Shown one piece after another: positions 1 to 64,000 of a DNA stretch of 64,000 bases; positions within the stretch are counted from its first letter, which is position 1; each line of letters starts with the position of its first letter. The translations under genes and the position numbers were made by a program. Origin of the DNA: Planctomycetota bacterium (GTDB taxonomy: Bacteria > Planctomycetota > GCA-002687715 > CAIWVZ01). The notes under the pieces are model-generated. The model saw only the letters and a program-made list of their open reading frames with translations. It had not been told where the DNA came from and did not search any database. The stretch is taken from positions 160,001 through 224,000 of the forward strand of contig JBGANV010000007.1 of NCBI GenBank assembly GCA_044222185.1, read 5' to 3'.

Positions 1-196
1 CCGCCGCCATGATGCCAGCGCGGCGCATTCCCGCTATTGCGGCGGGGCTGTTGATCTCGATCGGTTCGTCGTCCCGGCTCATCGTCGTCGTCTGCGAGGG
101 ACGGGACTTTATGCGAGTCGCGGTTCGAGGCGCAAGGTGCGACCGGATCCTCATCGGCATGGCGCGCCCTCGATGTGAGGTGCCCGGCCGGGAAGA

Positions 197-1147
197 ATGA
201 CCGCCATGAAGACCCGAGCGAGAGCCGTCCGCGCCTCGAAACGCCCTCCGACGATCCTCTGTGCGGTGGATTTCGGGCCCGTTTCACGGGATGTGATCCG
301 CGAAGGCGCGCGGGTGGCCGCTCAGCAAGGGCTCGCCATCCGCGTGGTGCACGTTCAGGAGCCCGTTTCGGCGTTGGTCCGGAATGGCCTGGGTGCGAAG
401 GGCGCGCGGGAATTCGACCGGGTCCGCATGGAGTCCAGCATGTCGCACCTGGCCGACCTGATCGAGCCGCTCCGCTCAGCGGGTGTCGCGGTCAGCGTCA
501 CGGTGCGCGATGGCAACGCGGCGGAGCAGATCGTGGAGGAGGCCGCAGAGCGCCGCGCACGGATGATCGTCTGCGGAAGCTCGCGGCCGGCCCGCCGCGC
601 GCTGTTCGTGGTCGGCACGACACCGGCGCGGCTGGTCCGGCACAGTGCGGTGCCCGTGTTCGTCGTCGTCCCTTCGCTCGTGAATCGCTTTCGCCGCGTC
701 CTGGTCCCGACCGACCTCGACGTGAGCGACCGGACGGCGCTTCGTCTGGGGTGCGAGCTGGCACGTTCCGACGGCGCGCGCGTGACCGTCATGCACGCCT
801 ACGAACGGCCGTCGCTCCTGCACTCGTATCTGGGCGACACCCACGAGCTGCGGAGCAGGCTCCAGGACACGGCCCGTGACGGTCTCGAGGCGTTCGTCCG
901 AAAGGCCGGGCTCCCGAAGGGTGGTGTCGCGCCCCACCGCCTCGTTCTCTCCAACGACGACGAACTGCACGTGGCGGATTCCATCGTCCGCACGGCGCGT
1001 GCACTCAAAGTCGACCTGATCGTGATGGCGCTCGGCCGCCTCGGATTCCTCAAGCGCGAGATCATCGGCGACGTCGCCGAGCGCGTGCTCTGCGACCTTC
1101 CCTGCAGCCTTCTCGCCTTGCCCACCGCCTGGGCCGAGGCGCACTGA
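197..1147 (+). CDS. Universal stress protein with two tandem UspA domains
   Basis: Two Usp N-terminal motifs (ILCAVDF, VLVPTDL) and two C-terminal motifs (MIVCGS...VGTT, LIVMA...IGDVAERVL...CSLL). Confidence 0.9.
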   Translation: MTAMKTRARAVRASKRPPTILCAVDFGPVSRDVIREGARVAAQQGLAIRVVHVQEPVSALVRNGLGAKGAREFDRVRMESSMSHLADLIEPLRSAGVAVSVTVRDGNAAEQIVEEAAERRARMIVCGSSRPARRALFVVGTTPARLVRHSAVPVFVVVPSLVNRFRRVLVPTDLDVSDRTALRLGCELARSDGARVTVMHAYERPSLLHSYLGDTHELRSRLQDTARDGLEAFVRKAGLPKGGVAPHRLVLSNDDELHVADSIVRTARALKVDLIVMALGRLGFLKREIIGDVAERVLCDLPCSLLALPTAWAEAH

Positions 1148-1155
1148 GCCAATCG

Positions 1156-3891
1156 ATGACTTCACGAGTCCTGATCCCGTTCGAGAAGTACCGGTTGGAC
1201 AACGGCCTCACCGTGATCCTCCACGAGGACCATCGGTTGCCGCTCTGCGCCGTGAACCTGTGGTACCACGTCGGTGCCAAGGACGAGCCGCGGGGGCGAT
1301 CGGGCTTCGCGCACCTGTTCGAGCACCTGATGTTCATGGGGACGCATCGTGCGCCGCGGGGTGAGTTCGACCGGATCATGGAGTCGGGAGGCGGCGCGAA
1401 CAACGCGACGACGAGCGCCGATCGAACGAACTACTTCTCGTGGGGGCCGCAGTCGCTTCTGCCCACGTTGCTCTGGCTCGAGGCCGATCGCCTCGAACAT
1501 CTGGGGCACGCCATGACCCAGGAGAAGCTCGATCTCCAACGGGCCGTCGTTCGCAACGAGCGTCGCCAGTCCTACGAGAACGAGCCCTACGGAATGGCCG
1601 ATCTCGCCGTCGACGGCCTGATGTATCCCGACGGGCACCCCTACCAGATCCCCGTCATCGGCACGCACGAAGATCTCGTCGCCGCCACGGTGCAGGACGT
1701 GAAGGACTTCTTCGCGACCTATTACTGCCCGAACAACGGCACTCTCGTGGTCGCGGGTGACTTCGATCCCGCGTCGACGAAGAAGATGATCGCCGACTGG
1801 TTCGGAACTCTTCCGAGACGCGCCGATCCGACTCATCGCACGGCATCACCGGTGAGGTTGCCGGCGCCGAAGTTCCAGGTGATGCACGACCCGCACGTGG
1901 AGTTCTCCCGCGTGTCGTTCATCTGGCACAGTCCGCCGGGCTTCGCACCCGGCGACGCCGAGTGCGACCTCCTCGCGAAGATCCTGACCGACGGGCTGAC
2001 GAGCCGCTTGCACAAGCGCTTGATCTACGACGAAACGCTGGCGCAGTCCGTGTCGGCGTACCAACAGTCCCAGCAACTCGGGTCCATGTTCCGCATCGAC
2101 GTCGTCGCGCAGGATGACGTGGCCCTCGAGCGGATCGAGGCTGCCGTCGACGCCGAGCTCGACCGGATCCGGACCGACGGGCCGACGGAGCCCGAGCTCA
2201 CCCGAGTCCAGAACCAACTGGAGACCGAGGCCGTCGTCGCCTTGCAGCGCCTGCTCGAGCGCGCGGATCGCCTGAACTTCTACGACGCTCAGCTCGGCGA
2301 TCCGAACGGGTTCGACCGCGATTTCCAGCGATATCGCGACGCGACGCCCGCGACCGTGCGCGATTGGGCTCGGCAGGTCCTCGACCCGAGCTTGCGGCTG
2401 CGGCTGCACGTCCACCCCCGCGACGAAATCTCCTCGAACGGCGACGCCGACGTCACGGAGACCGAGGCGATGGAGGCGGCGATCGCCGAGCCCGAGTGGA
2501 CTCCGGCGATCGCGACGCCGCGCGACCGCCGCCCATCGGATCTCCCAGCGGCGCCGTTCGCACCGGCGACGCCGACGGGCTTCCGGATCGCCACGGGCGT
2601 CTGGTGTCTCCTCCACGAGCGTCATGATCTGCCCCTCGTGCGCATCCTCTTCCGGTTCGATGGGGGGGCGCTGCACGATCCCCCGGAGAAGGCGGGACTG
2701 GCCGACCTCACGGCACAACTCCTCCGCGAGGGAGCAAAGGACCTGCGGGCCCTGGATTTCAGCTTTGCCGTCGACCGTCTCGGTGCGTCGTTCGACACGG
2801 GCGCCGATCACGACTCCGTCCTCGCGCAGCTCATCGTTCTCAGCAGCAATCTGAAGCCCGCCCTCGCGCTCGCGCTCGACGCGCTCGAGAGTCCGCGGTT
2901 CGACGAGGACGCGTTCCGCCGCATCAAGACCCAGGCGCTCGGCGCGCTGAAGCAGCGGTCCGAGCAGCCCGGGCTCGTCGCGCGGGTCGTCTCGAATGCC
3001 GCCGTTTGTGGTGAGGGCCATCCGATCGGCCGACCCACGGACGGACATCCGTCGACTCTCGCCGCGTTGACCCTCGACGACGTCAAGGCGTTCTGGAAGG
3101 CGCAGGTCTGTCGGCGCATCCAGGTGCTCGTGGCGGGGGAGATCACGAAGGGCGACGTGCTGGACTTGATGAAAGTCCGCATGAGCGCGTTTCCGGCCGT
3201 CGACGACGACGAGAACTCGGCCGGCACGGCGCCGGTCGCGCGCGCGGAGTCCATGCGGGTGCTGCTCGTGGATCGGCCCGGTGCGCCGCAAACCGTGATC
3301 CGCTTCGTCTGGCCGGGGATCGCACATCGGGACGAGGATCGGCTCGCGCTCGCTCTCGCGACGACCGTGTTCGGCGGGAGCTTCACGTCGCGGCTCAATC
3401 AGAACCTGCGAGAGGCCCACGGTTACACCTACGGGGCCCGGGCGGGCATCGAGTATCACCCGGGTGCGGAGGATCCGCGGAACGGGCCGTCGCTTCTTTC
3501 GTCGTCGTCATCCGTGCACGCGCAGGTCACGGGAGCGAGCGTGCGCGAGTTCCTGGCCGAGTTCGCGCGGATGCGCCTGGGAGACATCAGCGGCGACGAA
3601 GTGGAGAAGGCGCGGTCGACGCTTCGCAACATCCGCGTTCACGCGAGCGAGTCGCTCGACGGCCTCGTGTCGGAGCTGGATGGCCTCGTGACGTTCGACC
3701 TTCCGCTCGATCACCAGGTGCACGATCTGGCGCGACTCGAGGGCGTCACCGTCGAGCAGGTGAACGCCGTCGCGCGCCGGGTCCTGCATCCGTCTGGCGG
3801 CGTCCTGGTCCTCGTGGGGGACGCCGCGCAGATCGAGCCACAGCTCGCAGGAATGGACCTGCCGAAACCGCAGCGTGCCGAGCTGCCCTGA
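1156..3891 (+). CDS. M16 family (insulinase/pitrilysin-like) zinc peptidase, two-half fusion
   Basis: Inverted zinc motif HLFEH, NATT..DRTNY, and second-half SRLNQNLRE..GYTY motif. Confidence 0.93.
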   Translation: MTSRVLIPFEKYRLDNGLTVILHEDHRLPLCAVNLWYHVGAKDEPRGRSGFAHLFEHLMFMGTHRAPRGEFDRIMESGGGANNATTSADRTNYFSWGPQSLLPTLLWLEADRLEHLGHAMTQEKLDLQRAVVRNERRQSYENEPYGMADLAVDGLMYPDGHPYQIPVIGTHEDLVAATVQDVKDFFATYYCPNNGTLVVAGDFDPASTKKMIADWFGTLPRRADPTHRTASPVRLPAPKFQVMHDPHVEFSRVSFIWHSPPGFAPGDAECDLLAKILTDGLTSRLHKRLIYDETLAQSVSAYQQSQQLGSMFRIDVVAQDDVALERIEAAVDAELDRIRTDGPTEPELTRVQNQLETEAVVALQRLLERADRLNFYDAQLGDPNGFDRDFQRYRDATPATVRDWARQVLDPSLRLRLHVHPRDEISSNGDADVTETEAMEAAIAEPEWTPAIATPRDRRPSDLPAAPFAPATPTGFRIATGVWCLLHERHDLPLVRILFRFDGGALHDPPEKAGLADLTAQLLREGAKDLRALDFSFAVDRLGASFDTGADHDSVLAQLIVLSSNLKPALALALDALESPRFDEDAFRRIKTQALGALKQRSEQPGLVARVVSNAAVCGEGHPIGRPTDGHPSTLAALTLDDVKAFWKAQVCRRIQVLVAGEITKGDVLDLMKVRMSAFPAVDDDENSAGTAPVARAESMRVLLVDRPGAPQTVIRFVWPGIAHRDEDRLALALATTVFGGSFTSRLNQNLREAHGYTYGARAGIEYHPGAEDPRNGPSLLSSSSSVHAQVTGASVREFLAEFARMRLGDISGDEVEKARSTLRNIRVHASESLDGLVSELDGLVTFDLPLDHQVHDLARLEGVTVEQVNAVARRVLHPSGGVLVLVGDAAQIEPQLAGMDLPKPQRAELP

Positions 3892-3953
3892 ATCCGCGCT
3901 TCGGTGGCGCCGGCACTCACCGCCGTGGCGGGGGCCGGCGCCCGCCGGCGGAT
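3892..3953. terminator. GC-rich hairpin filling the gap between convergent genes
   Basis: GGCGCCGGC (3906-3914) pairs with GCCGGCGCC (3934-3942); outer ATCCGC/GCGGAT and inner CCGCC/GGCGG stems; no U-tract. Confidence 0.5.
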
Positions 3954-3954
3954 C

Positions 3955-5718
3955 TCACAACCCGTACCAGACGTAGTTGTTGCCGACGGGCACGAAGTCC
4001 AGTCGGACCAGACCCGTCGCCAGCGTGCCCTGCGTCCCCACGCGGTAGATCATGTCCGTGGCATTCGGCGGCGCGAACGGCCCACCGAGGGCGAAGGCCG
4101 CCTGGCCGGGATCCGTGGCCGGCCCGAGGACGCCCGGGCTCATGCCGAGGAACTGCTGTCCCGTGCCAGTCGGAATCGTGTTGAGCCCGTCGATGGACAC
4201 GGTGCCCAGGATGCCGTCGAACTGCACCGCGAACGTCACCGGGTTCGTCGTGCCGAAGTACGGCACGGCGTTGTAGGACACGCGCACGATTCCGGGCGTC
4301 GGCGTCGAGATCGTGATGTTGCCGCTCGTCGCCGGGTTGAGGTCGCACCACGCACCGGCGAACGCGTAGCTCGTGAGCGCAGCTGCGGCCGACGGCGTGA
4401 ACGACGTGTTCGGCGTAGGTGCTCCGAACATCACGCGGCCGTTCGAGATCACGTCGAACTGCGTGTAGTTCACGCCGTAGAACGGGATCGTCGTCGGCGC
4501 GCCGCACAGCGCAGGATTCGACAACTGGACCGTGACGGCCGTGTCGTCACCCGTCGGGCCGGCGATCGTGGTGGCGCCAGCGGCGACGTGCAACTCGTTG
4601 ACGCCACTGAGCACGATCCCGTCGAGTGACGATGGGGCGACGACGAACATCTGCGCCGTGACGTCGAAGTTCGCGGGGATCGAGAGCGGGATCGTCAGCG
4701 GTACGAACGGCGTCGTCAGCGTCAGTCCGTTGAGGAAGCTCACGGTCGGATCGCTCAAGTTGATGTTCACCGCCTGGCCGGCGGCCGTGTAGAAGCCGCC
4801 GTTGATCGCGGAGACGGACGGGCCGGCCGTGACGGCCATGTCCCAAGGGAAGCCGACGTTCGTGCTGCTCGTGCTCACCGTGGCCGCTGCGGCCGTGCAC
4901 GCGGTGTAGGTCTTGTTCACGATCGCAGCCGAGAAGCCGTCGCCTTGGACGCCATCGACGTCCATGCTTGCGACTGGCGAGTTCGTCTGGAAGGGCGGCG
5001 CGCCCGTGCTGAGCGGTACGGCCGAAGGTCCGAAGGAGACGGAGCCGACCTGGGCGCCGTGGTTGCCTCCGGTCGTATCGGCGAAGTTGCCGTTCAGGTG
5101 CCAGCACGACACGAGGTTCGGCTGGCCGTCCATCTCCCAGGTCATGCCGCCCAGGATCTGGGTCGCGGTGCGCTCCGTCGACCAGATACGGAGCTCGTCG
5201 ATGCTGCCGTTCCACTCCTCGCCGCCTCCGGTGATCGCGTCGCCTTCGCCGACGCGGACGTCACCGCCGTTGTCGGTGAGGGCGCCGTTGCCCGTCGCCG
5301 TCGCGACCTGGACGCCGTTGATGTACAGGCGCGAGGTCGTTCCGTTCCACGTTCCTGCGACGTGCGTCCACACGCCCGTCGGGAACGCCGCGGGTGCGGT
5401 CGCAGTCACCGACGCGCCGCCCGGCAACCGCACCTTCCATGCGAGACGGCCGTTCCCCTGTGACACGCGCAGGAAGTACACCTCCTGACCGGCGAGCACG
5501 TTCTTGCGGATGATCGTCGGGTAGACGCCGGCGGGCGCGAGGTTCATCGCGTTGAAGAAGACCCACGCCTCGATCGTTATGTTCGCAGGGGCGAGCGACG
5601 CGTTCGTCGTCACGTTCATATACCCGGTCGTCGGGTTCACGGTGTTGATGCACTGGTTCTGCCCGAAGGCGGTCGGAAGAAGCGCCAGGGCGACTGCGGC
5701 AACTGTGGTCTTTCTCAT
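3955..5718 (-). CDS. Secreted LamG/concanavalin-like domain protein
   Basis: Signal peptide; TIEAWV, WTHVAGTW, LYING, GSIDELRIW motifs; SD-like GGAG upstream. Confidence 0.85.
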   Translation of the reverse strand: MRKTTVAAVALALLPTAFGQNQCINTVNPTTGYMNVTTNASLAPANITIEAWVFFNAMNLAPAGVYPTIIRKNVLAGQEVYFLRVSQGNGRLAWKVRLPGGASVTATAPAAFPTGVWTHVAGTWNGTTSRLYINGVQVATATGNGALTDNGGDVRVGEGDAITGGGEEWNGSIDELRIWSTERTATQILGGMTWEMDGQPNLVSCWHLNGNFADTTGGNHGAQVGSVSFGPSAVPLSTGAPPFQTNSPVASMDVDGVQGDGFSAAIVNKTYTACTAAAATVSTSSTNVGFPWDMAVTAGPSVSAINGGFYTAAGQAVNINLSDPTVSFLNGLTLTTPFVPLTIPLSIPANFDVTAQMFVVAPSSLDGIVLSGVNELHVAAGATTIAGPTGDDTAVTVQLSNPALCGAPTTIPFYGVNYTQFDVISNGRVMFGAPTPNTSFTPSAAAALTSYAFAGAWCDLNPATSGNITISTPTPGIVRVSYNAVPYFGTTNPVTFAVQFDGILGTVSIDGLNTIPTGTGQQFLGMSPGVLGPATDPGQAAFALGGPFAPPNATDMIYRVGTQGTLATGLVRLDFVPVGNNYVWYGL

Positions 5719-5773
5719 GGAGACTCCCGTCGGGCCGACGCGATGTCGGCGGTGGTGAGATACGGCGGAGAGT

Positions 5774-8122
5774 CTACACAGGAGCCGCAGGATTTCGCGC
5801 GGACCCCGGGGGAGGCGCTGGCGGCGGGAAAATCCGCGGTGCGAAGCGGTGATAGGCCCAGGCGCCGGTCATCAGCACGAGTCCGAGCGCGATGAACGAG
5901 ATGATTCGCGCCAAGCGGTCCAGATGAGAGAGGTCGCTGAGGACGACCTTGGTCGAGGTCACGGCGAGTAGCAACAGTGCCGAGAGGCGTAGCTTGCTGT
6001 GCCGAAGGAAGATGCCGAGCGCGAGCAGTCCCGCGGCGTATGCCGTCCACGTCACCGAGATGGCGGCGGAACCGGCCGAAACTGTCGAGGGTCCGGGGGC
6101 GGCGCGCATCTCGAAGTATCGCCACGCTTCGACGGATAGGGCCACGAGGGGCAGGAACAGGCCGAGCCCCCCGACGAGGCGGGAGCTCGTCGCAGCCATG
6201 GGAATGGCCGCCCGGCGGAGCAGTACCGACATGCCGATCAGGCCGAAGGGGACCGCGAGCGCGCCGAGGCATGCCGGATTGAGTAGGAACAGTTGGGAAG
6301 GCGCTTGCAGGCGATCCAGAAGCAGCAGGAAGCCGAGCGTCGCGAGCGTGGCGTGCAAGAACGAGAGCACCAGGAGCGTCGTTCTGCGAGATTCACGCGC
6401 GGCGTTGGCGAACCCGACTGCGATGCCTGCGATCGACGTGGAACGTGCCACGAGTCCGAGCGTCGTGCGGCGGAGCGGATCCACGACACCGGACGTGACG
6501 AGGAGGGTCAACTCGCCGCTCACGACGATGCCGCCGAGGACGCCGGCCGCGGTGAGGCCCATCCATCGCAGCCGGCGGTCGCCGATCATCGCGGCGGCCA
6601 CGAGGTAGACGACCACCGCTGCGGCGGCCGCGAAGTCCGAGTTGAGGAACGCGCGGATGTCGACTGCCGGGCCATCGCCATGAAGGTGGAACGCGATCAC
6701 GCGTCCGCTGGCGAGCGCAAACCCGACGGCGGATGCGCTGCGCCACGCGATCGAGTCTCGCGTCCTGGCGGCGGCGATCAGGGCGAGCGCCGTGAGCGCG
6801 ATCGCCTGGGTCGTGCCGATCATGCCGAAGGGGCAGGCTGCGGCCGCGAGGAGGAGCCCCGCAGCGCACGCACGCACGACCTCCCGGCCTGCGGAGTCCG
6901 CGGCACATCGACGCTCCGCCCATTCGGCGAACGCGGCGTGGATGCCGGCGACGATCACAAGCATGCCACCAAGCATCACGGCGTGGTCGGCGCCGAGGTG
7001 CGCCCATCCCACGAGCGCGACGGCCGCGGCAGCCGTGGAGACGGCGGCTCGGAAGAGACGAGACGTCCGCTCGCCGCGCAGCAGATGCGGCAGCCCGAGT
7101 CCGCAGAGGAACAGCACGTCGAAACCGATCATCCACGCCGGAAGGGGAATCGATCCCATCGTGCGCGAGCTGCCGTCGATCACCACGATGAAGATGCCCG
7201 TCACGATTGCGGCGACGGCCTTCGGGGTCGTCCATCGCTTCAGACCCGCAGCGATGAGCACGCCCGCATTCACGACGAAGAGGTCCAGAAGGGCGAGGTT
7301 CGGGTCGGCTTGCAGGTCCGAGACGACGATGGGCGTCAAGTAGGCGCCGATCTGCGCCAGGAGGAGGAGGGGCATCGCCGACCATCGGTAGGCGACGATG
7401 ACGGTCGCCGTCGTGACCGCCGTCATCGCGAAGAATGCGAGAGGTGCGTTCACGATGTCGTAGACGCGGTGTGCGACGAACGCGTCGAGGAGGAGGAGGC
7501 TCGATCCGCAACCGACGAATCCTTGTGCCAGGGCGGCGTAGCCCCGGCGGTTGAACCGGATGCCGAGCCCGAAGACGAGGATTCCTCCGATCGCGCCCGA
7601 GATCGTTCGCTGAGTCTCGGAGACCCAGCCCTGCTGGACGGCGTGGACGTACAGCAACGCCACGCCGACGATGAGCACCAGCGCGCCCACACGCACGAGC
7701 CAGCGCTGGCCGATGGCGCTCTCGAGTCCCGCTTCGTCGTGACGTCGCACGCGGGGGGCGGGTCGTGCGATCGCGCCGCCGGCGGGGATCGGACCCGCTG
7801 CCGGTGGAGATACCTCGCGGACCGCGATCCGGGGAGCGGGTACGACGGACTCGGGTGCCGCTGCCACCGCCGCGTGCGCCACGGGTTGGGCCGGGAGTTC
7901 CGCAAAGAGCGGCGTCACCGGCGGCGCCTCTTCTCGCGGCTTGCGGAGGGCGTCGGCGGCGACGGCGGACTCCGGCCTCACGGCGGCGGCGAGGTGGCTT
8001 CGCAGCCAGCTCACGTCTTCACGGAGTCTCTGCATCTCGCGGTGGATCCATCCGACGCGGAACGACGTCACGAGGACGACGCCGAAGAAGGACACGGTGA
8101 CGAGGACGATGAACTCGAGCAT
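5774..8122 (-). CDS. DUF2339-type polytopic membrane protein
   Basis: LESAIG.RWL.RVG motif, many TM segments, C-terminal KV.L.DL..L..LARI.SF..LG. Confidence 0.85.
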   Translation of the reverse strand: MLEFIVLVTVSFFGVVLVTSFRVGWIHREMQRLREDVSWLRSHLAAAVRPESAVAADALRKPREEAPPVTPLFAELPAQPVAHAAVAAAPESVVPAPRIAVREVSPPAAGPIPAGGAIARPAPRVRRHDEAGLESAIGQRWLVRVGALVLIVGVALLYVHAVQQGWVSETQRTISGAIGGILVFGLGIRFNRRGYAALAQGFVGCGSSLLLLDAFVAHRVYDIVNAPLAFFAMTAVTTATVIVAYRWSAMPLLLLAQIGAYLTPIVVSDLQADPNLALLDLFVVNAGVLIAAGLKRWTTPKAVAAIVTGIFIVVIDGSSRTMGSIPLPAWMIGFDVLFLCGLGLPHLLRGERTSRLFRAAVSTAAAAVALVGWAHLGADHAVMLGGMLVIVAGIHAAFAEWAERRCAADSAGREVVRACAAGLLLAAAACPFGMIGTTQAIALTALALIAAARTRDSIAWRSASAVGFALASGRVIAFHLHGDGPAVDIRAFLNSDFAAAAAVVVYLVAAAMIGDRRLRWMGLTAAGVLGGIVVSGELTLLVTSGVVDPLRRTTLGLVARSTSIAGIAVGFANAARESRRTTLLVLSFLHATLATLGFLLLLDRLQAPSQLFLLNPACLGALAVPFGLIGMSVLLRRAAIPMAATSSRLVGGLGLFLPLVALSVEAWRYFEMRAAPGPSTVSAGSAAISVTWTAYAAGLLALGIFLRHSKLRLSALLLLAVTSTKVVLSDLSHLDRLARIISFIALGLVLMTGAWAYHRFAPRIFPPPAPPPGSARNPAAPV

Positions 8123-8232
8123 GGCCGAACCTCCGGGCGACGGGGGTCACCCGCCGGATGTGCCGCCATTTTCGGCGCCGCGGTCACTTCCACCATGTGA
8201 GTCCTCAAGATCGCTGCGATAAGCTGCGCTTC

Positions 8233-9117
8233 ATGATGCAAGCCATTCAGATCGCCCGGCTCGAGGGCTTCTTCCACGTGGCGCGAACGGGCGGTTACGC
8301 GAAGGCCGCGCGGGCCTTTCCCTACCCGATCACCCAACCGGCGGTGCACCAGCAGGTTCGAAAGCTCGAGGGTGAATTGGGAGTGAAACTCTTCCAGCGC
8401 ACGGCGCGGGATCGCATGGAGCTCACGCCCGCGGGGCGGGCGCTGCACGCGTGCGTGGCGCCCTTCATGGAGTCCCTGCCGGACGTCGTGCGATCCGTTC
8501 GCGACGGCACGTTCGGCGGAAGGCTCACGATCCACGCCGCGAGCCTCGTGATCCGCCGCCTCCTTCCCGGGTGGTTCCAGCGACTGAAGCTCGCGCGCCC
8601 CGACATCGCCGTCGACCTGCACGAGGCGGAGGAGCCTGCGCTTTCGCTGCTTCGCTCGGGAGGCACGGACATCGTGGTGGACTTCGTCCCGCAGGTGCCG
8701 TCCGACGTGACCGTCACGCGTGTGGCCACCACGTTCGGATTCGCCGTCGCGCCCGCGGGGCATCCGGTGGCGGCTCGTCGCCGCTGGAGACTCGAGGACC
8801 TTCGCGGCGAGACCTTCATTTCCTACTCGCGCGCCCTCGCCCCGCACGAGCTCCAGATGAGCGTGCTGCGTGAGCATGGGATCGTACCCCCGCGCGTGAT
8901 CTCGCTGGGCTCGGCCGAGTCGATCCTGGGATTCGTCGAGGCGGGGCTCGGTTGGTCGCTCGTTCCCTGGCTCGATCCCAAGGGACCGTCGAGCCCGCAC
9001 ATCACGACGTGTCCGCTGCGCGGCGCGCGGAGTCGGTTCCCCGTCCACGCGGCGTTCCGCCGACACGACGCGAACAATCCGTTGATCGTCGCCGCGCTCG
9101 CCGCCGCGCGGCCGTGA
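8233..9117 (+). CDS. LysR family transcriptional regulator, divergent from the DUF2339 gene
   Basis: HTH ITQPAVHQQVRKLEGELGVKLFQR; C-terminal VEAGLGWSLVP; start moved to ATG 8233. Confidence 0.9.
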   Translation: MMQAIQIARLEGFFHVARTGGYAKAARAFPYPITQPAVHQQVRKLEGELGVKLFQRTARDRMELTPAGRALHACVAPFMESLPDVVRSVRDGTFGGRLTIHAASLVIRRLLPGWFQRLKLARPDIAVDLHEAEEPALSLLRSGGTDIVVDFVPQVPSDVTVTRVATTFGFAVAPAGHPVAARRRWRLEDLRGETFISYSRALAPHELQMSVLREHGIVPPRVISLGSAESILGFVEAGLGWSLVPWLDPKGPSSPHITTCPLRGARSRFPVHAAFRRHDANNPLIVAALAAARP

Positions 9118-9119
9118 CG

Positions 9120-11738
9120 TCAGGCCCGCACGAGGTGGGTGCCGACGAGTGCGTCGTGCGGCCCCCGGGCCGGCCGGCGGATGCACCACGCGTAGCCGGC
9201 GACGTAGACGGCGAGGTAGAGCCCGAAGGCCGCGAAGCCGGGCCACTCCGCGTCCACGAGCGGCATCGCCGCGACGCCGGCCAGGGGAATCAGCCCTGGC
9301 GACAAGGCCGTCAGTGAACGCAGCGTGCAGAGCCAGCGGCCAGCCGGGCGGCCGTCGGCGCGCGCGACGCGCAGTCCGGAGAGGGTGAGGCTCAGGCCTC
9401 CGCGGAGGATGAGGGCGAGGAGGATGCGAGGGACCTGGATGATCCCCAGGACCGCCGCGATGACCGTCCACATCTCGTCTTTGGTCGGCGCATCGGCCGC
9501 CCCGGTCGTGACTTCCGTGATCATGACGGGGAACAGGGTCGAGACGATTGCGGCGGTCATGCCCAGCCCTGGAAGCGTCTGCACGATCCGGCGACGCCGA
9601 GAGATCGCCGTGGGGACGTCGATGCACGGAGCGAGTGCCGCGCGGGCCTCCGCCGGGGTTGGAAACGGCGGCGCCCAGCCGAGGAGACGCTCGACGACGG
9701 GCCAGGCCCGCGCCGGCATGTCGTCAGGGAGCACGGGGCGACCGCGCCCGGGCCGCGTCAGGATGGCGGCGGCGGCGAGGGCGACGCTCCTCATGGAGTC
9801 GCTGCCCGGATCCGGGACGACGCCGGCCGCCCGGACCGAGAACTCGAGGATGCGAAGTCGACCAGAACGATCGACCCACAAGCGGTCCTTGGACACGGGA
9901 CCCACTCGCTCGACCTCCTCGAGCAGGGTTTCTATGAGCGGCGCGACGAGCGGCCAGGACGGAGCGCGCGCCGCCTCCCATTCCGCGAGGCTCGCCCCGC
10001 CCACCGACTCGTACACGTCGAACGTCGTTCCGTCGACCACCGTCTCGATGAGGCGGATGGCGTTCTTCGATGGCGGTTGAGATTCACGGCGGGGCATCGC
10101 GGGGGCGGTTCCCCGGGCGAGGATCCACACGCTGCGATCGAGCCTGGGATCGCGGCCGAGCCAGAGCGGGCCGTCTTCCGTCGACGTGATCCAACCCGTG
10201 ACGTCGTAATTCCCCACGCGGATCGGCTGTGAATCCTGCCGGGAGCGCTCCGGATCCAGCGTGTCGCGCACGATCCTCCGCGGGGCCGTGGAAGGCACCT
10301 CGACCACGCGCGAGCGTGAGGCCAGCTCATGCAGGCCGCGCCAACCGTTGCGACGCCGCATGGACAGGCACAGGACGATCGAGAGCGGGGCGGTGAGTTG
10401 GATGTTCCGGTTGGTCGCCCGTCGCACGGCGATGGGGACCCAGTAGATCGCCGCGACGATCACGAGCGTCCGCAGGAGGACTTGCTTGCGGGACGGTGGC
10501 CGGCCTTCCAGGTCGACCACTCGCAGGCCGAGCACGCGCTTGCCGAGGGTGGTTCCGAAACGGCCTTCGAGCAGCGTGAAGTACAGGAAGCCGACGATCG
10601 AGATGCCGACCTGTGTGCGCGTCGGGCCGTCGAGTGCGACGGGAATCGCCTTGACGTTGTTGCCGAGGATGTAAGCCACGGCGACGACCGCGCCCGTCAC
10701 CGCTCCGGCGATCAGCGTGATGGCAATCCAATCGGCGCAATAGGCTGCGAACCGGCGGATCCGCCCGCCAGGCTCGAGCAGTGCCGGGGCGAACGTCGCC
10801 AGCGCGTGACGGAGCGCGTTCGCGTCCGCAAATCGCCTCGTCGGGTCTTTCTCGAGCGTGCGGAGGATCACCCGTTCGAGGCCCCTCGGAACATCCCGCC
10901 GCAGCGAGCGGGGTGCCGGCGGCGCCTCCGTGGTGATCTGGGCGACGACATCGCCCAGCGTCGACCCCTGAAACGGCGCGCGGCCCGTCAACACGGCGAA
11001 GAGGGTCGCGCCAAGCGAGTAGATGTCGCTGCGCTGGTCGACGGTGCGCCCACGGATCTGCTCGGGCGACGCGTAGAACGGAGTGCCGATGAACGCTCCG
11101 CTCTGGGTGAGTCCCAGGTCGGCGGTGAGCGTGCGCGAGAGCCCGAAGTCTCCCACCTTCACGTGATCGTCGGACGTCAGGAAGCAGTTCGACGGCTTGA
11201 TGTCGCGATGGACGATTCCGACGGAGTGCGCCGCGGCGAGGCCGTCGCAGGCCTCGATCACCCAGCGGACGGCGGTGTCGATGGAGACCGGTTTGCCCGC
11301 CTTGATCACGTCGTCCAGGCTGCGGCCGCTCATCAGCTCCATTGCGATCGCGCTCTGTCCGCCGAGCTGATGGGCGCCGAACACGAACACGCAGTTGGGG
11401 TGAGAGATGGACGCCGCGAGCCTGGCCTCGCGCTCGAATCGCTCACGGGCTTCCTCGCTGACGCCGAGACGCTGCGCGACGACCTTCAGTGCGACCCGGC
11501 GCCCGTGCGCGACCTCCTCAGCTTCGTAAACCACGCCCATGCCACCGCGACCGAGTTCGCGGACGAGGCGAAATGCGCCAGTGTCGGAAGGCAGCGGTCC
11601 GCCCATGGACGAAGCGGGGCCCATCCCGTCCGTGATGGACAGCCCGTGAAGTGAGAACCCGGACTGCGCCGCGCCGAGCGTGGCGCCGCTTTGCGTCGGT
11701 GAATCGGGCTTCGTCTGGTCTGGGCGCGCGTCGCTCAT
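9120..11738 (-). CDS. Ser/Thr protein kinase with RDD domain, degenerate second kinase and second RDD-like segment
   Basis: GRGGMG, VALK, HRDIKPSN, DFG, SPE, DIYSLG; RDD motifs RRFAAYCAD, GTTLGKRVLGLRV, GLHEL; start at 11738 is a best guess. Confidence 0.9.
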   Translation of the reverse strand: MSDARPDQTKPDSPTQSGATLGAAQSGFSLHGLSITDGMGPASSMGGPLPSDTGAFRLVRELGRGGMGVVYEAEEVAHGRRVALKVVAQRLGVSEEARERFEREARLAASISHPNCVFVFGAHQLGGQSAIAMELMSGRSLDDVIKAGKPVSIDTAVRWVIEACDGLAAAHSVGIVHRDIKPSNCFLTSDDHVKVGDFGLSRTLTADLGLTQSGAFIGTPFYASPEQIRGRTVDQRSDIYSLGATLFAVLTGRAPFQGSTLGDVVAQITTEAPPAPRSLRRDVPRGLERVILRTLEKDPTRRFADANALRHALATFAPALLEPGGRIRRFAAYCADWIAITLIAGAVTGAVVAVAYILGNNVKAIPVALDGPTRTQVGISIVGFLYFTLLEGRFGTTLGKRVLGLRVVDLEGRPPSRKQVLLRTLVIVAAIYWVPIAVRRATNRNIQLTAPLSIVLCLSMRRRNGWRGLHELASRSRVVEVPSTAPRRIVRDTLDPERSRQDSQPIRVGNYDVTGWITSTEDGPLWLGRDPRLDRSVWILARGTAPAMPRRESQPPSKNAIRLIETVVDGTTFDVYESVGGASLAEWEAARAPSWPLVAPLIETLLEEVERVGPVSKDRLWVDRSGRLRILEFSVRAAGVVPDPGSDSMRSVALAAAAILTRPGRGRPVLPDDMPARAWPVVERLLGWAPPFPTPAEARAALAPCIDVPTAISRRRRIVQTLPGLGMTAAIVSTLFPVMITEVTTGAADAPTKDEMWTVIAAVLGIIQVPRILLALILRGGLSLTLSGLRVARADGRPAGRWLCTLRSLTALSPGLIPLAGVAAMPLVDAEWPGFAAFGLYLAVYVAGYAWCIRRPARGPHDALVGTHLVRA

Positions 11739-11851
11739 GGGGCCCGTCGGCGTGCGACGGAGGGGCCCATCATAGTCGGTCGCGCGGCCCATGGGACGGC
11801 GGCCCGTCACCCGTTCCCGGACTTCGGGGAGCCACGTAGCATCTCGACCAC

Positions 11852-14800
11852 ATGCGAGGTCAGTCCATGCAACGCGATGCCGTCGCCCGTATCGTTTCCG
11901 TCCTACTCATCGCCGTGGCCGTGTGCAGCGGGCAGCAGGGCAGTCGCCCGGCTCGCGCCGAAGAGCGCGCCGCTCCACCGCCGCCGAAGGATTGGGCGAC
12001 GCCCGAGGAGGCGCTCCTCAAGAACGTCCGCCAGGTGACCTTCGTCGGCGAGCGCAGCGGGGAGTCCTACTTCTCGCCGGACATGAGCATGGTCTCCTAC
12101 CAGTCCGTCCGCGGGACGTGCCCTCACTACCAGATCTTCGTCGAGCGCCTGGACGGAACGGCGCTCTGGCGCGTGTCTCCGGGAGTGGGCCTCACGACCT
12201 GTTCGTTCTGGCGACCGGACGGCAAACGACTCATCTGGGCGTCGACGCACCTCGATCCGGCGACCTATGGACCTCCGCCCGCGGAGGGCGGTGCCTACGC
12301 GTGGAATCGCCATCCATCGTTCGACATCTTCGAGTCCGATCCCGACGGCACGAACGTCAAGCGCCTGACGGATACGGCGGGGTACGACGCCGAGGGGTCC
12401 TACTCGTTCGACGGCAAGCGCATCGTCTTCGCCTCGGAACGTGACGGGGACGTCGACATCTACACCATGGCGTCGGACGGCAGCGACGTGCGCCGCGTGA
12501 CGACGACCAAGGGATATGACGGCGGGCCGTTCTACTCGCCCGATGCGAAGCAGATCTGCTATCGCGGCTTCCGCAATCCCAAGAACCCGCGCTTTGCGAA
12601 CCTCTACGTCATCGACGCGGACGGCAAGAACGAGAAACAACTCACGTTCGACGACACGGTGAACTGGGCACCCTACTGGCACCCGAAGGGCGACCTGCTC
12701 GTCTACTCGAAGGGCGTAGGCGGCCACCGCAACTTCGAGCTCTACCTCGTGAAACCGACCGGCGGCCCGAGCTTCCGCCTCACGCGCAGCCCGGCCGCGG
12801 ACGTCCTGCCGGTCTTCTCTCCCGACGGGAAGAAGCTGATCTGGACGTCGACCCGCGCGGACGGTCGATCGCAGCTCTTCATCGCTGACTTCGTCCTGCC
12901 GACGGAGGAGGAATGGAAGAAGGGCTGCGCCGAGGAGGAGGATCGCCAGGCGAAGGAGCGCGAGGCCGCGTCGCAGGGCGGTGGCGTCGAGCACGGCGCG
13001 CCGGCCAAGCCCACGGGTGCTCCCGGCAGCGGAGGGGGTGGCGACGCGCAGTCGGATGCTGGTGGCGACGGCAAGGCGCTTGCGACGGCCGTGCTCGCCC
13101 ACGCCAAGTACCTTGCGGACGACGCCCTCGAGGGTCGTCGTGCGGGGACGGAGGGCGCCGCGAAGGCCGCCGACTACGTGGAGAAGGCGTTCCGCGGACT
13201 GAACCTGGCACCGGCCGGTGAGAAGGGCACGTTCCGCCAGCCGTTCAACCTGCTCGTCGACACTCAGCCCGGGAAGGTGAACGAGCTGACGGTCGGCACC
13301 CGCGATCGCGCCTTCGTCGCGCCATCCTTCGGGCCGCTGGCGTTCTCCGGCGCCAAGGACGCGGAGTCGGCGACGGCGAACGGAGCGTTGGCATTCCGGG
13401 GCTACGGCGTGTCGATGGCGGGGGCCTACGACGATTACGCAGGCCTCGCCGACGTCGCCGGAAAGATCGTCGTTCTGTTCCTGCGCGGCCTGCCGGACGA
13501 AGCGATCCAGCAGAAGTCCAACCCCCACGCCAATCCGCAGGCGTTCCAATCCACGTACGCCAAGGCCATGTTCGCCAAGGGGCGCGGCGCGGCGGGCGTT
13601 CTGTTCGTGGCGGACTCCAAGCAGCGATCAGGCGCGCTCGAGCCGCTCGTGGGAGACATCAGCGGATCGCACATCGGAATCCCCGTCGCACAGATCACGC
13701 GGGACGCGCTGAAGGTGCTCCTGGAGCCCTACAAGAAGACGCTCGAGGATCTCGAGAAGCCGTCGTCGGAGGCCAAGGGCAGCGGCTTCGATCTGGACGT
13801 CACCGCACAGATGACGACGTCGGTGCGCGAGATCCGCGGAACGACGGACAACGTCCTCGGCTTGCTGAAGGGTGCGACGAAGCCGGACGAGATCGTGGTC
13901 GTGAGCGCGCACTACGATCACCTGGGCTACGGCGGGCAGGGGAGTCTGAGCGACGCCGCGGGCCCGCAGATCCACAACGGCGCCGACGACAACGCCTCGG
14001 GAACTGCGGGACTGATCGAGATCGCCCGCCGCCTGGCGGCGAATCCGCCCGCTCGATCCATCCTCTTCGTGGGGTGGAGCGGTGAGGAGGAAGGCCTCCT
14101 GGGCTCGGAGCATTGGATGGCGGCCCCCACCGTCGACCTCGCCCGGGTCGTCGCGAACGTGAACCTCGACATGATCGGGCGCCTGGGTGCGGATGGTGTG
14201 GCGCTGGACGGCGTCGGCAGTGGCGAAGGATTTTCCCAGCTCGTGGACGAGGCGAACGCGGCCACGGGCCTCAAGCTGTCGAAGACCGCCGGCAGCATGA
14301 GCGGCCGCTCGGATCACGCGGCGTTCATCCAGAAGGGCATTCCCGCACTGCACCTCTTCACCGGCGCGCACGCCGATTACCACAAACCGTCCGATGACTG
14401 GGATCGCCTGAACGCCGACGGGATGGCGACGGTCAGCCGGTACGCCACGACGCTCACGCGGATGATCGCCGACCGCGAGGGGAAGATCGCCTACGTCAAA
14501 CCGAAGACCCCGGAAAAGACGATGTCTGGCGGCGGATACGGCGCGTCTCTCGGAACCATCCCTTCGTACGGCGAAGACTCGGGCGGCGTGAGGCTGTCCG
14601 GCGTGCGGGCCGGCGGCCCGGCCGAGAAGGCGGGCATGAAGGGCGGCGACGTCCTGATCCGCCTCGGCGCGTTCCCCATCGACAACATCCAGGATTTCAC
14701 GGCCGCACTCGCCCAGTGCCGACCAGGCCAGGAGGTCGAGGTCGTCGTGAAGCGCGACGGCCAGGACGTGAAGCTGAAGGTCACCCTGGGTCGGATGTAG
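11852..14800 (+). CDS. Secreted TolB-like (PD40) beta-propeller fused to PA, M28 peptidase and PDZ domains
   Basis: Repeated FSPDG/YDG motifs; SAHYDHLG, NGADDNASG, GEEEGLLGS, NLDMIG, DYHKPSD; C-terminal PDZ (GPAEKAG.KGGD). Confidence 0.9.
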   Translation: MRGQSMQRDAVARIVSVLLIAVAVCSGQQGSRPARAEERAAPPPPKDWATPEEALLKNVRQVTFVGERSGESYFSPDMSMVSYQSVRGTCPHYQIFVERLDGTALWRVSPGVGLTTCSFWRPDGKRLIWASTHLDPATYGPPPAEGGAYAWNRHPSFDIFESDPDGTNVKRLTDTAGYDAEGSYSFDGKRIVFASERDGDVDIYTMASDGSDVRRVTTTKGYDGGPFYSPDAKQICYRGFRNPKNPRFANLYVIDADGKNEKQLTFDDTVNWAPYWHPKGDLLVYSKGVGGHRNFELYLVKPTGGPSFRLTRSPAADVLPVFSPDGKKLIWTSTRADGRSQLFIADFVLPTEEEWKKGCAEEEDRQAKEREAASQGGGVEHGAPAKPTGAPGSGGGGDAQSDAGGDGKALATAVLAHAKYLADDALEGRRAGTEGAAKAADYVEKAFRGLNLAPAGEKGTFRQPFNLLVDTQPGKVNELTVGTRDRAFVAPSFGPLAFSGAKDAESATANGALAFRGYGVSMAGAYDDYAGLADVAGKIVVLFLRGLPDEAIQQKSNPHANPQAFQSTYAKAMFAKGRGAAGVLFVADSKQRSGALEPLVGDISGSHIGIPVAQITRDALKVLLEPYKKTLEDLEKPSSEAKGSGFDLDVTAQMTTSVREIRGTTDNVLGLLKGATKPDEIVVVSAHYDHLGYGGQGSLSDAAGPQIHNGADDNASGTAGLIEIARRLAANPPARSILFVGWSGEEEGLLGSEHWMAAPTVDLARVVANVNLDMIGRLGADGVALDGVGSGEGFSQLVDEANAATGLKLSKTAGSMSGRSDHAAFIQKGIPALHLFTGAHADYHKPSDDWDRLNADGMATVSRYATTLTRMIADREGKIAYVKPKTPEKTMSGGGYGASLGTIPSYGEDSGGVRLSGVRAGGPAEKAGMKGGDVLIRLGAFPIDNIQDFTAALAQCRPGQEVEVVVKRDGQDVKLKVTLGRM

Positions 14801-14874
14801 ATGGCGACGTCCGCCGCGCAGCGGTTCACATGGATGCGCCCGCCGGTTACTCTGGCGGACGAAAGGTTCGTGAC

Positions 14875-15642
14875 GTGAGCGCGCGCTTTGCCCTCATCTC
14901 CGACATCCACAGCAACGTCGAGGCGTTGACGGCCGTCTTCGCCGACATCGACACGCGGGGGATTCCCGTCGTCTACTGTCTGGGCGACGTGATCGGCTAT
15001 GGCCCCGAGCCCGAGCCGACGTGCGACATGGTGCGCGAGCGCTGCGCCGAGACGATCCGCGGCAACCACGACGACGCGCTCTTCAACGATGCTCGCCGTT
15101 TCAATCCGCTGGCGCGCGACGCCTTGCGGTTCACGCGAGAGCGGCTGAAGCCGGGGTTTCTGAGCGGTCGCGCCGTCACGGCGCGATGGGAGTGGCTCCG
15201 AAATCTCAAACGCCATTTCCGCGACGGTGACGCGCTCTTCGTGCACGGGTCGCCGAACGATCCGGTGAACGAGTACGTCTACCAGGAGGACGTGTTCTTC
15301 AACGCGGACAACAAGCTCCGGCCCATCTTCGAGGCGACGGACCACGTCACATTCTGCGGACACACGCACCTGCCGGTGATCATCTCCTCCGAGCTGAAGA
15401 CGTTCGTTCCGAAGGCGGACGACCTGGAGTTCCGGCTGAAGTCCGACGTGAAGTACATCGTCAACATCGGCTCCGTGGGGCAGCCGCGCGACCGGGACAA
15501 CCGGGCCTGCTACGTCGAGGTGGACGGCGACGTCATCCGGTACCACCGGATCCCCTACAACATCGCGGCGACACAGGCCAAGATCCGCGCCATCCCCATG
15601 CTGAACGAACTGCTCGCCCGACGTCTGGAAGAAGGGGTCTGA
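14875..15642 (+). CDS. Calcineurin-like metallophosphoesterase
   Basis: SDIHSN, LGDVIGYG, GNHD, HGSP, GHTH, N.GSVGQPRD; GTG start inferred. Confidence 0.92.
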   Translation: MSARFALISDIHSNVEALTAVFADIDTRGIPVVYCLGDVIGYGPEPEPTCDMVRERCAETIRGNHDDALFNDARRFNPLARDALRFTRERLKPGFLSGRAVTARWEWLRNLKRHFRDGDALFVHGSPNDPVNEYVYQEDVFFNADNKLRPIFEATDHVTFCGHTHLPVIISSELKTFVPKADDLEFRLKSDVKYIVNIGSVGQPRDRDNRACYVEVDGDVIRYHRIPYNIAATQAKIRAIPMLNELLARRLEEGV

Positions 15643-15777
15643 CGAGCGGATCCGCACGCGCGGGGGCGGTGCCGTGGCCGGCACGCTCCGCATCGCAGGC
15701 GGATGTGATGCACTTGCCGTGGCAAGGGGTTTGCTTCGTATGATGTCGACCCCTGGCGTGCGAATCGGGCTTCATCC

Positions 15778-17055
15778 GTGAAACAGACCATCGTCTTCAT
15801 CGGCATCCTCGTGGCGGCGTTCGTCGTCACGCTGCTCCTCCTCGGAACGGACATGAAGGATCTCTGGGCTGCCGTGTCCACGGATTCGCCGCCAGCCCCG
15901 CCGCCGATCTCCAGCGAGGATCAGGCGGCCCAGCGACGCCAGCGCGACATCATGCGGTCCATGGCGAGCGAGCAGGATTCCGCGATCGCGGTCAAGTCGA
16001 AGGACGGGCCCGACGCATCCGCCACGGTCGGGTTGATCACCGGAGTCATCAGCCCCGACGACGGATCCAATCCGAGCGGTGCGCAGGTGACGATCCAGCC
16101 GTCGGCAGGTCGCCTTCGTTGGATCGACGGCGGCCACTTCGAGATCACCGACGTGCCACCCGGCTACTACATCGTGGGGGCGACGCTCGCGGGGTTCGCT
16201 CCCCAGCGGCCGGTCGACCTGCACGTGGAGGCGGGCAAGCAGTACTCCGTCGACATCCCGTTCGAGAAGGGCGTCTACTTCCGAGGCCGCGTCGTCGACG
16301 ACGTCTATCAGCGCGGGATCGAAGGCGCCTCGGTCGATTTCAACGGGCTCGCGCGTGTGCGCTCGGGACCCAATGGTTCCTTCGAGGTGACCGCTGCGGT
16401 GTCTCAGAAGGGGCTCGAGCTCATCACGCTGAGCCATGACGACTTCGATCGGCACACCTACGTCCGCCATCCGTTTCCCGAGCCCAACAACCTCGTGCTC
16501 GCCATGTCGCGCGGACCGGCGAACATCTCGGGCCGACTCGTCTTCGCGGACGGCGCCGAGATGCCTCAGGAATTCCGGGTGCGCGTCTGGCGCGTTCCAT
16601 CGACGGACTTCGAGGAATTGCGGCGCGAGCGCGTCTTCCGCGACACACGATCGTTCGAGATCAAGGGCGTGTTCGGCGGTCCCATGCTGTTGGAGGTCGA
16701 TTTTCCCGGAACGGCGCGCGCGTCCCGCCGCGTCGCCTTCGATCTCGGCCGCGACACGACGAAGGACTTCGAGCTGTTCTTCGACCGCGCAGCCTCCATC
16801 GACGGGGTCTTCGTCGGGCGCGGGGGGAACATCGCGCGAATTCCCCTGGTGTTACTCGATGGGACCAACCACGTCTGTGGCCAGGTGCAGACGGACGACA
16901 AAGGCAACTTCCACTTCCACAGCGTCGCTGCCGGCGAGTATCACGTGCGCATCGACTCGGGGAACCCCGTCCTTCACACGGACGCGTTCGTCGTTCCCGA
17001 ACTCGGAACCGTGAACATCGTCGTCGATGGTGACCTCGGCCGCATCAAGAAGTGA
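15778..17055 (+). CDS. Membrane-anchored protein with carboxypeptidase-regulatory-like beta-sandwich repeats
   Basis: N-terminal TM; repeated G.V...G.F....PG.Y patterns (TDDKGNFHFHSVAAGEYHV). Confidence 0.7.
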   Translation: MKQTIVFIGILVAAFVVTLLLLGTDMKDLWAAVSTDSPPAPPPISSEDQAAQRRQRDIMRSMASEQDSAIAVKSKDGPDASATVGLITGVISPDDGSNPSGAQVTIQPSAGRLRWIDGGHFEITDVPPGYYIVGATLAGFAPQRPVDLHVEAGKQYSVDIPFEKGVYFRGRVVDDVYQRGIEGASVDFNGLARVRSGPNGSFEVTAAVSQKGLELITLSHDDFDRHTYVRHPFPEPNNLVLAMSRGPANISGRLVFADGAEMPQEFRVRVWRVPSTDFEELRRERVFRDTRSFEIKGVFGGPMLLEVDFPGTARASRRVAFDLGRDTTKDFELFFDRAASIDGVFVGRGGNIARIPLVLLDGTNHVCGQVQTDDKGNFHFHSVAAGEYHVRIDSGNPVLHTDAFVVPELGTVNIVVDGDLGRIKK

Positions 17056-18506
17056 CGCGGGTGGCCGCATGCCGCGCCTTCATCGCGCTCGTCTTGACCT
17101 CGCTCCTGGCCGCGGCTCAGGATTCCAAGCCAGCGAAGGGGGAGCGCGTCCGCCTGGACGATGGCCGCGAGCTTGCCGGGCCGATCGCCGCGAATGACGG
17201 TCTCACGATCCGGGTTGGTGACGCCGTCGTCGACAAGTGGCAGGTGCGCGAGATCGAAGGCGGACCGACGCCCGTTCAGGCCGAGATCCTCCTCCAGCGT
17301 TTCCTCGACGAGCCGGACGAGGGACGCGCCATGCGGTTGTCGAGTCGGATCCTCGCGCTGCGAGACCTCGACTTCAGTACGCTCGTCGACCTGATGCGGC
17401 GAACGGGGATCCGGCCCCCGGTCGACCCGGGCCTCAGCACTCACAAACTCCTCGTGAAGGAAACCAAGGAGACGTTCGAGGTCACGCGGTACGTGCCCAG
17501 AGGCTTCGATGCCACGTCGGCCCGCCCCGTCTGGGTCACGATCCATGGGACCGGCGGACACGCGACGGACCCCGTTTCCATGATGCAGTCGCTCGCCGAC
17601 CGGTGGGGGTTTGCCGTCGCCGGGCTCACCGAGATTCCGCCGCGACAGGGGAAGGGCTGGGGCTCGCTTCCCGCGGAACGCATCTGCGAAGCGGCGCTCG
17701 TCCACGAACTCGTCCGGCAGCTGCGAGTCGACACGAACCGTGTCTACATCAACGGGTGGTCTCGCGGTGGACACGCCACCTGGGACATGGCGATGCACCA
17801 TCCCGATCTGTTCGCGGGCGCCGGGCCAGTGATCGGGTCCGTGCTGTCGCGCGATCGACACCTCCTGCCGAACGTGCGTCCCGTGCGCATCGACGCCACG
17901 AACGGTGCGAAAGACCAGCCTGGACTCGAGCGGGCCGCGAAGGCGGTCGCCGACGCGTTGTCCGCACCCGGATACGACTTCCGCTGGTACGAGGACCCGA
18001 ACGGCGGGCACGATCCGTTCCCGGAGCGGCTGCCGATCGTCGTCGAGCACCTCCTCGAGAAGGTTCGTGAACCCGATCCGAGGAAGGTCGAGTTCACCAG
18101 CTACGACGAGGAGGCGCGGCGCTGCTTCTGGCTGAAGATCGAGGCCGTCTCGGCGGATTCCTACGTGCGCGGCCGCAGCATTCCCGTTCTCGGAGCATCC
18201 AAGATGACGCCCGAGGAGGCGCACGCCGCGCTCGAGTCGGCGATCGCCCGCAACACCCCGCGCATCAGCGGCGAGGTCGACGGCGAGAATCGCGTGTCGA
18301 TCACGACGCACCTCGTCACGCGGTTGAAGGTCGGGCTGTCGCCCAAGCTCATCGACTTCCGCAAGCCCGTGACGTTGATCGTGAATGGCGACAAGCGCTG
18401 GACGAAGACGATCTCACCGTCGAAGGCCGTGCTGCTCGAGACCGCGCGCCGTAATCAGGATCGATTCTTCGGTTGGGGCGAAGTCCTCGACGTGGCCGTG
18501 CGTTGA
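17052..18506 (+). CDS. Secreted alpha/beta hydrolase (esterase/peptidase-like)
   Basis: Signal peptide; DTNRVY..GWSRGG nucleophile elbow, HPDLFAG, GGH; GTGA overlap with upstream gene. Confidence 0.8.
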   Translation: MTRVAACRAFIALVLTSLLAAAQDSKPAKGERVRLDDGRELAGPIAANDGLTIRVGDAVVDKWQVREIEGGPTPVQAEILLQRFLDEPDEGRAMRLSSRILALRDLDFSTLVDLMRRTGIRPPVDPGLSTHKLLVKETKETFEVTRYVPRGFDATSARPVWVTIHGTGGHATDPVSMMQSLADRWGFAVAGLTEIPPRQGKGWGSLPAERICEAALVHELVRQLRVDTNRVYINGWSRGGHATWDMAMHHPDLFAGAGPVIGSVLSRDRHLLPNVRPVRIDATNGAKDQPGLERAAKAVADALSAPGYDFRWYEDPNGGHDPFPERLPIVVEHLLEKVREPDPRKVEFTSYDEEARRCFWLKIEAVSADSYVRGRSIPVLGASKMTPEEAHAALESAIARNTPRISGEVDGENRVSITTHLVTRLKVGLSPKLIDFRKPVTLIVNGDKRWTKTISPSKAVLLETARRNQDRFFGWGEVLDVAVR

Positions 18507-18564
18507 GGGGGCGGCGGCGAGATGCCGCAGGACCAGCCATGGCTGCTACATTGCCGCCTCAACC

Positions 18565-19632
18565 ATGGACACGGCATCGCACGCTGAACCGACGCTCACG
18601 TTGCGGGAAACACGCGACCGACTGAAGGACCTCTTCACCCCGCGGGCGCTCGTGTACTGGACCGACCTTCTCGCGTCGGCGACGGTCGGGTGGGGCGGCT
18701 TCGCCGTCGCGATGCAGCAGGCTCCGTGGAGCGCCGCGCACGTCGTCGCCACCGTCGTCAGCGCGCTTGCGCTCTATCGCTCCGCCATGTTCATCCACGA
18801 GCTGACGCACCTTCCGAAGGGTTCGCTGCCGGGGTTCCACACGGTGTGGGACCTGCTCGTCGGCGTGCCGCTTCTCCTTCCGTCGTTCATGTATCTCGGC
18901 GTGCACCTCGATCATCACCGTCGCAACGTCTACGGCACGGCCGGCGATCCCGAGTATCTGCCGCTGGCCCGCAGCTCGCGTGTGAAGACGGTGTTGTTCC
19001 TCGTGCAGCCTGTGGTGATCCCGCTTCTGCTGCTCGCGCGGTTCGCCGTGCTCGCGCCGCTGTCGGTGTTGCTCGGGTCCAAGGTGCGCGAGCTCATCGT
19101 CACGCGGGCTTCGGCACTCGTGATCAACCCGGCCTACCGGCGGGATCTCCCGACGGGTGCTCTGCGGGGACGCTGGGTCGTGACGGAGCTGTTGGCGTCG
19201 GCGCTCGTGCTCGGACTTCTCGGCGCGATCGTCGCGGGGCTCGTGAGCTGGCGCGTGGCAGGCCAGTGGTATCTCGTGTCCGTCCTGGCGGCTTTCGTCA
19301 ACCAGCTTCGCACCGTGGGCGCTCATCGCTGGCGGAATGCGGGCGGAGAACTGGACGTCATCGCCCAACTCGTCGATTCGGTCAACACGCCAGGCGGCGC
19401 ATTGACGGAGATCTGGGCGCCTGTCGGGTTGCGCTGGCACGGGCTCCACCACTTCGTTCCCGACATGCCCTATCACTCGCTCGGCGCGGCGCACCGCCGT
19501 CTCGTCTCGAGCCTTCCTTCCGATTCGCCGTACTTTCAGACGGTATCACCCGGCATCTTCGCGAGCCTCGCCACGTTGTGGCGAGAGGCGGGCGAGGCCG
19601 GTGGTCGCGCCGTCGCGGAGCCGGGGCGCTGA
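18565..19632 (+). CDS. Fatty acid desaturase family membrane protein
   Basis: Three His boxes: HELTH, HLDHH, HGLHH..P; TM segments. Confidence 0.9.
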   Translation: MDTASHAEPTLTLRETRDRLKDLFTPRALVYWTDLLASATVGWGGFAVAMQQAPWSAAHVVATVVSALALYRSAMFIHELTHLPKGSLPGFHTVWDLLVGVPLLLPSFMYLGVHLDHHRRNVYGTAGDPEYLPLARSSRVKTVLFLVQPVVIPLLLLARFAVLAPLSVLLGSKVRELIVTRASALVINPAYRRDLPTGALRGRWVVTELLASALVLGLLGAIVAGLVSWRVAGQWYLVSVLAAFVNQLRTVGAHRWRNAGGELDVIAQLVDSVNTPGGALTEIWAPVGLRWHGLHHFVPDMPYHSLGAAHRRLVSSLPSDSPYFQTVSPGIFASLATLWREAGEAGGRAVAEPGR

Positions 19633-20459
19633 TGGCGGACGCGCTCAGTCGGTTGCTGCTCCGAAGCGTTCCGCCGTTCGACCTGCGCGATCTCGGCTCC
19701 GCGTCGCGACTGCTCGTGCCGAACGGCGCGGCGTTCGGAACCCCGCAACTCTGGCGCGGCGATGTGGCCTGGGATTGGGTGCGTCAGAAGCCTGATCACT
19801 ACTGGCTGAAGGGTGATCGCGGCAGCGCGCACTCGGGCGTCGACTTCGGGTTCTTCATCCGGCGCGGGCACGTCTACCCGCTCCCCGTCGGCTTGCCGGT
19901 GCGCGCGCCCGTTCGCGCGATCGTCGAGAACACGGGTCGCGATGCGGATCCAGAACGCGGCCCCGGCGGCGTCGTCCTCGGACTCGGGGACGAAGACGCG
20001 CCGCGCTTCTACGTTCACCTGACCGATTTCTGCGCCACGGTGCCTCACGGTGCTCACGTGCGTCCTGGCCAGATCCTCGGCCACACCGTTCCCTACTCGC
20101 GGCGCTTCCCCGTCGTCGTGATGCACATGGGGGTCGGCATCCTCCAGCCCGACGAACCACCCAATCCCATCGACCCTTCACCGCTCCTCCGCCGCTGGCG
20201 CGTCCGTCATCCGGTGACGCCCGGATCCACGTGCGATGCCTCGACGTTGAACCGGACGAGGTCCGGCACCTGGATGGCGCCCGGGAAGATCGCCGACCTC
20301 ACCGCCTGCGCCACGTGGGATGTTGGTCAATCGGGAGCGCGTCACGTTCAGGGCCTGGGCGTGTACCGACGCGCCCGCCAGGCCGGGCACGTAGGGGATT
20401 GGAAAGGCGATCGTGCTCGATCCCGGGTTTGCCGATCCGCTCGCACCGAGCACGCCTAA
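19632..20459 (+). CDS. M23 peptidase-like protein (degenerate HxH) whose last 45 codons appear foreign
   Basis: TGATG coupling to desaturase; HSGVDF, PVRAP, YVHL, V.PGQ.LG, MHMG, NPIDP; frame supported by synonymous-only divergence of the duplicate at 24646-24834. Confidence 0.7.
   Translation: MADALSRLLLRSVPPFDLRDLGSASRLLVPNGAAFGTPQLWRGDVAWDWVRQKPDHYWLKGDRGSAHSGVDFGFFIRRGHVYPLPVGLPVRAPVRAIVENTGRDADPERGPGGVVLGLGDEDAPRFYVHLTDFCATVPHGAHVRPGQILGHTVPYSRRFPVVVMHMGVGILQPDEPPNPIDPSPLLRRWRVRHPVTPGSTCDASTLNRTRSGTWMAPGKIADLTACATWDVGQSGARHVQGLGVYRRARQAGHVGDWKGDRARSRVCRSARTEHA
20134..20322 (+). repeat. Direct repeat copy 1 (3' part of the M23-like gene)
   Basis: Aligns without gaps to 24646-24834 (176/189 identical); 20182-20321 identical to 29089-29228. 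Confidence 0.97.
20322..20456 (-). pseudogene. Orphan 3' fragment of an FG-GAP-type surface protein gene
   Basis: Minus strand reads GVLGASGSANPGSSTIAFPIPYVPGLAGASVHAQALNVTRSRLTN, homologous to the end of the gene at 29206-31755. Confidence 0.85.
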
Positions 20460-20505
20460 GGCACACCCGCCCTTGTGTATTCCGTATGCGGCTTGAGGTC
20501 TAGAA

Positions 20506-22617
20506 TCACGGCGGGGCCGCGGTCTCGTCAGCCGGTCCGCCCTGCCAGTCGGCGGCGATCTCCGACCAGTCGATATCCCGCTCGACTGGCTGTCCCTTGT
20601 CATCCCTGCCAACCCAGACTTCCCAGAAGTCCGGATCGTCGGAGCGCGGCTGTTGCGACTTGGGCAGGTCGTTCATCTTTACCAGAACCGGCAGTTCCGA
20701 TGCCCACCCGAGCAGAATGGCGCTCTGGGAGGGCAGCGAGGGTAGCTCGCGAAGAAGCCCGCGAAGATTGTCCGGGACAAGCCGGTGGACGAGTTCCTGA
20801 TCGCGGTCGTTGCTGATCCGGTGAAGCAAGAAGGTGTTGCATTGCGAAAGCACCGTAGGTGAAAGCTCGGACGGGCGCTGAGACGAAAGCACCAGTCCAA
20901 GCCCGAACTTTCGCCCTTCACGAGCGATGCGCTCAAAGACCTGGCAGCAGATGCCTGCGGCGTCCTGATTCTCGACATCCTCCTTGTAGCGCTTGATGAA
21001 CGTGTGTGCCTCCTCCATCACGAGCACCGTGGGCAGCGCAGCGCCATTCGATTTCAAGTAGCGCTGCAGGGCCTCGAATACGATGCGAGCGATGACAGCG
21101 GCGACGACATGGACAATTTCGGTCGGAACAAGTGAGAGGTCTATTATCGATATGCAATCGTGCTCGGCGCCATCCACTCCGATGTAGTTGTTGAGCCACT
21201 TATGGAGCGTGACGTCCCCCGTATCCGCGATTATCGCGCTCATCTTCGGGTCAGATAGAAAGGCTCGAATGCGAGCAACCAGGAAATCGAGGAACGGGCT
21301 GACGTTCTCTTGCTCTGCGAGAACCTCAAGGTGATCAGCGAGGTCGGTGCCGATGAACGCCAGTGGAACGTCGTCGTCGGGGCCTTGTTGGTACACAATC
21401 CCACCCAGCGTAGTCAGGACGGCGTCAATCGCCACGTCGATCCTCTGGATCTCGTCGTTCGTGAATGCCACGAAATAGACGAAGCTCAGTTGTTTCTGCT
21501 TGTCGAAACCATCCTTGCGCTTGGCGTTGAGCGCGCTTCGGATTGCGCCTGCGACGTGGTCGAGCGAGCAATTGGGGCACTCCGACTTCCACCGATCCAG
21601 GTCCGAGACCACAGCCTCTAACTGGAAGCCGAACTTTGTCGGCTCCGCCTTTACAGCGTTCGAACGCAAGTCTCGCCGGATCGAAATCAGTGTGGACGAT
21701 AGATATCGGCGAAGGGCGAGCTTCTTCTCCTGGTCTGTGGGATCGGCAGCTGCAGTCCTCCCGGCTTTGACCTCGCGCAACGCCCGCCGAAGTAGCGGTC
21801 GTTGCGTTCTCGCACTCGCCTGCGTGAAGGAGCACCACTCCGCGCTGTTCCAGAACCACAGCGGCACCTTCAGTGCCTGTTCACCCTCGGCGGGGCTCAC
21901 CTTGAATATCCGTGCTTTGATCGGGTCGTCGCTGCTAAAGGCGCGTGAGTATTCGCCGTTAGGGTCCAGCACGACGAACCGAGCGTTGGGTCGCCCTCCT
22001 GGCCGTGCCCTTGCTGCCTGTTCGAGGCTCCAGCGGATCAGCCCGGCCACGGAGCATGACTTTCCGCTGCCAGTGTTCCCCAAAACGGCGAGGTGGCGCC
22101 CGAACAATCGGTTGGGGTCGACGGTGACCTCCGCATCGCCGGCGAGCGGGCTCGTGCCGATTTTGACCCTGCGTCGGTCGCCCGACTCAACGATCGATCG
22201 GAGCTGATTCGCTGTAGGTAGGACCACCGCAGCGCCGACCGATGGCAATGCAACGGCGCCTCTCTTGAAGGCATAATTCCCCCCTGGAGCGAGCCGGAGA
22301 AGCGTACCGAGCGGGTTGATCCGCAGTCGGCGGAGCGGATACGGCAGATCGACTAATCCGAAATCCTGCACCCCTCGTCGCTTCGGGAATGGCGATCGTT
22401 CGACAGTGAGCCACTCGACCTGCCCCACCAGGAAGGCTTCGTCCACCGCGACTAGGAGGTAACCGTTGACCCTGGGGAACGGTCGCGGTCCACCGGCAAT
22501 TAGGGCAACGGAGTCAGGCGCCTCAATGTCGAGGGTGACCTTGATCTCGTCCGGGGAGACGAAATCCACGGCGCCGATGCGCAGGCTGCCCGCTTGCTCG
22601 AATGGGGACTCGCTCAC
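20506..22617 (-). CDS. herA: HerA-like ATPase (HAS-barrel-like N-terminus, DUF87 type), partner of the SIR2 protein
   Basis: Walker A GNTGSGKS, Walker B VMEEAH, REGRKFG, SSQRPSE, LSQCNT; GTGA overlap with SIR2 stop. Confidence 0.92.
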   Translation of the reverse strand: MSESPFEQAGSLRIGAVDFVSPDEIKVTLDIEAPDSVALIAGGPRPFPRVNGYLLVAVDEAFLVGQVEWLTVERSPFPKRRGVQDFGLVDLPYPLRRLRINPLGTLLRLAPGGNYAFKRGAVALPSVGAAVVLPTANQLRSIVESGDRRRVKIGTSPLAGDAEVTVDPNRLFGRHLAVLGNTGSGKSCSVAGLIRWSLEQAARARPGGRPNARFVVLDPNGEYSRAFSSDDPIKARIFKVSPAEGEQALKVPLWFWNSAEWCSFTQASARTQRPLLRRALREVKAGRTAAADPTDQEKKLALRRYLSSTLISIRRDLRSNAVKAEPTKFGFQLEAVVSDLDRWKSECPNCSLDHVAGAIRSALNAKRKDGFDKQKQLSFVYFVAFTNDEIQRIDVAIDAVLTTLGGIVYQQGPDDDVPLAFIGTDLADHLEVLAEQENVSPFLDFLVARIRAFLSDPKMSAIIADTGDVTLHKWLNNYIGVDGAEHDCISIIDLSLVPTEIVHVVAAVIARIVFEALQRYLKSNGAALPTVLVMEEAHTFIKRYKEDVENQDAAGICCQVFERIAREGRKFGLGLVLSSQRPSELSPTVLSQCNTFLLHRISNDRDQELVHRLVPDNLRGLLRELPSLPSQSAILLGWASELPVLVKMNDLPKSQQPRSDDPDFWEVWVGRDDKGQPVERDIDWSEIAADWQGGPADETAAPP

Positions 22618-24047
22618 GATGTCGTGCCCGCCTGATCCGCCGGGAGAGAATCGGCGTTGCCGGCATCATTCGGCGCGGTGCCCCAGCGCGCCTTGAGCAG
22701 CTCCGCCATGCGCACGGTCGTCCGGTCGATCGCAGGCTTCGGCAAGTACTGGTCGACGAGGGTGCATAGATCGCCGAGGTGGTCTCCAATCAAGAGCGTG
22801 ATTTGTGCTTGTCGGCCCAGGCGCTCGTACGTGCGCACGATGCGTCCAAGAGGATCGCCATGCGAAATGACGACCAGGTGCGTGGACGGGATCGTCAGCA
22901 TGTCCTCGATCACTCGGTTGATGTGCTCGTCGCCGAAGCTGTAGCCGTAGCAGACGGCTGTGCTGTTCGGTCGGCAGATCGAGGCCGCGAAGTCCCGGAA
23001 CAATTCAACGTAGGGGTAAGCGGTCGTTTCGCGGTCCTTGGCGGCGTTGGGATAGATCATCAGGTGCGTCGCATCGACGCCACTCAGACCCGGAGCAGCC
23101 AGATAGGGTGCTGCGTCCCTGGCGCCAAATGGCAGGCCAATCCGCCGGATCGCCCCATCACAGTCCAGCCAATCGACAGATCCGTGGAGCTTGGTGAATC
23201 GCGCGACGCCTTCGAGGTAGCGCGGCTCTCCACGGATGCCGGGGGGATTGTAGTGGAGGTCAACATCCAAGCGCGACGCACGGAATACCGGTGCCAACGT
23301 GCCGACGAAGCGGTCAATGAGGCGCAGCCCCGCCGCATCAGCGCCCGCCTCGATGAGGCGGTCGTAGTTGGTTGTGAAGAGCTGTAAGCGCTCGCGTGTA
23401 CCAGTACGGCTGGCGAAGCTCATCAGGAAGCTGACGACGTAGTTGAACGCTTTCTCGCGTCTGTCAACGTTTGCTGTCGCGATGTCGTGTTCACCTCGCA
23501 AGATGGAGCTGGCGAACGTTTGAAGGACCTTATTCAGGCTCTCTCGCAATGCATCAACCCGCTTGCGCTCCGATGGTCGATCCGGCGTCGACGCTGCAAG
23601 GATCTCGAGGCCGCGAAGCAGTTCGTTGGCCACTCGGATCTGATCCTCGAGGTTTCCGGCCCTGCGCCCACTCCTCTCAGCCGTGCGCTTTGCCTCTTGT
23701 TTGATCTCGTCGGTCAGAACCGCGAACGGGACGGTCTCCAATCCGGGCAACGCCGCATTCCTCGCTATTTGGTGAACGGCGTGCGTCAGTCCCGAACCGA
23801 CGAGTAAGGAGAGGTTCTCGGACTGGACCAGGGCCGTCAGCCATGGCTCGATCCGAGGGCGCAACTTCTCGGGGCCGAAGGCCTCTGCAGGCTTGGCCCA
23901 AGAACACGTCGCGTCGACGGTCAATCGAAACGTGGCGGTTCCTGGCGCCGCTGATTCACGATTCAGAAGGACAGGAGCGTGGTCGTCGCGCGCCTTAAGT
24001 ATTTGCCCACCGGCATCCAGGTGCTTCCTCTGAAGTTCGACGGTCAT
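22614..24047 (-). CDS. SIR2-like domain protein (putative NADase effector)
   Basis: LLVGSG, FTTNYD, KLHGSVDW, IYP...K, GYSFGDEHIN. Confidence 0.9.
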   Translation of the reverse strand: MTVELQRKHLDAGGQILKARDDHAPVLLNRESAAPGTATFRLTVDATCSWAKPAEAFGPEKLRPRIEPWLTALVQSENLSLLVGSGLTHAVHQIARNAALPGLETVPFAVLTDEIKQEAKRTAERSGRRAGNLEDQIRVANELLRGLEILAASTPDRPSERKRVDALRESLNKVLQTFASSILRGEHDIATANVDRREKAFNYVVSFLMSFASRTGTRERLQLFTTNYDRLIEAGADAAGLRLIDRFVGTLAPVFRASRLDVDLHYNPPGIRGEPRYLEGVARFTKLHGSVDWLDCDGAIRRIGLPFGARDAAPYLAAPGLSGVDATHLMIYPNAAKDRETTAYPYVELFRDFAASICRPNSTAVCYGYSFGDEHINRVIEDMLTIPSTHLVVISHGDPLGRIVRTYERLGRQAQITLLIGDHLGDLCTLVDQYLPKPAIDRTTVRMAELLKARWGTAPNDAGNADSLPADQAGTTS

Positions 24048-24155
24048 TGCTTCTCTCCGCCGATGACGCCCGTGGGCGAACCCGCAGTCTTCTTCGCGGT
24101 CGCGAGGAGGTTGGCGACCCGCTCGGCTTCGTTGGCATTCATTTCTTCGACCGCT

Positions 24156-24645
24156 GGGACAGACCGATCGCTCGTGGAATTCGGCGGCTCGGGTGGCTGC
24201 TGATCAGACTATGCGACCGCCTCCATTTTGTCGAGGTTCCGAACAGGTTCGACCAGTGCCGGCATGTACTCGTGGCAGATGACGCGACGGAGCCTCGCCC
24301 TGGCGTGGGGGCGGATCGCGGTGGCTCCCCTCATCGCCATCTTGGCACTCGACCACCGCATCACACTCCGGCACAGGTCGCGCGTCCCGGCGAAGATGCT
24401 CTCGATCGCGTGCGTGCTCAGGAGGACGTGGCGGAGTTCATCGGCAACCTGGAGCCGGTGATTCGCGACCGATAATTCGAGGCACTCCTTGAGGCTTCCA
24501 GGCGCGCCGGGGCTCATGTCGTTGAGCTTCGACGCGCGCTGCGCGAGCGCCTTCCCGGCGGCGCCGCACGGCTTCATGCCCGAGGCGGCACGGAGGGCCC
24601 GGCGGATCGTTCCCTGGTCGTTCTCGAGACGGCGCGAGCGTGCGT
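24156..24645 (-). mobile_element. Degenerate IS256-family remnant (3' part of transposase and probable terminal sequence)
   Basis: PGAPGSLKECLE...LRHVLLSTHAIES...VMRW...LRRV resembles the IS256 transposase C-terminus (PGAAASLREGLE...TTNPIES...VKRW); stop at 24209; end position is approximate. Confidence 0.75.
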
Positions 24646-24860
24646 TCGGCATTCTCCAACCCGACGAACCGCCCAATCCCATCGACCCGTCACCGCTCTT
24701 GCGTCGCTGGCGCGTGCGCCATCCGGTGACGCCCGGATCCACGTGCGATGCCTCGACGTTGAATCGGACGAGGTCCGGCACCTGGATGGCGCCCGGGAAG
24801 ATCGCTGACCTCACCGCATGTGCCACGTGGGATGCGCGGTGGGTCGACGTCTTCGACTGA
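24646..24860 (+). repeat. Direct repeat copy 2: synonymously diverged 3' end of the M23-like gene with probable native stop
   Basis: Same 62 residues as copy 1, then ARWVDVFD-TGA (24858-24860). Confidence 0.95.
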
Positions 24861-25074
24861 CGGTGGGCCCGCTCTCGCGCGGATCTCCTCGATTGACGCA
24901 GCGGCGGGGGGCGATGCGACGGGGACGGCTGGTGAGCAGGCGGCGAGCGGCGCGTGCACGGATGGGGCACCGACCCACCAGCGGGCGCGCCCTTCGACGC
25001 AACGCTCGCCGGAGCGTGCGGTCGCAACCCCCTTGACCGATCCGACGAGGCCCGCGCAGCACCGCACAGCAGAT

Positions 25075-25118
25075 CCTCGCTCGGCTACCTGCCCGGGAGG
25101 CTCGTGGCTGGAGCGAGG
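25075..25118. terminator. Imperfect hairpin between convergent gene ends
   Basis: CCTCGCTC pairs with GAGCGAGG, plus GGCTAC/GTGGCT with G-U pairs; no U-tract. Confidence 0.35.
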
Positions 25119-25165
25119 GCCGGCTCGGTCGCGGCGAGGCGTCGCGAGCGCGCCGGGGGTGCCGC

Positions 25166-28100
25166 TCAAAGCACGAGGAAGAGGACCTCTTGTGGCTGAA
25201 GTGTCGTGTTTTGAAGCGCCCCGTACGTGGTCGCGACGCCGTTCGAGATGGCGTTGCGGTACACCGTGACGGCCGTCCCTGGCGCGATCGTGACGCCACC
25301 AATCTGTGTCGGCAGCGTCACCGCGACCGATTGGTTGCTGTTCCAGGCATTTGCGACGAGGAGTCCCGTGGATGTCGAGAGCTTCCACGCCGAATGCCAC
25401 GCGACGGGGACCGTGACCAAGAATGGCGGCCCACCTACCTCCTTGTAGGTGGCACTTGTCACGCACGAGAACCCGTTAGTCGTCTGCATGACGCCGTCAT
25501 TCAGGAAGTTCCGCGCGGGTCCCTGTCCGGTCCGCACACAGTTGATGAGAAACGCCAGGGGTACGGGATCCGAGCGCTGCGGCGTCGGGAGCATCGCCAG
25601 GGTTGTGACGCCGAGCGCGCACGCTCCACCCTGGCCGCCCTGCGATGTCGGAGCGAGGTACTCCGCAGCGAGCATCCATTCGATGAGACCGTATGCCTCC
25701 CACGCCCCCGACGTGAGCGTCTTCGCCAACGCGACGAGCCAGCTCTGCACCTGGCGATCGCGCTCTGATTGGCCCATGCCGGGATATGTCGTCGGCACTC
25801 TGATGTCCCAGACCATGGAGCGCACGATTTCGGAGTACACGAACTGAAAGGCCGGCACGACCTCGCTCCCCGGAACTCCCGGCGCCGGCCACCCGCTGAC
25901 GGCGCTGGACCTGATCCCCTGGACGGCGACGGTTCCGATCGACAGCTCGCACGGGTCCTCGATGGCCATCTCGAAGTTCGGGTTGCCGGCCTTTCCTGCC
26001 GCCAGCGTCGAGTTGAACAGGTTCTTGAGCGCGTCGGCTTTCCAACGACCGTTGCCGATCGGATGCCCCGAGGTCGGATCGAAGTTGTCGTAGACCGTCC
26101 CGCCATTCATCTGATCGAACAGGTAGAGATCGACCGCCGATGCCTGGTTGTTGTCCGCTGCCATGCGGGCCGCCGCCTCCTGGTGACGCGCGACGGTGAA
26201 CGGCTTGGACGGGTCCATCAGGTAGTGGTTGGAGGTCCACGGGATGAGATCGAGGTCCTGATCCCGATGGAAGTAGTTCCCGAACCGGTCTACGCAGGCG
26301 ATGCCCTGCCACGGAGGCGGATCGCTGGTCACGCCTGCATACCCTGGAACCCAGAAGTCGTAGTTTCCTGGTGGGCAGCCCGGAGTGATTTCGGTTCGGG
26401 TCACGGCCCAGTTCAGACCGGCGATCATGGCTGCCGCGCGGTTGCCCGTTCCGTGGAGTCCGCTCCAGCACGACAGGATCGCCTGCTCGGAGTGGATCGC
26501 GGGGTAAGGACCGCCGGGCGAGCTCGGCGTGCCAATCACGTTCAGCGGCACGTAGTACGGGCCGATGTACGTCCCGTTCTTCTCGAACCCCCGGAACATC
26601 CCCATCATTTCGCCGTTCACCCCGCCCGGGGAGGCGAGTGCCTGTTGCCAGGCGGACAGTACCGTCGCCCACGATTCAATGGGCGCAATCTCGCCTCCGA
26701 AGCCCCGCGGCTGGAGGTCCGCCTCGAATATGGTCGGACGGGTCCGCGTCCAGGCGGCCGGCGTCCGGGCCGCCGCAGCGCTCCACCACGGCTGTTGCCG
26801 TGCCCACGATCGGTACGTCTCTGCGGCGGCCATCCAGCTCCCGACGCAGGGGTGAATGACCGTCTTGTACGCCGGAACGGCGACGTTCGCCTCGCTGGGA
26901 ACGTTCTGCGAGATGCTCAACCGCACGACCTGGTTCGCGGCGTCCCAGTTCGTCGCGACTGTTTTCGCCTCACCAAACGGGTCGTGGGCCGCGATTCCCA
27001 GCCCGCGAACGCCATCGTAGACCGCAGCGAACTGCATGGCTGCCAGGCCTGGGTATTCGACCGTGCCTTCCCAGTCCCCGTAGGGATGGCCCGCGTCGAT
27101 GTTCCTGGGGTTCACGACGTACCCCCCGCCCCGCGGGTTGAAGATGCGGAGTTCGCGCGCCGCGTCGGAGAGCGGCGCGTTGACCTGGAGATCCGGGCAA
27201 GTGATCCGTTCGAGGATCACGGCCGGCGATGGCGTCACCGACGGTTTGAAAGCGATCTCCGTGTTCGATGGCCCCGGAACCGTCGGTTCGGAGGAGATTT
27301 CCACCATCATCCCGAGCGTGGGCGGCAGTCCAGACTTGGCGGTTGCTCGGATTCCCTCCACGGTGCCCTCGACGAAAGGCGTCACGTCGAAGGCTGCGCC
27401 GTCGCTGGTCGAGGACGAAGGGTTTTGGTCGCTCACCGCGTTGCGGCGCGAGAGTGTGTAGAGGGGCGACCCACCGGCCTTGAGCAGGTTCTCGCCGACG
27501 GGGGTCCTGTTTCCATCGACGTTGCGAACTTCCATGAGCCGGCCGCGGGACGCATCGAACATCACGGAGAGCGCCGTGCTCTTGACCTCGTAGCAGATGG
27601 GCGTCTCGAGGGTGCCGAATTCGGCGTCCGTTCCCGTGAAGTCCACGTTGTCGACATAGAGCCGGACGCCGGGCGCGTTGGCGCATTCGACGAGCAGTCG
27701 CACCCTCTCGGCCTCCGGGCCGACGGTGTAGGACACGGTGAATTCCTGCCAGTTTTCCGCGCGTGGGACCTGAGTCGACGTCGAACCGCTGGCGATGCTC
27801 CAGGTGGGTTTGAACCCCGCCGCATGGAGAGTCACGACGGCGTTCGGCGATGCCGCCTGCGGCAGGTAGAGGATGCGGACCTTCGCCCGAAGGGTTTTGT
27901 TCATCATCGCCGCCGTCACCTTCCACTCCTTGGCCAAGTGGTAAAGCGTGTTTCCCGCGGCGACGTCGATGCGACACGACGTGCTTCCACAGTTGACGAG
28001 GCCTGCCGCCGGCTCCGGCTCGACCATGTCGGATGGCCAGTTCACCGTCCAGTTCTCGGGGACCATGCTCGACCCTTGCTGGTACCAGCGCTCGAAGTTC

Positions 28101-28171
28101 GAGTTGAGGAGATTCTGCGCATTGAGGCTGCCGAGGACGGCGAGGAGAACGACTGCGCATCGGCGTTTCAT
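25166..28171 (-). CDS. Secreted protein with N-terminal CBM-like jelly roll and DUF6259-like (putative glycoside hydrolase) region
   Basis: Signal peptide, SD GGAAGG; N.NFE.W...PENW and LYVDNV; YPG...MQF.A.YD...GL...AHDP.G..K; LFDQ; VPAFQFVY. Confidence 0.7.
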   Translation of the reverse strand: MKRRCAVVLLAVLGSLNAQNLLNSNFERWYQQGSSMVPENWTVNWPSDMVEPEPAAGLVNCGSTSCRIDVAAGNTLYHLAKEWKVTAAMMNKTLRAKVRILYLPQAASPNAVVTLHAAGFKPTWSIASGSTSTQVPRAENWQEFTVSYTVGPEAERVRLLVECANAPGVRLYVDNVDFTGTDAEFGTLETPICYEVKSTALSVMFDASRGRLMEVRNVDGNRTPVGENLLKAGGSPLYTLSRRNAVSDQNPSSSTSDGAAFDVTPFVEGTVEGIRATAKSGLPPTLGMMVEISSEPTVPGPSNTEIAFKPSVTPSPAVILERITCPDLQVNAPLSDAARELRIFNPRGGGYVVNPRNIDAGHPYGDWEGTVEYPGLAAMQFAAVYDGVRGLGIAAHDPFGEAKTVATNWDAANQVVRLSISQNVPSEANVAVPAYKTVIHPCVGSWMAAAETYRSWARQQPWWSAAAARTPAAWTRTRPTIFEADLQPRGFGGEIAPIESWATVLSAWQQALASPGGVNGEMMGMFRGFEKNGTYIGPYYVPLNVIGTPSSPGGPYPAIHSEQAILSCWSGLHGTGNRAAAMIAGLNWAVTRTEITPGCPPGNYDFWVPGYAGVTSDPPPWQGIACVDRFGNYFHRDQDLDLIPWTSNHYLMDPSKPFTVARHQEAAARMAADNNQASAVDLYLFDQMNGGTVYDNFDPTSGHPIGNGRWKADALKNLFNSTLAAGKAGNPNFEMAIEDPCELSIGTVAVQGIRSSAVSGWPAPGVPGSEVVPAFQFVYSEIVRSMVWDIRVPTTYPGMGQSERDRQVQSWLVALAKTLTSGAWEAYGLIEWMLAAEYLAPTSQGGQGGACALGVTTLAMLPTPQRSDPVPLAFLINCVRTGQGPARNFLNDGVMQTTNGFSCVTSATYKEVGGPPFLVTVPVAWHSAWKLSTSTGLLVANAWNSNQSVAVTLPTQIGGVTIAPGTAVTVYRNAISNGVATTYGALQNTTLQPQEVLFLVL

Positions 28172-28366
28172 GGTGGTCCTTCCCGTGGCTCTTGTGGCGG
28201 GTCGACCATGAAGAGTCCATTTCGACGCGCGATGTCACGCGCGCACTCGAAAATTCGAGCGCACGGGCACTCACGGTCGCTTCTCGCGGCGGCAAGAGGA
28301 GAGGCGGCCGACCGCGGGGCGTCGCCGGCGGCGGGGCTCGCACACCGCCCGCTCGCCAGCGAGCCG

Positions 28367-29088
28367 TCAGGGTCTCAGGGTCGCCCGATAGAGATTCGTG
28401 GTACTTCCCACAGCCGGGTTCGACGTGGACACCGTGAGTGTCTGGATCCCTGCGGCGAATCCGAGGAGCCCCGGGTTCTGCGGGATCGTGATGGGGAGCG
28501 CCGTGCCGGTTGGCAGCGTCGCCACGCGATGGGCGAGAGCCCGACGAGCGCCACGCCGAAGTTCCCGATCGGGATCGAGCCGTCGAGGGCGCCGATCACG
28601 TAGACGGACATCCCCGGCACACCGTTGATGACGTCGAACGTCAGCGTCGCGCCGAGACGCGGTGCGCCCGTCACGCTCATGAACCAGATCGGCCGCTCGA
28701 ACGCACCCATCTCGGCGGAAGCGGTTCCGCTCAACGTGGAATCGATGATGCGAGGCTACTCGTCCCAATCCTTCGCGACGAGCGTCGCGAGCGACGCATC
28801 CGCTGTCCCGATGCACGGCGACGTCGCCGCGAGGTGAAGGTGACCCAGCGACGCCGCAATGACCTGTGGATCGACGTCGATGTTTCCGCGGAAGCCCGGA
28901 TACGCGCCATCGGAGTTGAAGACGCGGATGCCAGGAACGGCACCCAGGTTGGTCACGTTGCCCCACAGGATCGAGTTGCGGATCGAGCCCGACCAGCCCG
29001 TGCCCGACAGCCCGACGTGGCACCCCGTGACGGTCGCGTGAACGATGTCGAAGCTGCCACTGGTGAGCCGGATGCCGTCCCTGGCGCA
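28367..29088 (-). pseudogene. Decayed 3' fragment of a paralog/allele of the beta-helix gene at 32079-35762
   Basis: Colinear with 32079 to about 32800; in-frame TAG at 28756-28758 where the intact gene has CAG; 1-bp deletion near 28525; 5' end cut by repeat copy 3. Confidence 0.92.
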
Positions 29089-29228
29089 CGCTCCTCCGCC
29101 GCTGGCGCGTCCGTCATCCGGTGACGCCCGGATCCACGTGCGATGCCTCGACGTTGAACCGGACGAGGTCCGGCACCTGGATGGCGCCCGGGAAGATCGC
29201 CGACCTCACCGCCTGCGCCACGTGGGAT
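29089..29228 (+). repeat. Direct repeat copy 3 (140 bp, identical to 20182-20321)
   Basis: Base-by-base comparison shows no mismatch. Confidence 0.97.
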
Positions 29229-31755
29229 CCTGCGCGTGAACGAAGATGCCCGCGATTCCCGGCACGTAGGGAACCGGGAACGTGATCGTGCTCGCTCCCG
29301 GGTTTGCCGATCCGCTCGCACCGAGCACGCCCGAGCCGGCGAGCGCCGCGGTCGTCGGATCGATGAACACGGTGCCGAACGGTGGGGCCTGGATCTGGGC
29401 CGCCCCGAGGGAGAAGTAGAGGTTCCACTGGTCGCCCGGCGCGCCGAGCACGTCGAGTTTGAGTGACCCTCCCGGCCTGGGGAACGTGTTGACCGCCAGC
29501 TGCCGCGTGCAGTTCGTGATGAACATCGGGCCTGGCGAGATGATGTCGATGTCCTGGTCTCGATCGAAGTCGGCGAAGGCCGAGTATTCGGTCCAGCCGA
29601 TGCTGTAAGGCGACGCCGACATGGGAGCACCGGCCGTGAAGGTGCCGGCCCCGTTGTTGATGAAGATCGTCGCGCCGTCGAGGATCAGATCCAGGTCGCC
29701 GTCGTTGTCGAGGTCGCAGAGCTGCGGGGTCTGGCCCTGGTAGAGCTGGCCGATCGGCAAGGGCGGGCCGGGCGTGAATTGGCCCGCTCCGTTCCCGAAA
29801 TACACGACGGCATCGACGATCACGTCTGCGAGCCCGTCGCCGTTCAAGTCACCTGCGACGGCCGTGTAGCCCGTGATCGGCGTCGCCACCGCATTGAACG
29901 TCGCCGGACCCGTCCGGAGGTACACGTAGCTCTGCGCCGGGAAGTTGACCGGAGCGACGGCGAGAAACGAGTTGAGCTGCCAGATGTCCATGAGGCCGTC
30001 GCCGTTCACGTCGGTGATACACAGCGCTGTGGTGTTCCCTGGGGGGCCGAGCCGTTGTGGGACGCCGAAACCAGCCGAGCCGTTGTTCAGCATGATCTCC
30101 GTCGAGAACGAGCGCAGATTCGGAAACGCGATTGGCGACGCGATGATGTCCACGTCTCCATCCCCATCGACGTCGGTGGTCGCGACCAACGCACGACCCA
30201 GCGCCGCGGGGTTGATGACGGTGGAGGTGAAGGACGTTCCATTGTTGATCATGAGCACGTCTGGCCCCGTGAGCCATGGGAACGTCGGCTGGTAGGGAAC
30301 GAGTACGTCCGAGTCTCCGTCGCCGTCTGCGTCGAAGACGCCGACGCTGATGAAGCTCATCTGAATTGGCTGGGGAAGGGCGATACTCGGACCGGGAGTG
30401 AAGTAGCCGTCACCGTCGTTGCGACCGGTGACGAGTAGCTGGGGCGCGATGAAACGGAGTCCGAACAAATCCGGAATTCCGTCTTGATCGACGTTTCCGA
30501 CGAACACGTTCGTCAAGTCTCCCAGCCCACCGAGCGGCTGCGGGAACGGTGCTATCTGGCCCGTTCCGGAATTGAACAGCACCGCGGGGGTGTAGTCGGG
30601 CGCAAGGGCACATACGACGTCCTTGTCGCCGTCACCGTCGACGTCGGACTTGAACGCCCGCGGTGCCCCGCTCAGGAGGCTCGCGCTGAGGAAGCCCGTG
30701 AGCACTTGGGCTACGGCTGCGAAATTCCCGTTGGGCAGCATCGGATGCACTTCGATGCTCGGAGTGACGTAGCGGTCGCCGAAGACGAGGATGTCATCTC
30801 GCTGGTCCGAGTTGACATCGAGAGCGACGATGTGTTCCGCAGGGCCCAGCTCGATCGATGGGCCATACACAGGGCTGGTCAACGGCCCGTAGATCAACGT
30901 GGCCGGGCCTCCCGCCTGGGACCAGGAATTCACGCGCTCCGCGATGATGAGGTCGGGAAACACGTCGTTATTGAAATTGCCCAGGGTCGCGGACCAGATG
31001 GGCGCAGCCCCTGTCCCAGGGATGGGAGTCAGCGAGAACGAACCCGCCGTGTTGATCGCGATCACTGCCGCAGTGCCGCCTTGGACGTCGCGGGGCGAGA
31101 ATAGGATGTCGAGGTCGCCGTCGTTGTCGAGATCGCTGAGCGCGATCCGGCCCGTGGGGAGTCCCGTTTGCGGCAGCCCGGTCGGGCTCGCGACGAACGT
31201 CGTTGGCCCGACGTTCAGCCAGACGGCGCCTCGCCCCGGCACCGGGCCGACGGCTGGGAGGTATTGCTCCGTCGTCATCACCAGGTCTGGGCGGCCGTCA
31301 CCGTTGACGTCGCCGGCGGCCAACGTCACTGCCCCGGCTCCGAAGCTGGGGTAGAGCGCCGGCAACGGCGGGGTGGTCGCCGATGTCGTGTCGTAGGCGA
31401 ACCCGGGCGACGCATACGCGACGACGACTCCGTTGCCGAGTTGCGGAATCGCGGCGAGATCCATGAGCCCGTCGCCGTTGAAGTCGGCAGCAACCACCGA
31501 TTTGGGTCGTAGGAACGGTGGCGCGATGCAGGGACGCCTGAAATGCCCCGTGCCGTCTCCGAGGAGGATCTCCGTTTCCGTCACGAGGTCGATCGTTCCG
31601 TTGCCGTCGAGGTCCGCCGCGCAATAGACCCCCTCCGCGATGGCCGGCATCGGCCGCTCCACGATGCGGTAGATCGGCGCCTGTCCCATGCCCATCGCCG
31701 TCGCCAGCGATCCCACCCCCCACACGATCCCTGCGAACCAGTTTCGAGTCGCCAT
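29206..31755 (-). CDS. Secreted FG-GAP/VCBS repeat protein with C-terminus clipped by repeat copy 3
   Basis: Many D.[DN]GDG..D repeats; SD GGAGGG before ATG 31755; last residues DPTWRRR come from the antisense of the repeat. Confidence 0.88.
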   Translation of the reverse strand: MATRNWFAGIVWGVGSLATAMGMGQAPIYRIVERPMPAIAEGVYCAADLDGNGTIDLVTETEILLGDGTGHFRRPCIAPPFLRPKSVVAADFNGDGLMDLAAIPQLGNGVVVAYASPGFAYDTTSATTPPLPALYPSFGAGAVTLAAGDVNGDGRPDLVMTTEQYLPAVGPVPGRGAVWLNVGPTTFVASPTGLPQTGLPTGRIALSDLDNDGDLDILFSPRDVQGGTAAVIAINTAGSFSLTPIPGTGAAPIWSATLGNFNNDVFPDLIIAERVNSWSQAGGPATLIYGPLTSPVYGPSIELGPAEHIVALDVNSDQRDDILVFGDRYVTPSIEVHPMLPNGNFAAVAQVLTGFLSASLLSGAPRAFKSDVDGDGDKDVVCALAPDYTPAVLFNSGTGQIAPFPQPLGGLGDLTNVFVGNVDQDGIPDLFGLRFIAPQLLVTGRNDGDGYFTPGPSIALPQPIQMSFISVGVFDADGDGDSDVLVPYQPTFPWLTGPDVLMINNGTSFTSTVINPAALGRALVATTDVDGDGDVDIIASPIAFPNLRSFSTEIMLNNGSAGFGVPQRLGPPGNTTALCITDVNGDGLMDIWQLNSFLAVAPVNFPAQSYVYLRTGPATFNAVATPITGYTAVAGDLNGDGLADVIVDAVVYFGNGAGQFTPGPPLPIGQLYQGQTPQLCDLDNDGDLDLILDGATIFINNGAGTFTAGAPMSASPYSIGWTEYSAFADFDRDQDIDIISPGPMFITNCTRQLAVNTFPRPGGSLKLDVLGAPGDQWNLYFSLGAAQIQAPPFGTVFIDPTTAALAGSGVLGASGSANPGASTITFPVPYVPGIAGIFVHAQDPTWRRR

Positions 31756-32001
31756 GTGCCCTCCGTCGTTCTCGTCGCGAAACCCTCCGAGCGATCGAGC
31801 CTTCATCGAATCGAGGAATGCCAGCGCGGTGCCCGCGCGTGCGCTCGCATCCCATCGGGCCGCAGCTCCGAGTTGAAGGCGCCCGCGAGGCAGGCGTCGT
31901 TCGTCGTGAGTACGCGTGAGGACTGCGCGACGTTCAGGCCGAATTGCCGAGCAAATTCGCACTCTCGATCGTGCGACTCTGCGCGCGCTGCTCGCGATGT
32001 T

Positions 32002-32044
32002 CGTGGCGGTCTCACGAGAGTCGCGGGCTCATGAGACTGCCACG
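32002..32044. terminator. Long hairpin just downstream of the beta-helix gene
   Basis: CGTGGCGGTCTCA pairs with TGAGACTGCCACG (one mismatch, G-U on the plus strand), with inner GAG/CTC stem; no U-tract. Confidence 0.5.
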
Positions 32045-32078
32045 CGACTCCCCCGAAGTGGCGTCGTTCGAGGCGGCC

Positions 32079-35000
32079 TCAAGGCCGGATGATCGCCCGA
32101 TAGAGATTCGTGGTGCTGCCGAGAGTCGGGTTCGATGCAGTGACCGTCAGCGTCTGGATTCCTGCTGCGAACCCGAGCAGCGCGGGGTTCTGTGGAATCG
32201 TGATCGCGAGCGGTGTCCCAGTCGGCAGCACCGCGAGCGCGATGGGAGAGAGTCCGACGAGCGCCATGCCGAACGTCGAGATCGGAAACTCTCCGTCGAG
32301 CGCACCGAGCACGTACACGGACGTGCCAGGAACACCGTTGATGACGTTGAACGTCAGCGTTGCGCCCGGGCGCGGCGCTCCCGTGACGGTCATGAACCAG
32401 ATGGGACGCTCGAACGCGCCCATCTCCGGCGAAGCAGTCCCACCGAGAGTCGAGTCGATCATGCGCGACTGTTCGTCCCAGTCCTTTGCGACGACCGACG
32501 CGACGGCGAAGTCCGCGGTGCCGATGCACGGCGACGTGGCGTCGAGGTGCAGATTGCCGAGCGATGCCGCGAGGAACTGCGGGTCCGAGTCGATGTTCCC
32601 GTTGACGCCAGGATAGGCGCCATCGGAATGGAACACTCGATTGCCCGGAACGCTGTCGAGATTCGTGACGTTGCCCCAGACGATCGAGTTTCGAACGGAG
32701 CCCGACCAACCGTTGCCCGCCAGGCCGACGTGGCACCCCGTGACGGTCGCGTGCGCGACGTCGAAGGTCCCGGCAGAGAGCCGGATGCCGTGGCTCGCGC
32801 AGGCCCGCGCGACCCAGTTCACCCCGGCGCCGGCCAATGCCGTGGCGCCGATGCCTCCAGCGAACGAGCGCTCCACGCGGACCGCTCGGGCGGAGACCTG
32901 TGGCGATTGGATCGAAAGCCCGTCCACGAGGCCGCCGCCGCAGTTTCGGACGATGACGTTCTCGATCGACGAAGCCGCCGCGCCGGCGTGGTAGACGATT
33001 CCGCTCCATTGACCGGCGATGCCGGTCGTCGGCCCACCACCTTCGGAGTCGCCCCCGAACGTGTCGTCGTCGTGCGACGTGAACACGACGGGCTCGTATC
33101 CCGTCCCGCGGATGTCGAGGGAGCCGTCGACGGTCACGCTCTGCGACCAGTCCCTGAACTTGATCACCGTGCCGGGGAGGATGTCGACGCTTCGCCCCGC
33201 CGGCACGACGAACGACGTGAAGAACGTGATCGCCATCCCGGCCTGGGGGCCGATGACGAGGTCCGTCGACGCCGTCCCCGCGACCACGCGAATCGTGTCT
33301 GAGTGATTCCCCGAGGCGTAGGTGTTTGCGATGCCTGGCAGGGCGTCGACGGGCACTTCGTCGACTGCGTATCCGCCGTTGTCGGTGATGTGGCACTCGA
33401 CGACCTGGGGCCGCGAGTTCGGGTTCGTGAACTTCAGTCCCGCGGAGTAGCCGTCGCGAAAGGTGCTCGCATACAACGTCGGGTTGCTTCCGTCGAAGGC
33501 GACGCACGGCTCGAGGCCGTAGCCGGTGAAACGCACCGTCGTCTCCGTGATCAGGCTCGCGGATGCGCCGGCTCCGAGGACGAGACCGCGCCAGTCGCCG
33601 GATTGCCCGACCGTGGGGCCATTGCCGTTCGTATCGCCGCCGACGGAGTCGTCCCGGTACGACGTGAAGCACACCGGGGCGGCACCAGTCCCCTGAGACA
33701 TCAGCGTCCCTGAGACCTGAACGCTCGAGGCGCTCCCGAGCTTGACGACCGTTCCCGCGTGGAGTGTGAGGGTCTTGCCGGTTGGAACCGTGAGCGTGCC
33801 GTTCACGAGGATCGCACCACTGATCCCGTTGGCGGGATCGAGCGTGAGGGCCGTCGCCGCGACGGTGCCGTTCGTGACGCGGACGGCGTTGAAGCCGCAA
33901 CCGGACGCAATGTTGCCGTTCAGCGACGCACAGGCATCGATGCTCGCGTTGTTGATCGCCGTGCCCCCGCAACCCACGATCTGGCACCCGGTGATCGTCG
34001 CGCCGCTCGTCGGAGACAGGCCGGTGGCGTTGAGGTTGATCCCGTCATAGGCGGCGCTGACGACTCGGCACCCATCGAGCGTGATGTTCGCCGCTTGGAG
34101 ATCGAGCGCCGCGAGGCCGGTTCCGCCCGCGAATCGGATCTCGAGTCCGTGGACGACGCTCGCCGCGGAAGTCGGCAGGAAGGTGACGCCGCTCCAACGA
34201 CCTTGCGCACCGGTCGACGGCCCGTTGTTGTTGGTGTCCCCAAAGGCCGAGTCGTCCTGGATGCTCGTGAGAATCGCAGGCGATCCGCTCGAGCCGTTGA
34301 CCAGCAGCGTCCCGAAGCACTGGAACGCGCTTCCCGGTTGGAACTTGATGCACGTTCCCGCAGCGAGCGTGAGCGCCACGCCCGCGGGAATGGCGAGGTT
34401 CGTCGCGGCGACGAGCGCGCCGTTGAGGCAGTTCGCCGGTGTGATCACCCTGCTGGCGGGCAGCGTGTTCGTCGTGATCCGGACGTAGTTGCCCGTGTTC
34501 CCCGTGGCCGTGTTGTTCGAGAGCCCGCTTACGGCACCGAGCGCCACGCCATGGATGGCCGTCCCACCGCAACTCGTGATCGTGCACCCCGTGATGGTCG
34601 GGAAGCTCGTCCCCGAGAGGTCGATGCCGTTGCTGTACGAGGATTCGACGCGGCAGGAGGAGAGTGTGGGATTGCAGCCGGAGAGCGAGATCCCCGCCGT
34701 GAGCGAACCTCCCGAGTATCGGACGACGAGCCCGGTGAGACTGCTCGCCGACGCGTTGGTGCTCAGGTTGACGCCCACCCATTGACCCGGTGTCCCGCTC
34801 GACGGGCCGTTGTTGTTCGTGTCTCCGGCGACGGCGTCGTCGGTGAGCGACGTGAATACGACCGGGGCTGCGGTCGTTCCGTTGGTGACGAGTGCGCCAT
34901 CGACGTTGACGGCAGAGCTGGGTGCCATCTTCAGGATCGTGCCGGCTTGCAACGTGAGGGAACGGGCCGCGGGGACCGTCATGGTGCCAGCGACGACGAG

Positions 35001-35762
35001 CGCGCCGCCCATGCAGTTCGCCGGTGCGATGATGCGGTTCGCCGCGAGGGTCCCGCTCACGACCTGGATCGCGTTGAATCCGTTGCCCGTCGCCGTGTTG
35101 CCGCTGAACGTCGGGATCTGGTCGAGTGCCGCGCCCGTCACGGCCCAGTTCCCGTTGTTGGTGAACGCGCTGTTCGCGACCGTGACGGCGGAGCCGCCGC
35201 CATTCAGATGAAGTCCGACGTGGAGCGCATTCGCGATCGACACGTTCGAGAGCGTGACGGTCGCGCCATTGACGCTGAAGGCCGGGGCGAACCCGCCGCC
35301 GGCGAATCGGACGGAGGCCTGGGTCATCGAGACGGTCGCGGAGACGGCGGCGTTGATTCCGGCCCATTGCCCCGGCGCGCCGTTCGACGGGCCGTTGTTG
35401 TTCGTGTCACCGCCGACCGAATCGTCGCTCGACGACGTGAATCGGACCGGAGCTGCCCCGGTGCCCGTGACGTTCAGCGTTCCGCCAACCGTCAGCCCAG
35501 CGCCTGCGCTGAATTTGATCGCGGCGCCTGCCGGGATCGTGAGCGTCTGCCCCGCGGGCACGATCACGGACCCCGTCGCGACGTAGACGGTGTTCGCGAG
35601 AAGCGGGCCGCCGCTCCCGTCGAAGATGTTCCCAGAGATCGGCGTGAAGGCCTGCGCGTGAGCTCGCGTCGCGAGCAGCGTCATCGCACTCGCGATGAAT
35701 GCGAGCGAGACGATGGCGGACCGGTAGCGGACGACATCGGACGTCGAGTGTTGGGTCGACAA
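32079..35762 (-). CDS. Large secreted right-handed parallel beta-helix repeat protein
   Basis: Signal peptide ending AHA-Q; five P..[FL]TS..DD...GD....GP...G.W.G repeats; HL.ATSPCI near C-terminus; TTG start after GAGGG preferred to GTG 35837. Confidence 0.85.
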   Translation of the reverse strand: MSTQHSTSDVVRYRSAIVSLAFIASAMTLLATRAHAQAFTPISGNIFDGSGGPLLANTVYVATGSVIVPAGQTLTIPAGAAIKFSAGAGLTVGGTLNVTGTGAAPVRFTSSSDDSVGGDTNNNGPSNGAPGQWAGINAAVSATVSMTQASVRFAGGGFAPAFSVNGATVTLSNVSIANALHVGLHLNGGGSAVTVANSAFTNNGNWAVTGAALDQIPTFSGNTATGNGFNAIQVVSGTLAANRIIAPANCMGGALVVAGTMTVPAARSLTLQAGTILKMAPSSAVNVDGALVTNGTTAAPVVFTSLTDDAVAGDTNNNGPSSGTPGQWVGVNLSTNASASSLTGLVVRYSGGSLTAGISLSGCNPTLSSCRVESSYSNGIDLSGTSFPTITGCTITSCGGTAIHGVALGAVSGLSNNTATGNTGNYVRITTNTLPASRVITPANCLNGALVAATNLAIPAGVALTLAAGTCIKFQPGSAFQCFGTLLVNGSSGSPAILTSIQDDSAFGDTNNNGPSTGAQGRWSGVTFLPTSAASVVHGLEIRFAGGTGLAALDLQAANITLDGCRVVSAAYDGINLNATGLSPTSGATITGCQIVGCGGTAINNASIDACASLNGNIASGCGFNAVRVTNGTVAATALTLDPANGISGAILVNGTLTVPTGKTLTLHAGTVVKLGSASSVQVSGTLMSQGTGAAPVCFTSYRDDSVGGDTNGNGPTVGQSGDWRGLVLGAGASASLITETTVRFTGYGLEPCVAFDGSNPTLYASTFRDGYSAGLKFTNPNSRPQVVECHITDNGGYAVDEVPVDALPGIANTYASGNHSDTIRVVAGTASTDLVIGPQAGMAITFFTSFVVPAGRSVDILPGTVIKFRDWSQSVTVDGSLDIRGTGYEPVVFTSHDDDTFGGDSEGGGPTTGIAGQWSGIVYHAGAAASSIENVIVRNCGGGLVDGLSIQSPQVSARAVRVERSFAGGIGATALAGAGVNWVARACASHGIRLSAGTFDVAHATVTGCHVGLAGNGWSGSVRNSIVWGNVTNLDSVPGNRVFHSDGAYPGVNGNIDSDPQFLAASLGNLHLDATSPCIGTADFAVASVVAKDWDEQSRMIDSTLGGTASPEMGAFERPIWFMTVTGAPRPGATLTFNVINGVPGTSVYVLGALDGEFPISTFGMALVGLSPIALAVLPTGTPLAITIPQNPALLGFAAGIQTLTVTASNPTLGSTTNLYRAIIRP

Positions 35763-35943
35763 GGTGTTTCCCTCGGTGAAAGTGGGGCGAGCGTCCATAT
35801 CGGGGTGGAAGCGTCGCCCGCCGAGGGGAAGTGACACGGGTCATCCGCCAGCACGCGGATTCTGCGCGACTACACCAAGTCTCGGTTGCGGCGAGAGTTG
35901 CAGCAGCGCGCCGAGCCAGGCCAAGCCCGCGCGAACCCCCACA

Positions 35944-37047
35944 TCACATCTTCAGGTGCGCCCGCCACCGCGCCAGGTCGCTGCCGAAGTCCTGGTGGGT
36001 GATCCGGCGCAGCGCGCCCCAGTACACGTGGCGCTCGATGTTGATCGCGACGACGGCGACGTCGAGGATCGTGCCGTCTTGAACGACGTCCACGATCGGA
36101 TCGGCGATCACGGCGCCCTGGGCGACCTGGACGTCGAAGTCCTTCACGTACGCGGTCTGGGTGGTCACGGCGATGTTGTTGCGCGGCGCCACGGGCGGAT
36201 CGCCGGCGAGTGCTCGCAGGAGCGGCGCAGCGCCTTCGGGCATCTCGAGCTCGCCGAGTGCCTCAGCTGCCGTCATGCGGAGCGCCTGCTGGCCGTTGGC
36301 GAGGTTGATGGCATAGAGCCGGGCGAACACCGGGTCGTTCGTGACCTTCAACGCCCGAACACATTCGCGGCGCACGACCGCGCTCTGATCGAGGAGCCCG
36401 CGGCGGAACAGCGGCTTGATGCGCTCGGGCTCGTCGCGGCGGATCGACAGCACGCGCGCGGCGCACCAGCGCGCCGACGACTTCTCGCTCTTCAACGCCT
36501 TGAGCGCCGGGTGGAGGATCTCGCCCGTGAGCAGCGGCCTGGCTTTCTCCTCGACCATGACGGCGCCGACCCAATCCGCCGCGCCACGCTCGAACCAGTC
36601 CTTCACTGCCCGATTGACGTTGGGCGACGATCCCAGCTCGGCCGGAGTCACGGCGAACTGGTGTGCCAGGGCTCTGGCCAGCGTCAGTGCATCGGCGTTG
36701 TCAGGGTCGATCTCGAGCACCCGGTTGAGGTGGCGGCGCGCCGCGCTCCACACTCCGCGACCGGCCGCGAGCCGGGCAACGGCCAGGTGTCCCGCCGCAT
36801 TGTCCTTGTGCAGGCCGTCCTCGGCCTCACCGATGAGCTCGAGCTCGGCGCGAAGGTTGCCCGGCTCGACGAAGGTTGCGGTCGGGATGGCCATGCTTCC
36901 CATGGCCGTCGTCAGCCGCTTCTGACCTTCGCTGACCTCGATCGAGCCTTCGTGAGATTGACCGGATCCCAGGCGCAGGTACGCCTGGGCGCCCGCGGCC
37001 GACGACAACGTGACGATCGAGACGGTGAGGAGGATGGACGCGCGCAT
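35944..37047 (-). CDS. Secreted HEAT/PBS-repeat protein
   Basis: Signal peptide; TPR-like segment; VRRECVRAL, RMTAAEALG repeats. Confidence 0.75.
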   Translation of the reverse strand: MRASILLTVSIVTLSSAAGAQAYLRLGSGQSHEGSIEVSEGQKRLTTAMGSMAIPTATFVEPGNLRAELELIGEAEDGLHKDNAAGHLAVARLAAGRGVWSAARRHLNRVLEIDPDNADALTLARALAHQFAVTPAELGSSPNVNRAVKDWFERGAADWVGAVMVEEKARPLLTGEILHPALKALKSEKSSARWCAARVLSIRRDEPERIKPLFRRGLLDQSAVVRRECVRALKVTNDPVFARLYAINLANGQQALRMTAAEALGELEMPEGAAPLLRALAGDPPVAPRNNIAVTTQTAYVKDFDVQVAQGAVIADPIVDVVQDGTILDVAVVAINIERHVYWGALRRITHQDFGSDLARWRAHLKM

Positions 37048-37112
37048 CGAGGTCTCCGGGGGGGCGACGGGGGTGGTCAGTTCCCCATCGCGTCTGAGGT
37101 AGTGGAGTTCGG

Positions 37113-38060
37113 ATGGTCGGAGAAGCTATCACAGGCCCTGCCACGGAGTCTGCAGTCTCCGGCACACCTGAGATGGGCTCGACAGACAATGACGGCCACG
37201 ACGCGCGCGAGGTAACACCACCGAATTCCGGCGGAGTTCGGCGGCGGGGCGCAGGGCAGCGCGCCGCGCCGGGCCGCTCAGCCGGGAAACCCGACGCCTT
37301 GACGCGGATTCGTGTCGTTCTGGTCCAACCTACGGGTCCCCGCAACGTCGGCTCGACGGCGCGGGCCATGAAGAACTTCGGCCTGAACCGCCTCGTCCTC
37401 GTCGACCCGCCGCCCCTCGACCATCCCGAGTGCCTCGAGATGGGGGTGAACGCGCACGACGTTCTGCGGGATGCCAAGATCGTCGATTCCGTCGAGGAGG
37501 CGGTGCGCGACGTGAGCCTCGTCGTCGGCACCACGGCGCGGCGGCGCCACCGCCTCGCGACGCTCACCCCCGCCGAGATCGCTCCGCGCATCCTCGAGGT
37601 CGCCGAGCGCGAGGAGGTCGCGATCCTCTTCGGCACCGAGCGAACCGGTCTCACCGAGGCGCAGATGGCGGCGTGCCAGGTCGTGATCTCGGCGCGCACG
37701 CACGACGAGCACGTGGCGCTGAACTTGGGACAGGCCGTGCTCCTCGTCGCGCACCACCTCTTCGAGGCGTCCGGGGCGAGCGGCGCCACGGCTGCAGGCG
37801 ACACGGGTCGCCTCCTCACGACGCATACGCGCCACATCCTCGAGGACGAACTCTTTCTCGCGCTGGAGAAGACCGGCGTCGTGAAGGACGAGACGCGCGT
37901 CACGTATCGCGCGAGCCTGCGGCGCATCCTCGCCGCGGGGCCGATCCAGACACGCGACGCCCGAGTGTTGTTCGCGCTGGCGCGCCACGCACAGAAGCTC
38001 GCCGATCCCAAGAACCCCGGCCGCCGGCCTCCACGATCACCGCGTCCGAGGGACACCTGA
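37113..38060 (+). CDS. trmJ: TrmJ/LasT-type SPOUT RNA methyltransferase
   Basis: RVVLV.P..P.NVGS.ARAMKNFG, GTTAR, LFG.ERTGL, LNL.QAV; true start uncertain, possibly downstream. Confidence 0.85.
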   Translation: MVGEAITGPATESAVSGTPEMGSTDNDGHDAREVTPPNSGGVRRRGAGQRAAPGRSAGKPDALTRIRVVLVQPTGPRNVGSTARAMKNFGLNRLVLVDPPPLDHPECLEMGVNAHDVLRDAKIVDSVEEAVRDVSLVVGTTARRRHRLATLTPAEIAPRILEVAEREEVAILFGTERTGLTEAQMAACQVVISARTHDEHVALNLGQAVLLVAHHLFEASGASGATAAGDTGRLLTTHTRHILEDELFLALEKTGVVKDETRVTYRASLRRILAAGPIQTRDARVLFALARHAQKLADPKNPGRRPPRSPRPRDT

Positions 38061-38129
38061 CGGCCTGCGCCACGCCGAAACGTCGGGCGTCCCGCGACGC
38101 ACGCAATAGAATTCCGCGCGAGAACCAAC

Positions 38130-39233
38130 ATGAGCGAACGCCGCATCCCGACGTACGGCACGTACCTTCAGCTGCAGAAACTCCTCTCGGCGCAGCGTCC
38201 GCCAGACTACGCCAGGCTCGCCCCGGGCGACCCGGCCGACACGGCGACACGTGACCTGCTCCACCACGACGAGCACCTGTTCATCGTCGTCCACCAGGTC
38301 TTCGAGCTGTGGTTCAACCTGATCCTCCACGAGCTCGACTTCGCGCGTGACCTTCTGGGACGTACGCAGGTCGCGAGCCGCACGGAGACCGTCGCGGAGC
38401 GCGACATCCCCAACATCGTCGCGACCGTCGAACGTGTGAACGAGATCCTCCGCATCGGAGCCACGAACTTCCGGGTGATCGAGACCATGCACCCGATCAA
38501 CTTCCTCCACTTCCGCGATGCCATCAGCCCGGCCAGCGGATTCCAGTCGTTCCAGTTCCGTGAACTGGAGATCCTCGCAGGGTTGCCCGAGGCCCACCGG
38601 GAGCGAGCAGGCGGCGGGTCGTACTCGCTCTACCTCAACGCGGAGGATCGCGCTCGTCTCGAGCGCCGCCTGAAGGAGATGACGCTGAAGGACGCCCTCC
38701 TCGATTGGCTGCGGCGCACCCCGATCGAAAAGGCCTATCCGAACTTCGCACCGGACTTCATCGCCGCGTTCGATCGCTATGCGGACGAGCAGATCGCCGT
38801 CCAGGAGGGCAATCCGCACCTGACCCCCGGCGAGCACGCGCTCGCGACCCGTCGCTCGGAAGAGCTCAAGAAATCCGTTCGCGAGTACTTCAACGGCCAC
38901 GACGACGGGCTGAACAGTGCCCATCGTGCCTTCGTGTTCATCGCAACCTACCGCGACGAGCCGCTGCTGCGCTGGCCGAGCGTGTTGCTCGACCGCCTCG
39001 TCGAGTTCGAGCAGAGCTTCCGCGAATTTCGCTTCCGCCACGCGCGGATGGTCGAGCGCATGATCGGCCTCCGCGTGGGCACCGGCGGATCCCCCGGCCT
39101 CTCGTATCTCGAACAGACGGCCAACTATCGGATCTTCGGTCAGCTTCTCGAGGCGCGAAACTTCCTCATCGCGCGCCGCTACCTGAAGGATGTGCCTCGC
39201 CCGGAGGTCCTGCGCTTCCGCTTCGGCGAGTGA
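38130..39233 (+). CDS. kynA: Tryptophan 2,3-dioxygenase
   Basis: Y..YL.L.KLLS.Q, HDEHLFI.VHQ..ELWF, SGFQS.QFRELE, H..MVERMIG...GTGGS.G..YL. Confidence 0.95.
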   Translation: MSERRIPTYGTYLQLQKLLSAQRPPDYARLAPGDPADTATRDLLHHDEHLFIVVHQVFELWFNLILHELDFARDLLGRTQVASRTETVAERDIPNIVATVERVNEILRIGATNFRVIETMHPINFLHFRDAISPASGFQSFQFRELEILAGLPEAHRERAGGGSYSLYLNAEDRARLERRLKEMTLKDALLDWLRRTPIEKAYPNFAPDFIAAFDRYADEQIAVQEGNPHLTPGEHALATRRSEELKKSVREYFNGHDDGLNSAHRAFVFIATYRDEPLLRWPSVLLDRLVEFEQSFREFRFRHARMVERMIGLRVGTGGSPGLSYLEQTANYRIFGQLLEARNFLIARRYLKDVPRPEVLRFRFGE

Positions 39234-39411
39234 GGCGGGACGCGACGCTCGACCGTCGCACGATCGCACGCTGCGTCGAGCGCGTTCGCGCGATGACCAT
39301 GCGCGTTCGTGCGATGTTGCAACGTCGCGACCTCCTTCTCGCAGCCGGCTGAAAGATCGATAGTCGACCCACGTTCGACGAGAGCACCTGCTGCAACCGG
39401 AGGAGGCATTC

Positions 39412-40917
39412 ATGACCTCGCGCATTCGCATCGTGTTCGTCGTCGTTCTCAGCGTCGTGGTGTTCGTGTCCTGCGGAGGTGGGGGAGGCGGGTCGTCCGG
39501 AAATGCGGGCACGATCGGTTTCGGAAGCGCGTCGTTCGCCGCGCGTGAAAACGGGGACGTGGTGACGCCGATCACGCTTCGACGAACCGGCGGTTCCAAG
39601 GGGCGCGTCTCGGTGGTCGTCACGTCCCACGACGGTTCCGCGTCGAGTGACCCAAGCTCGCTCGTGGAGCCCGTCGACTACGCGGCGGTGACGACGATCG
39701 TGACGTTCGAGGATGGCGACTCGGCGGACAAAGTCGTCGAGTTCCCGGCGATCGTCCATGACGGGCTCCCCGAACAGGACGAAGGCTTCGAAGTCCAGCT
39801 CTCGGACGCCACGGGGGGTGCAGCGATCGATGGTGCGAGAGCCACGGCGGCGGTTGCGCTGCTCGATGACGACGACGTGTTGTGCCTCACGGCACAGACA
39901 CCGGCTGGGGGCGAGCTCTTCGGCAGGGTCGTCGTCAGGGCCGGGCAACGCCTCGCTGTGACGGCGCCGGCGCGCGGATCGGGAACGGGCGCTGTCGACG
40001 TCTTCGACCTGACCAGCGGAGCCCGCGTCGCCGAGTTGACCAATCCCACCCCGGTCGCCCCCGGGCCATGGCCGTTCGGCGCGGCGTTGGCCGCCGATGG
40101 GAACAGCCTCGCCGTCTCCTCCGTCGGCGCGGTGCACCTCTTCGACGTCACGAACATCGCCCTCGTTGCCACGCTGCCCGGTGCCCCCGCGACAGGGCGT
40201 GCGATCGGGTTGCTCGCGGACGGCGTCGTTTCGCCGGACTTGAGCCCGACGGTCCTGAAGCTCATCGATCGCGCGACTGGGGCCGTCAGTCAGTCCCTTC
40301 CGGTCGTCGGGAACGTGATCTCGGCGCTGACCTGCAGCCTCGCGACGAACGGTTCCACCATGCTGCTCGGGTTGCCGCATGGCGGCGCCCAGGTGACTTC
40401 GCCTGGACTCGTTCGAGTCCTTGCTGCGACGCCCATCGCCGTGACGATGCAGATCGATGACCCGGCGCAGCAGCCCGGAAGCCGTTTCGGCTGGACCGTC
40501 GCCTACTACGGCGAATTCCTCGTCGTCGGCGCGAACGGTGACTCGGGGGTCGCGCCGCAGGCGGGAGCCATCCACGTGTTCGATGCCACGACGGGAGCCC
40601 TCGTCCGCACGGTGACATCGCCGGCGCCGGTGACGGACGGGAAGTTCGGGAACGCCCTCGCGACCGTGGGCCCCTACCTGGCCGTTCAGGAGGCGGGCGG
40701 TGGCCCGTCGGCTACGGGCCGCGTCTACGTCTTCGACGGGTCGTTCGACGTCGTGAAGACGATCGACGATCCGGCTCCGGCTTCGACGGTTGCATCGCCG
40801 GGCTCGTTCGGGAAGGCCCTGGCAGAGTTGGACGGCACGCTGTGCATCGGCGCCATGGCGACCACGGTCGATGGCCACGCCGACGCTGGCGCCGTCTACC
40901 TGGTCCGCCCCAACTGA
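39412..40917 (+). CDS. Lipoprotein with Calx-beta domain and FG-GAP-like propeller
   Basis: Lipobox-like VSC-GGGGG; DY.....VTF.DG...K and DEGFEVQLS; FG..VA...L.VGA...AGA.YV repeats; SD GGAGGAGG. Confidence 0.8.
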   Translation: MTSRIRIVFVVVLSVVVFVSCGGGGGGSSGNAGTIGFGSASFAARENGDVVTPITLRRTGGSKGRVSVVVTSHDGSASSDPSSLVEPVDYAAVTTIVTFEDGDSADKVVEFPAIVHDGLPEQDEGFEVQLSDATGGAAIDGARATAAVALLDDDDVLCLTAQTPAGGELFGRVVVRAGQRLAVTAPARGSGTGAVDVFDLTSGARVAELTNPTPVAPGPWPFGAALAADGNSLAVSSVGAVHLFDVTNIALVATLPGAPATGRAIGLLADGVVSPDLSPTVLKLIDRATGAVSQSLPVVGNVISALTCSLATNGSTMLLGLPHGGAQVTSPGLVRVLAATPIAVTMQIDDPAQQPGSRFGWTVAYYGEFLVVGANGDSGVAPQAGAIHVFDATTGALVRTVTSPAPVTDGKFGNALATVGPYLAVQEAGGGPSATGRVYVFDGSFDVVKTIDDPAPASTVASPGSFGKALAELDGTLCIGAMATTVDGHADAGAVYLVRPN

Positions 40918-40953
40918 CGTCGGCGCGGTGACCCGGCGCGGGAAGCGTGCTCG

Positions 40954-41601
40954 TCACCCGCGCGGGATCAGCACCGTTGCGGGCACTTCGATGTACTTCA
41001 CGAGGATGGCGACCTTCGCGTGTTCGCCCTCGACGACGGCGGTGAAGACGATGCGCCACACCTGCTTCGATTTGTCGAGCACGCGGGCGACGTACTTGTC
41101 GACGGGGTGCCAGGGGCCATCCGGCGTGTCCCCGTGCTGCATCTGCTCGATCTCGATGATCTTCGGGTAGCCCTGATCCGCGAGGGCCTTCTGGATCGCC
41201 GGGCTCGGGTGGATCGGGATCGACGTGCACCCGACGCGTTGGTTGTTGGCGTCGTAGTACTCGGTGAACGGGCGGAAGCCGGATCGCGAGTACGTGATGC
41301 GCCACGAGCCGGGCCCGCAGCCGGGCGCGCTCTCGCAAGTGAAGTTCCAGCCCGGGTGCTTGTCCCGCGCGATCTCCGCCAGCTTCTCCGGGCAGTCGCT
41401 CACGGGATCGACGATGCCGCTGATTCGTCCCATGGAGTCGGCCCAGATCTCGGTCCGCATGGCCTCGCGGTCACCGGAGCCATGTCCGCCCTGGTGGGAC
41501 CCATCGGCGCAGCACCCACCAAGCACCAGGAGCCCGATGACGCAACAGATTGTCTTCACGACGAGTCCTCCGAGCGGGATTCCACGTTCGAACCACTCCA
41601 T
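40954..41601 (-). CDS. Hypothetical secreted or lipoprotein, Cys-containing
   Basis: Fills the gap between neighbours, typical high-GC codon use, hydrophobic N-terminus ending GGCC; start may be GTG near 41559. Confidence 0.6.
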   Translation of the reverse strand: MEWFERGIPLGGLVVKTICCVIGLLVLGGCCADGSHQGGHGSGDREAMRTEIWADSMGRISGIVDPVSDCPEKLAEIARDKHPGWNFTCESAPGCGPGSWRITYSRSGFRPFTEYYDANNQRVGCTSIPIHPSPAIQKALADQGYPKIIEIEQMQHGDTPDGPWHPVDKYVARVLDKSKQVWRIVFTAVVEGEHAKVAILVKYIEVPATVLIPRG

Positions 41602-41666
41602 TCCCGGCCCGCATGATCGCGGTCAGGGAGATCGCCTTCAACGCCTCTCGTGCCGTCCGGACCGAG

Positions 41667-44600
41667 CTACTCCTCGAGACCGAACTGCTGACGTTCGTCC
41701 GGGCGGAGCGCGCGGGGCAGTGCCTTCGTGGCCGCGGAGACCGCGTCCAACGGCCAGCTTCTCACGCGTCCGGAGGCATCGAGCACGAACGCCCGCGCGT
41801 CATCCGGTGCGATGGCGACGCGGATCGGACGCGCCGCCGAGTCGAGTCGGATGCTCCCGACCACCGCACCGGTCTCCGCCATCCACAGGCGAAGCGTCAT
41901 GTCCTCGCCGACGGTGACGAGGATTCGGCCGTCCGACGTGAAAGCGGCGGCTGTCGCCGTTCGGGCGTGCCCCAGGTAGGACCGCAGGGACTGGTATGGC
42001 GGGCGCGTGGAGAACAGCTCGGCTGCGCCGTCTCCGCAAAGCACCAGGATCGCCGCTCCGTCCGGCGTGAAGACCGCATCGACCGCTGGCGCCGCCGACC
42101 TGGGTACGAGCTCCGCGAGGAGGGCGCCCGTGTGTCCGTCGTGCAGGAGTGCGGAGCCCCGGTGTTGCGGGAGTGCGAGCGTGGCCGCGTGTCGCCCACG
42201 AGGGCCGACGGCGACGAAGAACCGCTGCGCCCTCGGATCGAGCAGCTGCACCACCTGTCCCGTGTCCAGGTGGAGGACCCGTTTTCCGTGAGGCGGCGCG
42301 TCGAAGCCCACTGCGGTCGCGTCGTCGGAGAACGTCAGGAACGGCACGTCCGGGTGTTCCACGTTCGCAGAGGCGAGCCGCGTCCCGGACCGGATGTCGT
42401 CGACCACCACGTGCTGCTCGCCGTCGAAGTACCCGACGAGGCCTTCCTTCGGGCCATGGACTGCGTTGCCGGATTCGAAGAGGGTGCCGAGCGGGTGGGT
42501 CGACCGCGCGTCGATCTCCCGCGCACGGCGTTTGAACCACGCTGGTGTGTCGACCGGCGAGTCCACGGGTCTGCCGTCGTGTACGGTGACGCGTGCGCCG
42601 CCCCTGGGGTCGAGGTCGGGGCACAGCCGATGAGCCGTGACGGGATCGGGGGGCGTCTGGTCCGGGCGACCGACGAGGCTCCATAGACGGACGGTGTGGT
42701 CCTTCGACGACGAGGTGGCGAGGACGTCGCCGCGTGCGCTGAAGGCGGCGCCGTCCACCAGGTCGACGTGACCAAGGAGCTCGGTGCGCGTCACCGCGGG
42801 CGGCGGCCCCGTGACGACCGGTCTCGAGCCGTTGAGACTCAACGTGAATCGTCCGTCTCGAGAGTGGGTGGCGACGCGATCCGCTTGGATGTCGACGCTC
42901 CCCGTGGGCGGCGGCACGACCTCCCAGGTCGAAGGGTCATAGACCGTGACGTTGTTCCCGTTTCGCCGAACGACGAGGCGGTCCGGTCCCTGAATCATCC
43001 CGATGGCACCGTCGAAGTCGGGACGCGATCCTTCGGGGACGAGGATCGTCGTCCGGGTGCCATCGACCGGGTTCCAGATCTCCACGCCTCCGCGCGCGAG
43101 GACCACGCCGACCTGCGTGTCGGACCCGGCGAAGAGCACTTGCCTCAGGGAGGACTCCCGGGTGATGACTGTCGTCTTGATCTGACGACCGTCGGCGGCG
43201 GACCACAGGCCGATGCCGTGTCCCGTCGACGTGAGGATCAGTCCGTCCTTCGGCCGAACGACGACGTCGGTCACGAGCTCGGCATGTTCGAGCCGCTTGA
43301 TGAGCGTGGCCGACTCCAGATCCCACAAGGCGGCATTCGCGGTTCGCCCCATGGCGAAGATGACGAGGCGCTTCGTTCGACCGTCGACTGCCAGCTTCGA
43401 TGGATCGACGACGCCCGTCTCGATGGTGCGCCGCACGATGCCGTCGAACCCGAGGACGCGGACGATTCCCCGCGGGTTGGCCACGGCGATCGTCTCGCCA
43501 TCGGCATCCCAGGCGGCGACCGCGACGTCTTCGAGCGTCGCGATCTCGTGCAGCGAATCGAGCGCGCGGTAGATCGCCTCGGTCGCGAACACGTCGTGGC
43601 CCATGCGTGCGCTCTCGAGCGCGAGGTGAAGCGCCCGCGCCGGGTCGTGAGCGACTTCCGAATCCGACTGGAGGCGGAACAGCAGCGCCTTCTGTTTTCG
43701 GAACGCCAGCTCCTGGCTGCGCAGCATGGCGAGCGTCGTCCCGAGGGCGATCACGAGCAGCACGAAGACGAGCGATGCAAGCGTGGCCGTGAGCGGGTTC
43801 CGGCGCGCCCACCGGGCGGCACGGACCGCGGGCGTGATGGGGCGTGCGAGGATCGGCTCGTGCACCCGCACGCGGCGGAGATCCTCGGCAAACGCAGCCG
43901 CCGACCGGTACCGCCGCTCGCGGTCCTTCTGCAGCGCCGTCTCGATGACCGTCCGCAGATCGTGTGAGATCACGGGGTTCAATCGACGCGGATCCGCCGG
44001 CTCTCGGGCACGGATTTCGTCGAAGAGGGCTTCATCGGTCTGGCCCTCGAACGGTCGATGCAGCGTCAGGGCCTCGTACAGCGTCACGCCGAGCGACCAG
44101 ACGTCGGTTCTGTGATCGACGGGGGGGCCGGATTTCGCCAGCTGCTCCGGCGACATGTAGTGGAAGGTCCCGAGCAGGCAACCCTCGGAGAGGCTGCTCG
44201 CCTCTGCCGAGAGACTGCGCGCGAGCCCGAAATCCACGATCACCGGCTGGCCCTGCGGCGTGACGATGATGTTGCCCGGCTTCACGTCGCGGTGGATGAC
44301 CGCGGCTTCGTGCGCGGCCTGGAGGGCGCGAGCGCATTGCTCGATCATCTCGAGAGTCTGGGCGATCTCGGTCCGGGTAGGGAGAGCCGACCGCGGCGGC
44401 TCGGGCACGGCCGACGGCGTCGCGCGGCGGGGTGTGCTCGGGTGAACGTCGACGAAGGTCGAGGCCAGGCCAGCCTCGCGTGCGTCACGAATGCGCGACG
44501 CGAGGGTCGTGCCCTCCACGTAGCGCATCGCGATGAACGGGCGACCGTCGTCGACGCCCACGTCGTAGACGGTACAGATGCCCGGATGATCGAGGCAGGA

Positions 44601-45002
44601 CGCCAGCTCTCCTTCGCGCTGGAACCGCTTGAACACGTCGTCGCTCTGCAGGCTCCGCCACCGGAGCACCTTCAACGCCACGAAGCGATGGAGAACGGTG
44701 TCGCGCGCAAGGTAGACCACCCCCTGCCCGCCGGAACCGAGTGCGCGGATGACCTCGTAGTGGCCAATGGTCTCCGGCTGTGGAGCCGCGACGTGCGCGC
44801 GCGGCGCGGAAGGGTCCACGTCGCAGGACGTGGGACTCAGTCGCTCGAACGCCGCGAACTCCTCGTGGATCTGCTGCTCGAGCTCCGGGAATCTGCGGAC
44901 GTAGTGCGATGCAGGGAACACGCGCCCGTGATCCCGGTCATCGAAAAACTCGGCCAGAAAGAGGTCCAGGCCGGTCGGCTGATAAGGGGTGGAATGCGAC
45001 AT
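41667..45002 (-). CDS. Ser/Thr protein kinase with TM segment and WD40 repeats
   Basis: GSGGQG, VALK, HRDVKPGN, DFG, YMSPEQ, DVWSLG; W.RRNP + TM; GH...D.TVRLW repeats. Confidence 0.93.
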   Translation of the reverse strand: MSHSTPYQPTGLDLFLAEFFDDRDHGRVFPASHYVRRFPELEQQIHEEFAAFERLSPTSCDVDPSAPRAHVAAPQPETIGHYEVIRALGSGGQGVVYLARDTVLHRFVALKVLRWRSLQSDDVFKRFQREGELASCLDHPGICTVYDVGVDDGRPFIAMRYVEGTTLASRIRDAREAGLASTFVDVHPSTPRRATPSAVPEPPRSALPTRTEIAQTLEMIEQCARALQAAHEAAVIHRDVKPGNIIVTPQGQPVIVDFGLARSLSAEASSLSEGCLLGTFHYMSPEQLAKSGPPVDHRTDVWSLGVTLYEALTLHRPFEGQTDEALFDEIRAREPADPRRLNPVISHDLRTVIETALQKDRERRYRSAAAFAEDLRRVRVHEPILARPITPAVRAARWARRNPLTATLASLVFVLLVIALGTTLAMLRSQELAFRKQKALLFRLQSDSEVAHDPARALHLALESARMGHDVFATEAIYRALDSLHEIATLEDVAVAAWDADGETIAVANPRGIVRVLGFDGIVRRTIETGVVDPSKLAVDGRTKRLVIFAMGRTANAALWDLESATLIKRLEHAELVTDVVVRPKDGLILTSTGHGIGLWSAADGRQIKTTVITRESSLRQVLFAGSDTQVGVVLARGGVEIWNPVDGTRTTILVPEGSRPDFDGAIGMIQGPDRLVVRRNGNNVTVYDPSTWEVVPPPTGSVDIQADRVATHSRDGRFTLSLNGSRPVVTGPPPAVTRTELLGHVDLVDGAAFSARGDVLATSSSKDHTVRLWSLVGRPDQTPPDPVTAHRLCPDLDPRGGARVTVHDGRPVDSPVDTPAWFKRRAREIDARSTHPLGTLFESGNAVHGPKEGLVGYFDGEQHVVVDDIRSGTRLASANVEHPDVPFLTFSDDATAVGFDAPPHGKRVLHLDTGQVVQLLDPRAQRFFVAVGPRGRHAATLALPQHRGSALLHDGHTGALLAELVPRSAAPAVDAVFTPDGAAILVLCGDGAAELFSTRPPYQSLRSYLGHARTATAAAFTSDGRILVTVGEDMTLRLWMAETGAVVGSIRLDSAARPIRVAIAPDDARAFVLDASGRVRSWPLDAVSAATKALPRALRPDERQQFGLEE

Positions 45003-45077
45003 GGGCCGACGGAGGTTGAAGCGTCGTCGGCGGCAGAAAAGTGACAGGGCGCCGAGGCCTGGCCCGGCGGCGGCAAA

Positions 45078-46244
45078 TCACGCGGGGGGCGAAGGTTCGG
45101 AAGGCGGGCCAGGTGGCCTGTCGTGGATCTCGTACCGAAGGAGCCTGCACTCGATCGGGCCGACCATCACCGGGAATCTGCGAGCCGCTTTCATGCCCAG
45201 ATGCCGGGTGACTTCCGAGTTGCCCGACAGCACGCAAGCGTTCGCGCCGGGGGCGTGACGCTTCAGGAATGCGCCGAGCGCGCGCCAGGAGATGATGAGG
45301 TCGTCTCCCTCGCCCAGGCGCTCGCCCCAAGGCGGGTTCGTGTAGACCCAGGCGGGCTTGGACGGGGGCACCCAGTCGTCCAGGTCGGCGTTCGTGAAGG
45401 TGACGATGTCGGCGACACCGGCGGCGACGGCGCCGCGCTGAGCGAGAGCGAGGGCGCCGGGGTGACGATCGGCACCGGCGATCATGAACGGCAACGTCGA
45501 TCGCGCGCGGGAGCGGGCGTCCGCCACGAGGCCAGCCCAGCCGACTGCGTCGAAATCGGGCCAGCGGTGGAACGCGAACGTGCGATCGATGCCCGGCGCC
45601 CGATCGGCGGCCATCATCGCCGCTTCGATGACGAACGTCCCCGAGCCGCACATGGGATCGATGAGCGGCGACTTCCGATCCCACCCGCCGACCATGAGGA
45701 GGCCCGCGGCCGTCGCCTCGTTGAGCGGGCTCTTGACCTGGATCGGGCGCCAGCCGCGCTTGTGCAAGCTGTCGCCGGAAAGATCCCGGTACACCGTGGC
45801 CACGTCGCGGTTCAGGACGAGCTTCAGGGGAACGTGCGGGTTCTCGGTGTCGACGCTCGGGCGTCGGCCTGCGACCTTGCGGAACCTGTCGACGACGGCG
45901 TCTTTCACCGTCAGCGCGGCGAAGCCCGAGTGCGTCACCTCGGAGTCGCGCACCGACGCGTCGACGGCGAGCGTCTGGTCGACGCTCATCATCTGCTCCC
46001 ACGGCAGCTCGGTGACGAGGGCATGCAGCGCCTCGCGGCCACGTGCCTTTCCGCGGACGAGCATCTCCTGCAACCGGACGGCAGTTCGGAGCCACAACGC
46101 GGCGCGATATCCGCCCAGGCGATCGGTCGTGAACGACACGCCGCCCCGTTTGGGCTCGATCTGCGTGGCGCCCAGTGCTTCGAGTTCGGACTGGAGGGCG
46201 GTTTCGAGGCCGAGGGAACAGGCTGCGAAGTACTCGGATGACAT
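45078..46244 (-). CDS. THUMP-domain class I RNA methyltransferase (RlmL/YpsC-like)
   Basis: GLE..L..EL, SG.SLHKRG.R, PLNEA.AAG, DPMCGSGT, TNPPWG.R; start set at ATG 46244. Confidence 0.9.
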   Translation of the reverse strand: MSSEYFAACSLGLETALQSELEALGATQIEPKRGGVSFTTDRLGGYRAALWLRTAVRLQEMLVRGKARGREALHALVTELPWEQMMSVDQTLAVDASVRDSEVTHSGFAALTVKDAVVDRFRKVAGRRPSVDTENPHVPLKLVLNRDVATVYRDLSGDSLHKRGWRPIQVKSPLNEATAAGLLMVGGWDRKSPLIDPMCGSGTFVIEAAMMAADRAPGIDRTFAFHRWPDFDAVGWAGLVADARSRARSTLPFMIAGADRHPGALALAQRGAVAAGVADIVTFTNADLDDWVPPSKPAWVYTNPPWGERLGEGDDLIISWRALGAFLKRHAPGANACVLSGNSEVTRHLGMKAARRFPVMVGPIECRLLRYEIHDRPPGPPSEPSPPA

Positions 46245-46403
46245 CGTGGATGCTGCGGCGGGTCGAGGCCCCGCGCGCGCCAAGACCATTCCGAGGTGCC
46301 CGGCTTCGCAGGGAGGCGCGGGATTCTGCCGATCAACACCGGGGGAGGGAAGCGCGGGCCGATTCCGGGGTTCCGGATTGCCGTTGCGCTTGCAGGCCGC
46401 TCG

Positions 46404-47597
46404 ATGCTGATTGCCACATGGATTTGCTGCGTTGCCGCCGTGGCCGTCGTCTGTGCCGAATGGGGCGCACGACTGTGGCTGCGTCATCGCGACGCCTGGT
46501 TCGTCTGGCGGCCCGGTTCCCGGATCCACATGAAGACCGACCCGACGGTCCTGCCCGACATGGAACGCCTGGTGCGGTTCGAGGTGAACTCGCAGGGGGA
46601 ACGGGGGAGCGAGCCGCCAGCGGATCCGGCGGGGACGTACCGCATCCTCGTAGCCGGTGGGAGCGCGGCCGAGTGCTACTTCCTCGATCAGCCGTCGACG
46701 TGGCCCGAGGTCATGCGGGCGGCGCTGGAACGCGCGCTGCCGCGGCGTGACGCATCCATCCGACACGTGCACGTGGGCAACATCGGCAAGTCGCTCGTCT
46801 CGACGGAGCACGTGGATGAGGTGCTTCGTCGGATCCGTCGTGATCGCCCCAAGCTCGACCTGCTGATCCTCATGACGGGCGCGAGCAACGTGGCGAACTG
46901 GCTGGGCAAGGGAGCGCCGACCGAGATCGCCGAGCTCAGCGCCGTTCCGCACGGTGTGTTCGAGGTGCGGCCCGACGGACCCTTCGGCTGGCGGCGTGAG
47001 ACCTGTGCTCTGGCGGAGGTGTGGCGGAGTTGGCGCGCCGCGCACCTGCGGCCGATCGCCGTCCGCGAGCGCGCCGGCGAGCGCCTGGGCCGTGCCCGCG
47101 CGATGCGCCGCCGCGCTCGTGACATCCGCACCGATGTGCCCTCGCCGGAGGTGATGGTCGCCCATTTCGAGCGTCGGTTTCGCGACCTCCTCCGCCAAAG
47201 CCGCGAGGTTGCCGAGCGCGTACTCGTCGTGCGCCAGCCGTGGTTCAAGAAGGATGCGTACTCGGCCGAGGAGATCGCCGCGTTCTGGCACGGCGCTGCC
47301 GGCAATCCCTACGTCGGCGACGTCACCACCTACTACTCCGTCGAGCGCGTCGAACAGCTCGTGTCGATGGTCGATGCCCGCGTCGAGGCCGTGAGTCGCG
47401 AGCAGGGCGTCGAGCAGGTGGATCTCATGCCGCACCTCTCCCACACCCTCGAGACCTTCTACGACTTCTGGCACTTCACCCCGCAGGGCGCCGCCGTCGT
47501 CGGTCAGGTCGTGGCAGATGCGGTGGTGTCGCGTGTGCCGAGCCCGGCTCCACCGCGCGAGCCACGCGATCGGCCGGTGGAAGTCGCGAGTCGATAG
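46404..47597 (+). CDS. SGNH/GDSL hydrolase-like protein with N-terminal membrane anchor
   Basis: NSQGERG, ILVAGGSA, HVGNIG.S, D.WHFT.QG. Confidence 0.75.
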   Translation: MLIATWICCVAAVAVVCAEWGARLWLRHRDAWFVWRPGSRIHMKTDPTVLPDMERLVRFEVNSQGERGSEPPADPAGTYRILVAGGSAAECYFLDQPSTWPEVMRAALERALPRRDASIRHVHVGNIGKSLVSTEHVDEVLRRIRRDRPKLDLLILMTGASNVANWLGKGAPTEIAELSAVPHGVFEVRPDGPFGWRRETCALAEVWRSWRAAHLRPIAVRERAGERLGRARAMRRRARDIRTDVPSPEVMVAHFERRFRDLLRQSREVAERVLVVRQPWFKKDAYSAEEIAAFWHGAAGNPYVGDVTTYYSVERVEQLVSMVDARVEAVSREQGVEQVDLMPHLSHTLETFYDFWHFTPQGAAVVGQVVADAVVSRVPSPAPPREPRDRPVEVASR

Positions 47598-47715
47598 GCA
47601 CTCGGAAGCATTGGCGGCCGGGCGACCGCTCCCCTGCCCGTGGTGAATCACGTCGTTCTTGCGTCACTCGATCTGATCGCGACCACGCATCCACTCGACT
47701 CTCGCACCCAGCACA

Positions 47716-48414
47716 TTGTCTCCGTACGACGAATTCGTCGGCGCGCAGGCGCAGAACAGATGCGGCTGGATCCTCGCAGTCGAGGGAAGTCCGAGGATCG
47801 CCCTCGAGATGCAGCCACCCTTCCACGAGCTCCACTTCATCGACCTGAACGAGGACAAGACCGAGGCGCTCGAGAAGCTCTGCGAGGGGAAGCCGGCGAG
47901 CGTGTATGCCGACGATGCGAATCACGTCCTGCCCAACGTGATCTTCCCCACGTGTCGTTTCGATCAGTTCGTTCGCGCTCTCTGCCTTCTTGATCCATGC
48001 GGACTACACGTCAACTGGAACGTGCTCATGGCGGCTGCTGCGACCAAGGTCGTCGAGGTCGTCTACCACCTCTCGATCGTGGACATCAGCCGGAACGTCC
48101 GTAGAGGATCATCGGATTCGATCGCTCCCGATGACGCCGCGCGAATGACCGCCGCGTGGGGGGATGAGTCTTGGAAGACAGGAGTCTTCGAGACCACACC
48201 GGGCCTCTTCGGCGAAGTGGAGGAACGGCGTGAGTACAACGAGGTCGCGAAGGCGTTCAAGAAACGACTCGAGAGCGTTGCGGGGTTCCCGCACGTCGTC
48301 GAACCGCTTCTGCTGAGGAATCGCCAAAACGCACCCCTCTATTGGCTCTTCTTCGCGGGCCCGAACGAAACCGGCGCGAAGATCGTGCGGGACATCTTCA
48401 ACACATACAGATGA
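47716..48414 (+). pseudogene. tcmP: Three-Cys-motif partner (TcmP-like) gene, apparently 5'-truncated
   Basis: EGSPRIAL, D.N, LLDP.GL...W, WGDESWK, PLYWLFFA, GAKI..DIF; I could not find the usual N-terminal YID.FAG motif upstream; adjacent to DUF5131. Confidence 0.7.
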
Positions 48415-48435
48415 AGTAGACTCGGCAGGACGAAC

Positions 48436-49224
48436 ATGTCGCAGCAATCATCGATCGAGTGGACGGACGCCACGTGGAATCCCGTTCGTGGATGCACGAA
48501 GATCAGCCCCGGCTGTGCGCACTGCTACGCCGAGACGTTCGCCGAGCGATTTCGCGGCGTGCCTGGGCACCCCTACGAGCAGGGTTTCGACCTCCGGCTC
48601 GTGCCCGAGCTGCTTTCGTACCCTCTTCGGTGGCCACGTTCATCGATGATCTTCGTCAACTCGATGAGTGACCTCTTCCATGAAGTGGTCCCCACGCCGT
48701 ACATCCGGGAGGTCGCAACCGTGATGCAGCGTGCCGACTGGCATGTCTATCAGGTCTTGACGAAACGCTCCGAGCGAATGCTCGAACTCCTGAACGGCGA
48801 GCTCGCGTTTGCGGCGGCGCTTCCGCACATCTGGTGGGGAGTCAGCGTCGAGGATCGCAAGCACGGCATCCCGAGGATCGAGCACTTGCTGCGGTCACCT
48901 GCACAGGTGAAGTTCCTGTCTATCGAGCCACTGATCGAGGACCTCGGGTCGATCGCACTTCGAGGGATCGACTGGGTCATCGCTGGAGGCGAGAGCGGGC
49001 CCCGAGCGAGGCCGATGCATGTCGAGTGGGTGCGGGGGATCCGGGACCAATGCCGGGAAGCGGGCGTGCCCTTCTTCTTCAAGCAATGGGGTGGTGTCCG
49101 AAAGGTCCGGGCCGGGCGGGTCCTTGATGGGCGCACTCACGATGAATTCCCGCCGATCGTGCGCCGGCCGGCGCCGCAGTCCGGTGGGCGACGGGGACTC
49201 CTCGCGGATCTCTCGATCGGCTGA
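48436..49224 (+). CDS. DUF5131 (phage Gp37/Gp68 family) protein
   Basis: SIEWTDATWNP..GC.K.SPGC.HCYAE, FVNSMSDLFH, LTKR, S.EPL, GGESG, FFFKQWGG. Confidence 0.95.
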   Translation: MSQQSSIEWTDATWNPVRGCTKISPGCAHCYAETFAERFRGVPGHPYEQGFDLRLVPELLSYPLRWPRSSMIFVNSMSDLFHEVVPTPYIREVATVMQRADWHVYQVLTKRSERMLELLNGELAFAAALPHIWWGVSVEDRKHGIPRIEHLLRSPAQVKFLSIEPLIEDLGSIALRGIDWVIAGGESGPRARPMHVEWVRGIRDQCREAGVPFFFKQWGGVRKVRAGRVLDGRTHDEFPPIVRRPAPQSGGRRGLLADLSIG

Positions 49225-49342
49225 GTCACCCGTGGTCGTCCAGCCGCGGACGATCCTGCCGAGTGGCGGACGTGTCGAGCGCGGGAACCCGGCCAGGTTT
49301 CGTGCGCGGCGTCCGGGCACGCGACGTTCACCTTCGCGTCGA

Positions 49343-49377
49343 CGTGCAACTTTCACGTTGCGCGTGAAAGTTGCACG
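49343..49377. repeat. Perfect 15-bp inverted repeat with 5-nt spacer
   Basis: CGTGCAACTTTCACG-TTGCG-CGTGAAAGTTGCACG. Confidence 0.9.
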
Positions 49378-49626
49378 AGATGGCGCAGGTTGAATGCCGG
49401 CGAGCTCTTATGCAGTCGCGCGCGGCATGCCGGCTGCGCTAAGTCGTGTTTCGGGGGTTCAGGCCAGATCCCGAGGCTTGCCGTTTCGTCGGGCGGGGGC
49501 GGCTCGCCAGATGCCCGACGGCCGCCCAGTTCCGCTTCGCGCCGCCGCCCGAATCACGACCCCACGTACTGCCGTGCCATCTGGCGCACGTCCTGATGCG
49601 AGTCGCTCCTGGCGATCACTCGACGC

Positions 49627-49746
49627 GGCGCGCGCCTGGGGAAGACGGCCAACGCCGTGAACCTCATCCTGTTCAAGGCGCGGCAGGCCCTGCGGGCCCA
49701 ACTCGGCGAGTCGTTCCTGGACGACCTTGCCGACGTGTCGCCGTGA
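49627..49746 (+). pseudogene. Orphan C-terminal (region 4) remnant of an ECF sigma factor
   Basis: ARLGKTANAVNLILFKARQALRAQLGESFLDDLADVSP-stop; in-frame TGA at 49594-49596 and no ATG between. Confidence 0.7.
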
Positions 49747-49788
49747 CCAATCCTGCGGGCGCCGCGAGCTGACGCGGATCCCGCCCCC

Positions 49789-50391
49789 TCACCCTCCCGC
49801 CGCCTCGAAGCGGTCGAGGACGCGTTCTTCGAGGCTGAAGGGGACGCGCACGCGGGAGGCGCGGTTGTCGAGCATGTCGCGGAGGGCGTCCTTCGGGAGG
49901 TGGCTCGGAACCGCCGCCAGTGCGCGGTCGGCGGCGGCGAGCGCGTGATCGACGGGGACCTCGAGGGCGTGGGCGAGGTCGGAGGGTTCGAGATCCATGG
50001 CGAGGCCGAGGATGATCGCGATGCGATCACTCGCGGGCAGTTTGCCCAGGTCGAATCGACGCGGGTCGTTCGGCGGGCAGTTGGCGAAGGCCATGTCGTC
50101 AGGCTCGAGACCCGAGGCGAACGGCTCGGACTTCGCGGCACGGGCGGCGCGGACGACGGCGCGACCGGTGAAGCGGAGCGTGTCTCCGCCGCGGAACGCC
50201 CCGCTCTTCACGGCTTGGAGCAGCTCGAAGAGCGACTCTTCCGTGACACGCGCGGCCGCATCCGCATCGCCGAGGATGAGCCAGGCTGCATCGAACGTCG
50301 GCGCGATCGTCGCGGAGACGATCTCTTCGTAGGCCTCCCAGTCGCCCGAGCGCGCGCGCTCGAAGGGCGAGGGACGTGGGTAGTCGGACAT
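49789..50391 (-). CDS. Divergent ECF sigma-70-like protein
   Basis: RARSGD.EAYEEIV...A..ILGD.D.A..V.EE (region 2-like); L.KLP..DR.AI.L......S.LA.AL.VP (region 4-like); TGATG coupling to transaldolase. Confidence 0.65.
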   Translation of the reverse strand: MSDYPRPSPFERARSGDWEAYEEIVSATIAPTFDAAWLILGDADAAARVTEESLFELLQAVKSGAFRGGDTLRFTGRAVVRAARAAKSEPFASGLEPDDMAFANCPPNDPRRFDLGKLPASDRIAIILGLAMDLEPSDLAHALEVPVDHALAAADRALAAVPSHLPKDALRDMLDNRASRVRVPFSLEERVLDRFEAAGG

Positions 50392-51221
50392 CAACGCGCT
50401 TTCTTGAACAGGTCGGCGTACTCGGGAACCACGTCGGCGACGAAGGCCTTCATGCCTTCGACCGTCTTGTGATGTTCGAGCATGAGTTGGAGGACCTCGA
50501 ACGGGATCGTGGAGACGTCGGCGCCGGCGATGGCGCACTCGCGTGCCTGCCGCGGGTTGCGGATGCTGGCCGCGAGGACTTCGCACTCGAAGTGATGGTT
50601 GGCGAAGAGTGCCACGATCTCCTCGATGAGCTGCACGCCGGAGACGATGCCGTTGTCGTCGACGACCCGCCCGTCCTTCTCGAGCCCGGTGACGGGGAAG
50701 TAGTCGAGCTTGCCCGCGGTGACGCCCGCGCGCTTGCGCATGTCGTCATCGATTCGGCCGGCAAAGGGGGAGACGTAGGCGGCCCCGGCCTTCGCCGCGA
50801 GCATCGCCTGCTCGGGCGTGAAGATGAGCGTCGTGTTGATCGGGATCCCGCCGGACGCGAGGGCGCGAATCGTCTTCAATCCGTCGTAGCGGCGGGCCGA
50901 GTTGGCCTCGACACCCGGATTGACGGGCACCTTCACGACGACGTTGTGGGCCACGGGATTGAACCGCTGATACAGCCAGTGCCCCTGGGCGGTCATCTCC
51001 TCTTCGGTCGTGCCGATGACTTCCAGGCTGACGGGCGAATCGCCCGCCGTCTCGAGCATCTTCGAGATGTAGTCCTCGAGCGAAACGCGCTCGCCCTTCG
51101 ACTTGACCTTCTCCACCGCCTTCTTGATGAGTGACGGGTTGGTCGTGATGCCGTCGACGATGCCCCACGTGTAGGCTTCGCGAATCTGGTCGATGTCCGC
51201 CGAGTCGATGAAGATCTTCAT
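50391..51221 (-). CDS. tal: Transaldolase (small TalC/FSA-type fold)
   Basis: FIDSAD, GITTNPS, VVKVP, NTTLIF, YVSPFAGR, LAASIR; Glu in SLEV and Phe in SPF favour transaldolase over FSA. Confidence 0.92.
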   Translation of the reverse strand: MKIFIDSADIDQIREAYTWGIVDGITTNPSLIKKAVEKVKSKGERVSLEDYISKMLETAGDSPVSLEVIGTTEEEMTAQGHWLYQRFNPVAHNVVVKVPVNPGVEANSARRYDGLKTIRALASGGIPINTTLIFTPEQAMLAAKAGAAYVSPFAGRIDDDMRKRAGVTAGKLDYFPVTGLEKDGRVVDDNGIVSGVQLIEEIVALFANHHFECEVLAASIRNPRQARECAIAGADVSTIPFEVLQLMLEHHKTVEGMKAFVADVVPEYADLFKKAR

Positions 51222-51290
51222 GGCTACCCCACTCGGCCGAGGCGGCTCGCGCGCGATCGCGCGCCAAAGCGGCCGGCCGAGGCGCGGACC

Positions 51291-51617
51291 TTATACCGCG
51301 ATTTCCACCCGACCCGCATGGACGCGTGCCGCATGCATGTGGAGCCCGGACTGGGGCGCGCCGGCCACGCACCGCCCGTCGCGGCAATCGAATCCCCAAC
51401 CGTGGGCTCGACACCACAGCGTGCCGTCGCGGAACGCGCCGAAGGAGAGGGGCTCACCCTTGTGAGGACAGCGGTCGACGGCCGCGATGGCCGAATCGCC
51501 CGATCTCACGACGACGAACGCGCGCCCGGCACAGGTCACGCCGCGCGGAATTCCCTCGGGAAAAGCGTCCCGTTCCCCGGCGTCCACCCACTGCGCGCCG
51601 TCGCCGGGCGCCGTCAT
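51291..51617 (-). CDS. Rieske [2Fe-2S] ferredoxin
   Basis: CPH...C.AH motifs (DRCPHKG, WCRAHGWGFD); ATGA overlap with upstream gene. Confidence 0.88.
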   Translation of the reverse strand: MTAPGDGAQWVDAGERDAFPEGIPRGVTCAGRAFVVVRSGDSAIAAVDRCPHKGEPLSFGAFRDGTLWCRAHGWGFDCRDGRCVAGAPQSGLHMHAARVHAGRVEIAV

Positions 51618-52342
51618 GTCACACGCACGACGAGGCTTCGGTCCAGCAAGCCGAGCAGGGTGTCGACGGCCTGATCGACCACGGCGCGATCCTTGGCCTC
51701 GAGGGTGATGTGGACGGCGTGATCCGGGTTCGCATACGTCGGATAGCTCCCGATGGTCACGGCGGGAAGCAATGCGTGCAGGCGATCGAGGGCGGGCGCC
51801 AGCAGTCCTTCTTCCTGATGCGTGTCGATGCTCCGCAGATGGAACGGCGTCGAGCGGAACGTCTCGCGGATCGCCAGGAACTTCTTCTGCAGGATCTCGG
51901 GAGACCCTGGCAGGACGTAGACGTTGCGCACGCGCACCACGGGGAAGACGAGGTTGGGACTGAAGACGAGTTCGCTCTCGCCGGGGAGGTCCGCCATCCG
52001 CAGGTGCGCCGGGGTCGCCTGACCGTGGAAGTACTGCTGGATCACGCGAGTCATCTCGGGGAACGGGCGGAGCGGGCACCCGAATCCAGCGGCGATTCCC
52101 GCGAACGTCAGGTCGTCGAGCGTCGGCCCCACACCGCCGGTGGTGATGACGAACGCCGCGCGCTCGGAGGCCTCCACGACGATCTTCGCGATCACGTCGA
52201 TCTGGTCGTGAATCGTGGTCACCCGATCGACGGTGACGCCCAGCTCGCGAAGCTGGCCGATGAGCCAGGGACTGTTGGTGTCGCGGATCTTGGCGCTCAA
52301 GATCTCGCTGCCGACGACGACGATTTCCGCGCCGCGATTCAT
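51614..52342 (-). CDS. CinA-like molybdopterin-binding domain protein
   Basis: VGSEILS..I.DTN, TTGGVGPT.DDLT, LPGSP, IGSYP. Confidence 0.88.
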   Translation of the reverse strand: MNRGAEIVVVGSEILSAKIRDTNSPWLIGQLRELGVTVDRVTTIHDQIDVIAKIVVEASERAAFVITTGGVGPTLDDLTFAGIAAGFGCPLRPFPEMTRVIQQYFHGQATPAHLRMADLPGESELVFSPNLVFPVVRVRNVYVLPGSPEILQKKFLAIRETFRSTPFHLRSIDTHQEEGLLAPALDRLHALLPAVTIGSYPTYANPDHAVHITLEAKDRAVVDQAVDTLLGLLDRSLVVRVT

Positions 52343-52380
52343 GGCTGCACTGTAGCGGAGGCCAGCGTCCCCGTCGCGTC

Positions 52381-52920
52381 TCAGCGGGCGTCGGTGATCA
52401 CGGCCTGACGGACTGCGACGTAGAGGGCGGCCGACGCCGGCACGAGCAGGAGCGCCTGGACGGCGAACCAACCACCGATGTCATTCGACGCGACGAACCA
52501 GAGCAACGTCACGGCGGCCGTTCCCGCCCACGCAAGGACGAGCCGCAGCGACCGCGACACGGCGAGCCGGCTCCGGGTCAGGATTCCGCGAATGAGCCGC
52601 AGCGGAGTGATCAGCTGCGTCCAAGCGCCCCAGGCGAACAGGCCGAAGATCACGGCGCCGCTCAACGCGGGACGCGGGAAGAACGCGCGGCGCATCTCGT
52701 CGGAGAATGCGATCGTGCCCCAGAAGGCCGAGCACCCGAGGACGACCAGACCAAGCGTCACGATCGCGAGTCGGAGCGCTCCGGCTGGATGGTCGGGCAC
52801 GGGCTGTGGACGAACGATCTCGCGCGGCGCCGACACTCCCCGTCGTTCTCGTGGGAAGACGTGATGAAGTTCGACTGACGGGCGGGTCCGAAGCGGGGCG
52901 TGTGGCACGTGAGGTCGCAA
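52381..52920 (-). CDS. Hypothetical four-TM membrane protein
   Basis: Four hydrophobic segments; start uncertain. Confidence 0.55.
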   Translation of the reverse strand: MRPHVPHAPLRTRPSVELHHVFPRERRGVSAPREIVRPQPVPDHPAGALRLAIVTLGLVVLGCSAFWGTIAFSDEMRRAFFPRPALSGAVIFGLFAWGAWTQLITPLRLIRGILTRSRLAVSRSLRLVLAWAGTAAVTLLWFVASNDIGGWFAVQALLLVPASAALYVAVRQAVITDAR

Positions 52921-52979
52921 TCCTGAGGCGGCATCCTACACGAAGGGAGGACGCGGCGACGAATCGCGCCGCGACGGCG

Positions 52980-54797
52980 TCAGCGGGCGAGCGCGTCGCC
53001 GAGCACCGGATGGTCGCACGCCGCCGGTGGAGTGATCCCCAACGCTTCCGCCAGGGTGACCACGCCCGAGCCCGGCCCGGCGACGATCGGGCTCGAGTAG
53101 CCGCGGCGGATCCCCGGTCCCATGAGCATCAGCGGAACGCGGCGGTCGTAGGCGTAGGGCGTGCCGTGCGACGCCACCGTCGAGGTCCCGATGAGGTGGT
53201 GCGGCTTGGGCACGAGGTACACGTCCGGTCGGCGCGGGGTCCAGCGCGCCAGTCGGATCGCACGCAGCATGGGATCGGTCGACGCACCGGCCTCGACTCG
53301 ATGCCATGGAAACGCCGCGTACATCCCCGAGACGGTCGACGCTGCGGCGGCAGCGACGTCGGCAGCCGCGTCGACGGAGATGTTGCGGGGCTCCAACGTG
53401 GACTTGTCGAGAAAGACATCGGTGCCGTCGAGCGCCGCGAGCCACTTGTTTGGCGCTGGCGATCCGAAGGCTTTCGTCAACGAGTCGTCGATCGCCGCGC
53501 GGAGCTTCTCGATGCGGACACGGCCCGCCGGCAGGCCCTGCTGGGCTGCGAACTCCGGTGCGAGACCGACGCCGTGATCCGAGGACAGCTCGACGACGTA
53601 ACGATCCGGACCGACGAGTTCATCGAGGGTCTTCAGGAGCTCGGCGATGTGTCGATCGACGCGGATCAACATGTCGCGGACCTCCTGGCTCGCCGGCCCG
53701 CAGGCGTGGCCCACCAGGTCGTTGGATGAGAAGCTGACGGCGAACAGGTCGGGCACGTCGTCTCGTCCGAGATTCAGTTCGGCCAGGGCCTTCCTTGCCG
53801 CCGACATCACCATCTCGTTGCCCGCCGGCGACGTGACGATCGCTTCGATCATGATCTTCGGATCGACGAGGGTGGCATCCGGGAGGCGATGAGGGAACTT
53901 GCGTGACCCACCGAGCGAGCGCTCGACCGCGTTGTTGTCGTCCAGTTCGGCGTAGAGCGACTTGGGACCCACGCGTTCCCAGACCCAGTTCGAATACCGG
54001 GCGGCGCCAGCCGTGGCGTTCAGCTCCTGGACGAATGGCGGCTCCGTCGCCGCGAACGCCGTGCTCGTCGTGAAGCGGCCGTTGATCAAGTCGATCCAGA
54101 CCGCGAGGTCGGCGCCGACACCGGAGAGAAAGATGGCCGATCGGTCCTTCACCGAGACCGCCACGACCTTGGCCCGCGCGCCGAATGCGGCCTTCAGCGC
54201 GTTGCCGAACGTCGGCGCCATGAGACGTGCCGCGCTCGAACCCGCCGGGCGCGATTCGGCGCCGAAGGTGCGGACGTTCGTGTCCTCGCAGCAGTTCACG
54301 TATCGACGCGACTCGGGCTCGAACCAATCGTTCGCCGTGATGCCATGCCGGATCGGGGAGGCGCCGGTCGAGATGGTCGCGTGTCCGGGGCCGGTGAGCG
54401 TGGATGCGTGCTCGTAGGTCGCGAGCGGGTACGACGACCCGTCACGCTCGATGCGCTTGATCCCGTCGTCTCCGAGCGCGGCCCATCCGGAACGGAGCAC
54501 GTCCGTCGAGAGCTGGTCGACGACGATCAGGACGGCGAGCCGTGCGCCGTTCTTCGCGACCGAGAAGGGGCCTTTGATCGACGTCTTGCGCGACGTGGGC
54601 TGGGAGGCGGGCTCGTCGCCTTGCGTGCCGGCGCGGAGGAGTGGTGTGCTGAGGGCGAGGGCGACGGCCACGGCGAGGAAGGCGAGGCGCTTACGTCGGG
54701 GTCGGAGCGCTCGCGGCTCGGCATTGGCTGCGAACTGGCAGGGAGGGAGCCCTGCCGGCCGGTCAGGCGGAGCCTGGCGCTCCTGCGCTGCGAACAT
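52980..54797 (-). CDS. Alkaline phosphatase superfamily protein (PafA/NPP-like)
   Basis: VVDQL, TLTGPGHATI.TG, KDRSAI, D.VGH..GP, SSDHG, HGTPY.YD..VP. Confidence 0.92.
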   Translation of the reverse strand: MFAAQERQAPPDRPAGLPPCQFAANAEPRALRPRRKRLAFLAVAVALALSTPLLRAGTQGDEPASQPTSRKTSIKGPFSVAKNGARLAVLIVVDQLSTDVLRSGWAALGDDGIKRIERDGSSYPLATYEHASTLTGPGHATISTGASPIRHGITANDWFEPESRRYVNCCEDTNVRTFGAESRPAGSSAARLMAPTFGNALKAAFGARAKVVAVSVKDRSAIFLSGVGADLAVWIDLINGRFTTSTAFAATEPPFVQELNATAGAARYSNWVWERVGPKSLYAELDDNNAVERSLGGSRKFPHRLPDATLVDPKIMIEAIVTSPAGNEMVMSAARKALAELNLGRDDVPDLFAVSFSSNDLVGHACGPASQEVRDMLIRVDRHIAELLKTLDELVGPDRYVVELSSDHGVGLAPEFAAQQGLPAGRVRIEKLRAAIDDSLTKAFGSPAPNKWLAALDGTDVFLDKSTLEPRNISVDAAADVAAAAASTVSGMYAAFPWHRVEAGASTDPMLRAIRLARWTPRRPDVYLVPKPHHLIGTSTVASHGTPYAYDRRVPLMLMGPGIRRGYSSPIVAGPGSGVVTLAEALGITPPAACDHPVLGDALAR

Positions 54798-55211
54798 TCA
54801 GTGCTTCGCGGCCGCGTGCTCGTCGGCCGTCGCGAGGAGTTTCTTCAACGTGGCTTCGTTGACGCCGTCCCGACGGTTCACCGGAATGAGGCGGTCGGAG
54901 CAACGCTCGTCCGCGAGGCGCAGGAGGTCGGAGGGCGCCGGATCGTCGTCGATCCAGTAGAAGCTCTCCTTGAAGTCGATGGCGGAGGCCTTGCCGAGGG
55001 CCCGCCGGTAGGCGACGTAACGGACGTCCACACCAAAGCCCTTGGCGACGGCGTGGGCGTGATGCTCCTCGAGCGAGGTGAGGAAGCGGATGTCGAAGCG
55101 GCCACGGACGGCTTCGATGAATCGCGACGCGTAGTCGGCGCGGATGAGCTCACCGTTGCGATCGATGAGAAGCGTGCCGACGATGTCCAGGTACAGGGCG
55201 GGCTTTTGCAT
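54798..55211 (-). CDS. Small HAD-like protein
   Basis: LYLDIVGTL (motif I-like), FLTS, K, WIDD (motif IV-like). Confidence 0.55.
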   Translation of the reverse strand: MQKPALYLDIVGTLLIDRNGELIRADYASRFIEAVRGRFDIRFLTSLEEHHAHAVAKGFGVDVRYVAYRRALGKASAIDFKESFYWIDDDPAPSDLLRLADERCSDRLIPVNRRDGVNEATLKKLLATADEHAAAKH

Positions 55212-55284
55212 GCTCGGACCGCGTTTCGGGTCCGATTCTAATGCACGGGGGCGCGAGGGGAAGGAGCTTCCGCCGGCGTCCTCG

Positions 55285-56022
55285 TCACACGGTCCGCACG
55301 GCGGGCATCGTCTTGCCGTAGATCGGGAGCAACGCTCCGGTGATCGCCCGCGCGCTTGGCGATGCCAGGAAAACCACCGCGTCGGCGACTTCGTCCGCGA
55401 GCAGCGGCCGGGAGGGTGGCCATTCGTTCGCCGTGGCCTCGGCCTTCTTCGGGTCCTTTTCCACGGCACCCGGGCAGACGGCGTTGACCCGGATCCGGTG
55501 GTCCTTCAGGTCCTGGGCGAGCGCGAGGGTGAGCCCGTTCAGGCCGAATTTCGTAGCCACGTGCGGGGCCACGTTCCGGTCGCCCACCATTCCGTGGATC
55601 GAGGAGACGTTGACGATCGACCCGCCCCCGCGCGCGTGCATGGGGTCGATGACCGCACGGCAGCCGTACATGGCCGAAAGCAGGTTGCTTCGCAACACGT
55701 CTTCGAACGCGTTGGGATCCCAGTCGCGGAATGCCCGCCAGACGAATCGGGCGGCGTTGTTGACGAGGATCGAGACCGGCGCGCCGGCGCGGCGGTGCAC
55801 CTCCTCGACGAGACGTTCCCACTCCTCGACCTTCGTCACGTCGGCCGCGACGAGATCCGCGTTGCCGCCGCGCTTGGAGATCTCGGCAACGGTCTGCTCG
55901 AGGGTCGCTTTCGTGCGGCCGCAGACGATGACCGTGGCACCTGAGTCGGCGAGTTTTCGGGCGATCGCCGAGCCGATCGTGCCGCCGCCGCCGGTCACGA
56001 GAGCCACTTCGTTATTGAGCAT
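55285..56022 (-). CDS. Short-chain dehydrogenase/reductase, atypical HxxxK
   Basis: TGGGGTIG, LVNNAA, IVNVSS, HVATK, IRVNAVCPG. Confidence 0.9.
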   Translation of the reverse strand: MLNNEVALVTGGGGTIGSAIARKLADSGATVIVCGRTKATLEQTVAEISKRGGNADLVAADVTKVEEWERLVEEVHRRAGAPVSILVNNAARFVWRAFRDWDPNAFEDVLRSNLLSAMYGCRAVIDPMHARGGGSIVNVSSIHGMVGDRNVAPHVATKFGLNGLTLALAQDLKDHRIRVNAVCPGAVEKDPKKAEATANEWPPSRPLLADEVADAVVFLASPSARAITGALLPIYGKTMPAVRTV

Positions 56023-56395
56023 CGAGCGTCTCCAGGAGCGCGTTCATGAGCGAGGCGCCATGTTTGCTCCGGGCGCCGGAAACCGCAAGCGGCGTCTGCG
56101 CAAGGTCCCGGACGAAACCAGCCTCTTCGTGCCGCGTTGCGCTGCATCCGAGTGCGACACGAGATTTGACCCGGGCGAAAACGCGGGGTAGTCTCCCGGT
56201 GTCCTGCTCGCGTGGTGCGAGTCGCACGAGCGGACGAGCAAGCTTCGGCGCGCGAAAGCCTCCCGGCTCCAGACGGTCGACTTCGCGCCAGTGAGAACTC
56301 GGGTTCTCACGACACCCGGGTGGGATGGTGACGCATCCCACGCGGGTGTGCTCATTTTCGCGGCGCCCGTCCTGATCCGACGGCGAACCGCCCCT

Positions 56396-57316
56396 TCACC
56401 GCGCCAGCCGTTCGGCGAGCGCCGCGTGGATGTCTACGAGATCTTCCGTGTCGCGCGCGTACCCGCCCGCGAGCGTGGCGACGAGCGGTACCCCCAGTCG
56501 CTCGGCCGTGCCGACGAGCAACTCGTCTCGGCGCTGGAATCCCGCCTTGCTCAGCGCGAGACCGCCGAGCTGATCCTCCTTCCACGGGTCACCTCCGGCG
56601 ACGTAGTGGATGAAGTCGGGCCGATGGGCGCTGACGGCCTTCGCGAGCGCGGGTTCGAGCGCCGCCAGGTAGCCATCGTCATCGCACCCCGTCTCCAGGC
56701 CCACGTTCAGCGACGCGGCTTCCTTCGGCGGGTAGTTGTCGTGCTGATGGATGTCGAGCGTGTAGACGCGCACGTCGTTTCGGAAGATGTGACACGTCCC
56801 GTTGCCTTGGTGCACGTCCGTGTCGACGACGAGTGGCCTCTCGATGCGGCCGTCGTCGAGGGCGAGGCGGATCGACAGCGCGATGTCGTTGAAGAGGCAG
56901 AACCCGGCCCCGCGGTGCGCGAACGCGTGATGGAATCCGCCGCCGACGTTCATGGCACGCCGCGCAACGCCGCGTTCCGCGAGTGCCCAGTCGGTCAGCA
57001 GGACCGTGCCGCGCGCCATGATTGCCTGCGCCCGCACGACGCCGGGCAGGCAGGGCACTTCGAACTCCGCGAGTCCCGCCAGGGGGTCTTCGTCGGACAG
57101 TTCGTGGACGCGGGCGATGTAGTCGGCGCGGTGCACGACGGCGAGCGTCTCGTCGTCGAGCGGTGCCGATGGTTCGATCAAGGTCACGCGGTCGAGGACT
57201 CCGAGCTCGCGGCAGCGGCGGAAGGTCCGCTCGTACTTGTCCGCCGGGAACACGTGCACGCCGAGCGGCATCTTGTACGAGGCGTGGAACGCGAGCGCGG
57301 TCGTGGCGGACGTCAC
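56396..57316 (-). CDS. Histone deacetylase family protein
   Basis: GGFHHA, GFCLFND, DTDVHQGNGT, GGDP..D.LG, AGGY; GTGA overlap with DedA stop. Confidence 0.93.
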   Translation of the reverse strand: MTSATTALAFHASYKMPLGVHVFPADKYERTFRRCRELGVLDRVTLIEPSAPLDDETLAVVHRADYIARVHELSDEDPLAGLAEFEVPCLPGVVRAQAIMARGTVLLTDWALAERGVARRAMNVGGGFHHAFAHRGAGFCLFNDIALSIRLALDDGRIERPLVVDTDVHQGNGTCHIFRNDVRVYTLDIHQHDNYPPKEAASLNVGLETGCDDDGYLAALEPALAKAVSAHRPDFIHYVAGGDPWKEDQLGGLALSKAGFQRRDELLVGTAERLGVPLVATLAGGYARDTEDLVDIHAALAERLAR

Positions 57317-57972
57317 GGCGCCGGCTTGTCGTGGGAGAGGCTCGCCGTTGCGTCCGTCGGCGTCGGCTTCGCCATCCGCTTCCTCAGGTGCGGCCACGCC
57401 TTCCAGATCACGATCGCGGCAATCACCCCCGCGAGGACCCAGGCCACCCAGCCGGAAATGCGGTCGTGGATGGCCTTCCAGTTCTCCGACGCGGCGTAGC
57501 CGATCCAGATCCACAGGGGCACGCTGATGAAGGCCGCGAGTCCGTCCCAGAAGAAGAACTTCCCGAAGCCGATCCGGCTGACCCCCGCGAGGAGGAACGT
57601 GGGAAATCGGATCCCGGCCACGTGGCGGGCGAGGAAGACCGTGAGGGCGCCGTACTTGGCGTAGTACCCCTTGACCCTCTCGACGCGGGCGGGCGTCATC
57701 AAGCGGGCGATGAAGCGCCGCTTCAGGACGGCCTCGCCGTAATGCGAGCCCAGGTAATAGACGATCGAGTCGCCGACCATCACGCCTGAGTAGAGAACGG
57801 CGAACGTGAACAGCACGGAGCCCTGGCCCCGGTGCGTGATCACGCCGCCCGTGATCAGGAATACGTCCTCGGGGATCGGAAGCCCCAGGCCCGCGACGAA
57901 GAGCCCACACCAAAGGACGGGCAGACCATAGACGGTCGCCAGTTCGAGCACGTGATTGATGACGCTTTCCAC
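57313..57972 (-). CDS. DedA family membrane protein
   Basis: GLPIPED, GD...Y.LG..YG, VF.ARH..G.R, AG. Confidence 0.93.
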   Translation of the reverse strand: MESVINHVLELATVYGLPVLWCGLFVAGLGLPIPEDVFLITGGVITHRGQGSVLFTFAVLYSGVMVGDSIVYYLGSHYGEAVLKRRFIARLMTPARVERVKGYYAKYGALTVFLARHVAGIRFPTFLLAGVSRIGFGKFFFWDGLAAFISVPLWIWIGYAASENWKAIHDRISGWVAWVLAGVIAAIVIWKAWPHLRKRMAKPTPTDATASLSHDKPAP

Positions 57973-58277
57973 TGGTTGTTCCGTTGCGCGTCGGCGCCGC
58001 GCGCACCGTCGCGGACGACGGGCACCGGGGCCGAAAGGTCGCGGACTGTAACAGAACGTCTCAGACGACGATCTTCATCGAGTCCGTCCGCGGTGTGGTG
58101 AGTTTTCGTCACGCGCGTGAGTCCGCGCGGGATCGGGCGATCGCGCGACAAGCTGAGATCGTGCGCGCGCCAGTTGTCGCGGAATTGTGAATTCCGTGTC
58201 AACCGTGAAACGGGAACAGGAGATCGACCGTAGGCGTCGAATAGATCTCGCATCAGTTTCGATCCGAGGAGGAACGT

Positions 58278-59555
58278 ATGAGGAACGTGACGCTCGCGTG
58301 TTGTCTGCTCGCGCTGTTCGCGTCCGCTCTTCGCGGTCAATCCCAAGGGATTCACTGGGAAGCGGACTGGGGCAGCGGGCTGAAGCGCGCTCAGGCGGAG
58401 GGGAAGCCTCTCATGGTCGCGTTCATCATGGACGCCGAGCCGGCAAATGACGAGGTCGCGCGCCTGCACTTCCACGACGAGAAGGTGGTGGCGGCGTCGA
58501 AGGACTTCGTGTGCATGATCGCGGCGCTCGGCACGCACGACCCGGTCACTGGCGGATCGGAGATCTGCTCACGGTTCGGATGCGTGAAGTGCACCGAACA
58601 CCGTGCAATGCACATCAGGGCGCAGGAGGCCCTCCTGCGTAGCGATCAGGTTTCGGCGCCCCAGTTCGTCTTCGTGAAGCCGGACGGCAAGAGCGTGATC
58701 CTGCGCCACGTCTGGATGCTGGCGCCGCAACAGCTCGTGAAGAAGATGAACGTTGCGCTTGCCCTCCACGATCCGTCGAAGGGTGGCGAGCTCCTGAAGG
58801 AGATGCGCGCCGACGTCGAATCCAAGATCGCCGCGGCGGCTGACAACAATGCGTCCAAGCGTCAGGCGGCACTCGACGAGCTGCTCGCGCTCGATGACCC
58901 GCGAATCGACGAGTTCCTCGTCCGCCAGACGGCCGAGACGGTCGACGAGCAGAAGCGCCTCGAGGCCATCGATGCCATGGGCGGTGCTCGCTCGAATGGC
59001 ACCATCGCCGCCGTGCTGCACAAGTTGCTCGAGTCCAAATCCAGCCAGGTTCGGGCGCACGCCGCCGTCGCGGTCGAGCGTCTGGGACAGGCGGAGAGTG
59101 GCCCCGCGCTTGCCGCCGCACTCAAGCGTGAATCGAAGGAGCGCGTGCGCTCCGACCTGATCCGCGCCCTCGCCGTGTGCGACCCGATCACGCCGGCGTA
59201 CCGCAAGGCGGTCATCTCGGCCATCGGTCAGGGCTCTCAGTCGGAGCGGATCGCGGCGATCCGCGCCGTGATCCCGTTCCGCGGGGACGATGGCGTCAAC
59301 AAGGCGCTCCTGGCGGCTGCCAAGGACTCGGCGGCGCAGGTCCGCGCCGCAGCCTATTCCGCGCTCGCTCGGCGGGACGTACGGGATGCCGTCGGGCTCC
59401 TTCGCTCCGCGGTGAAGACCGAGAAGCTCCTGGATGTCCGGAACCTGGCGAATGCGTCGCTGGCCCGGATCACGGGAGAGAGCTGGCCCGGCCCCGATGG
59501 CGAGTCTGCCGTCAGCGTGAACCTGATCGACGAGGATCTTCGCTCGAAGAAGTGA
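58278..59555 (+). CDS. Secreted thioredoxin-like plus HEAT-repeat protein
   Basis: SD GAGGAGG; signal peptide; I.W..D...GLK.A...GKP.MV; repeated VR..AA.AL. Confidence 0.75.
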   Translation: MRNVTLACCLLALFASALRGQSQGIHWEADWGSGLKRAQAEGKPLMVAFIMDAEPANDEVARLHFHDEKVVAASKDFVCMIAALGTHDPVTGGSEICSRFGCVKCTEHRAMHIRAQEALLRSDQVSAPQFVFVKPDGKSVILRHVWMLAPQQLVKKMNVALALHDPSKGGELLKEMRADVESKIAAAADNNASKRQAALDELLALDDPRIDEFLVRQTAETVDEQKRLEAIDAMGGARSNGTIAAVLHKLLESKSSQVRAHAAVAVERLGQAESGPALAAALKRESKERVRSDLIRALAVCDPITPAYRKAVISAIGQGSQSERIAAIRAVIPFRGDDGVNKALLAAAKDSAAQVRAAAYSALARRDVRDAVGLLRSAVKTEKLLDVRNLANASLARITGESWPGPDGESAVSVNLIDEDLRSKK

Positions 59556-59565
59556 GCGCCGCAGG

Positions 59566-60723
59566 TCAGCGCACGGGCGCGTAGGCGTCGCGCAGCACGG
59601 CTTCGGCCTCGCGACCCTGCGGACTGTAGTCCCACTCGGGCACGGACGCGGCGTCGGTGTAGAAGCGCCACATACAGAGGCCGCGCCACCAGTCCTCACC
59701 GGCGAACGCGCGGATGAGGGCCCGGTAGCAGAGTGCCTGCTGGCGTGCGTTCAACGGGCGGGCCTGCTTGGGTGGAGGGGCCGGCGCCGCGGGCGCGGAG
59801 GCCGTCGCACCGGGAACGGGGGGGCCGAAGTCGGCCGCCGCGGGCGCATCGAGTACCGGTTGCCATCGCCACGGGTAGTACCCGCAGTCGGCGAACGGCG
59901 CGTAACCGACTTCGGTGAAGAACACGGGCCGTCCGTACTGCATGGAGAGTTCCCGCAGGCGCTGGCGGATCGGCTCCCAACCCTCCAACAGCGTTCCGAG
60001 GGTGGCGGGCGGAAGCTCTCGCTTCGGATCGAACGAGTCCTTCGGCAGGCCATCGTCGAGAAGCTCGAAATAGGCGCCGATCCCGATGTAGTCGACGGCA
60101 TCCCACCACGTGATCTGGTCGAAGTCGTCCCAGTTCGCCGAGTACGTCACCGGGCCACCGAAGGCCGCGCGTGCCTTGCGTGCGACCTCGCGCCACTTGT
60201 CCGGGTCGCGTTTGACCGCGGTCCGGTACTCGAGGCCGAGGCCGAGCACGGCGACTCCCTCTTCGCGGGCCAGCGTCGCGAACTGGACGAGGACCTCCGT
60301 GAATCGTTCGAAGAACCGACTCCAATCCTCTTCGGACTTCATGGCGATGTCGGCGCGCCATGGAAATGGAGGCTGAAAGAAGGCGGGACTCTCGATGCGC
60401 GGCAACAGGAACACGCGGAGCCCGGCGGCCCGCGCCGAGCGCAGGAACGCCCTCAGTTTCGCCTCGTCGCCGTCGATGTGCATCTGTGGCGCGTTGATGT
60501 CCGGCATGACGATCTCGGGGCCGATCGCCACGGTGTCGCAGCCCAGTTCGCGCAAATGGCGAAGCGCCGCCAGCCCCTGCGGGGAATCCAACGTCGCGGC
60601 CCCGACCGGCGCGAGCCATGCCCCTTTCATCTGCCCGGCCGAGAACGTCGGCCGCTCATGGGGCCACGCGGCGAGGATGGCCATCGCGAGCGCGGCGAGC
60701 GTGAAGGCGAGGAGAGGACGCAT
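59566..60723 (-). CDS. Glycoside hydrolase family 113-like protein
   Basis: W..FF..F, LG.EY, TYSANWD, D.IGI.AYF.L, FTEVGY, QA..Y.A. Confidence 0.85.
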   Translation of the reverse strand: MRPLLAFTLAALAMAILAAWPHERPTFSAGQMKGAWLAPVGAATLDSPQGLAALRHLRELGCDTVAIGPEIVMPDINAPQMHIDGDEAKLRAFLRSARAAGLRVFLLPRIESPAFFQPPFPWRADIAMKSEEDWSRFFERFTEVLVQFATLAREEGVAVLGLGLEYRTAVKRDPDKWREVARKARAAFGGPVTYSANWDDFDQITWWDAVDYIGIGAYFELLDDGLPKDSFDPKRELPPATLGTLLEGWEPIRQRLRELSMQYGRPVFFTEVGYAPFADCGYYPWRWQPVLDAPAAADFGPPVPGATASAPAAPAPPPKQARPLNARQQALCYRALIRAFAGEDWWRGLCMWRFYTDAASVPEWDYSPQGREAEAVLRDAYAPVR

Positions 60724-60795
60724 GGCAGCTGGTTTCGGATCGGCGGCAGGCGGACCCGCGTCACGAGGGCCGTGAGTCTACACCCGGCGTTCCCG

Positions 60796-61581
60796 TCACG
60801 CCCAGTTGTGCAGGTCCTGCACGACGACCGAACGCCCCCCATCGACCACGAGCGTGGCGCCCGTGATGAAGGACGAGTCGGGCGATGCGAGGAACACCGC
60901 CGCCTTCGCCGCTTCCATCGGGGTTCCAACCCGACCCAAGGGGTGCACGGAGAGGATCCTGCGGAAGTCCTCCTCCGGGTCCGCCGAGCCCTGAAGGCGC
61001 CGTTCCTTGTGATCGGCCTGGATGTAGCCCAGCAGAAGCGTGTTCACGCGGATGTTGTGGGGCCCGAAGTCGATCGCGAGGCTTCTCCCCATGGCCGCGA
61101 CGGCGGCGCGCGAGGTCGAGTGGAGGAATCGCTTGGGCATGGTCCGCTCGGCGTGCGTCGACGAGATGTTCACGATCGCCCCGGACTTGGCCGCCTTCAT
61201 GAACGGGATCGAGTAGCGCGCGCACAGCCATGCGGCTTCCAGGTTGATGGCGATGACGTTGCGCCAATCGTCGCGCGTGACCGTGAGGGCGTCGCCTGGC
61301 ACGCGCAAGGTGGCTGCGTTGACGAGAACGTCGATGGCGCCGAACGCCATGATCGCATCGCCCACCATCGCCTGGATCTGCTCTTCGTCAGCGAGGTCGC
61401 AGACCGCGAAGTGGACGTCGCCGCCTGCGGCGCGGATGGTCTCCGAGAGCTCGTTGCCCGTGTTCTCATCCCGGTCCGTCGCGACGATGCGTGCCCCGTC
61501 GCGGGCCAGTTCGAGGCAGATCGCGCGCCCGACCGTCGACGTCGCCCCGGTCACGATGGCGACCTTGTCCTTCAACCGCAT
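60796..61581 (-). CDS. Short-chain dehydrogenase/reductase, atypical HxxxR
   Basis: KVAIVTGATSTVG, IDVLVN, IVNISS, HSTSR, PLGRVG, ITGATLVVDGG. Confidence 0.88.
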   Translation of the reverse strand: MRLKDKVAIVTGATSTVGRAICLELARDGARIVATDRDENTGNELSETIRAAGGDVHFAVCDLADEEQIQAMVGDAIMAFGAIDVLVNAATLRVPGDALTVTRDDWRNVIAINLEAAWLCARYSIPFMKAAKSGAIVNISSTHAERTMPKRFLHSTSRAAVAAMGRSLAIDFGPHNIRVNTLLLGYIQADHKERRLQGSADPEEDFRRILSVHPLGRVGTPMEAAKAAVFLASPDSSFITGATLVVDGGRSVVVQDLHNWA

Positions 61582-61583
61582 GC

Positions 61584-62789
61584 CTATCCTTTCTTGCGGC
61601 GCACGGGGAGCTGGAGCTGCGTGATGTCCGCGGACCACAACACGATCCGGCACGGCCCGGCGATCTCGACGCCATCGGCTTTCGCCTTCTCCGTGAGACG
61701 TTTTCGTGCGGCCGCTCGCTTGGATTCATCGCGTCCCAGCACCGCAGTCGTGTACACGTCCTGCTCCGTGAACGTCGAGATCCGCGGGTCGTCGCTGCCG
61801 CGGGTCGTCGGGCGAGTTTCGGCCGGCGGCGGGATGATGGGAACGGCTACCGCTGGAACGTGGCCCTCGGCCACCGGTTCGAGGTAGAAGACGGGCCCGT
61901 TTCTCTTCAGGGAGTAGCGGTCGATCCACTTCTGGAGGTCGTGCTCGGCGCGCTCGAGCGCGCTCGTACCGGAGTCCACGTGCTCGAGTAGCGCCACGGT
62001 CAGTGCGGCCGCGGTGCGGGTCCGGATCGGCGGGTCGGTCTTGGGATCCGGTTCTTGGAAGCACGAGTCCTCGATGGGCGAGTTGAACGTGATCGCATCG
62101 ACGCGGTCCTCGGCGATGAACTGGCCGTCGAGGAGGAAGCGGGAGCGTGTCGTCACGAGGAGGCCGTCGATCGTCTTGTGGTCGAGGAGGTCCAGGCGGA
62201 GCACGTGCGTGCCGCGCTCCCCGTAGATCTCGGCCGTCCATTCCACGCGGCGCGGCCAATACGACTTCGAATCGAACCAGACCTTGAACGGACCCCTGGG
62301 TTCGTCGGGGAACGTCACTTCGAGGACTTCCAGCTCGCCGTCGCGGCCGGATTCTCGGATCGTGACGTCCTTCGTCGTCTCGAGGGGGACGAGGAGAGAG
62401 AGGTGCAGCAGCCGCCAGTTCTGGCGGAGTGGCTTCAGCTCCTCGGGTTTCACCGGGTAGGAGAGGTCCTCGAACATCTCCCAGGCCTTTGGTCCGGCCT
62501 GCGCCATGACGAGGTCGGCGTCCGAGGCTTCCTTGTCGATCCGGATGTGGTCCGGGAGCTTCACTCGGACCCGTGCCCGGTACGGGCGCTCGTCCTCGTC
62601 ACCGTGAGTGCGGATCTCGATCGACCGGATCGAGGAGAGCCGCGTCCGACCGCCCAATGCGGCGATGGCGCGCTCGAACGTGCCGGGTGTCGGGGGAGGC
62701 GGGGGCGGCTTGTCGCCGCCTCCGCATCCGGCTGCGACCACGGACACTGCGATCAGGGCAAGGATCGAGGCAGATCTTTTCGACACCAC
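61584..62789 (-). CDS. Hypothetical lipoprotein (LolA-like/DUF N-terminal region, possible GyrI-like C-terminus)
   Basis: Lipobox AAGC; AI.ALGG...L..I motif. Confidence 0.6.
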   Translation of the reverse strand: MVSKRSASILALIAVSVVAAGCGGGDKPPPPPPTPGTFERAIAALGGRTRLSSIRSIEIRTHGDEDERPYRARVRVKLPDHIRIDKEASDADLVMAQAGPKAWEMFEDLSYPVKPEELKPLRQNWRLLHLSLLVPLETTKDVTIRESGRDGELEVLEVTFPDEPRGPFKVWFDSKSYWPRRVEWTAEIYGERGTHVLRLDLLDHKTIDGLLVTTRSRFLLDGQFIAEDRVDAITFNSPIEDSCFQEPDPKTDPPIRTRTAAALTVALLEHVDSGTSALERAEHDLQKWIDRYSLKRNGPVFYLEPVAEGHVPAVAVPIIPPPAETRPTTRGSDDPRISTFTEQDVYTTAVLGRDESKRAAARKRLTEKAKADGVEIAGPCRIVLWSADITQLQLPVRRKKG

Positions 62790-62861
62790 CGACTCGGAAA
62801 GTGAGGCCGGACGGTACTAAGAACTGCGGGGCTGCCACAGTGGCGCACGGGCGGCGCCGTT

Positions 62862-63590
62862 TCACCGCCCGAGCTTCGTCCTCGCGAACTGCCACGCCTC
62901 TGCGGGCGCGATCACGGAACATTCCGACCGGGAACCCTCGGGCGGCGTGGTGAAAGCGCTGCCGTGCCGATGCGCGACGAACGCGTCGATGCGATCCAGG
63001 ATGACGCGGGCACTGGTCTTCAGCTCGCCACCGCGGGTGAGCGCCATCAGAGTCACGTCCGCGGACGCGTAATCGCGAAACGAATTGCCCTCGGCCACCA
63101 GCGTGGATCCGGGCGGGACCTGCCTCAGAGCCGCGTTCAGGCCGGCGGGGAGCGCCCGAGGGCTCACGACCAGCCAGATGACGTCGTGGGCACCGGCGGC
63201 GTAGTACCGGCCCGTGTCCTTCCGTGGCACGTCCAGACTTGCTCGATCGGTGATCACCCGGAAGTCGCCGGAGAGGGAATCGCACGTGTGACAGGTGTCG
63301 ACGCCTCGTGGGCAATCTCCCGAGTGTGTCCGCGTGACCTTCAGCGCGCAGACGGCCCGGCCGAGACCTGCAAGCCCCCGGATGATCGTCTCGCACAGCC
63401 AGGTCTTGCCCGTGTTGCTCGCTCCGCCGGTCACGGAGACGGTCGCGGCGATCCCAGGGAACGCAGCCCTCACGTCCAACCGCTCTCGGACCGTGGACGG
63501 AATGGGCTCCGCGAACGGCGACCCGCGTGATGTCGCCGTGCCCGGGCGGCTTGGGGCGGCGCGGCCGAGTCGGGTGTCGTCGCCGGACAC
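62862..63590 (-). CDS. MobB-like P-loop protein with Cys cluster
   Basis: VTGGASNTGKT, CPRG..TC.TC, KDT..Y..AGA, EGNS; start uncertain. Confidence 0.6.
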   Translation of the reverse strand: MSGDDTRLGRAAPSRPGTATSRGSPFAEPIPSTVRERLDVRAAFPGIAATVSVTGGASNTGKTWLCETIIRGLAGLGRAVCALKVTRTHSGDCPRGVDTCHTCDSLSGDFRVITDRASLDVPRKDTGRYYAAGAHDVIWLVVSPRALPAGLNAALRQVPPGSTLVAEGNSFRDYASADVTLMALTRGGELKTSARVILDRIDAFVAHRHGSAFTTPPEGSRSECSVIAPAEAWQFARTKLGR

Positions 63591-63598
63591 GGGGACCG

Positions 63599-63856
63599 CT
63601 ACTTCCCGTCCTTGAAGGCTTCAGGGTCCATCGTGAGGCGGATGGCACAGCCCTGCGAGCAGACCCTGCGGACCTTTCCGTCGATCCGGACTTCCACCCC
63701 GCGATCGGCGGGGAAGCGCGTGCCCTCCACCGGGCATGCGATCGTCGCCGCTGGAGCCGGCGCTGGTGCAGGCGGGGGTGGCTTCGGCTCGTCGCCGCAA
63801 CCGCCGAGGGTCAGGCCGACGGTGAACACGAGCCCGATGATGAAGCGGCGCGTCAT
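63599..63856 (-). CDS. Small lipoprotein with YHS/TRASH-like metal-binding motif
   Basis: Lipobox LGGC; CPV.G...CSQGC. Confidence 0.65.
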   Translation of the reverse strand: MTRRFIIGLVFTVGLTLGGCGDEPKPPPPAPAPAPAATIACPVEGTRFPADRGVEVRIDGKVRRVCSQGCAIRLTMDPEAFKDGK

Positions 63857-63950
63857 GGAAGTGTCGCGATGATAGATCGCGCCGAGGGTGCTCGCTACCA
63901 TCGCCGCTCGATCCGCGACGACGTCTTCCGTCGCGTTCGACCTGAGCGAC

Positions 63951-64000
63951 ATGCCCGATCACCTCGACGGCCTCAACCCGCAGCAGTTCGATGCCGTAGA
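63951..64000 (+). CDS. 5' start of a UvrD/PcrA/Rep-type helicase (runs off the window)
   Basis: MPDHLDGLNPQQFDAV matches the LN..Q..AV Q-motif; only 16 codons visible. Confidence 0.6.
   Translation, partial: MPDHLDGLNPQQFDAV

Follow-up and report, generated by a model that had tools for sequence, protein, structure and literature searches.

Integrative elements that enter the 3' end of a protein-coding gene, such as phage 21 and e14 at icd and SXT at prfC, carry a replacement end for that gene. Rhs loci form arrays by C-terminal displacement (Jackson et al. 2009, PMC2935791), and homology-facilitated illegitimate recombination gives rise to T6SS effector–immunity arrays (Kirchberger et al. 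2017, PMC5361080). The SIR2-HerA (Nezha) anti-phage system has been described with structures (PDB 8j4u, 8su9 and others; PMC11514289, PMC11472057). For the content of core defence hotspots, homologous recombination of the flanks is a proposed route of transfer (Johnson et al. 2023, PMC10250203).

The window is the whole stretch of DNA that was analysed (64 kb, part of a single 307-kb contig that occurs once in the protein collection). It contains a SIR2-HerA pair that is best explained as cargo in a recombination-built accessory region, located at the convergent junction of conserved M23-like and HEAT-repeat genes. The features of the locus are as follows, in window coordinates.

18385–19632, plus strand: fatty-acid desaturase gene, upstream partner of the host gene (Pfam FA_desaturase, E 1.2e-22).
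19632–20459, plus strand: host gene, degenerate M23-peptidase-like; its natural part is 19632–20321 (230 codons).
20134–20322, plus strand: repeat copy A, host-gene codons about 168–230, joined to the 5' part of the gene.
20322–20456, minus strand: FG-GAP gene stub of about 45 codons from close to the C-terminus (GVLGAS...VHAQALNVTRSRLTN); about 10 codons are missing from the end.
20506–22617, minus strand: HerA ATPase gene, 703 aa, apparently intact (Pfam DUF87).
22614–24047, minus strand: SIR2-family NADase gene, 477 aa, with a 4-nt overlap with HerA (Pfam SIR2_2).
24209–24645, minus strand: remnant of an IS256-family transposase gene, comprising roughly its 3' third, cut off at the copy B junction.
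24646–24860, plus strand: orphaned host-gene 3' end, made up of repeat copy B (24646–24834) and the natural last 8 codons and stop (24835–24860), without a 5' part.
25166–28171, minus strand: gene for a DUF6259-domain protein, 1001 aa (Pfam DUF6259, E 7.9e-14; codon-phase GC profile).
28370–29088, minus strand: beta-helix pseudogene H', a 5'-truncated copy of gene H.
29089–29228, plus strand: repeat copy C, 140 nt, identical at 140/140 positions to 20182–20321 of copy A.
29206–31962, minus strand: FG-GAP repeat protein gene (Pfam FG-GAP_3, E 4.5e-67; 849 aa in the database gene call).
32079–35837, minus strand: beta-helix gene H, 1252 aa, the intact paralogue of H' (Pfam Beta_helix, E 7.2e-19).
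35944–37047, minus strand: HEAT-repeat gene, the right-hand conserved flank (Pfam HEAT_2).

The IS256 remnant, the FG-GAP stub as the tail of copy A, copy C and the extent of the accessory region (20323–35943) are absent from an earlier note on this DNA.

The repeat search returned one family with two copies, A and B, which are ungapped 189-nt direct repeats with 93% identity and a spacing of 4512. They align by blastn with E 3e-76 and a longest identical run of 44 nt, and blastn found no further repeat of this kind in the 64-kb window. Of the 13 substitutions, nine are transitions and 12 fall at third codon positions in the plus frame that continues the gene starting at 19632; the remaining one is at a first codon position, in the same Leu codon (CTC/TTG). 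In total, 12 codons are changed and no amino acid over 62 codons, and recomputation reproduced the earlier counts exactly. The other five frames would have 4–13 amino acid changes. When 13 substitutions were placed at random (n = 200,000, keeping the observed transition/transversion mix), no placement gave zero amino acid changes, and the minimum of one change was reached once. Divergence corresponds to a pS of 0.27 and a dS of about 0.34 over 47.8 synonymous sites. These data support reading A and B as alleles of a single gene segment whose divergence took place under purifying selection. Differences that are synonymous only suggest that both copies evolved inside functional genes in separate lineages before they came to share one molecule, and thus one of them would have come from a related lineage, with or beside the cargo.

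The host gene matches Pfam Peptidase_M23 only weakly (E 0.002); PF01551 is found in 13 of the 15 homologues. In all 11 homologues that were aligned, the protein has a short end directly after the position equivalent to ATWD, and the typical length is 238 aa (230 + 8). Here, an end of this kind (ARWVDVFD-stop) is located on copy B only, which bears out the earlier assignment of the natural end to the downstream copy. In the host gene, a 45-codon foreign tail, present in none of the 11 aligned homologues, replaces the natural last eight codons 3' of codon 230. Random sequence was rejected as the identity of this tail; by protein alignment, it is an antisense FG-GAP C-terminal stub. The TGA of the desaturase gene overlaps the host-gene ATG (ATGA, 19630–19634), and a desaturase gene is located upstream of the host-gene homologue in four of four related loci. 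Toxin or immunity domains were not found by Pfam on the scanned ORFs or by PADLOC.

The FG-GAP stub runs antisense to the host-gene tail behind copy A. Its protein was aligned with the C-terminal ends of 11 FG-GAP proteins, one of them encoded in the window and the other 10 homologues. At the DNA level, it matches 29229–29331 at 85 of 103 bases (82.5%), with a 34-nt extra piece in the stub and mismatches distributed 5/2/11 over the three codon positions. Copy C differs from copy B at nine sites and adjoins the FG-GAP gene proper, 8.9 kb downstream of the first junction between the host gene and FG-GAP sequence. The codon-230/FG-GAP junction occurs twice, at copies A and C, with diverged tails; both junctions are at the same host-gene position within 1 nt, just after the CCACGTGG palindrome. 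The sequences 5' of copy B and 5' of copy C are unrelated to the host gene. The FG-GAP gene lacks about the last 21 family codons and stops inside the antisense of copy C (…VHAQ-DPTWRRR-stop); its homologues have 831–867 aa and end …RLTNRLxxTVxG[FY]. In H', an in-frame TAG occurs at about 28756 and one nucleotide is deleted near 28524; the pseudogene matches H by blastn (28381–29091 with 32093–32804) at 78.5% over 713 nt. The third-position divergence of H' and H (110/254) is about twice that of A and B (12/62), and the H'/H and A/B pieces may not have one shared history.

The SIR2 and HerA genes are adjacent and co-oriented. As in Nezha, the genes overlap in the order SIR2 then HerA, the PADLOC matches are full length, and the Walker A and SIR2 motifs are present; the proteins show no notable difference from those described there, the closest HerA relatives being 79–80% identical. 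SIR2 matches PDLC04079 (E 5.6e-155, residues 60–458 on model positions 33–417 of 430) and 8j4u_A (E 3.8e-20), with TTNYD (at 225) and GD.HIN (GDEHI at 372) conserved in the alignment. HerA matches PDLC04098 (E 8e-257, residues 4–692 on model positions 3–684 of 686) as well as chains of the PDB SIR2-HerA complexes, and contains Walker A GNTGSGKS at 180 and VLVMEE at 531. The NCBIfam scores for anti-phage HerA (212.7 bits, cut-off 850) and SIR2 (124.4 bits, cut-off 500) are both below the curated equivalog cut-offs. The HerA Walker A/B residues and the SIR2 NAD-binding and His motif residues presumably have catalytic roles here. The few named HerA relatives are 72–76% identical and come from several phyla. 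Plasmid-borne SIR2-HerA pairs have 68–70% DNA identity, and IS elements both flank and interrupt a related pair carried by a Xanthomonas plasmid. GC3 is 0.73 in SIR2 and HerA versus 0.82–0.88 in the neighbouring genes, and GC drops to 0.57–0.63 across the pair, marking its composition as foreign here. Judged from its sequence, the pair looks intact and ordinary, and is an ordinary predicted NAD+-depleting abortive-infection system.

The IS256 fragment matches NCBIfam NF033543 (E 7e-4, model positions 229–333 of 338, 18.7 bits with a cut-off of 150) and, by tblastn, sequences in 41 plasmid records where the genes are annotated as IS256 family transposase (best E 5e-11); the Pfam search gave no match. 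What is present is this fragment, not a complete DDE transposase with terminal inverted repeats and a short target duplication. The B-side junction lies inside the transposase gene and is an arbitrary breakpoint, not an IS end or att site.

Four related loci (57–61% protein identity, all MAGs) were obtained from one scan of genome contigs. In three of them (L002, L003 and L004; tblastn), the HEAT gene directly follows the host-gene homologue, abutting or overlapping it; here the two genes are 15.6 kb apart (20323–35943). Beyond the HEAT gene, the same SpoU, Trp-dioxygenase and RlmL genes are found in two of these three empty-junction loci, the stored stretch of L003 ending first. Since the M23-like and HEAT genes abut in three of the four loci, 20323–35943 is lineage-specific. 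The whole interval is accessory DNA, and the SIR2-HerA islet is one piece of it; the bracket of repeats described before is real, but the islet that it encloses belongs to this larger region. The DUF6259 gene is convergent with the orphaned end B. The locus may resemble core defence hotspots in having what would be variable, partly defence-related DNA between two conserved genes with no obvious mobile element. It differs in that the occupied site is known from one example only, this window, and in that the genes taking up most of the 15.6 kb (FG-GAP, beta-helix and DUF6259 proteins) cannot be recognised as defence genes.

As in the Rhs and T6SS arrays, direct repeats of the 3' core (189, 189 and 140 nt) stand in series behind a full gene, each startless and each with a different sequence behind it: the FG-GAP stub behind A, the natural end with the DUF6259 gene behind B, and the FG-GAP gene behind C. 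The composition of the incoming DNA differs, a dedicated recombinase is lacking among the scanned ORFs, and the incumbent end would be displaced downstream, again as in those arrays. In contrast to them, the host gene encodes a conserved 238-aa M23-like protein, not a polymorphic toxin, and the tips are the natural eight residues or junk read-through, not alternative functional domains. The cargo here is a defence pair plus surface-protein genes, the damage is on the attached copy, and the proposed sequence of events comes from a single locus, not from a population series. The arrangement is best read as similar to the tip displacement arrays of Rhs and T6SS, and would be neither integrase-mediated nor the result of deliberate recoding.

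We give an even chance to the bracket being the scar of a homology-anchored insertion from a related lineage, that is, 3'-end displacement by homology-facilitated illegitimate recombination. The donor would already have carried, in this order, an M23-like gene truncated at codon 230, the FG-GAP stub, HerA, SIR2 and IS256. A single homologous crossover, within the M23-like gene or upstream of it, would have brought this DNA into the resident chromosome; at its other end, the IS256 transposase gene, broken internally, would have been joined illegitimately to the resident gene at codon 168. The true 3' end of the resident (copy B with ARWVDVFD-stop, together with the downstream DUF6259 gene) would have been displaced 4.5 kb downstream as an orphan, and the incoming allele, copy A, would now be on the expressed gene with a junk tail. 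We infer that B is resident and A incoming, that the illegitimate join was one-sided, and that events occurred in this order. As the codon-230/FG-GAP junction recurs at C with a diverged tail, it looks older than the arrival of the islet, which leaves the IS/codon-168 junction as the one made on arrival. The islet and its duplicated gene ends, part of a scrambled accessory region in a planctomycete-like chromosome, would be a neat illustration of processes that are already known.

Several points count against this model, among them the divergence of H' and H given above, about twice that of A and B. The codon-230/FG-GAP junction must pre-exist in the donor. Between the two versions of this junction there is a 34-nt indel, and their identity is 100% in the repeat but 82.5% in the tail; a single ancestry fits this A/C mosaic poorly, and it is not cleanly explained. 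GC3 fails to mark copy B, DUF6259 and H' as one foreign block (0.778 in copy B, below 0.841 in copy A; 0.859 in H', above 0.817 in H).

Integration of a circle by a single crossover would give the same end state as the one-sided insertion. In such a Campbell-type event, which we regard as possible if unlikely, a circle of ~4.5 kb, produced for example by repeat-recombination excision from a relative, would have contained 189 nt of the M23-like gene, the FG-GAP stub, HerA, SIR2 and the truncated IS256, and a homologous crossover within the 189-nt segment would have duplicated that segment. The exact layout is predicted, with the left copy joined to the resident 5' part and the right copy to the resident 3' end, and the repeats would permit re-excision as a 4512-bp circle. 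Circular intermediates are also the mechanism proposed for Rhs tip arrays (PMC2935791). However, the illegitimate IS/codon-168 junction must pre-exist in the circle, which makes this route no more economical than the one-sided model. The segment is moreover a poor substrate (189 nt of homology at 93%, longest identical run 44 nt), and Pfam, NCBIfam and PADLOC detect no replication or transfer functions in the 4.3 kb.

Copy C raises the question of the assembly, since it may itself be an artefact. More generally, strain variants of one population could have been strung together, so that some repeat copies are not on one molecule, an explanation we hold to be improbable. In its strong form, the A/B bracket would be chimeric; in its weak form, only copy C and the 29088/29089 join would be artificial, and the population would contain two haplotypes: the islet, stub B, DUF6259 and H' on the first, and FG-GAP, H and HEAT on the second. 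The length of copy C is exactly 140 nt, its identity to A is 100%, and its end coincides exactly with the point at which the A and C sequences part. The length equals k − 1 for k = 141, which a widely used metagenome assembler has as its largest default, and a contig forking off a shared path would begin with such a 140-nt overlap. The diverged versions of two loci in series (H'/H, tail A/tail C) are like a false haplotype duplication, every related genome is a MAG, and the contig occurs a single time. Against this, a de Bruijn graph would keep A and B apart, given their 13 differences in 189 positions, and the junctions 20322/3, 20456/7 and 24645/6 connect unrelated sequences, so each must exist in real reads. 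The 64-kb window has no other such repeat, and an N-free contig join would be unusual.

The earlier note had favoured capture from a related strain or an integrase acting in trans. Capture is also favoured here, whereas the integrase, which would make the islet the decayed remains of an integrative element with the M23-like 3' end as its target and with its own copy of that target, is very improbable. The resemblance to phage 21, e14 and SXT is that a diverged, mostly synonymous 3' duplicate brackets foreign DNA, with direct repeats of the gene's 3' segment at both ends and the original end displaced to the far side; the three copies might represent tandem accretion at a single att site, and both FG-GAP junctions are within 1 nt in the host gene after the palindrome. 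The differences lie in the lack of an integrase, in an attached copy without the natural end and in breakpoints inside other genes. The note's analogy with the recoded replacement ends of those elements therefore breaks down: copy A fails to restore the gene, and, as the note had said, an integrase is absent, with integrase or recombinase Pfam domains in 0 of 47 ORFs scanned in the 64-kb window (our selection of ORFs, in which small or degraded genes could be missed). A search for tRNA found none. The left boundaries of B and C are at different codons (about 168 and 184) and lie inside a transposase and a beta-helix gene, respectively, which points to arbitrary breakpoints with no common core. 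The cargo of the second unit would moreover be host-like genes and a paralogous pseudogene.

That IS256 transposition, as a composite or one-ended transposon, delivered SIR2-HerA and that the repeats are incidental is scarcely credible: the remnant is directly upstream of SIR2 in the same orientation, and IS elements accompany the Xanthomonas plasmid pair, but IS256 target duplications are 8–9 bp, not 189 nt with 7% divergence, and the window has a single truncated IS copy, with no second copy by blastn and no terminal inverted repeats linking 20323–20500 with 24048–24208 in the repeat search.

Recombination of the RecA type between the two 189-nt copies could remove 4512 bp and give back the natural host gene; a gain/loss switch for defence through the two copies is possible only at the level of the sequence. 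The A/C pair, if real, would recombine more readily than A/B, and the natural end would not be restored.

The open reading frame at 18690-20459 is for the most part in another frame than the fatty-acid desaturase gene that Pfam identifies at 18385-19632, and the true start of the M23-like host gene is the ATG at 19632, overlapping the desaturase TGA. Relatives of the host gene number only 15 among the 5.8 billion proteins searched; Peptidase_M23 is present in 13 of them, their usual length is 238 aa, and the closest (P0003, on a 948-bp contig) is 93% identical. All 11 aligned relatives end in x[R/E]WxD[V]xx right after the position equivalent to ...ATWD, and the 45 codons past repeat copy A (20134-20322) are foreign to the family. 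As the 230 codons to 20321 and the eight codons after copy B (24646-24834) add up to 238, the natural end of the gene sits on copy B; the alignment and the codon count thus uphold the earlier note, which had placed this end on the downstream copy only. A scan of species-representative genomes gave four host-gene loci (L001-L004), all from Planctomycetota MAGs and 57–61% identical. In all four, the desaturase gene lies upstream and the M23-like reading frame is full-length, with the natural end read in two (L001 and L004). The desaturase and M23-like genes form a conserved, translationally coupled pair at 18385-20321 and in L001-L004; the M23-like family is rare. L004 (CAMARR010000011.1) is titled Candidatus Kuenenia stuttgartiensis and has 61% GC and the gene order of the other planctomycete MAG loci. 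The GC content of Kuenenia is much lower, and the contig may be mis-binned.

Copies A and B, 4512 nt apart, are ungapped over 189 nt and 93% identical (blastn E 3e-76), and they make up the sole long repeat family in 18-27 kb. Nine of the 13 differences between them are transitions. Read in one plus-strand frame, the differences fall at third codon positions, with the exception of one first-position change within the same Leu codon; 12 codons differ and no amino acid changes over 62 codons, just as the earlier note had it. The remaining five frames would give 4–13 changes, and when 13 substitutions were placed at random 200,000 times, a fully synonymous outcome never arose. The divergence amounts to a pS of 0.27 and a dS of about 0.34. 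Because it is purely synonymous, both copies must once have belonged to working genes, in two lineages. The description of the duplicate as recoded does not hold; the differences are plain allelic divergence between working genes of two lineages.

The islet between the two copies contains the following features:
20506-22617, minus strand, HerA (PADLOC profile matched end to end, E 8e-257)
22614-24047, minus strand, SIR2 (PADLOC profile matched end to end, E 5.6e-155)
24209 to about 24640, minus strand, final third of an IS256-family transposase (tblastn and NCBIfam)

The SIR2 and HerA genes overlap by 4 nt. Both proteins match chains from solved SIR2-HerA complexes, and the Walker A/B motifs of HerA and the TTNYD and GDEHI motifs of SIR2 are found; NCBIfam anti-phage models also match the two, but under the curated cut-offs. 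Across the pair, GC drops to 0.57–0.63, and GC3 is 0.73 as compared to 0.82–0.88 in the neighbouring genes. The closest HerA proteins are 79–80% identical, the few named relatives (72–76%) come from several phyla, and plasmid-borne SIR2-HerA pairs show 68–70% DNA identity to that of the window. A phage collection queried with the 4.3-kb islet gave no match. These sequence comparisons mark the pair as an ordinary SIR2-HerA system, acquired by horizontal transfer. A scan of 20100-25300 returned no promoter-like sites and four terminator-like sites (3.7 expected). Between SIR2 and the IS256 remnant there is a 32-codon ORF (24044-24142, minus strand; MNANEAERVANLLATAKK...), its TGA overlapping the SIR2 ATG (ATGA). 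The most similar plasmid-borne pair is that of a Xanthomonas plasmid record (L006, NZ_CP018464.1), the annotation table of which is without a HerA gene; an IS5-like element is located inside the stretch matching the HerA of the window, and the gene may be interrupted there. An IS3-like element flanks SIR2 in the same record and shows such pairs to be often located among IS elements.

At the right junction, the transposase fragment matches model positions 229-333 of 338 of NCBIfam NF033543 weakly (E 7e-4) and, by tblastn, 41 plasmid records (best E 5e-11) in genes annotated as IS256 family transposase. Pfam gave no match for 24209-24700 (minus strand) even at E 10; the assignment is based on the weak NCBIfam match together with tblastn to the annotated transposases. 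The fragment stops at 24645/24646, the precise start of copy B, and this is an arbitrary intragenic breakpoint, neither an IS end nor an att core. None of the 47 window ORFs scanned has an integrase or recombinase domain, in agreement with the earlier statement that no integrase is present. The window contains no tRNA or tmRNA, and Rfam gave no matches on 18000-37000.

On the left side of the islet, the sequence that follows copy A reads GVLGASGSANPGSSTIAFPIPYVPGLAGASVHAQALNVTRSRLTN on the minus strand; it aligns to FG-GAP protein C-termini, which naturally finish in ...RLTNRLxxTVxG[FY]. What adjoins copy A is therefore an FG-GAP stub of ~45 codons without about the last 10, and SIR2-HerA DNA starts only at about 20457. 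A blastn comparison of the region with the whole window brought up a third copy, C (29089-29228), which is identical to 20182-20321 of copy A at 140 of 140 positions and differs from copy B at nine sites. Next to it lies a real FG-GAP gene (29206-31962, minus strand), which ends inside the repeat, antisense to it, and is without about its last 21 codons. Of 103 bases compared between the tails following A and C, 85 are the same (far part, 46 of 47; near part, 39 of 56), with mismatches of 5/2/11 by codon position and 34 extra bases on the A side. The junction of host-gene codon 230 with an FG-GAP 3′ region thus exists in two diverged versions and appears to predate the islet's arrival. Left of copy C is a 5′-truncated pseudogene (28370-29088, minus strand) with an in-frame TAG near 28756 and a 1-nt deletion near 28524. 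Its sequence shares 78.5% identity with the 3′ end of a beta-helix gene 3.7 kb away (32079-35837, minus strand), the mismatches (45/28/110 by codon position) being mostly at third positions. The idea that copy C splits a single gene made up of the beta-helix fragment and the FG-GAP gene was rejected, since FG-GAP homologues are 831–867 aa long and end about 21 residues past the break, and the beta-helix gene, to which the fragment is paralogous, is a separate one. The two host gene/FG-GAP junctions coincide within 1 nt, just past an 8-bp palindrome (CCACGTGG; 20316-20323, 24828-24835, and 29222-29229); the shared position may be fortuitous or mark a site prone to breakage or recombination. Direct repeats of 40–105 nt (80–85% identity) inside the beta-helix gene, at 34205-35456, are presumably repeated protein modules.

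In the direction of transfer and order of events that we infer, the donor would have carried codons 1-230 of the M23-like gene, the FG-GAP stub, HerA, SIR2, and IS256. One end would have entered by a crossover within the M23-like gene or upstream of it, and the other by an illegitimate join from the inside of the IS to resident codon 168, which would have orphaned copy B together with its natural end and the DUF6259 gene downstream. Campbell-type single-crossover integration of a circle would give the same end product as this crossover and illegitimate join. Treating copy B, the DUF6259 gene, and the beta-helix pseudogene as one foreign block gave inconsistent results by GC3, and divergence levels likewise fail to unite the three. 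The layout resembles that of Rhs loci, for which PMC2935791 describes a full gene followed by orphan 3′-core copies of differing length with different DNA after each; PMC5361080 gives the same full-gene/orphan-3′-core layout for T6SS effector-immunity arrays. On defence systems that illegitimate recombination has placed between gene-fragment repeats, a literature search, which was not exhaustive, gave nothing pertinent among the listed 10 of 29 matching titles.

The authors of PMC10250203, a paper on core defence hotspots, treat the route of defence systems into chromosomal hotspots without a recognisable mobile element as an open question. The present locus keeps a legible scar, its cargo bracketed by two synonymously diverged alleles of one gene segment, with one breakpoint inside an IS and the other in the stub of a neighbouring gene. 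These alleles and breakpoints point to recombination with the DNA of relatives, anchored on the flanking gene, as the delivery route, and they offer concrete junctions to seek in reads. The A/B feature is real, and the SIR2-HerA system itself is known and ordinary. The recombination processes are already known from Rhs and T6SS loci; the scar is an informative new variant of displacement-type recombination.

A convergent HEAT-repeat gene directly follows the M23-like gene in L002, L003, and L004, abutting it or overlapping by 4 nt. Beyond it, L002 and L004 have SIS, cyclophilin, SpoU, Trp-dioxygenase, and RlmL-like genes (the L003 stretch covers up to the SIS gene). The HEAT gene of the window lies at 35944-37047 (minus strand), followed by SpoU and Trp-dioxygenase. 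This adjacency in the relatives marks 20323-35943 (15,621 nt) as lineage-specific accessory DNA. All its genes are on the minus strand, the pieces include two gene stubs and one pseudogene, and its DUF6259, FG-GAP, and beta-helix genes were not found in L001-L004 (E 1e-5 or 1e-8).

In the gain/loss switch that the earlier note held possible, recombination between A and B, whose longest identical run is 44 nt, would be predicted to remove 4512 nt and give back the 238-aa gene. If copy C is real, recombination between A and C would have 140 identical bases available and would delete 8907 nt, leaving the natural end unrestored. Copy C, at exactly 140 nt, stops precisely at the point from which the downstream flanks of A and C differ. 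As 140 is k − 1 for k = 141, which we take to be an assembler default, the join at 29088/9 may reflect a forked contig placed in series rather than biology; islet-bearing and islet-free haplotypes would then coexist in one population. Such a fork would leave the A/B pair unaffected, since A and B differ at 13 sites. We think it rather unlikely that the M23-like 3′ segment is a recurrent homology dock capturing integrase-free cassettes (the defence pair and surface-protein genes, each with a piece of the 3′ segment) from related strains' DNA or excised circles, each displacing the previous end downstream and being losable by repeat recombination. If true, this would be an Rhs-like tip-displacement array on a housekeeping-type gene, with anti-phage genes shuttled within a planctomycete population. 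Farther along the window, amid ordinary chromosomal genes, 48436-49224 (plus strand) encodes a member of the DUF5131 family (Pfam E 5e-97), which we take to be phage-associated (Gp37/Gp68).

Follow-up and report, generated by a model that had tools for sequence, protein, structure and literature searches.

In this planctomycete genome, a conserved M23-like gene is followed at its 3' end by a stack of apparent alternative versions of one locus, and the stack was probably built without a recombinase, by homologous recombination together with illegitimate joins. Its structure requires two or more separate additions at the junction that follows the M23-like gene. The most plausible reading is that ordinary recombination left a scar here, rather than that a new type of mobile system is at work. 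The earlier note on this DNA had described repeated acquisition at one convergent gene junction, anchored on the 3' end of a protein-coding gene, and both points were borne out. The basis observed here is the anatomy of the junctions, even sequencing depth, signatures of selection, absence of a recombinase and synteny in relatives.

Iterated 3' ends of an M23-like gene

The window, that is, the whole stretch of DNA that was analyzed, is 64 kb long. The features of the stack and its flanks are as follows.

19632..20459, + strand: M23-like gene in its present form, 275 codons, of which 1-230 (to 20321) have homology in relatives
20134..20322, + strand: copy 1 of the M23-like 3' end, within the intact gene
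20322..20456, - strand: FG-GAP tail, second allele, truncated; 103 nt (20354-20456) are ~83% identical to 29229-29331
20506..22617, - strand: herA, predicted ATPase of SIR2-HerA; PADLOC HerA E 8e-257, residues 4-692 of 703; Pfam DUF87/HerA
22614..24047, - strand: sir2, predicted NADase partner of herA; PADLOC SIR2 E 5.6e-155, residues 60-458 of 477; Pfam SIR2_2
24209..24616, - strand: IS256-family transposase remnant; C-terminal 135 residues and native stop, with the 5' two thirds gone
24646..24860, + strand: copy 2 of the M23-like 3' end; 189 nt (24646-24834) with 176/189 identical (93%), then the native last 8 codons (ARWVDVFD) and stop
25166..28171, - strand: DUF6259-domain protein, 1001 aa; Pfam DUF6259 51.9 bits, cut-off 28.7; signal-peptide-like N-terminus
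28367..29091, - strand: beta-helix gene, second allele, pseudogenized 3' part of ~240 codons, fused directly to copy 3
29089..29228, + strand: copy 3 of the M23-like 3' end; 140/140 identical to 20182-20321, left side cut
29206..31962, - strand: resident FG-GAP/VCBS repeat protein, 918 aa; Pfam FG-GAP_3 E 4.5e-67
32079..35837, - strand: resident right-handed beta-helix protein, 1252 aa; Pfam Beta_helix E 7.2e-19
35944..37125, - strand: HEAT-repeat gene, conserved right flank; converges directly on the M23-like gene in relatives

The three copies, their order and the content between them had been claimed from the sequence, and the repeats and gene labels were confirmed, the M23 label weakly. 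Pfam M23 matched at E 0.0028, below the cut-off, and a 6-sequence profile matched M23 peptidases in the PDB at E 0.0015-0.04. A search of the whole 7.08-Mb assembly, as the earlier note had proposed for the core, found the M23-like 3' end at these three places only.

The M23-like gene is without its native last 8 codons and instead reads through for 45 codons into FG-GAP-derived sequence. Among the three copies, copy 2 alone keeps the native gene end (last 8 codons and stop). A 238-aa homologue (P0002), 93% identical to the M23-like protein, ends in KRWVDVFD, and this native-type C-terminus is common to P0002, copy 2 and the family relatives. Copy 2 is cut on its left side and fused to the IS256 remnant. 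Its differences, spread over 12 codons, are synonymous in the M23 frame in 13/13 cases; read in the other five frames they would make 5-13 amino-acid changes. The dS of the M23 end, roughly estimated from these differences, is ~0.3. The antisense strand of copy 3 forms the last 7 codons and stop of the resident FG-GAP gene.

Cargo genes and gene fragments

Cargo genes are on the minus strand throughout, as claimed earlier. herA and sir2 adjoin with a 4-nt overlap, match SIR2-HerA models over their full length and constitute a predicted SIR2-HerA anti-phage system. GC3 is 0.73 for each of the two genes versus 0.81-0.87 in neighboring genes. The DUF6259 protein was not found in the other 22 genomes of the order (E<=1e-10). 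The cargo mixes a defense system with probable surface or secreted proteins, as had been proposed.

The IS256 remnant is 61% identical to residues 301-435 of a 435-aa PF00872 protein (P0001; E 2.5e-38). NCBIfam transpos_IS256 matched it weakly (E 7e-4), Pfam missed it, and there is no PF00872 match above the cut-off in the whole genome. An IS256 composite transposon was considered and rejected, as there is a single remnant (the last 135 of ~435 residues) and no complete IS bounds the cargo.

The 3' ends of all three flanking genes are duplicated, which agrees with the earlier note: the M23 end is present three times, the FG-GAP tail as a second allele at ~83% identity and the beta-helix tail as one at 78.5%. 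Among 34 codons of the FG-GAP tail fragment, 6 differ synonymously and 6 non-synonymously from the resident gene, and the fragment includes 32 nt (20322-20353) that are missing from the resident FG-GAP junction. The beta-helix identity covers 713 nt (28381-29091 against 32093-32804). The fragment has two lesions, one 1-nt deletion and one in-frame TAG; compared with the resident gene its dN/dS is 0.16 and its dS 0.82. No closer beta-helix allele was found in the protein collection, where the 2 hits were the genome's own genes. The resident beta-helix gene also has a paralogue ~123 kb upstream on the same contig.

Three levels of divergence (identical, synonymous-only, pseudogenized) had been described, and copy 3, copy 2 and the beta-helix fragment match them. 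The further claim that the levels show a staggering in time did not hold. The synonymous changes of copy 2 and the dN/dS of the beta-helix fragment indicate that the differences probably accumulated in other genomes, where purifying selection acted on the sequences, and the levels of divergence do not date the layers.

Reality of the assembly

The source genome is a metagenome-assembled genome (94% complete), a point in favor of an assembly artifact. Such an artifact could have come about by concatenation of strain variants of a single locus, or by misthreading of an 8907-nt circle (20182-29088) through the 140-nt repeat. Depth was obtained from an independent k-mer assembly of the source run. 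It was 26.8 for the left flank, 25.6 for layer 1 (20427-24749), 24.1 for layer 2 (24776-29118) and 28.8 for the right flank (29302-37900), while an 86-nt contig of the core common to copies 1 and 3 had a depth of 55.4, ~2x that of layers and flanks. Concatenation predicts that flank depth equals the sum of the layers, but the flanks equal the layers. Both novel junctions, IS256/copy 2 and beta-helix fragment/copy 3, are traversed within two long contigs. The former is also crossed with 0 differences by a 239-nt contig from another study's run (X4). Other sludge runs gave 100%-identical pieces only, apparently of the same strain.

Because the identical core interrupts the k-mer contigs, contigs alone leave the pairing of exits and entries undecided. 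However, the 140-nt repeat is shorter than ordinary read pairs, and a circle with no replication gene is unlikely to sit at exactly the chromosomal copy number. Even depth (24-29x) and junction-spanning contigs argue that these are not concatenated strain variants, and the misassembly that uneven coverage would have betrayed according to the earlier note was not borne out. An artifact of either kind is very improbable.

Synteny in relatives

The M23-like protein has 57-61% amino-acid identity to its counterparts in 4/4 family relatives, and in all of these a desaturase adjoins the M23-like gene. In 3/4 family relatives the gene directly converges on the HEAT gene with overlapping stop codons, so that 20322-35943 (~15.6 kb) is specific to the present lineage. 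HEAT-SpoU-TDO synteny is conserved in two relatives (G001, G003). A locus of donor type with a single layer was not found, which counts against the preferred reading; scans of metagenomes and of the genome collection gave only relatives at 56-61% identity, and P0002 is a protein that lacks DNA context.

Anatomy of the junctions

On the left, the copies start at different positions, 48 nt apart: copy 2 begins at the position that corresponds to 20134, copy 3 at the one that corresponds to 20182. In the 60 nt to the left of the junction only 13/60 (copy 2) and 14/60 (copy 3) positions match M23. Copy 2 abuts the interior of the IS256 transposase gene and copy 3 the interior of the beta-helix gene, whose identity falls to 20/49 past its junction. 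The joined sequences overlap by no more than ~1-3 nt, and a mismatch of copy 2 to copy 1 appears less than 9 nt from the junction of copy 2. Because the starts differ and are joined to the interiors of unrelated genes, these are illegitimate junctions and not att sites or element ends.

The right side is different in that homology is lost at one common nucleotide, directly after ..TGGGAT, in all three copies. This is more simply explained if copy 2 runs into the native gene end and copies 1 and 3 share one older fusion of M23 to FG-GAP. Copies 1 and 3 have this M23 breakpoint in common, yet they are 32 nt apart on the FG-GAP side, so an extra deletion or some site preference is needed. Furthermore, their identical core adjoins sequence that is just 83% identical, which calls for gene conversion or a very close donor. 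Both points count against the preferred reading. The 100% identical block is flanked by heterology on both sides, as expected of a gene-conversion tract.

Searches for recombinases and tRNA genes

The earlier statement that integrase and tRNA are lacking was upheld. There were 0 tRNA or tmRNA genes in the window, 0 Rfam matches at E<=0.1 in 18000-38000 and 0 Pfam hits at E<=0.01 among 79 small ORFs (18.6-29.8 kb), a search that short remnants can escape, as the IS256 fragment did. Tyrosine recombinases (PF00589) gave 15 matches in the genome, 0 of them on this 307-kb contig.

Alternative explanations

Tandem islands at tRNA genes and SCC composite islands at the 3' end of rlmH have a dedicated integrase, short att repeats, fixed positions and discrete ends. 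As in these islands, a gene 3' end is reiterated here between successive cargo blocks and the target gene is whole. The M23-like 3' end could accordingly be an attB, with layers that are integrative elements, copies that are att repeats and an integrase that acts in trans or has been lost. The common right end would fit, as would the joining of two different FG-GAP-side sequences to the same M23 position, and the genome does encode fifteen tyrosine recombinases at other places. Against this, the left ends lie 48 nt apart and abut truncated interiors of unrelated genes, and the layers carry tails of neighboring chromosomal genes (FG-GAP, beta-helix) that are foreign to a discrete element. No recombinase is present in the island or on the contig, and usual att cores are far shorter than repeats of 140-189 nt. 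Unlike the tRNA and SCC islands, the M23 stack has neither an integrase nor short att repeats at fixed positions nor discrete ends. Site-specific integration is therefore improbable.

Tandem duplication within the genome, from the M23-like end to the tail of the next gene, followed by cargo replacement through double homologous recombination with foreign alleles, is only slightly less so and is also regarded as unlikely. A tail-to-head joint, here of beta-helix interior to M23 interior, is a classical mark of duplication, and the units are of similar length (4512 and 4395 nt). However, divergence of the beta-helix fragment from the resident gene is uniform up to the junction, with ~77% identity there and 46/60 in the last 60-nt bin, and the resident copy therefore cannot simply have been duplicated within the genome. 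Copy 2 likewise departs from copy 1 almost at its junction. A later replacement must then have crossed over within a few nt of each junction, and more events are needed than for additive integration.

A model of additive integration

The preferred reading, a recombinase-free stack, starts from related strains that would differ in the cargo separating the M23-like gene from its next neighbors: FG-GAP and beta-helix genes in one, DUF6259 and beta-helix genes in another, and an FG-GAP remnant with SIR2-HerA and IS256 in a third. DNA of such a variant locus would enter the cell and pair with the resident M23-like gene by homologous recombination, while the other side of the incoming DNA would be joined illegitimately, in a near-blunt fashion, within the last ~190 nt of that gene. 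The fragment may have closed to a circle and then integrated by a single crossover (Campbell type). It may instead have remained linear and undergone one homologous and one illegitimate recombination, that is, homology-facilitated illegitimate recombination, on which de Vries & Wackernagel (2002) and Prudhomme et al. (2002) reportedly carried out experiments. Both routes lead to the same product. Each event would restore the M23-like gene in full at the front of the stack and set new cargo directly behind it. The old cargo would move downstream undamaged, with the truncated end of the old gene in front of it. Clustering of the joints in the M23-like 3' end would follow if only joints upstream of the old convergent gene keep it whole. 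The route of DNA entry, the choice of circle or linear fragment and the order of events are the parts of this explanation that we infer.

Each layer probably holds pieces that a diverged genome contributed from its own version of this locus, namely the M23 end with its exclusively synonymous differences, the beta-helix tail under purifying selection and the FG-GAP tail at 83% identity. Several observations count against the model. The dS of the M23 end and that of the beta-helix tail (0.82) are unequal, although one version of the model derives both from one donor. Ku, which would have offered an enzyme for the near-blunt joins, was not found in the 94%-complete genome, and a ComEC homologue was the only sign of competence seen.

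Relation to known arrays

The M23 stack works like a homology-anchored displacement array, but it is not a polymorphic-toxin locus. An intact M23-like ORF stands at the head, and two truncated 3'-end copies each precede an older cargo block. The junctions are sharp, illegitimate and low in homology, as homology-facilitated illegitimate recombination or a Campbell-type crossover requires. In place of a polymorphic toxin tip and immunity gene the cargo consists of SIR2-HerA, DUF6259, FG-GAP and beta-helix genes on the opposite strand.

Jackson et al. (2009, PMC2935791) explain Rhs tip arrays by homologous recombination that passes through circular intermediates. They have, as here, a complete anchor at the head, older alternatives displaced downstream, iterated anchor pieces and no integrase. 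Their anchor is the rhs core and their cargo a toxin tip and immunity gene fused in frame. In the M23 stack, an unrelated convergent gene provides the anchor with its 3' end, the cargo is whole independent genes on the opposite strand, including defense genes, and the displaced genes are intact. Kirchberger et al. (2017, PMC5361080) attribute the T6SS effector-immunity arrays of Vibrio cholerae to homology-facilitated illegitimate recombination and describe a heterogeneity beyond what duplication alone explains. Modules are added stepwise behind a conserved upstream anchor and older genes are retained downstream, as in the present stack. In the Vibrio arrays the old effector is lost and its immunity gene stays behind as an orphan, whereas here old and new cargo are both retained and each of the two flanking genes has left fragments as scars.

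Single crossover of circles in E. coli gave duplications of the homologous gene end of 109-950 nt in 56/60 clones (PMC3240628), a size range similar in magnitude to the 140 and 189 nt observed here. The experimental cases are laboratory constructs in E. coli and competent species; ours is a natural planctomycete product in which the homologous joint is not visible. Hotspots free of mobile elements likewise hold accessory or defense genes between core genes with no integrase (Oliveira et al. 2017, PMC5635113; the cDHS of Johnson et al. 2023, PMC10250203), and homologous recombination in the flanks is their proposed driver. For these hotspots the authors propose that double crossover replaces content and leaves no scar, and they draw on many strains, whereas the present case is additive, has explicit scars and comes from one genome.

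The earlier note had called the locus a hotspot and the best candidate for an undescribed variability system. The first label is supported in part only, as it comes from one genome. The second was not sustained, since the junctions are illegitimate and additive arrays with anchor pieces have already been described (PMC2935791, PMC5361080).

Possible significance of the M23-like 3' end

A bolder reading, which we consider doubtful, is that the M23-like 3' end is a self-renewing landing pad. Recombinase-free cassettes would circulate with a piece of the M23-like gene as their integration arm, and the 8907-nt unit would still excise as a circle and re-enter strains by RecA alone. If this were true, the near-equal sizes of the layers (4512 and 4395 nt) would reflect a fixed quantum of transfer, for example a packaging limit. 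It would also mean a general route of gain that leaves scars, by which defense hotspots that have no marks of mobile elements would grow by addition and not by replacement.

Organization of the locus

The locus was examined in a metagenome-assembled genome of 7.08 Mb in 16 contigs that is 93.8% complete; the window corresponds to 160001-224000 of contig C2. Copies 1, 2 and 3 are the iterated 3' ends of an M23-like gene. The herA/sir2/IS256 block is termed layer 1, the DUF6259/beta-helix-tail block layer 2, and the full FG-GAP and beta-helix genes are termed resident.

Features of the locus (window position, strand where assigned, feature)
18385-19632, +, fatty-acid desaturase
19632-20459, +, M23-like gene, with copy 1 of the 3' end inside
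20322-20456, FG-GAP gene tail remnant, 135 nt
20506-22617, -, herA
22614-24047, -, sir2
24209-24616, -, IS256 transposase remnant
24646-24860, M23-like 3' end, copy 2
25166-28171, -, DUF6259 gene
28367-29091, -, beta-helix gene tail
29089-29228, M23-like end, copy 3
29206-31962, -, FG-GAP gene, full
32079-35837, -, beta-helix gene, full
35944-37125, -, HEAT-repeat gene
37098-38060, +, SpoU methylase

An earlier note on this DNA had reported the three M23 ends, their levels of divergence and the order of elements. All of these are real, and a whole-assembly search found no copy of the M23-like 3' end elsewhere in the genome. The window contains no tRNA, 18000-38000 has no Rfam match, and 0/79 small ORFs carry a Pfam domain. 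None of the 15 tyrosine recombinase matches in the genome lies on C2, the contig of the window. No target-site duplication was seen by eye at the outer island borders. HEAT fragments were not found within the island, the best tblastn matches besides the HEAT gene itself having E values of at least 0.011. The start-to-start spacing of the two layers is nearly equal (4512 and 4395 nt within 20134-29228), which may be coincidence with only two events.

The M23-like/HEAT junction in related genomes

A search of 40 other genomes detected the M23-like gene in four, namely all four members of the same family, each from another genus, and in none of the 36 others. The closest M23-like loci, three from a metagenome scan and three from a genome scan, all show 56-61% identity. 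The name M23 is weakly supported by a Pfam match (E 0.0028) and by a six-sequence profile that matched M23 peptidases in the PDB at E 0.0015-0.04 (five of the six matches listed).

The desaturase adjoins the M23-like gene in all four relatives. In three of them (G001, G003 and G004) the M23-like and HEAT genes converge directly and their stop codons overlap, and in G001 and G003 SpoU and then tryptophan dioxygenase lie beyond HEAT, as in the window. This arrangement indicates that 20322-35943 (~15.6 kb) is lineage-specific. By the same comparison the resident FG-GAP and beta-helix genes are cargo too. In G002, the closest genus, non-HEAT genes lie behind the M23-like gene (2392-9399 of locus L011, contig C359), encoding 803-aa and 295-aa proteins without Pfam matches and a Ser/Thr kinase. 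Thus the junction behind the M23-like gene differs in the G002 lineage too.

In G001 and G003 a homologue of the 861-aa gene comes immediately after tryptophan dioxygenase, and the window has three additional genes there, at 39364-45077. They encode an FG-GAP/Calx-beta protein, a 222-aa ORF and a Ser/Thr kinase with WD40 repeats, and probably represent a second lineage-specific insertion nearby.

Iterated ends of the M23-like gene

Copy 3 is identical to 20182-20321 at 140/140 positions, the core common to copies 1 and 3. Copy 2 differs at 13/189 positions. Read in the M23 frame all 13 differences are synonymous, against 5-13 amino-acid changes in the other five frames. This result indicates that the M23 frame was under purifying selection while copies 1 and 2 diverged. 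An upstream extension of copy 2 to M23 residues 137-166 was rejected, as it had about eight identical residues with gaps and 13/60 identity in DNA.

M23-like proteins of the relatives end in D-xRxxDVFD, with DVWG in G002, and a 238-aa protein from another assembly that is 93% identical has the C-terminus KRWVDVFD. In the window the native end, ARWVDVFD with its stop at 24858-24860, is kept by copy 2 only. In both the intact gene and copy 3 the M23 sequence stops after codon 230 and an FG-GAP 3' end is joined on, which by read-through appends 45 foreign codons to the intact gene. The sole complete M23-like gene of the genome (19632-20459) carries a foreign 45-residue tail in place of the family's conserved last eight residues, xRWxDVFD, and the orphan copy at 24646-24860 is the one place where the native C-terminus persists. 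The minus strand of 24209-25084 is a chimeric open frame of 291 codons with a host-like GC3 (0.81), made of the IS256 transposase C-terminus, the antisense of copy 2 and spacer. An automated gene caller would probably list it as a hypothetical protein.

Cargo genes

PADLOC identifies herA and sir2 as a SIR2-HerA pair, with full-length matches to its models. Their GC3 of 0.73, compared with 0.81-0.87 in the other genes, indicates a more distant origin than that of the rest of the cargo. The IS256 remnant was missed by Pfam and weak in NCBIfam (E 7e-4); it has 61% identity to residues 301-435 of a 435-aa PF00872 protein (E 2.5e-38). The DUF6259 gene had no match in 22 other genomes of the order at E<=1e-10.

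The FG-GAP tail fragment and the resident tail share ~83% identity; of 34 codons, six differ synonymously and six non-synonymously. Over 713 nt the beta-helix fragment has 78.5% identity to the resident gene, with two lesions, a 1-nt deletion and an in-frame TAG. Measured against that gene, dN/dS is 0.16 (dS 0.82), and the fragment was probably a working gene in another genome through most of its divergence. A protein search for a donor returned two matches among 1212 candidates, both of them this genome's own genes. A beta-helix paralogue lies outside the window at about 33815-37403 of C2; its DNA identity is 66% with 32079-35673 of the window and 70% with the beta-helix fragment of the island.

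Integrity of the assembly

Misassembly of strain variants was considered, the earlier note having named uneven coverage and a lack of spanning reads as its signs. Among sequencing runs, one bioreactor run contains 98% of the sampled words of the stretch and may be the source; 17 sludge or wastewater runs from other samples contain small shares. Independent k-mer contigs from four runs were mapped on 18000-37900. Source-run depth was even: 26.8 in the left flank, 25.6 in contig 20427-24749, 24.1 in contig 24776-29118 and 28.8 in contig 29302-37900. It was 55.4 in an 86-nt piece of the core common to copies 1 and 3. Flanks and layers therefore have the same depth and the twice-present core is doubled. 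Had three strain variants been concatenated, flank depth would be the sum of the layers. These depths disfavour misassembly. The IS256/copy 2 and beta-helix/copy 3 junctions lie inside two long source-run contigs, and a contig from another study (run X4, 24516-24754) spans IS256/copy 2 with no differences.

Because k-mer contigs stop at the identical 140-nt core, its two exits cannot be ordered by contigs alone. The corresponding alternative is unlikely: a chromosome free of layers 1 and 2 and, in the same copy number, a circle of 8907 nt. Runs X4, X6 and X9 gave only short pieces at 2-4x with uneven cover of the layers, which was set aside as evidence, being probably sequence of other organisms. 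The many joints listed for these runs with 20-29-letter sides (for example 24452 to 29993 and 25133 to 37531) were likewise rejected; they fall in IS256-like and FG-GAP repeats and are probably from other organisms.

Junctions and proposed mechanism

The copies start at unequal points in the M23-like gene, and each abuts the interior of an unrelated gene. The 60 nt left of the junctions match M23 at only 13/60 and 14/60 positions, the beta-helix fragment matches the resident gene at 46/60 positions in the last bin and 20/49 past the junction, and the joined sequences overlap by no more than 1-3 nt. These features mark the joints as illegitimate junctions rather than boundaries of discrete elements. 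Each layer consists of an M23 end, then cargo, then a truncated piece of the more rightward sequence of a variant locus, as expected from a homologous exchange in the M23-like gene combined with an illegitimate join.

DNA from a variant version of the same locus would thus be added by homologous exchange in the M23-like gene together with an illegitimate join. A fragment might circularize and integrate by single crossover. Alternatively, a linear fragment might enter by homology-facilitated illegitimate recombination (HFIR), with the illegitimate joint inside the resident M23 end. Both routes would give an identical structure and cannot be told apart. The older cargo gene converges on the M23 end and would stay whole only with a joint upstream of its 3' end, which may explain the clustering of joints there. 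PMC3240628 describes single crossovers of circles in E. coli in which 56/60 clones had a 109-950-nt duplicated homologous gene end. The same kind of explanation is offered for Rhs tip arrays (PMC2935791) and Vibrio T6SS immunity arrays (PMC5361080).

The unequal left ends, the fragments of chromosomal genes within the layers and the lack of a recombinase speak against site-specific integration in trans. Tandem duplication with later replacement of the cargo is also disfavoured, since divergence continues right up to the junctions. Addition by one homologous and one illegitimate joint is the preferred reading.

Some features fit this reading less simply. Homology is lost at the identical nucleotide in all three copies; from there copy 2 runs on into the native end. 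An older M23/FG-GAP fusion is shared by copies 1 and 3. On the FG-GAP side they differ by 32 nt behind the shared M23 breakpoint, so that an extra deletion or a site preference is needed. Their 100% identity ends exactly at heterology on both sides, beside 83%-identical sequence, for which gene conversion would be the simplest account. Given the shared breakpoint, the conversion-like identity and allelic differences, divergence levels give no time order of events. The earlier proposal of staggered accretion at a gene junction is supported in part, for additive layers behind the M23-like gene but not for their timing.

Ku, of non-homologous end joining, was not found in this 94%-complete genome. 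A ComEC homologue is present, which says little on competence. No second interleaved stack was recognized on reading through the list of 92 direct-repeat pairs from a genome-wide self-comparison, which are mostly internal protein repeats or adjacent paralogues. One pair on contig C6 (924295-924435 and 931457-931597; 141 nt, 91.5%, 7.2 kb apart) lies near the contig end and near tyrosine-recombinase matches (903631-904113 and 916387-916866), and could be a conventional att-flanked element. Another is on C16 (18199-18311 and 22664-22776, 96.5%).

Relation to known systems

The earlier suggestion of an undescribed system is not upheld, as additive displacement arrays and core-flanked hotspots free of mobile elements are already known. 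Such hotspots between core genes are described in PMC5635113 and PMC10250203, the latter treating their construction as an open question. The usual proposal is double crossover in the flanks, which is scar-free and only replaces. The present locus differs from these known cases in that a convergent non-toxin gene provides the anchor with its 3' end, complete genes, SIR2-HerA among them, make up the cargo, older cargo stays intact and the host is a planctomycete. This exact arrangement was undescribed in the literature searched (HFIR, core-gene defence hotspots, hotspot organization), a search that was not exhaustive.

With a single assembled genome as its basis, the locus is an instructive example and not a new principle. 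It offers a search image for other genomes, namely truncated copies of a flanking gene's end, each against a truncated unrelated gene. It would be a natural product with its scars preserved, suggesting that a homologous joint paired with an illegitimate one is enough to add a defence system while older cargo is retained, in Planctomycetota, a phylum whose routes of gene transfer are poorly known.
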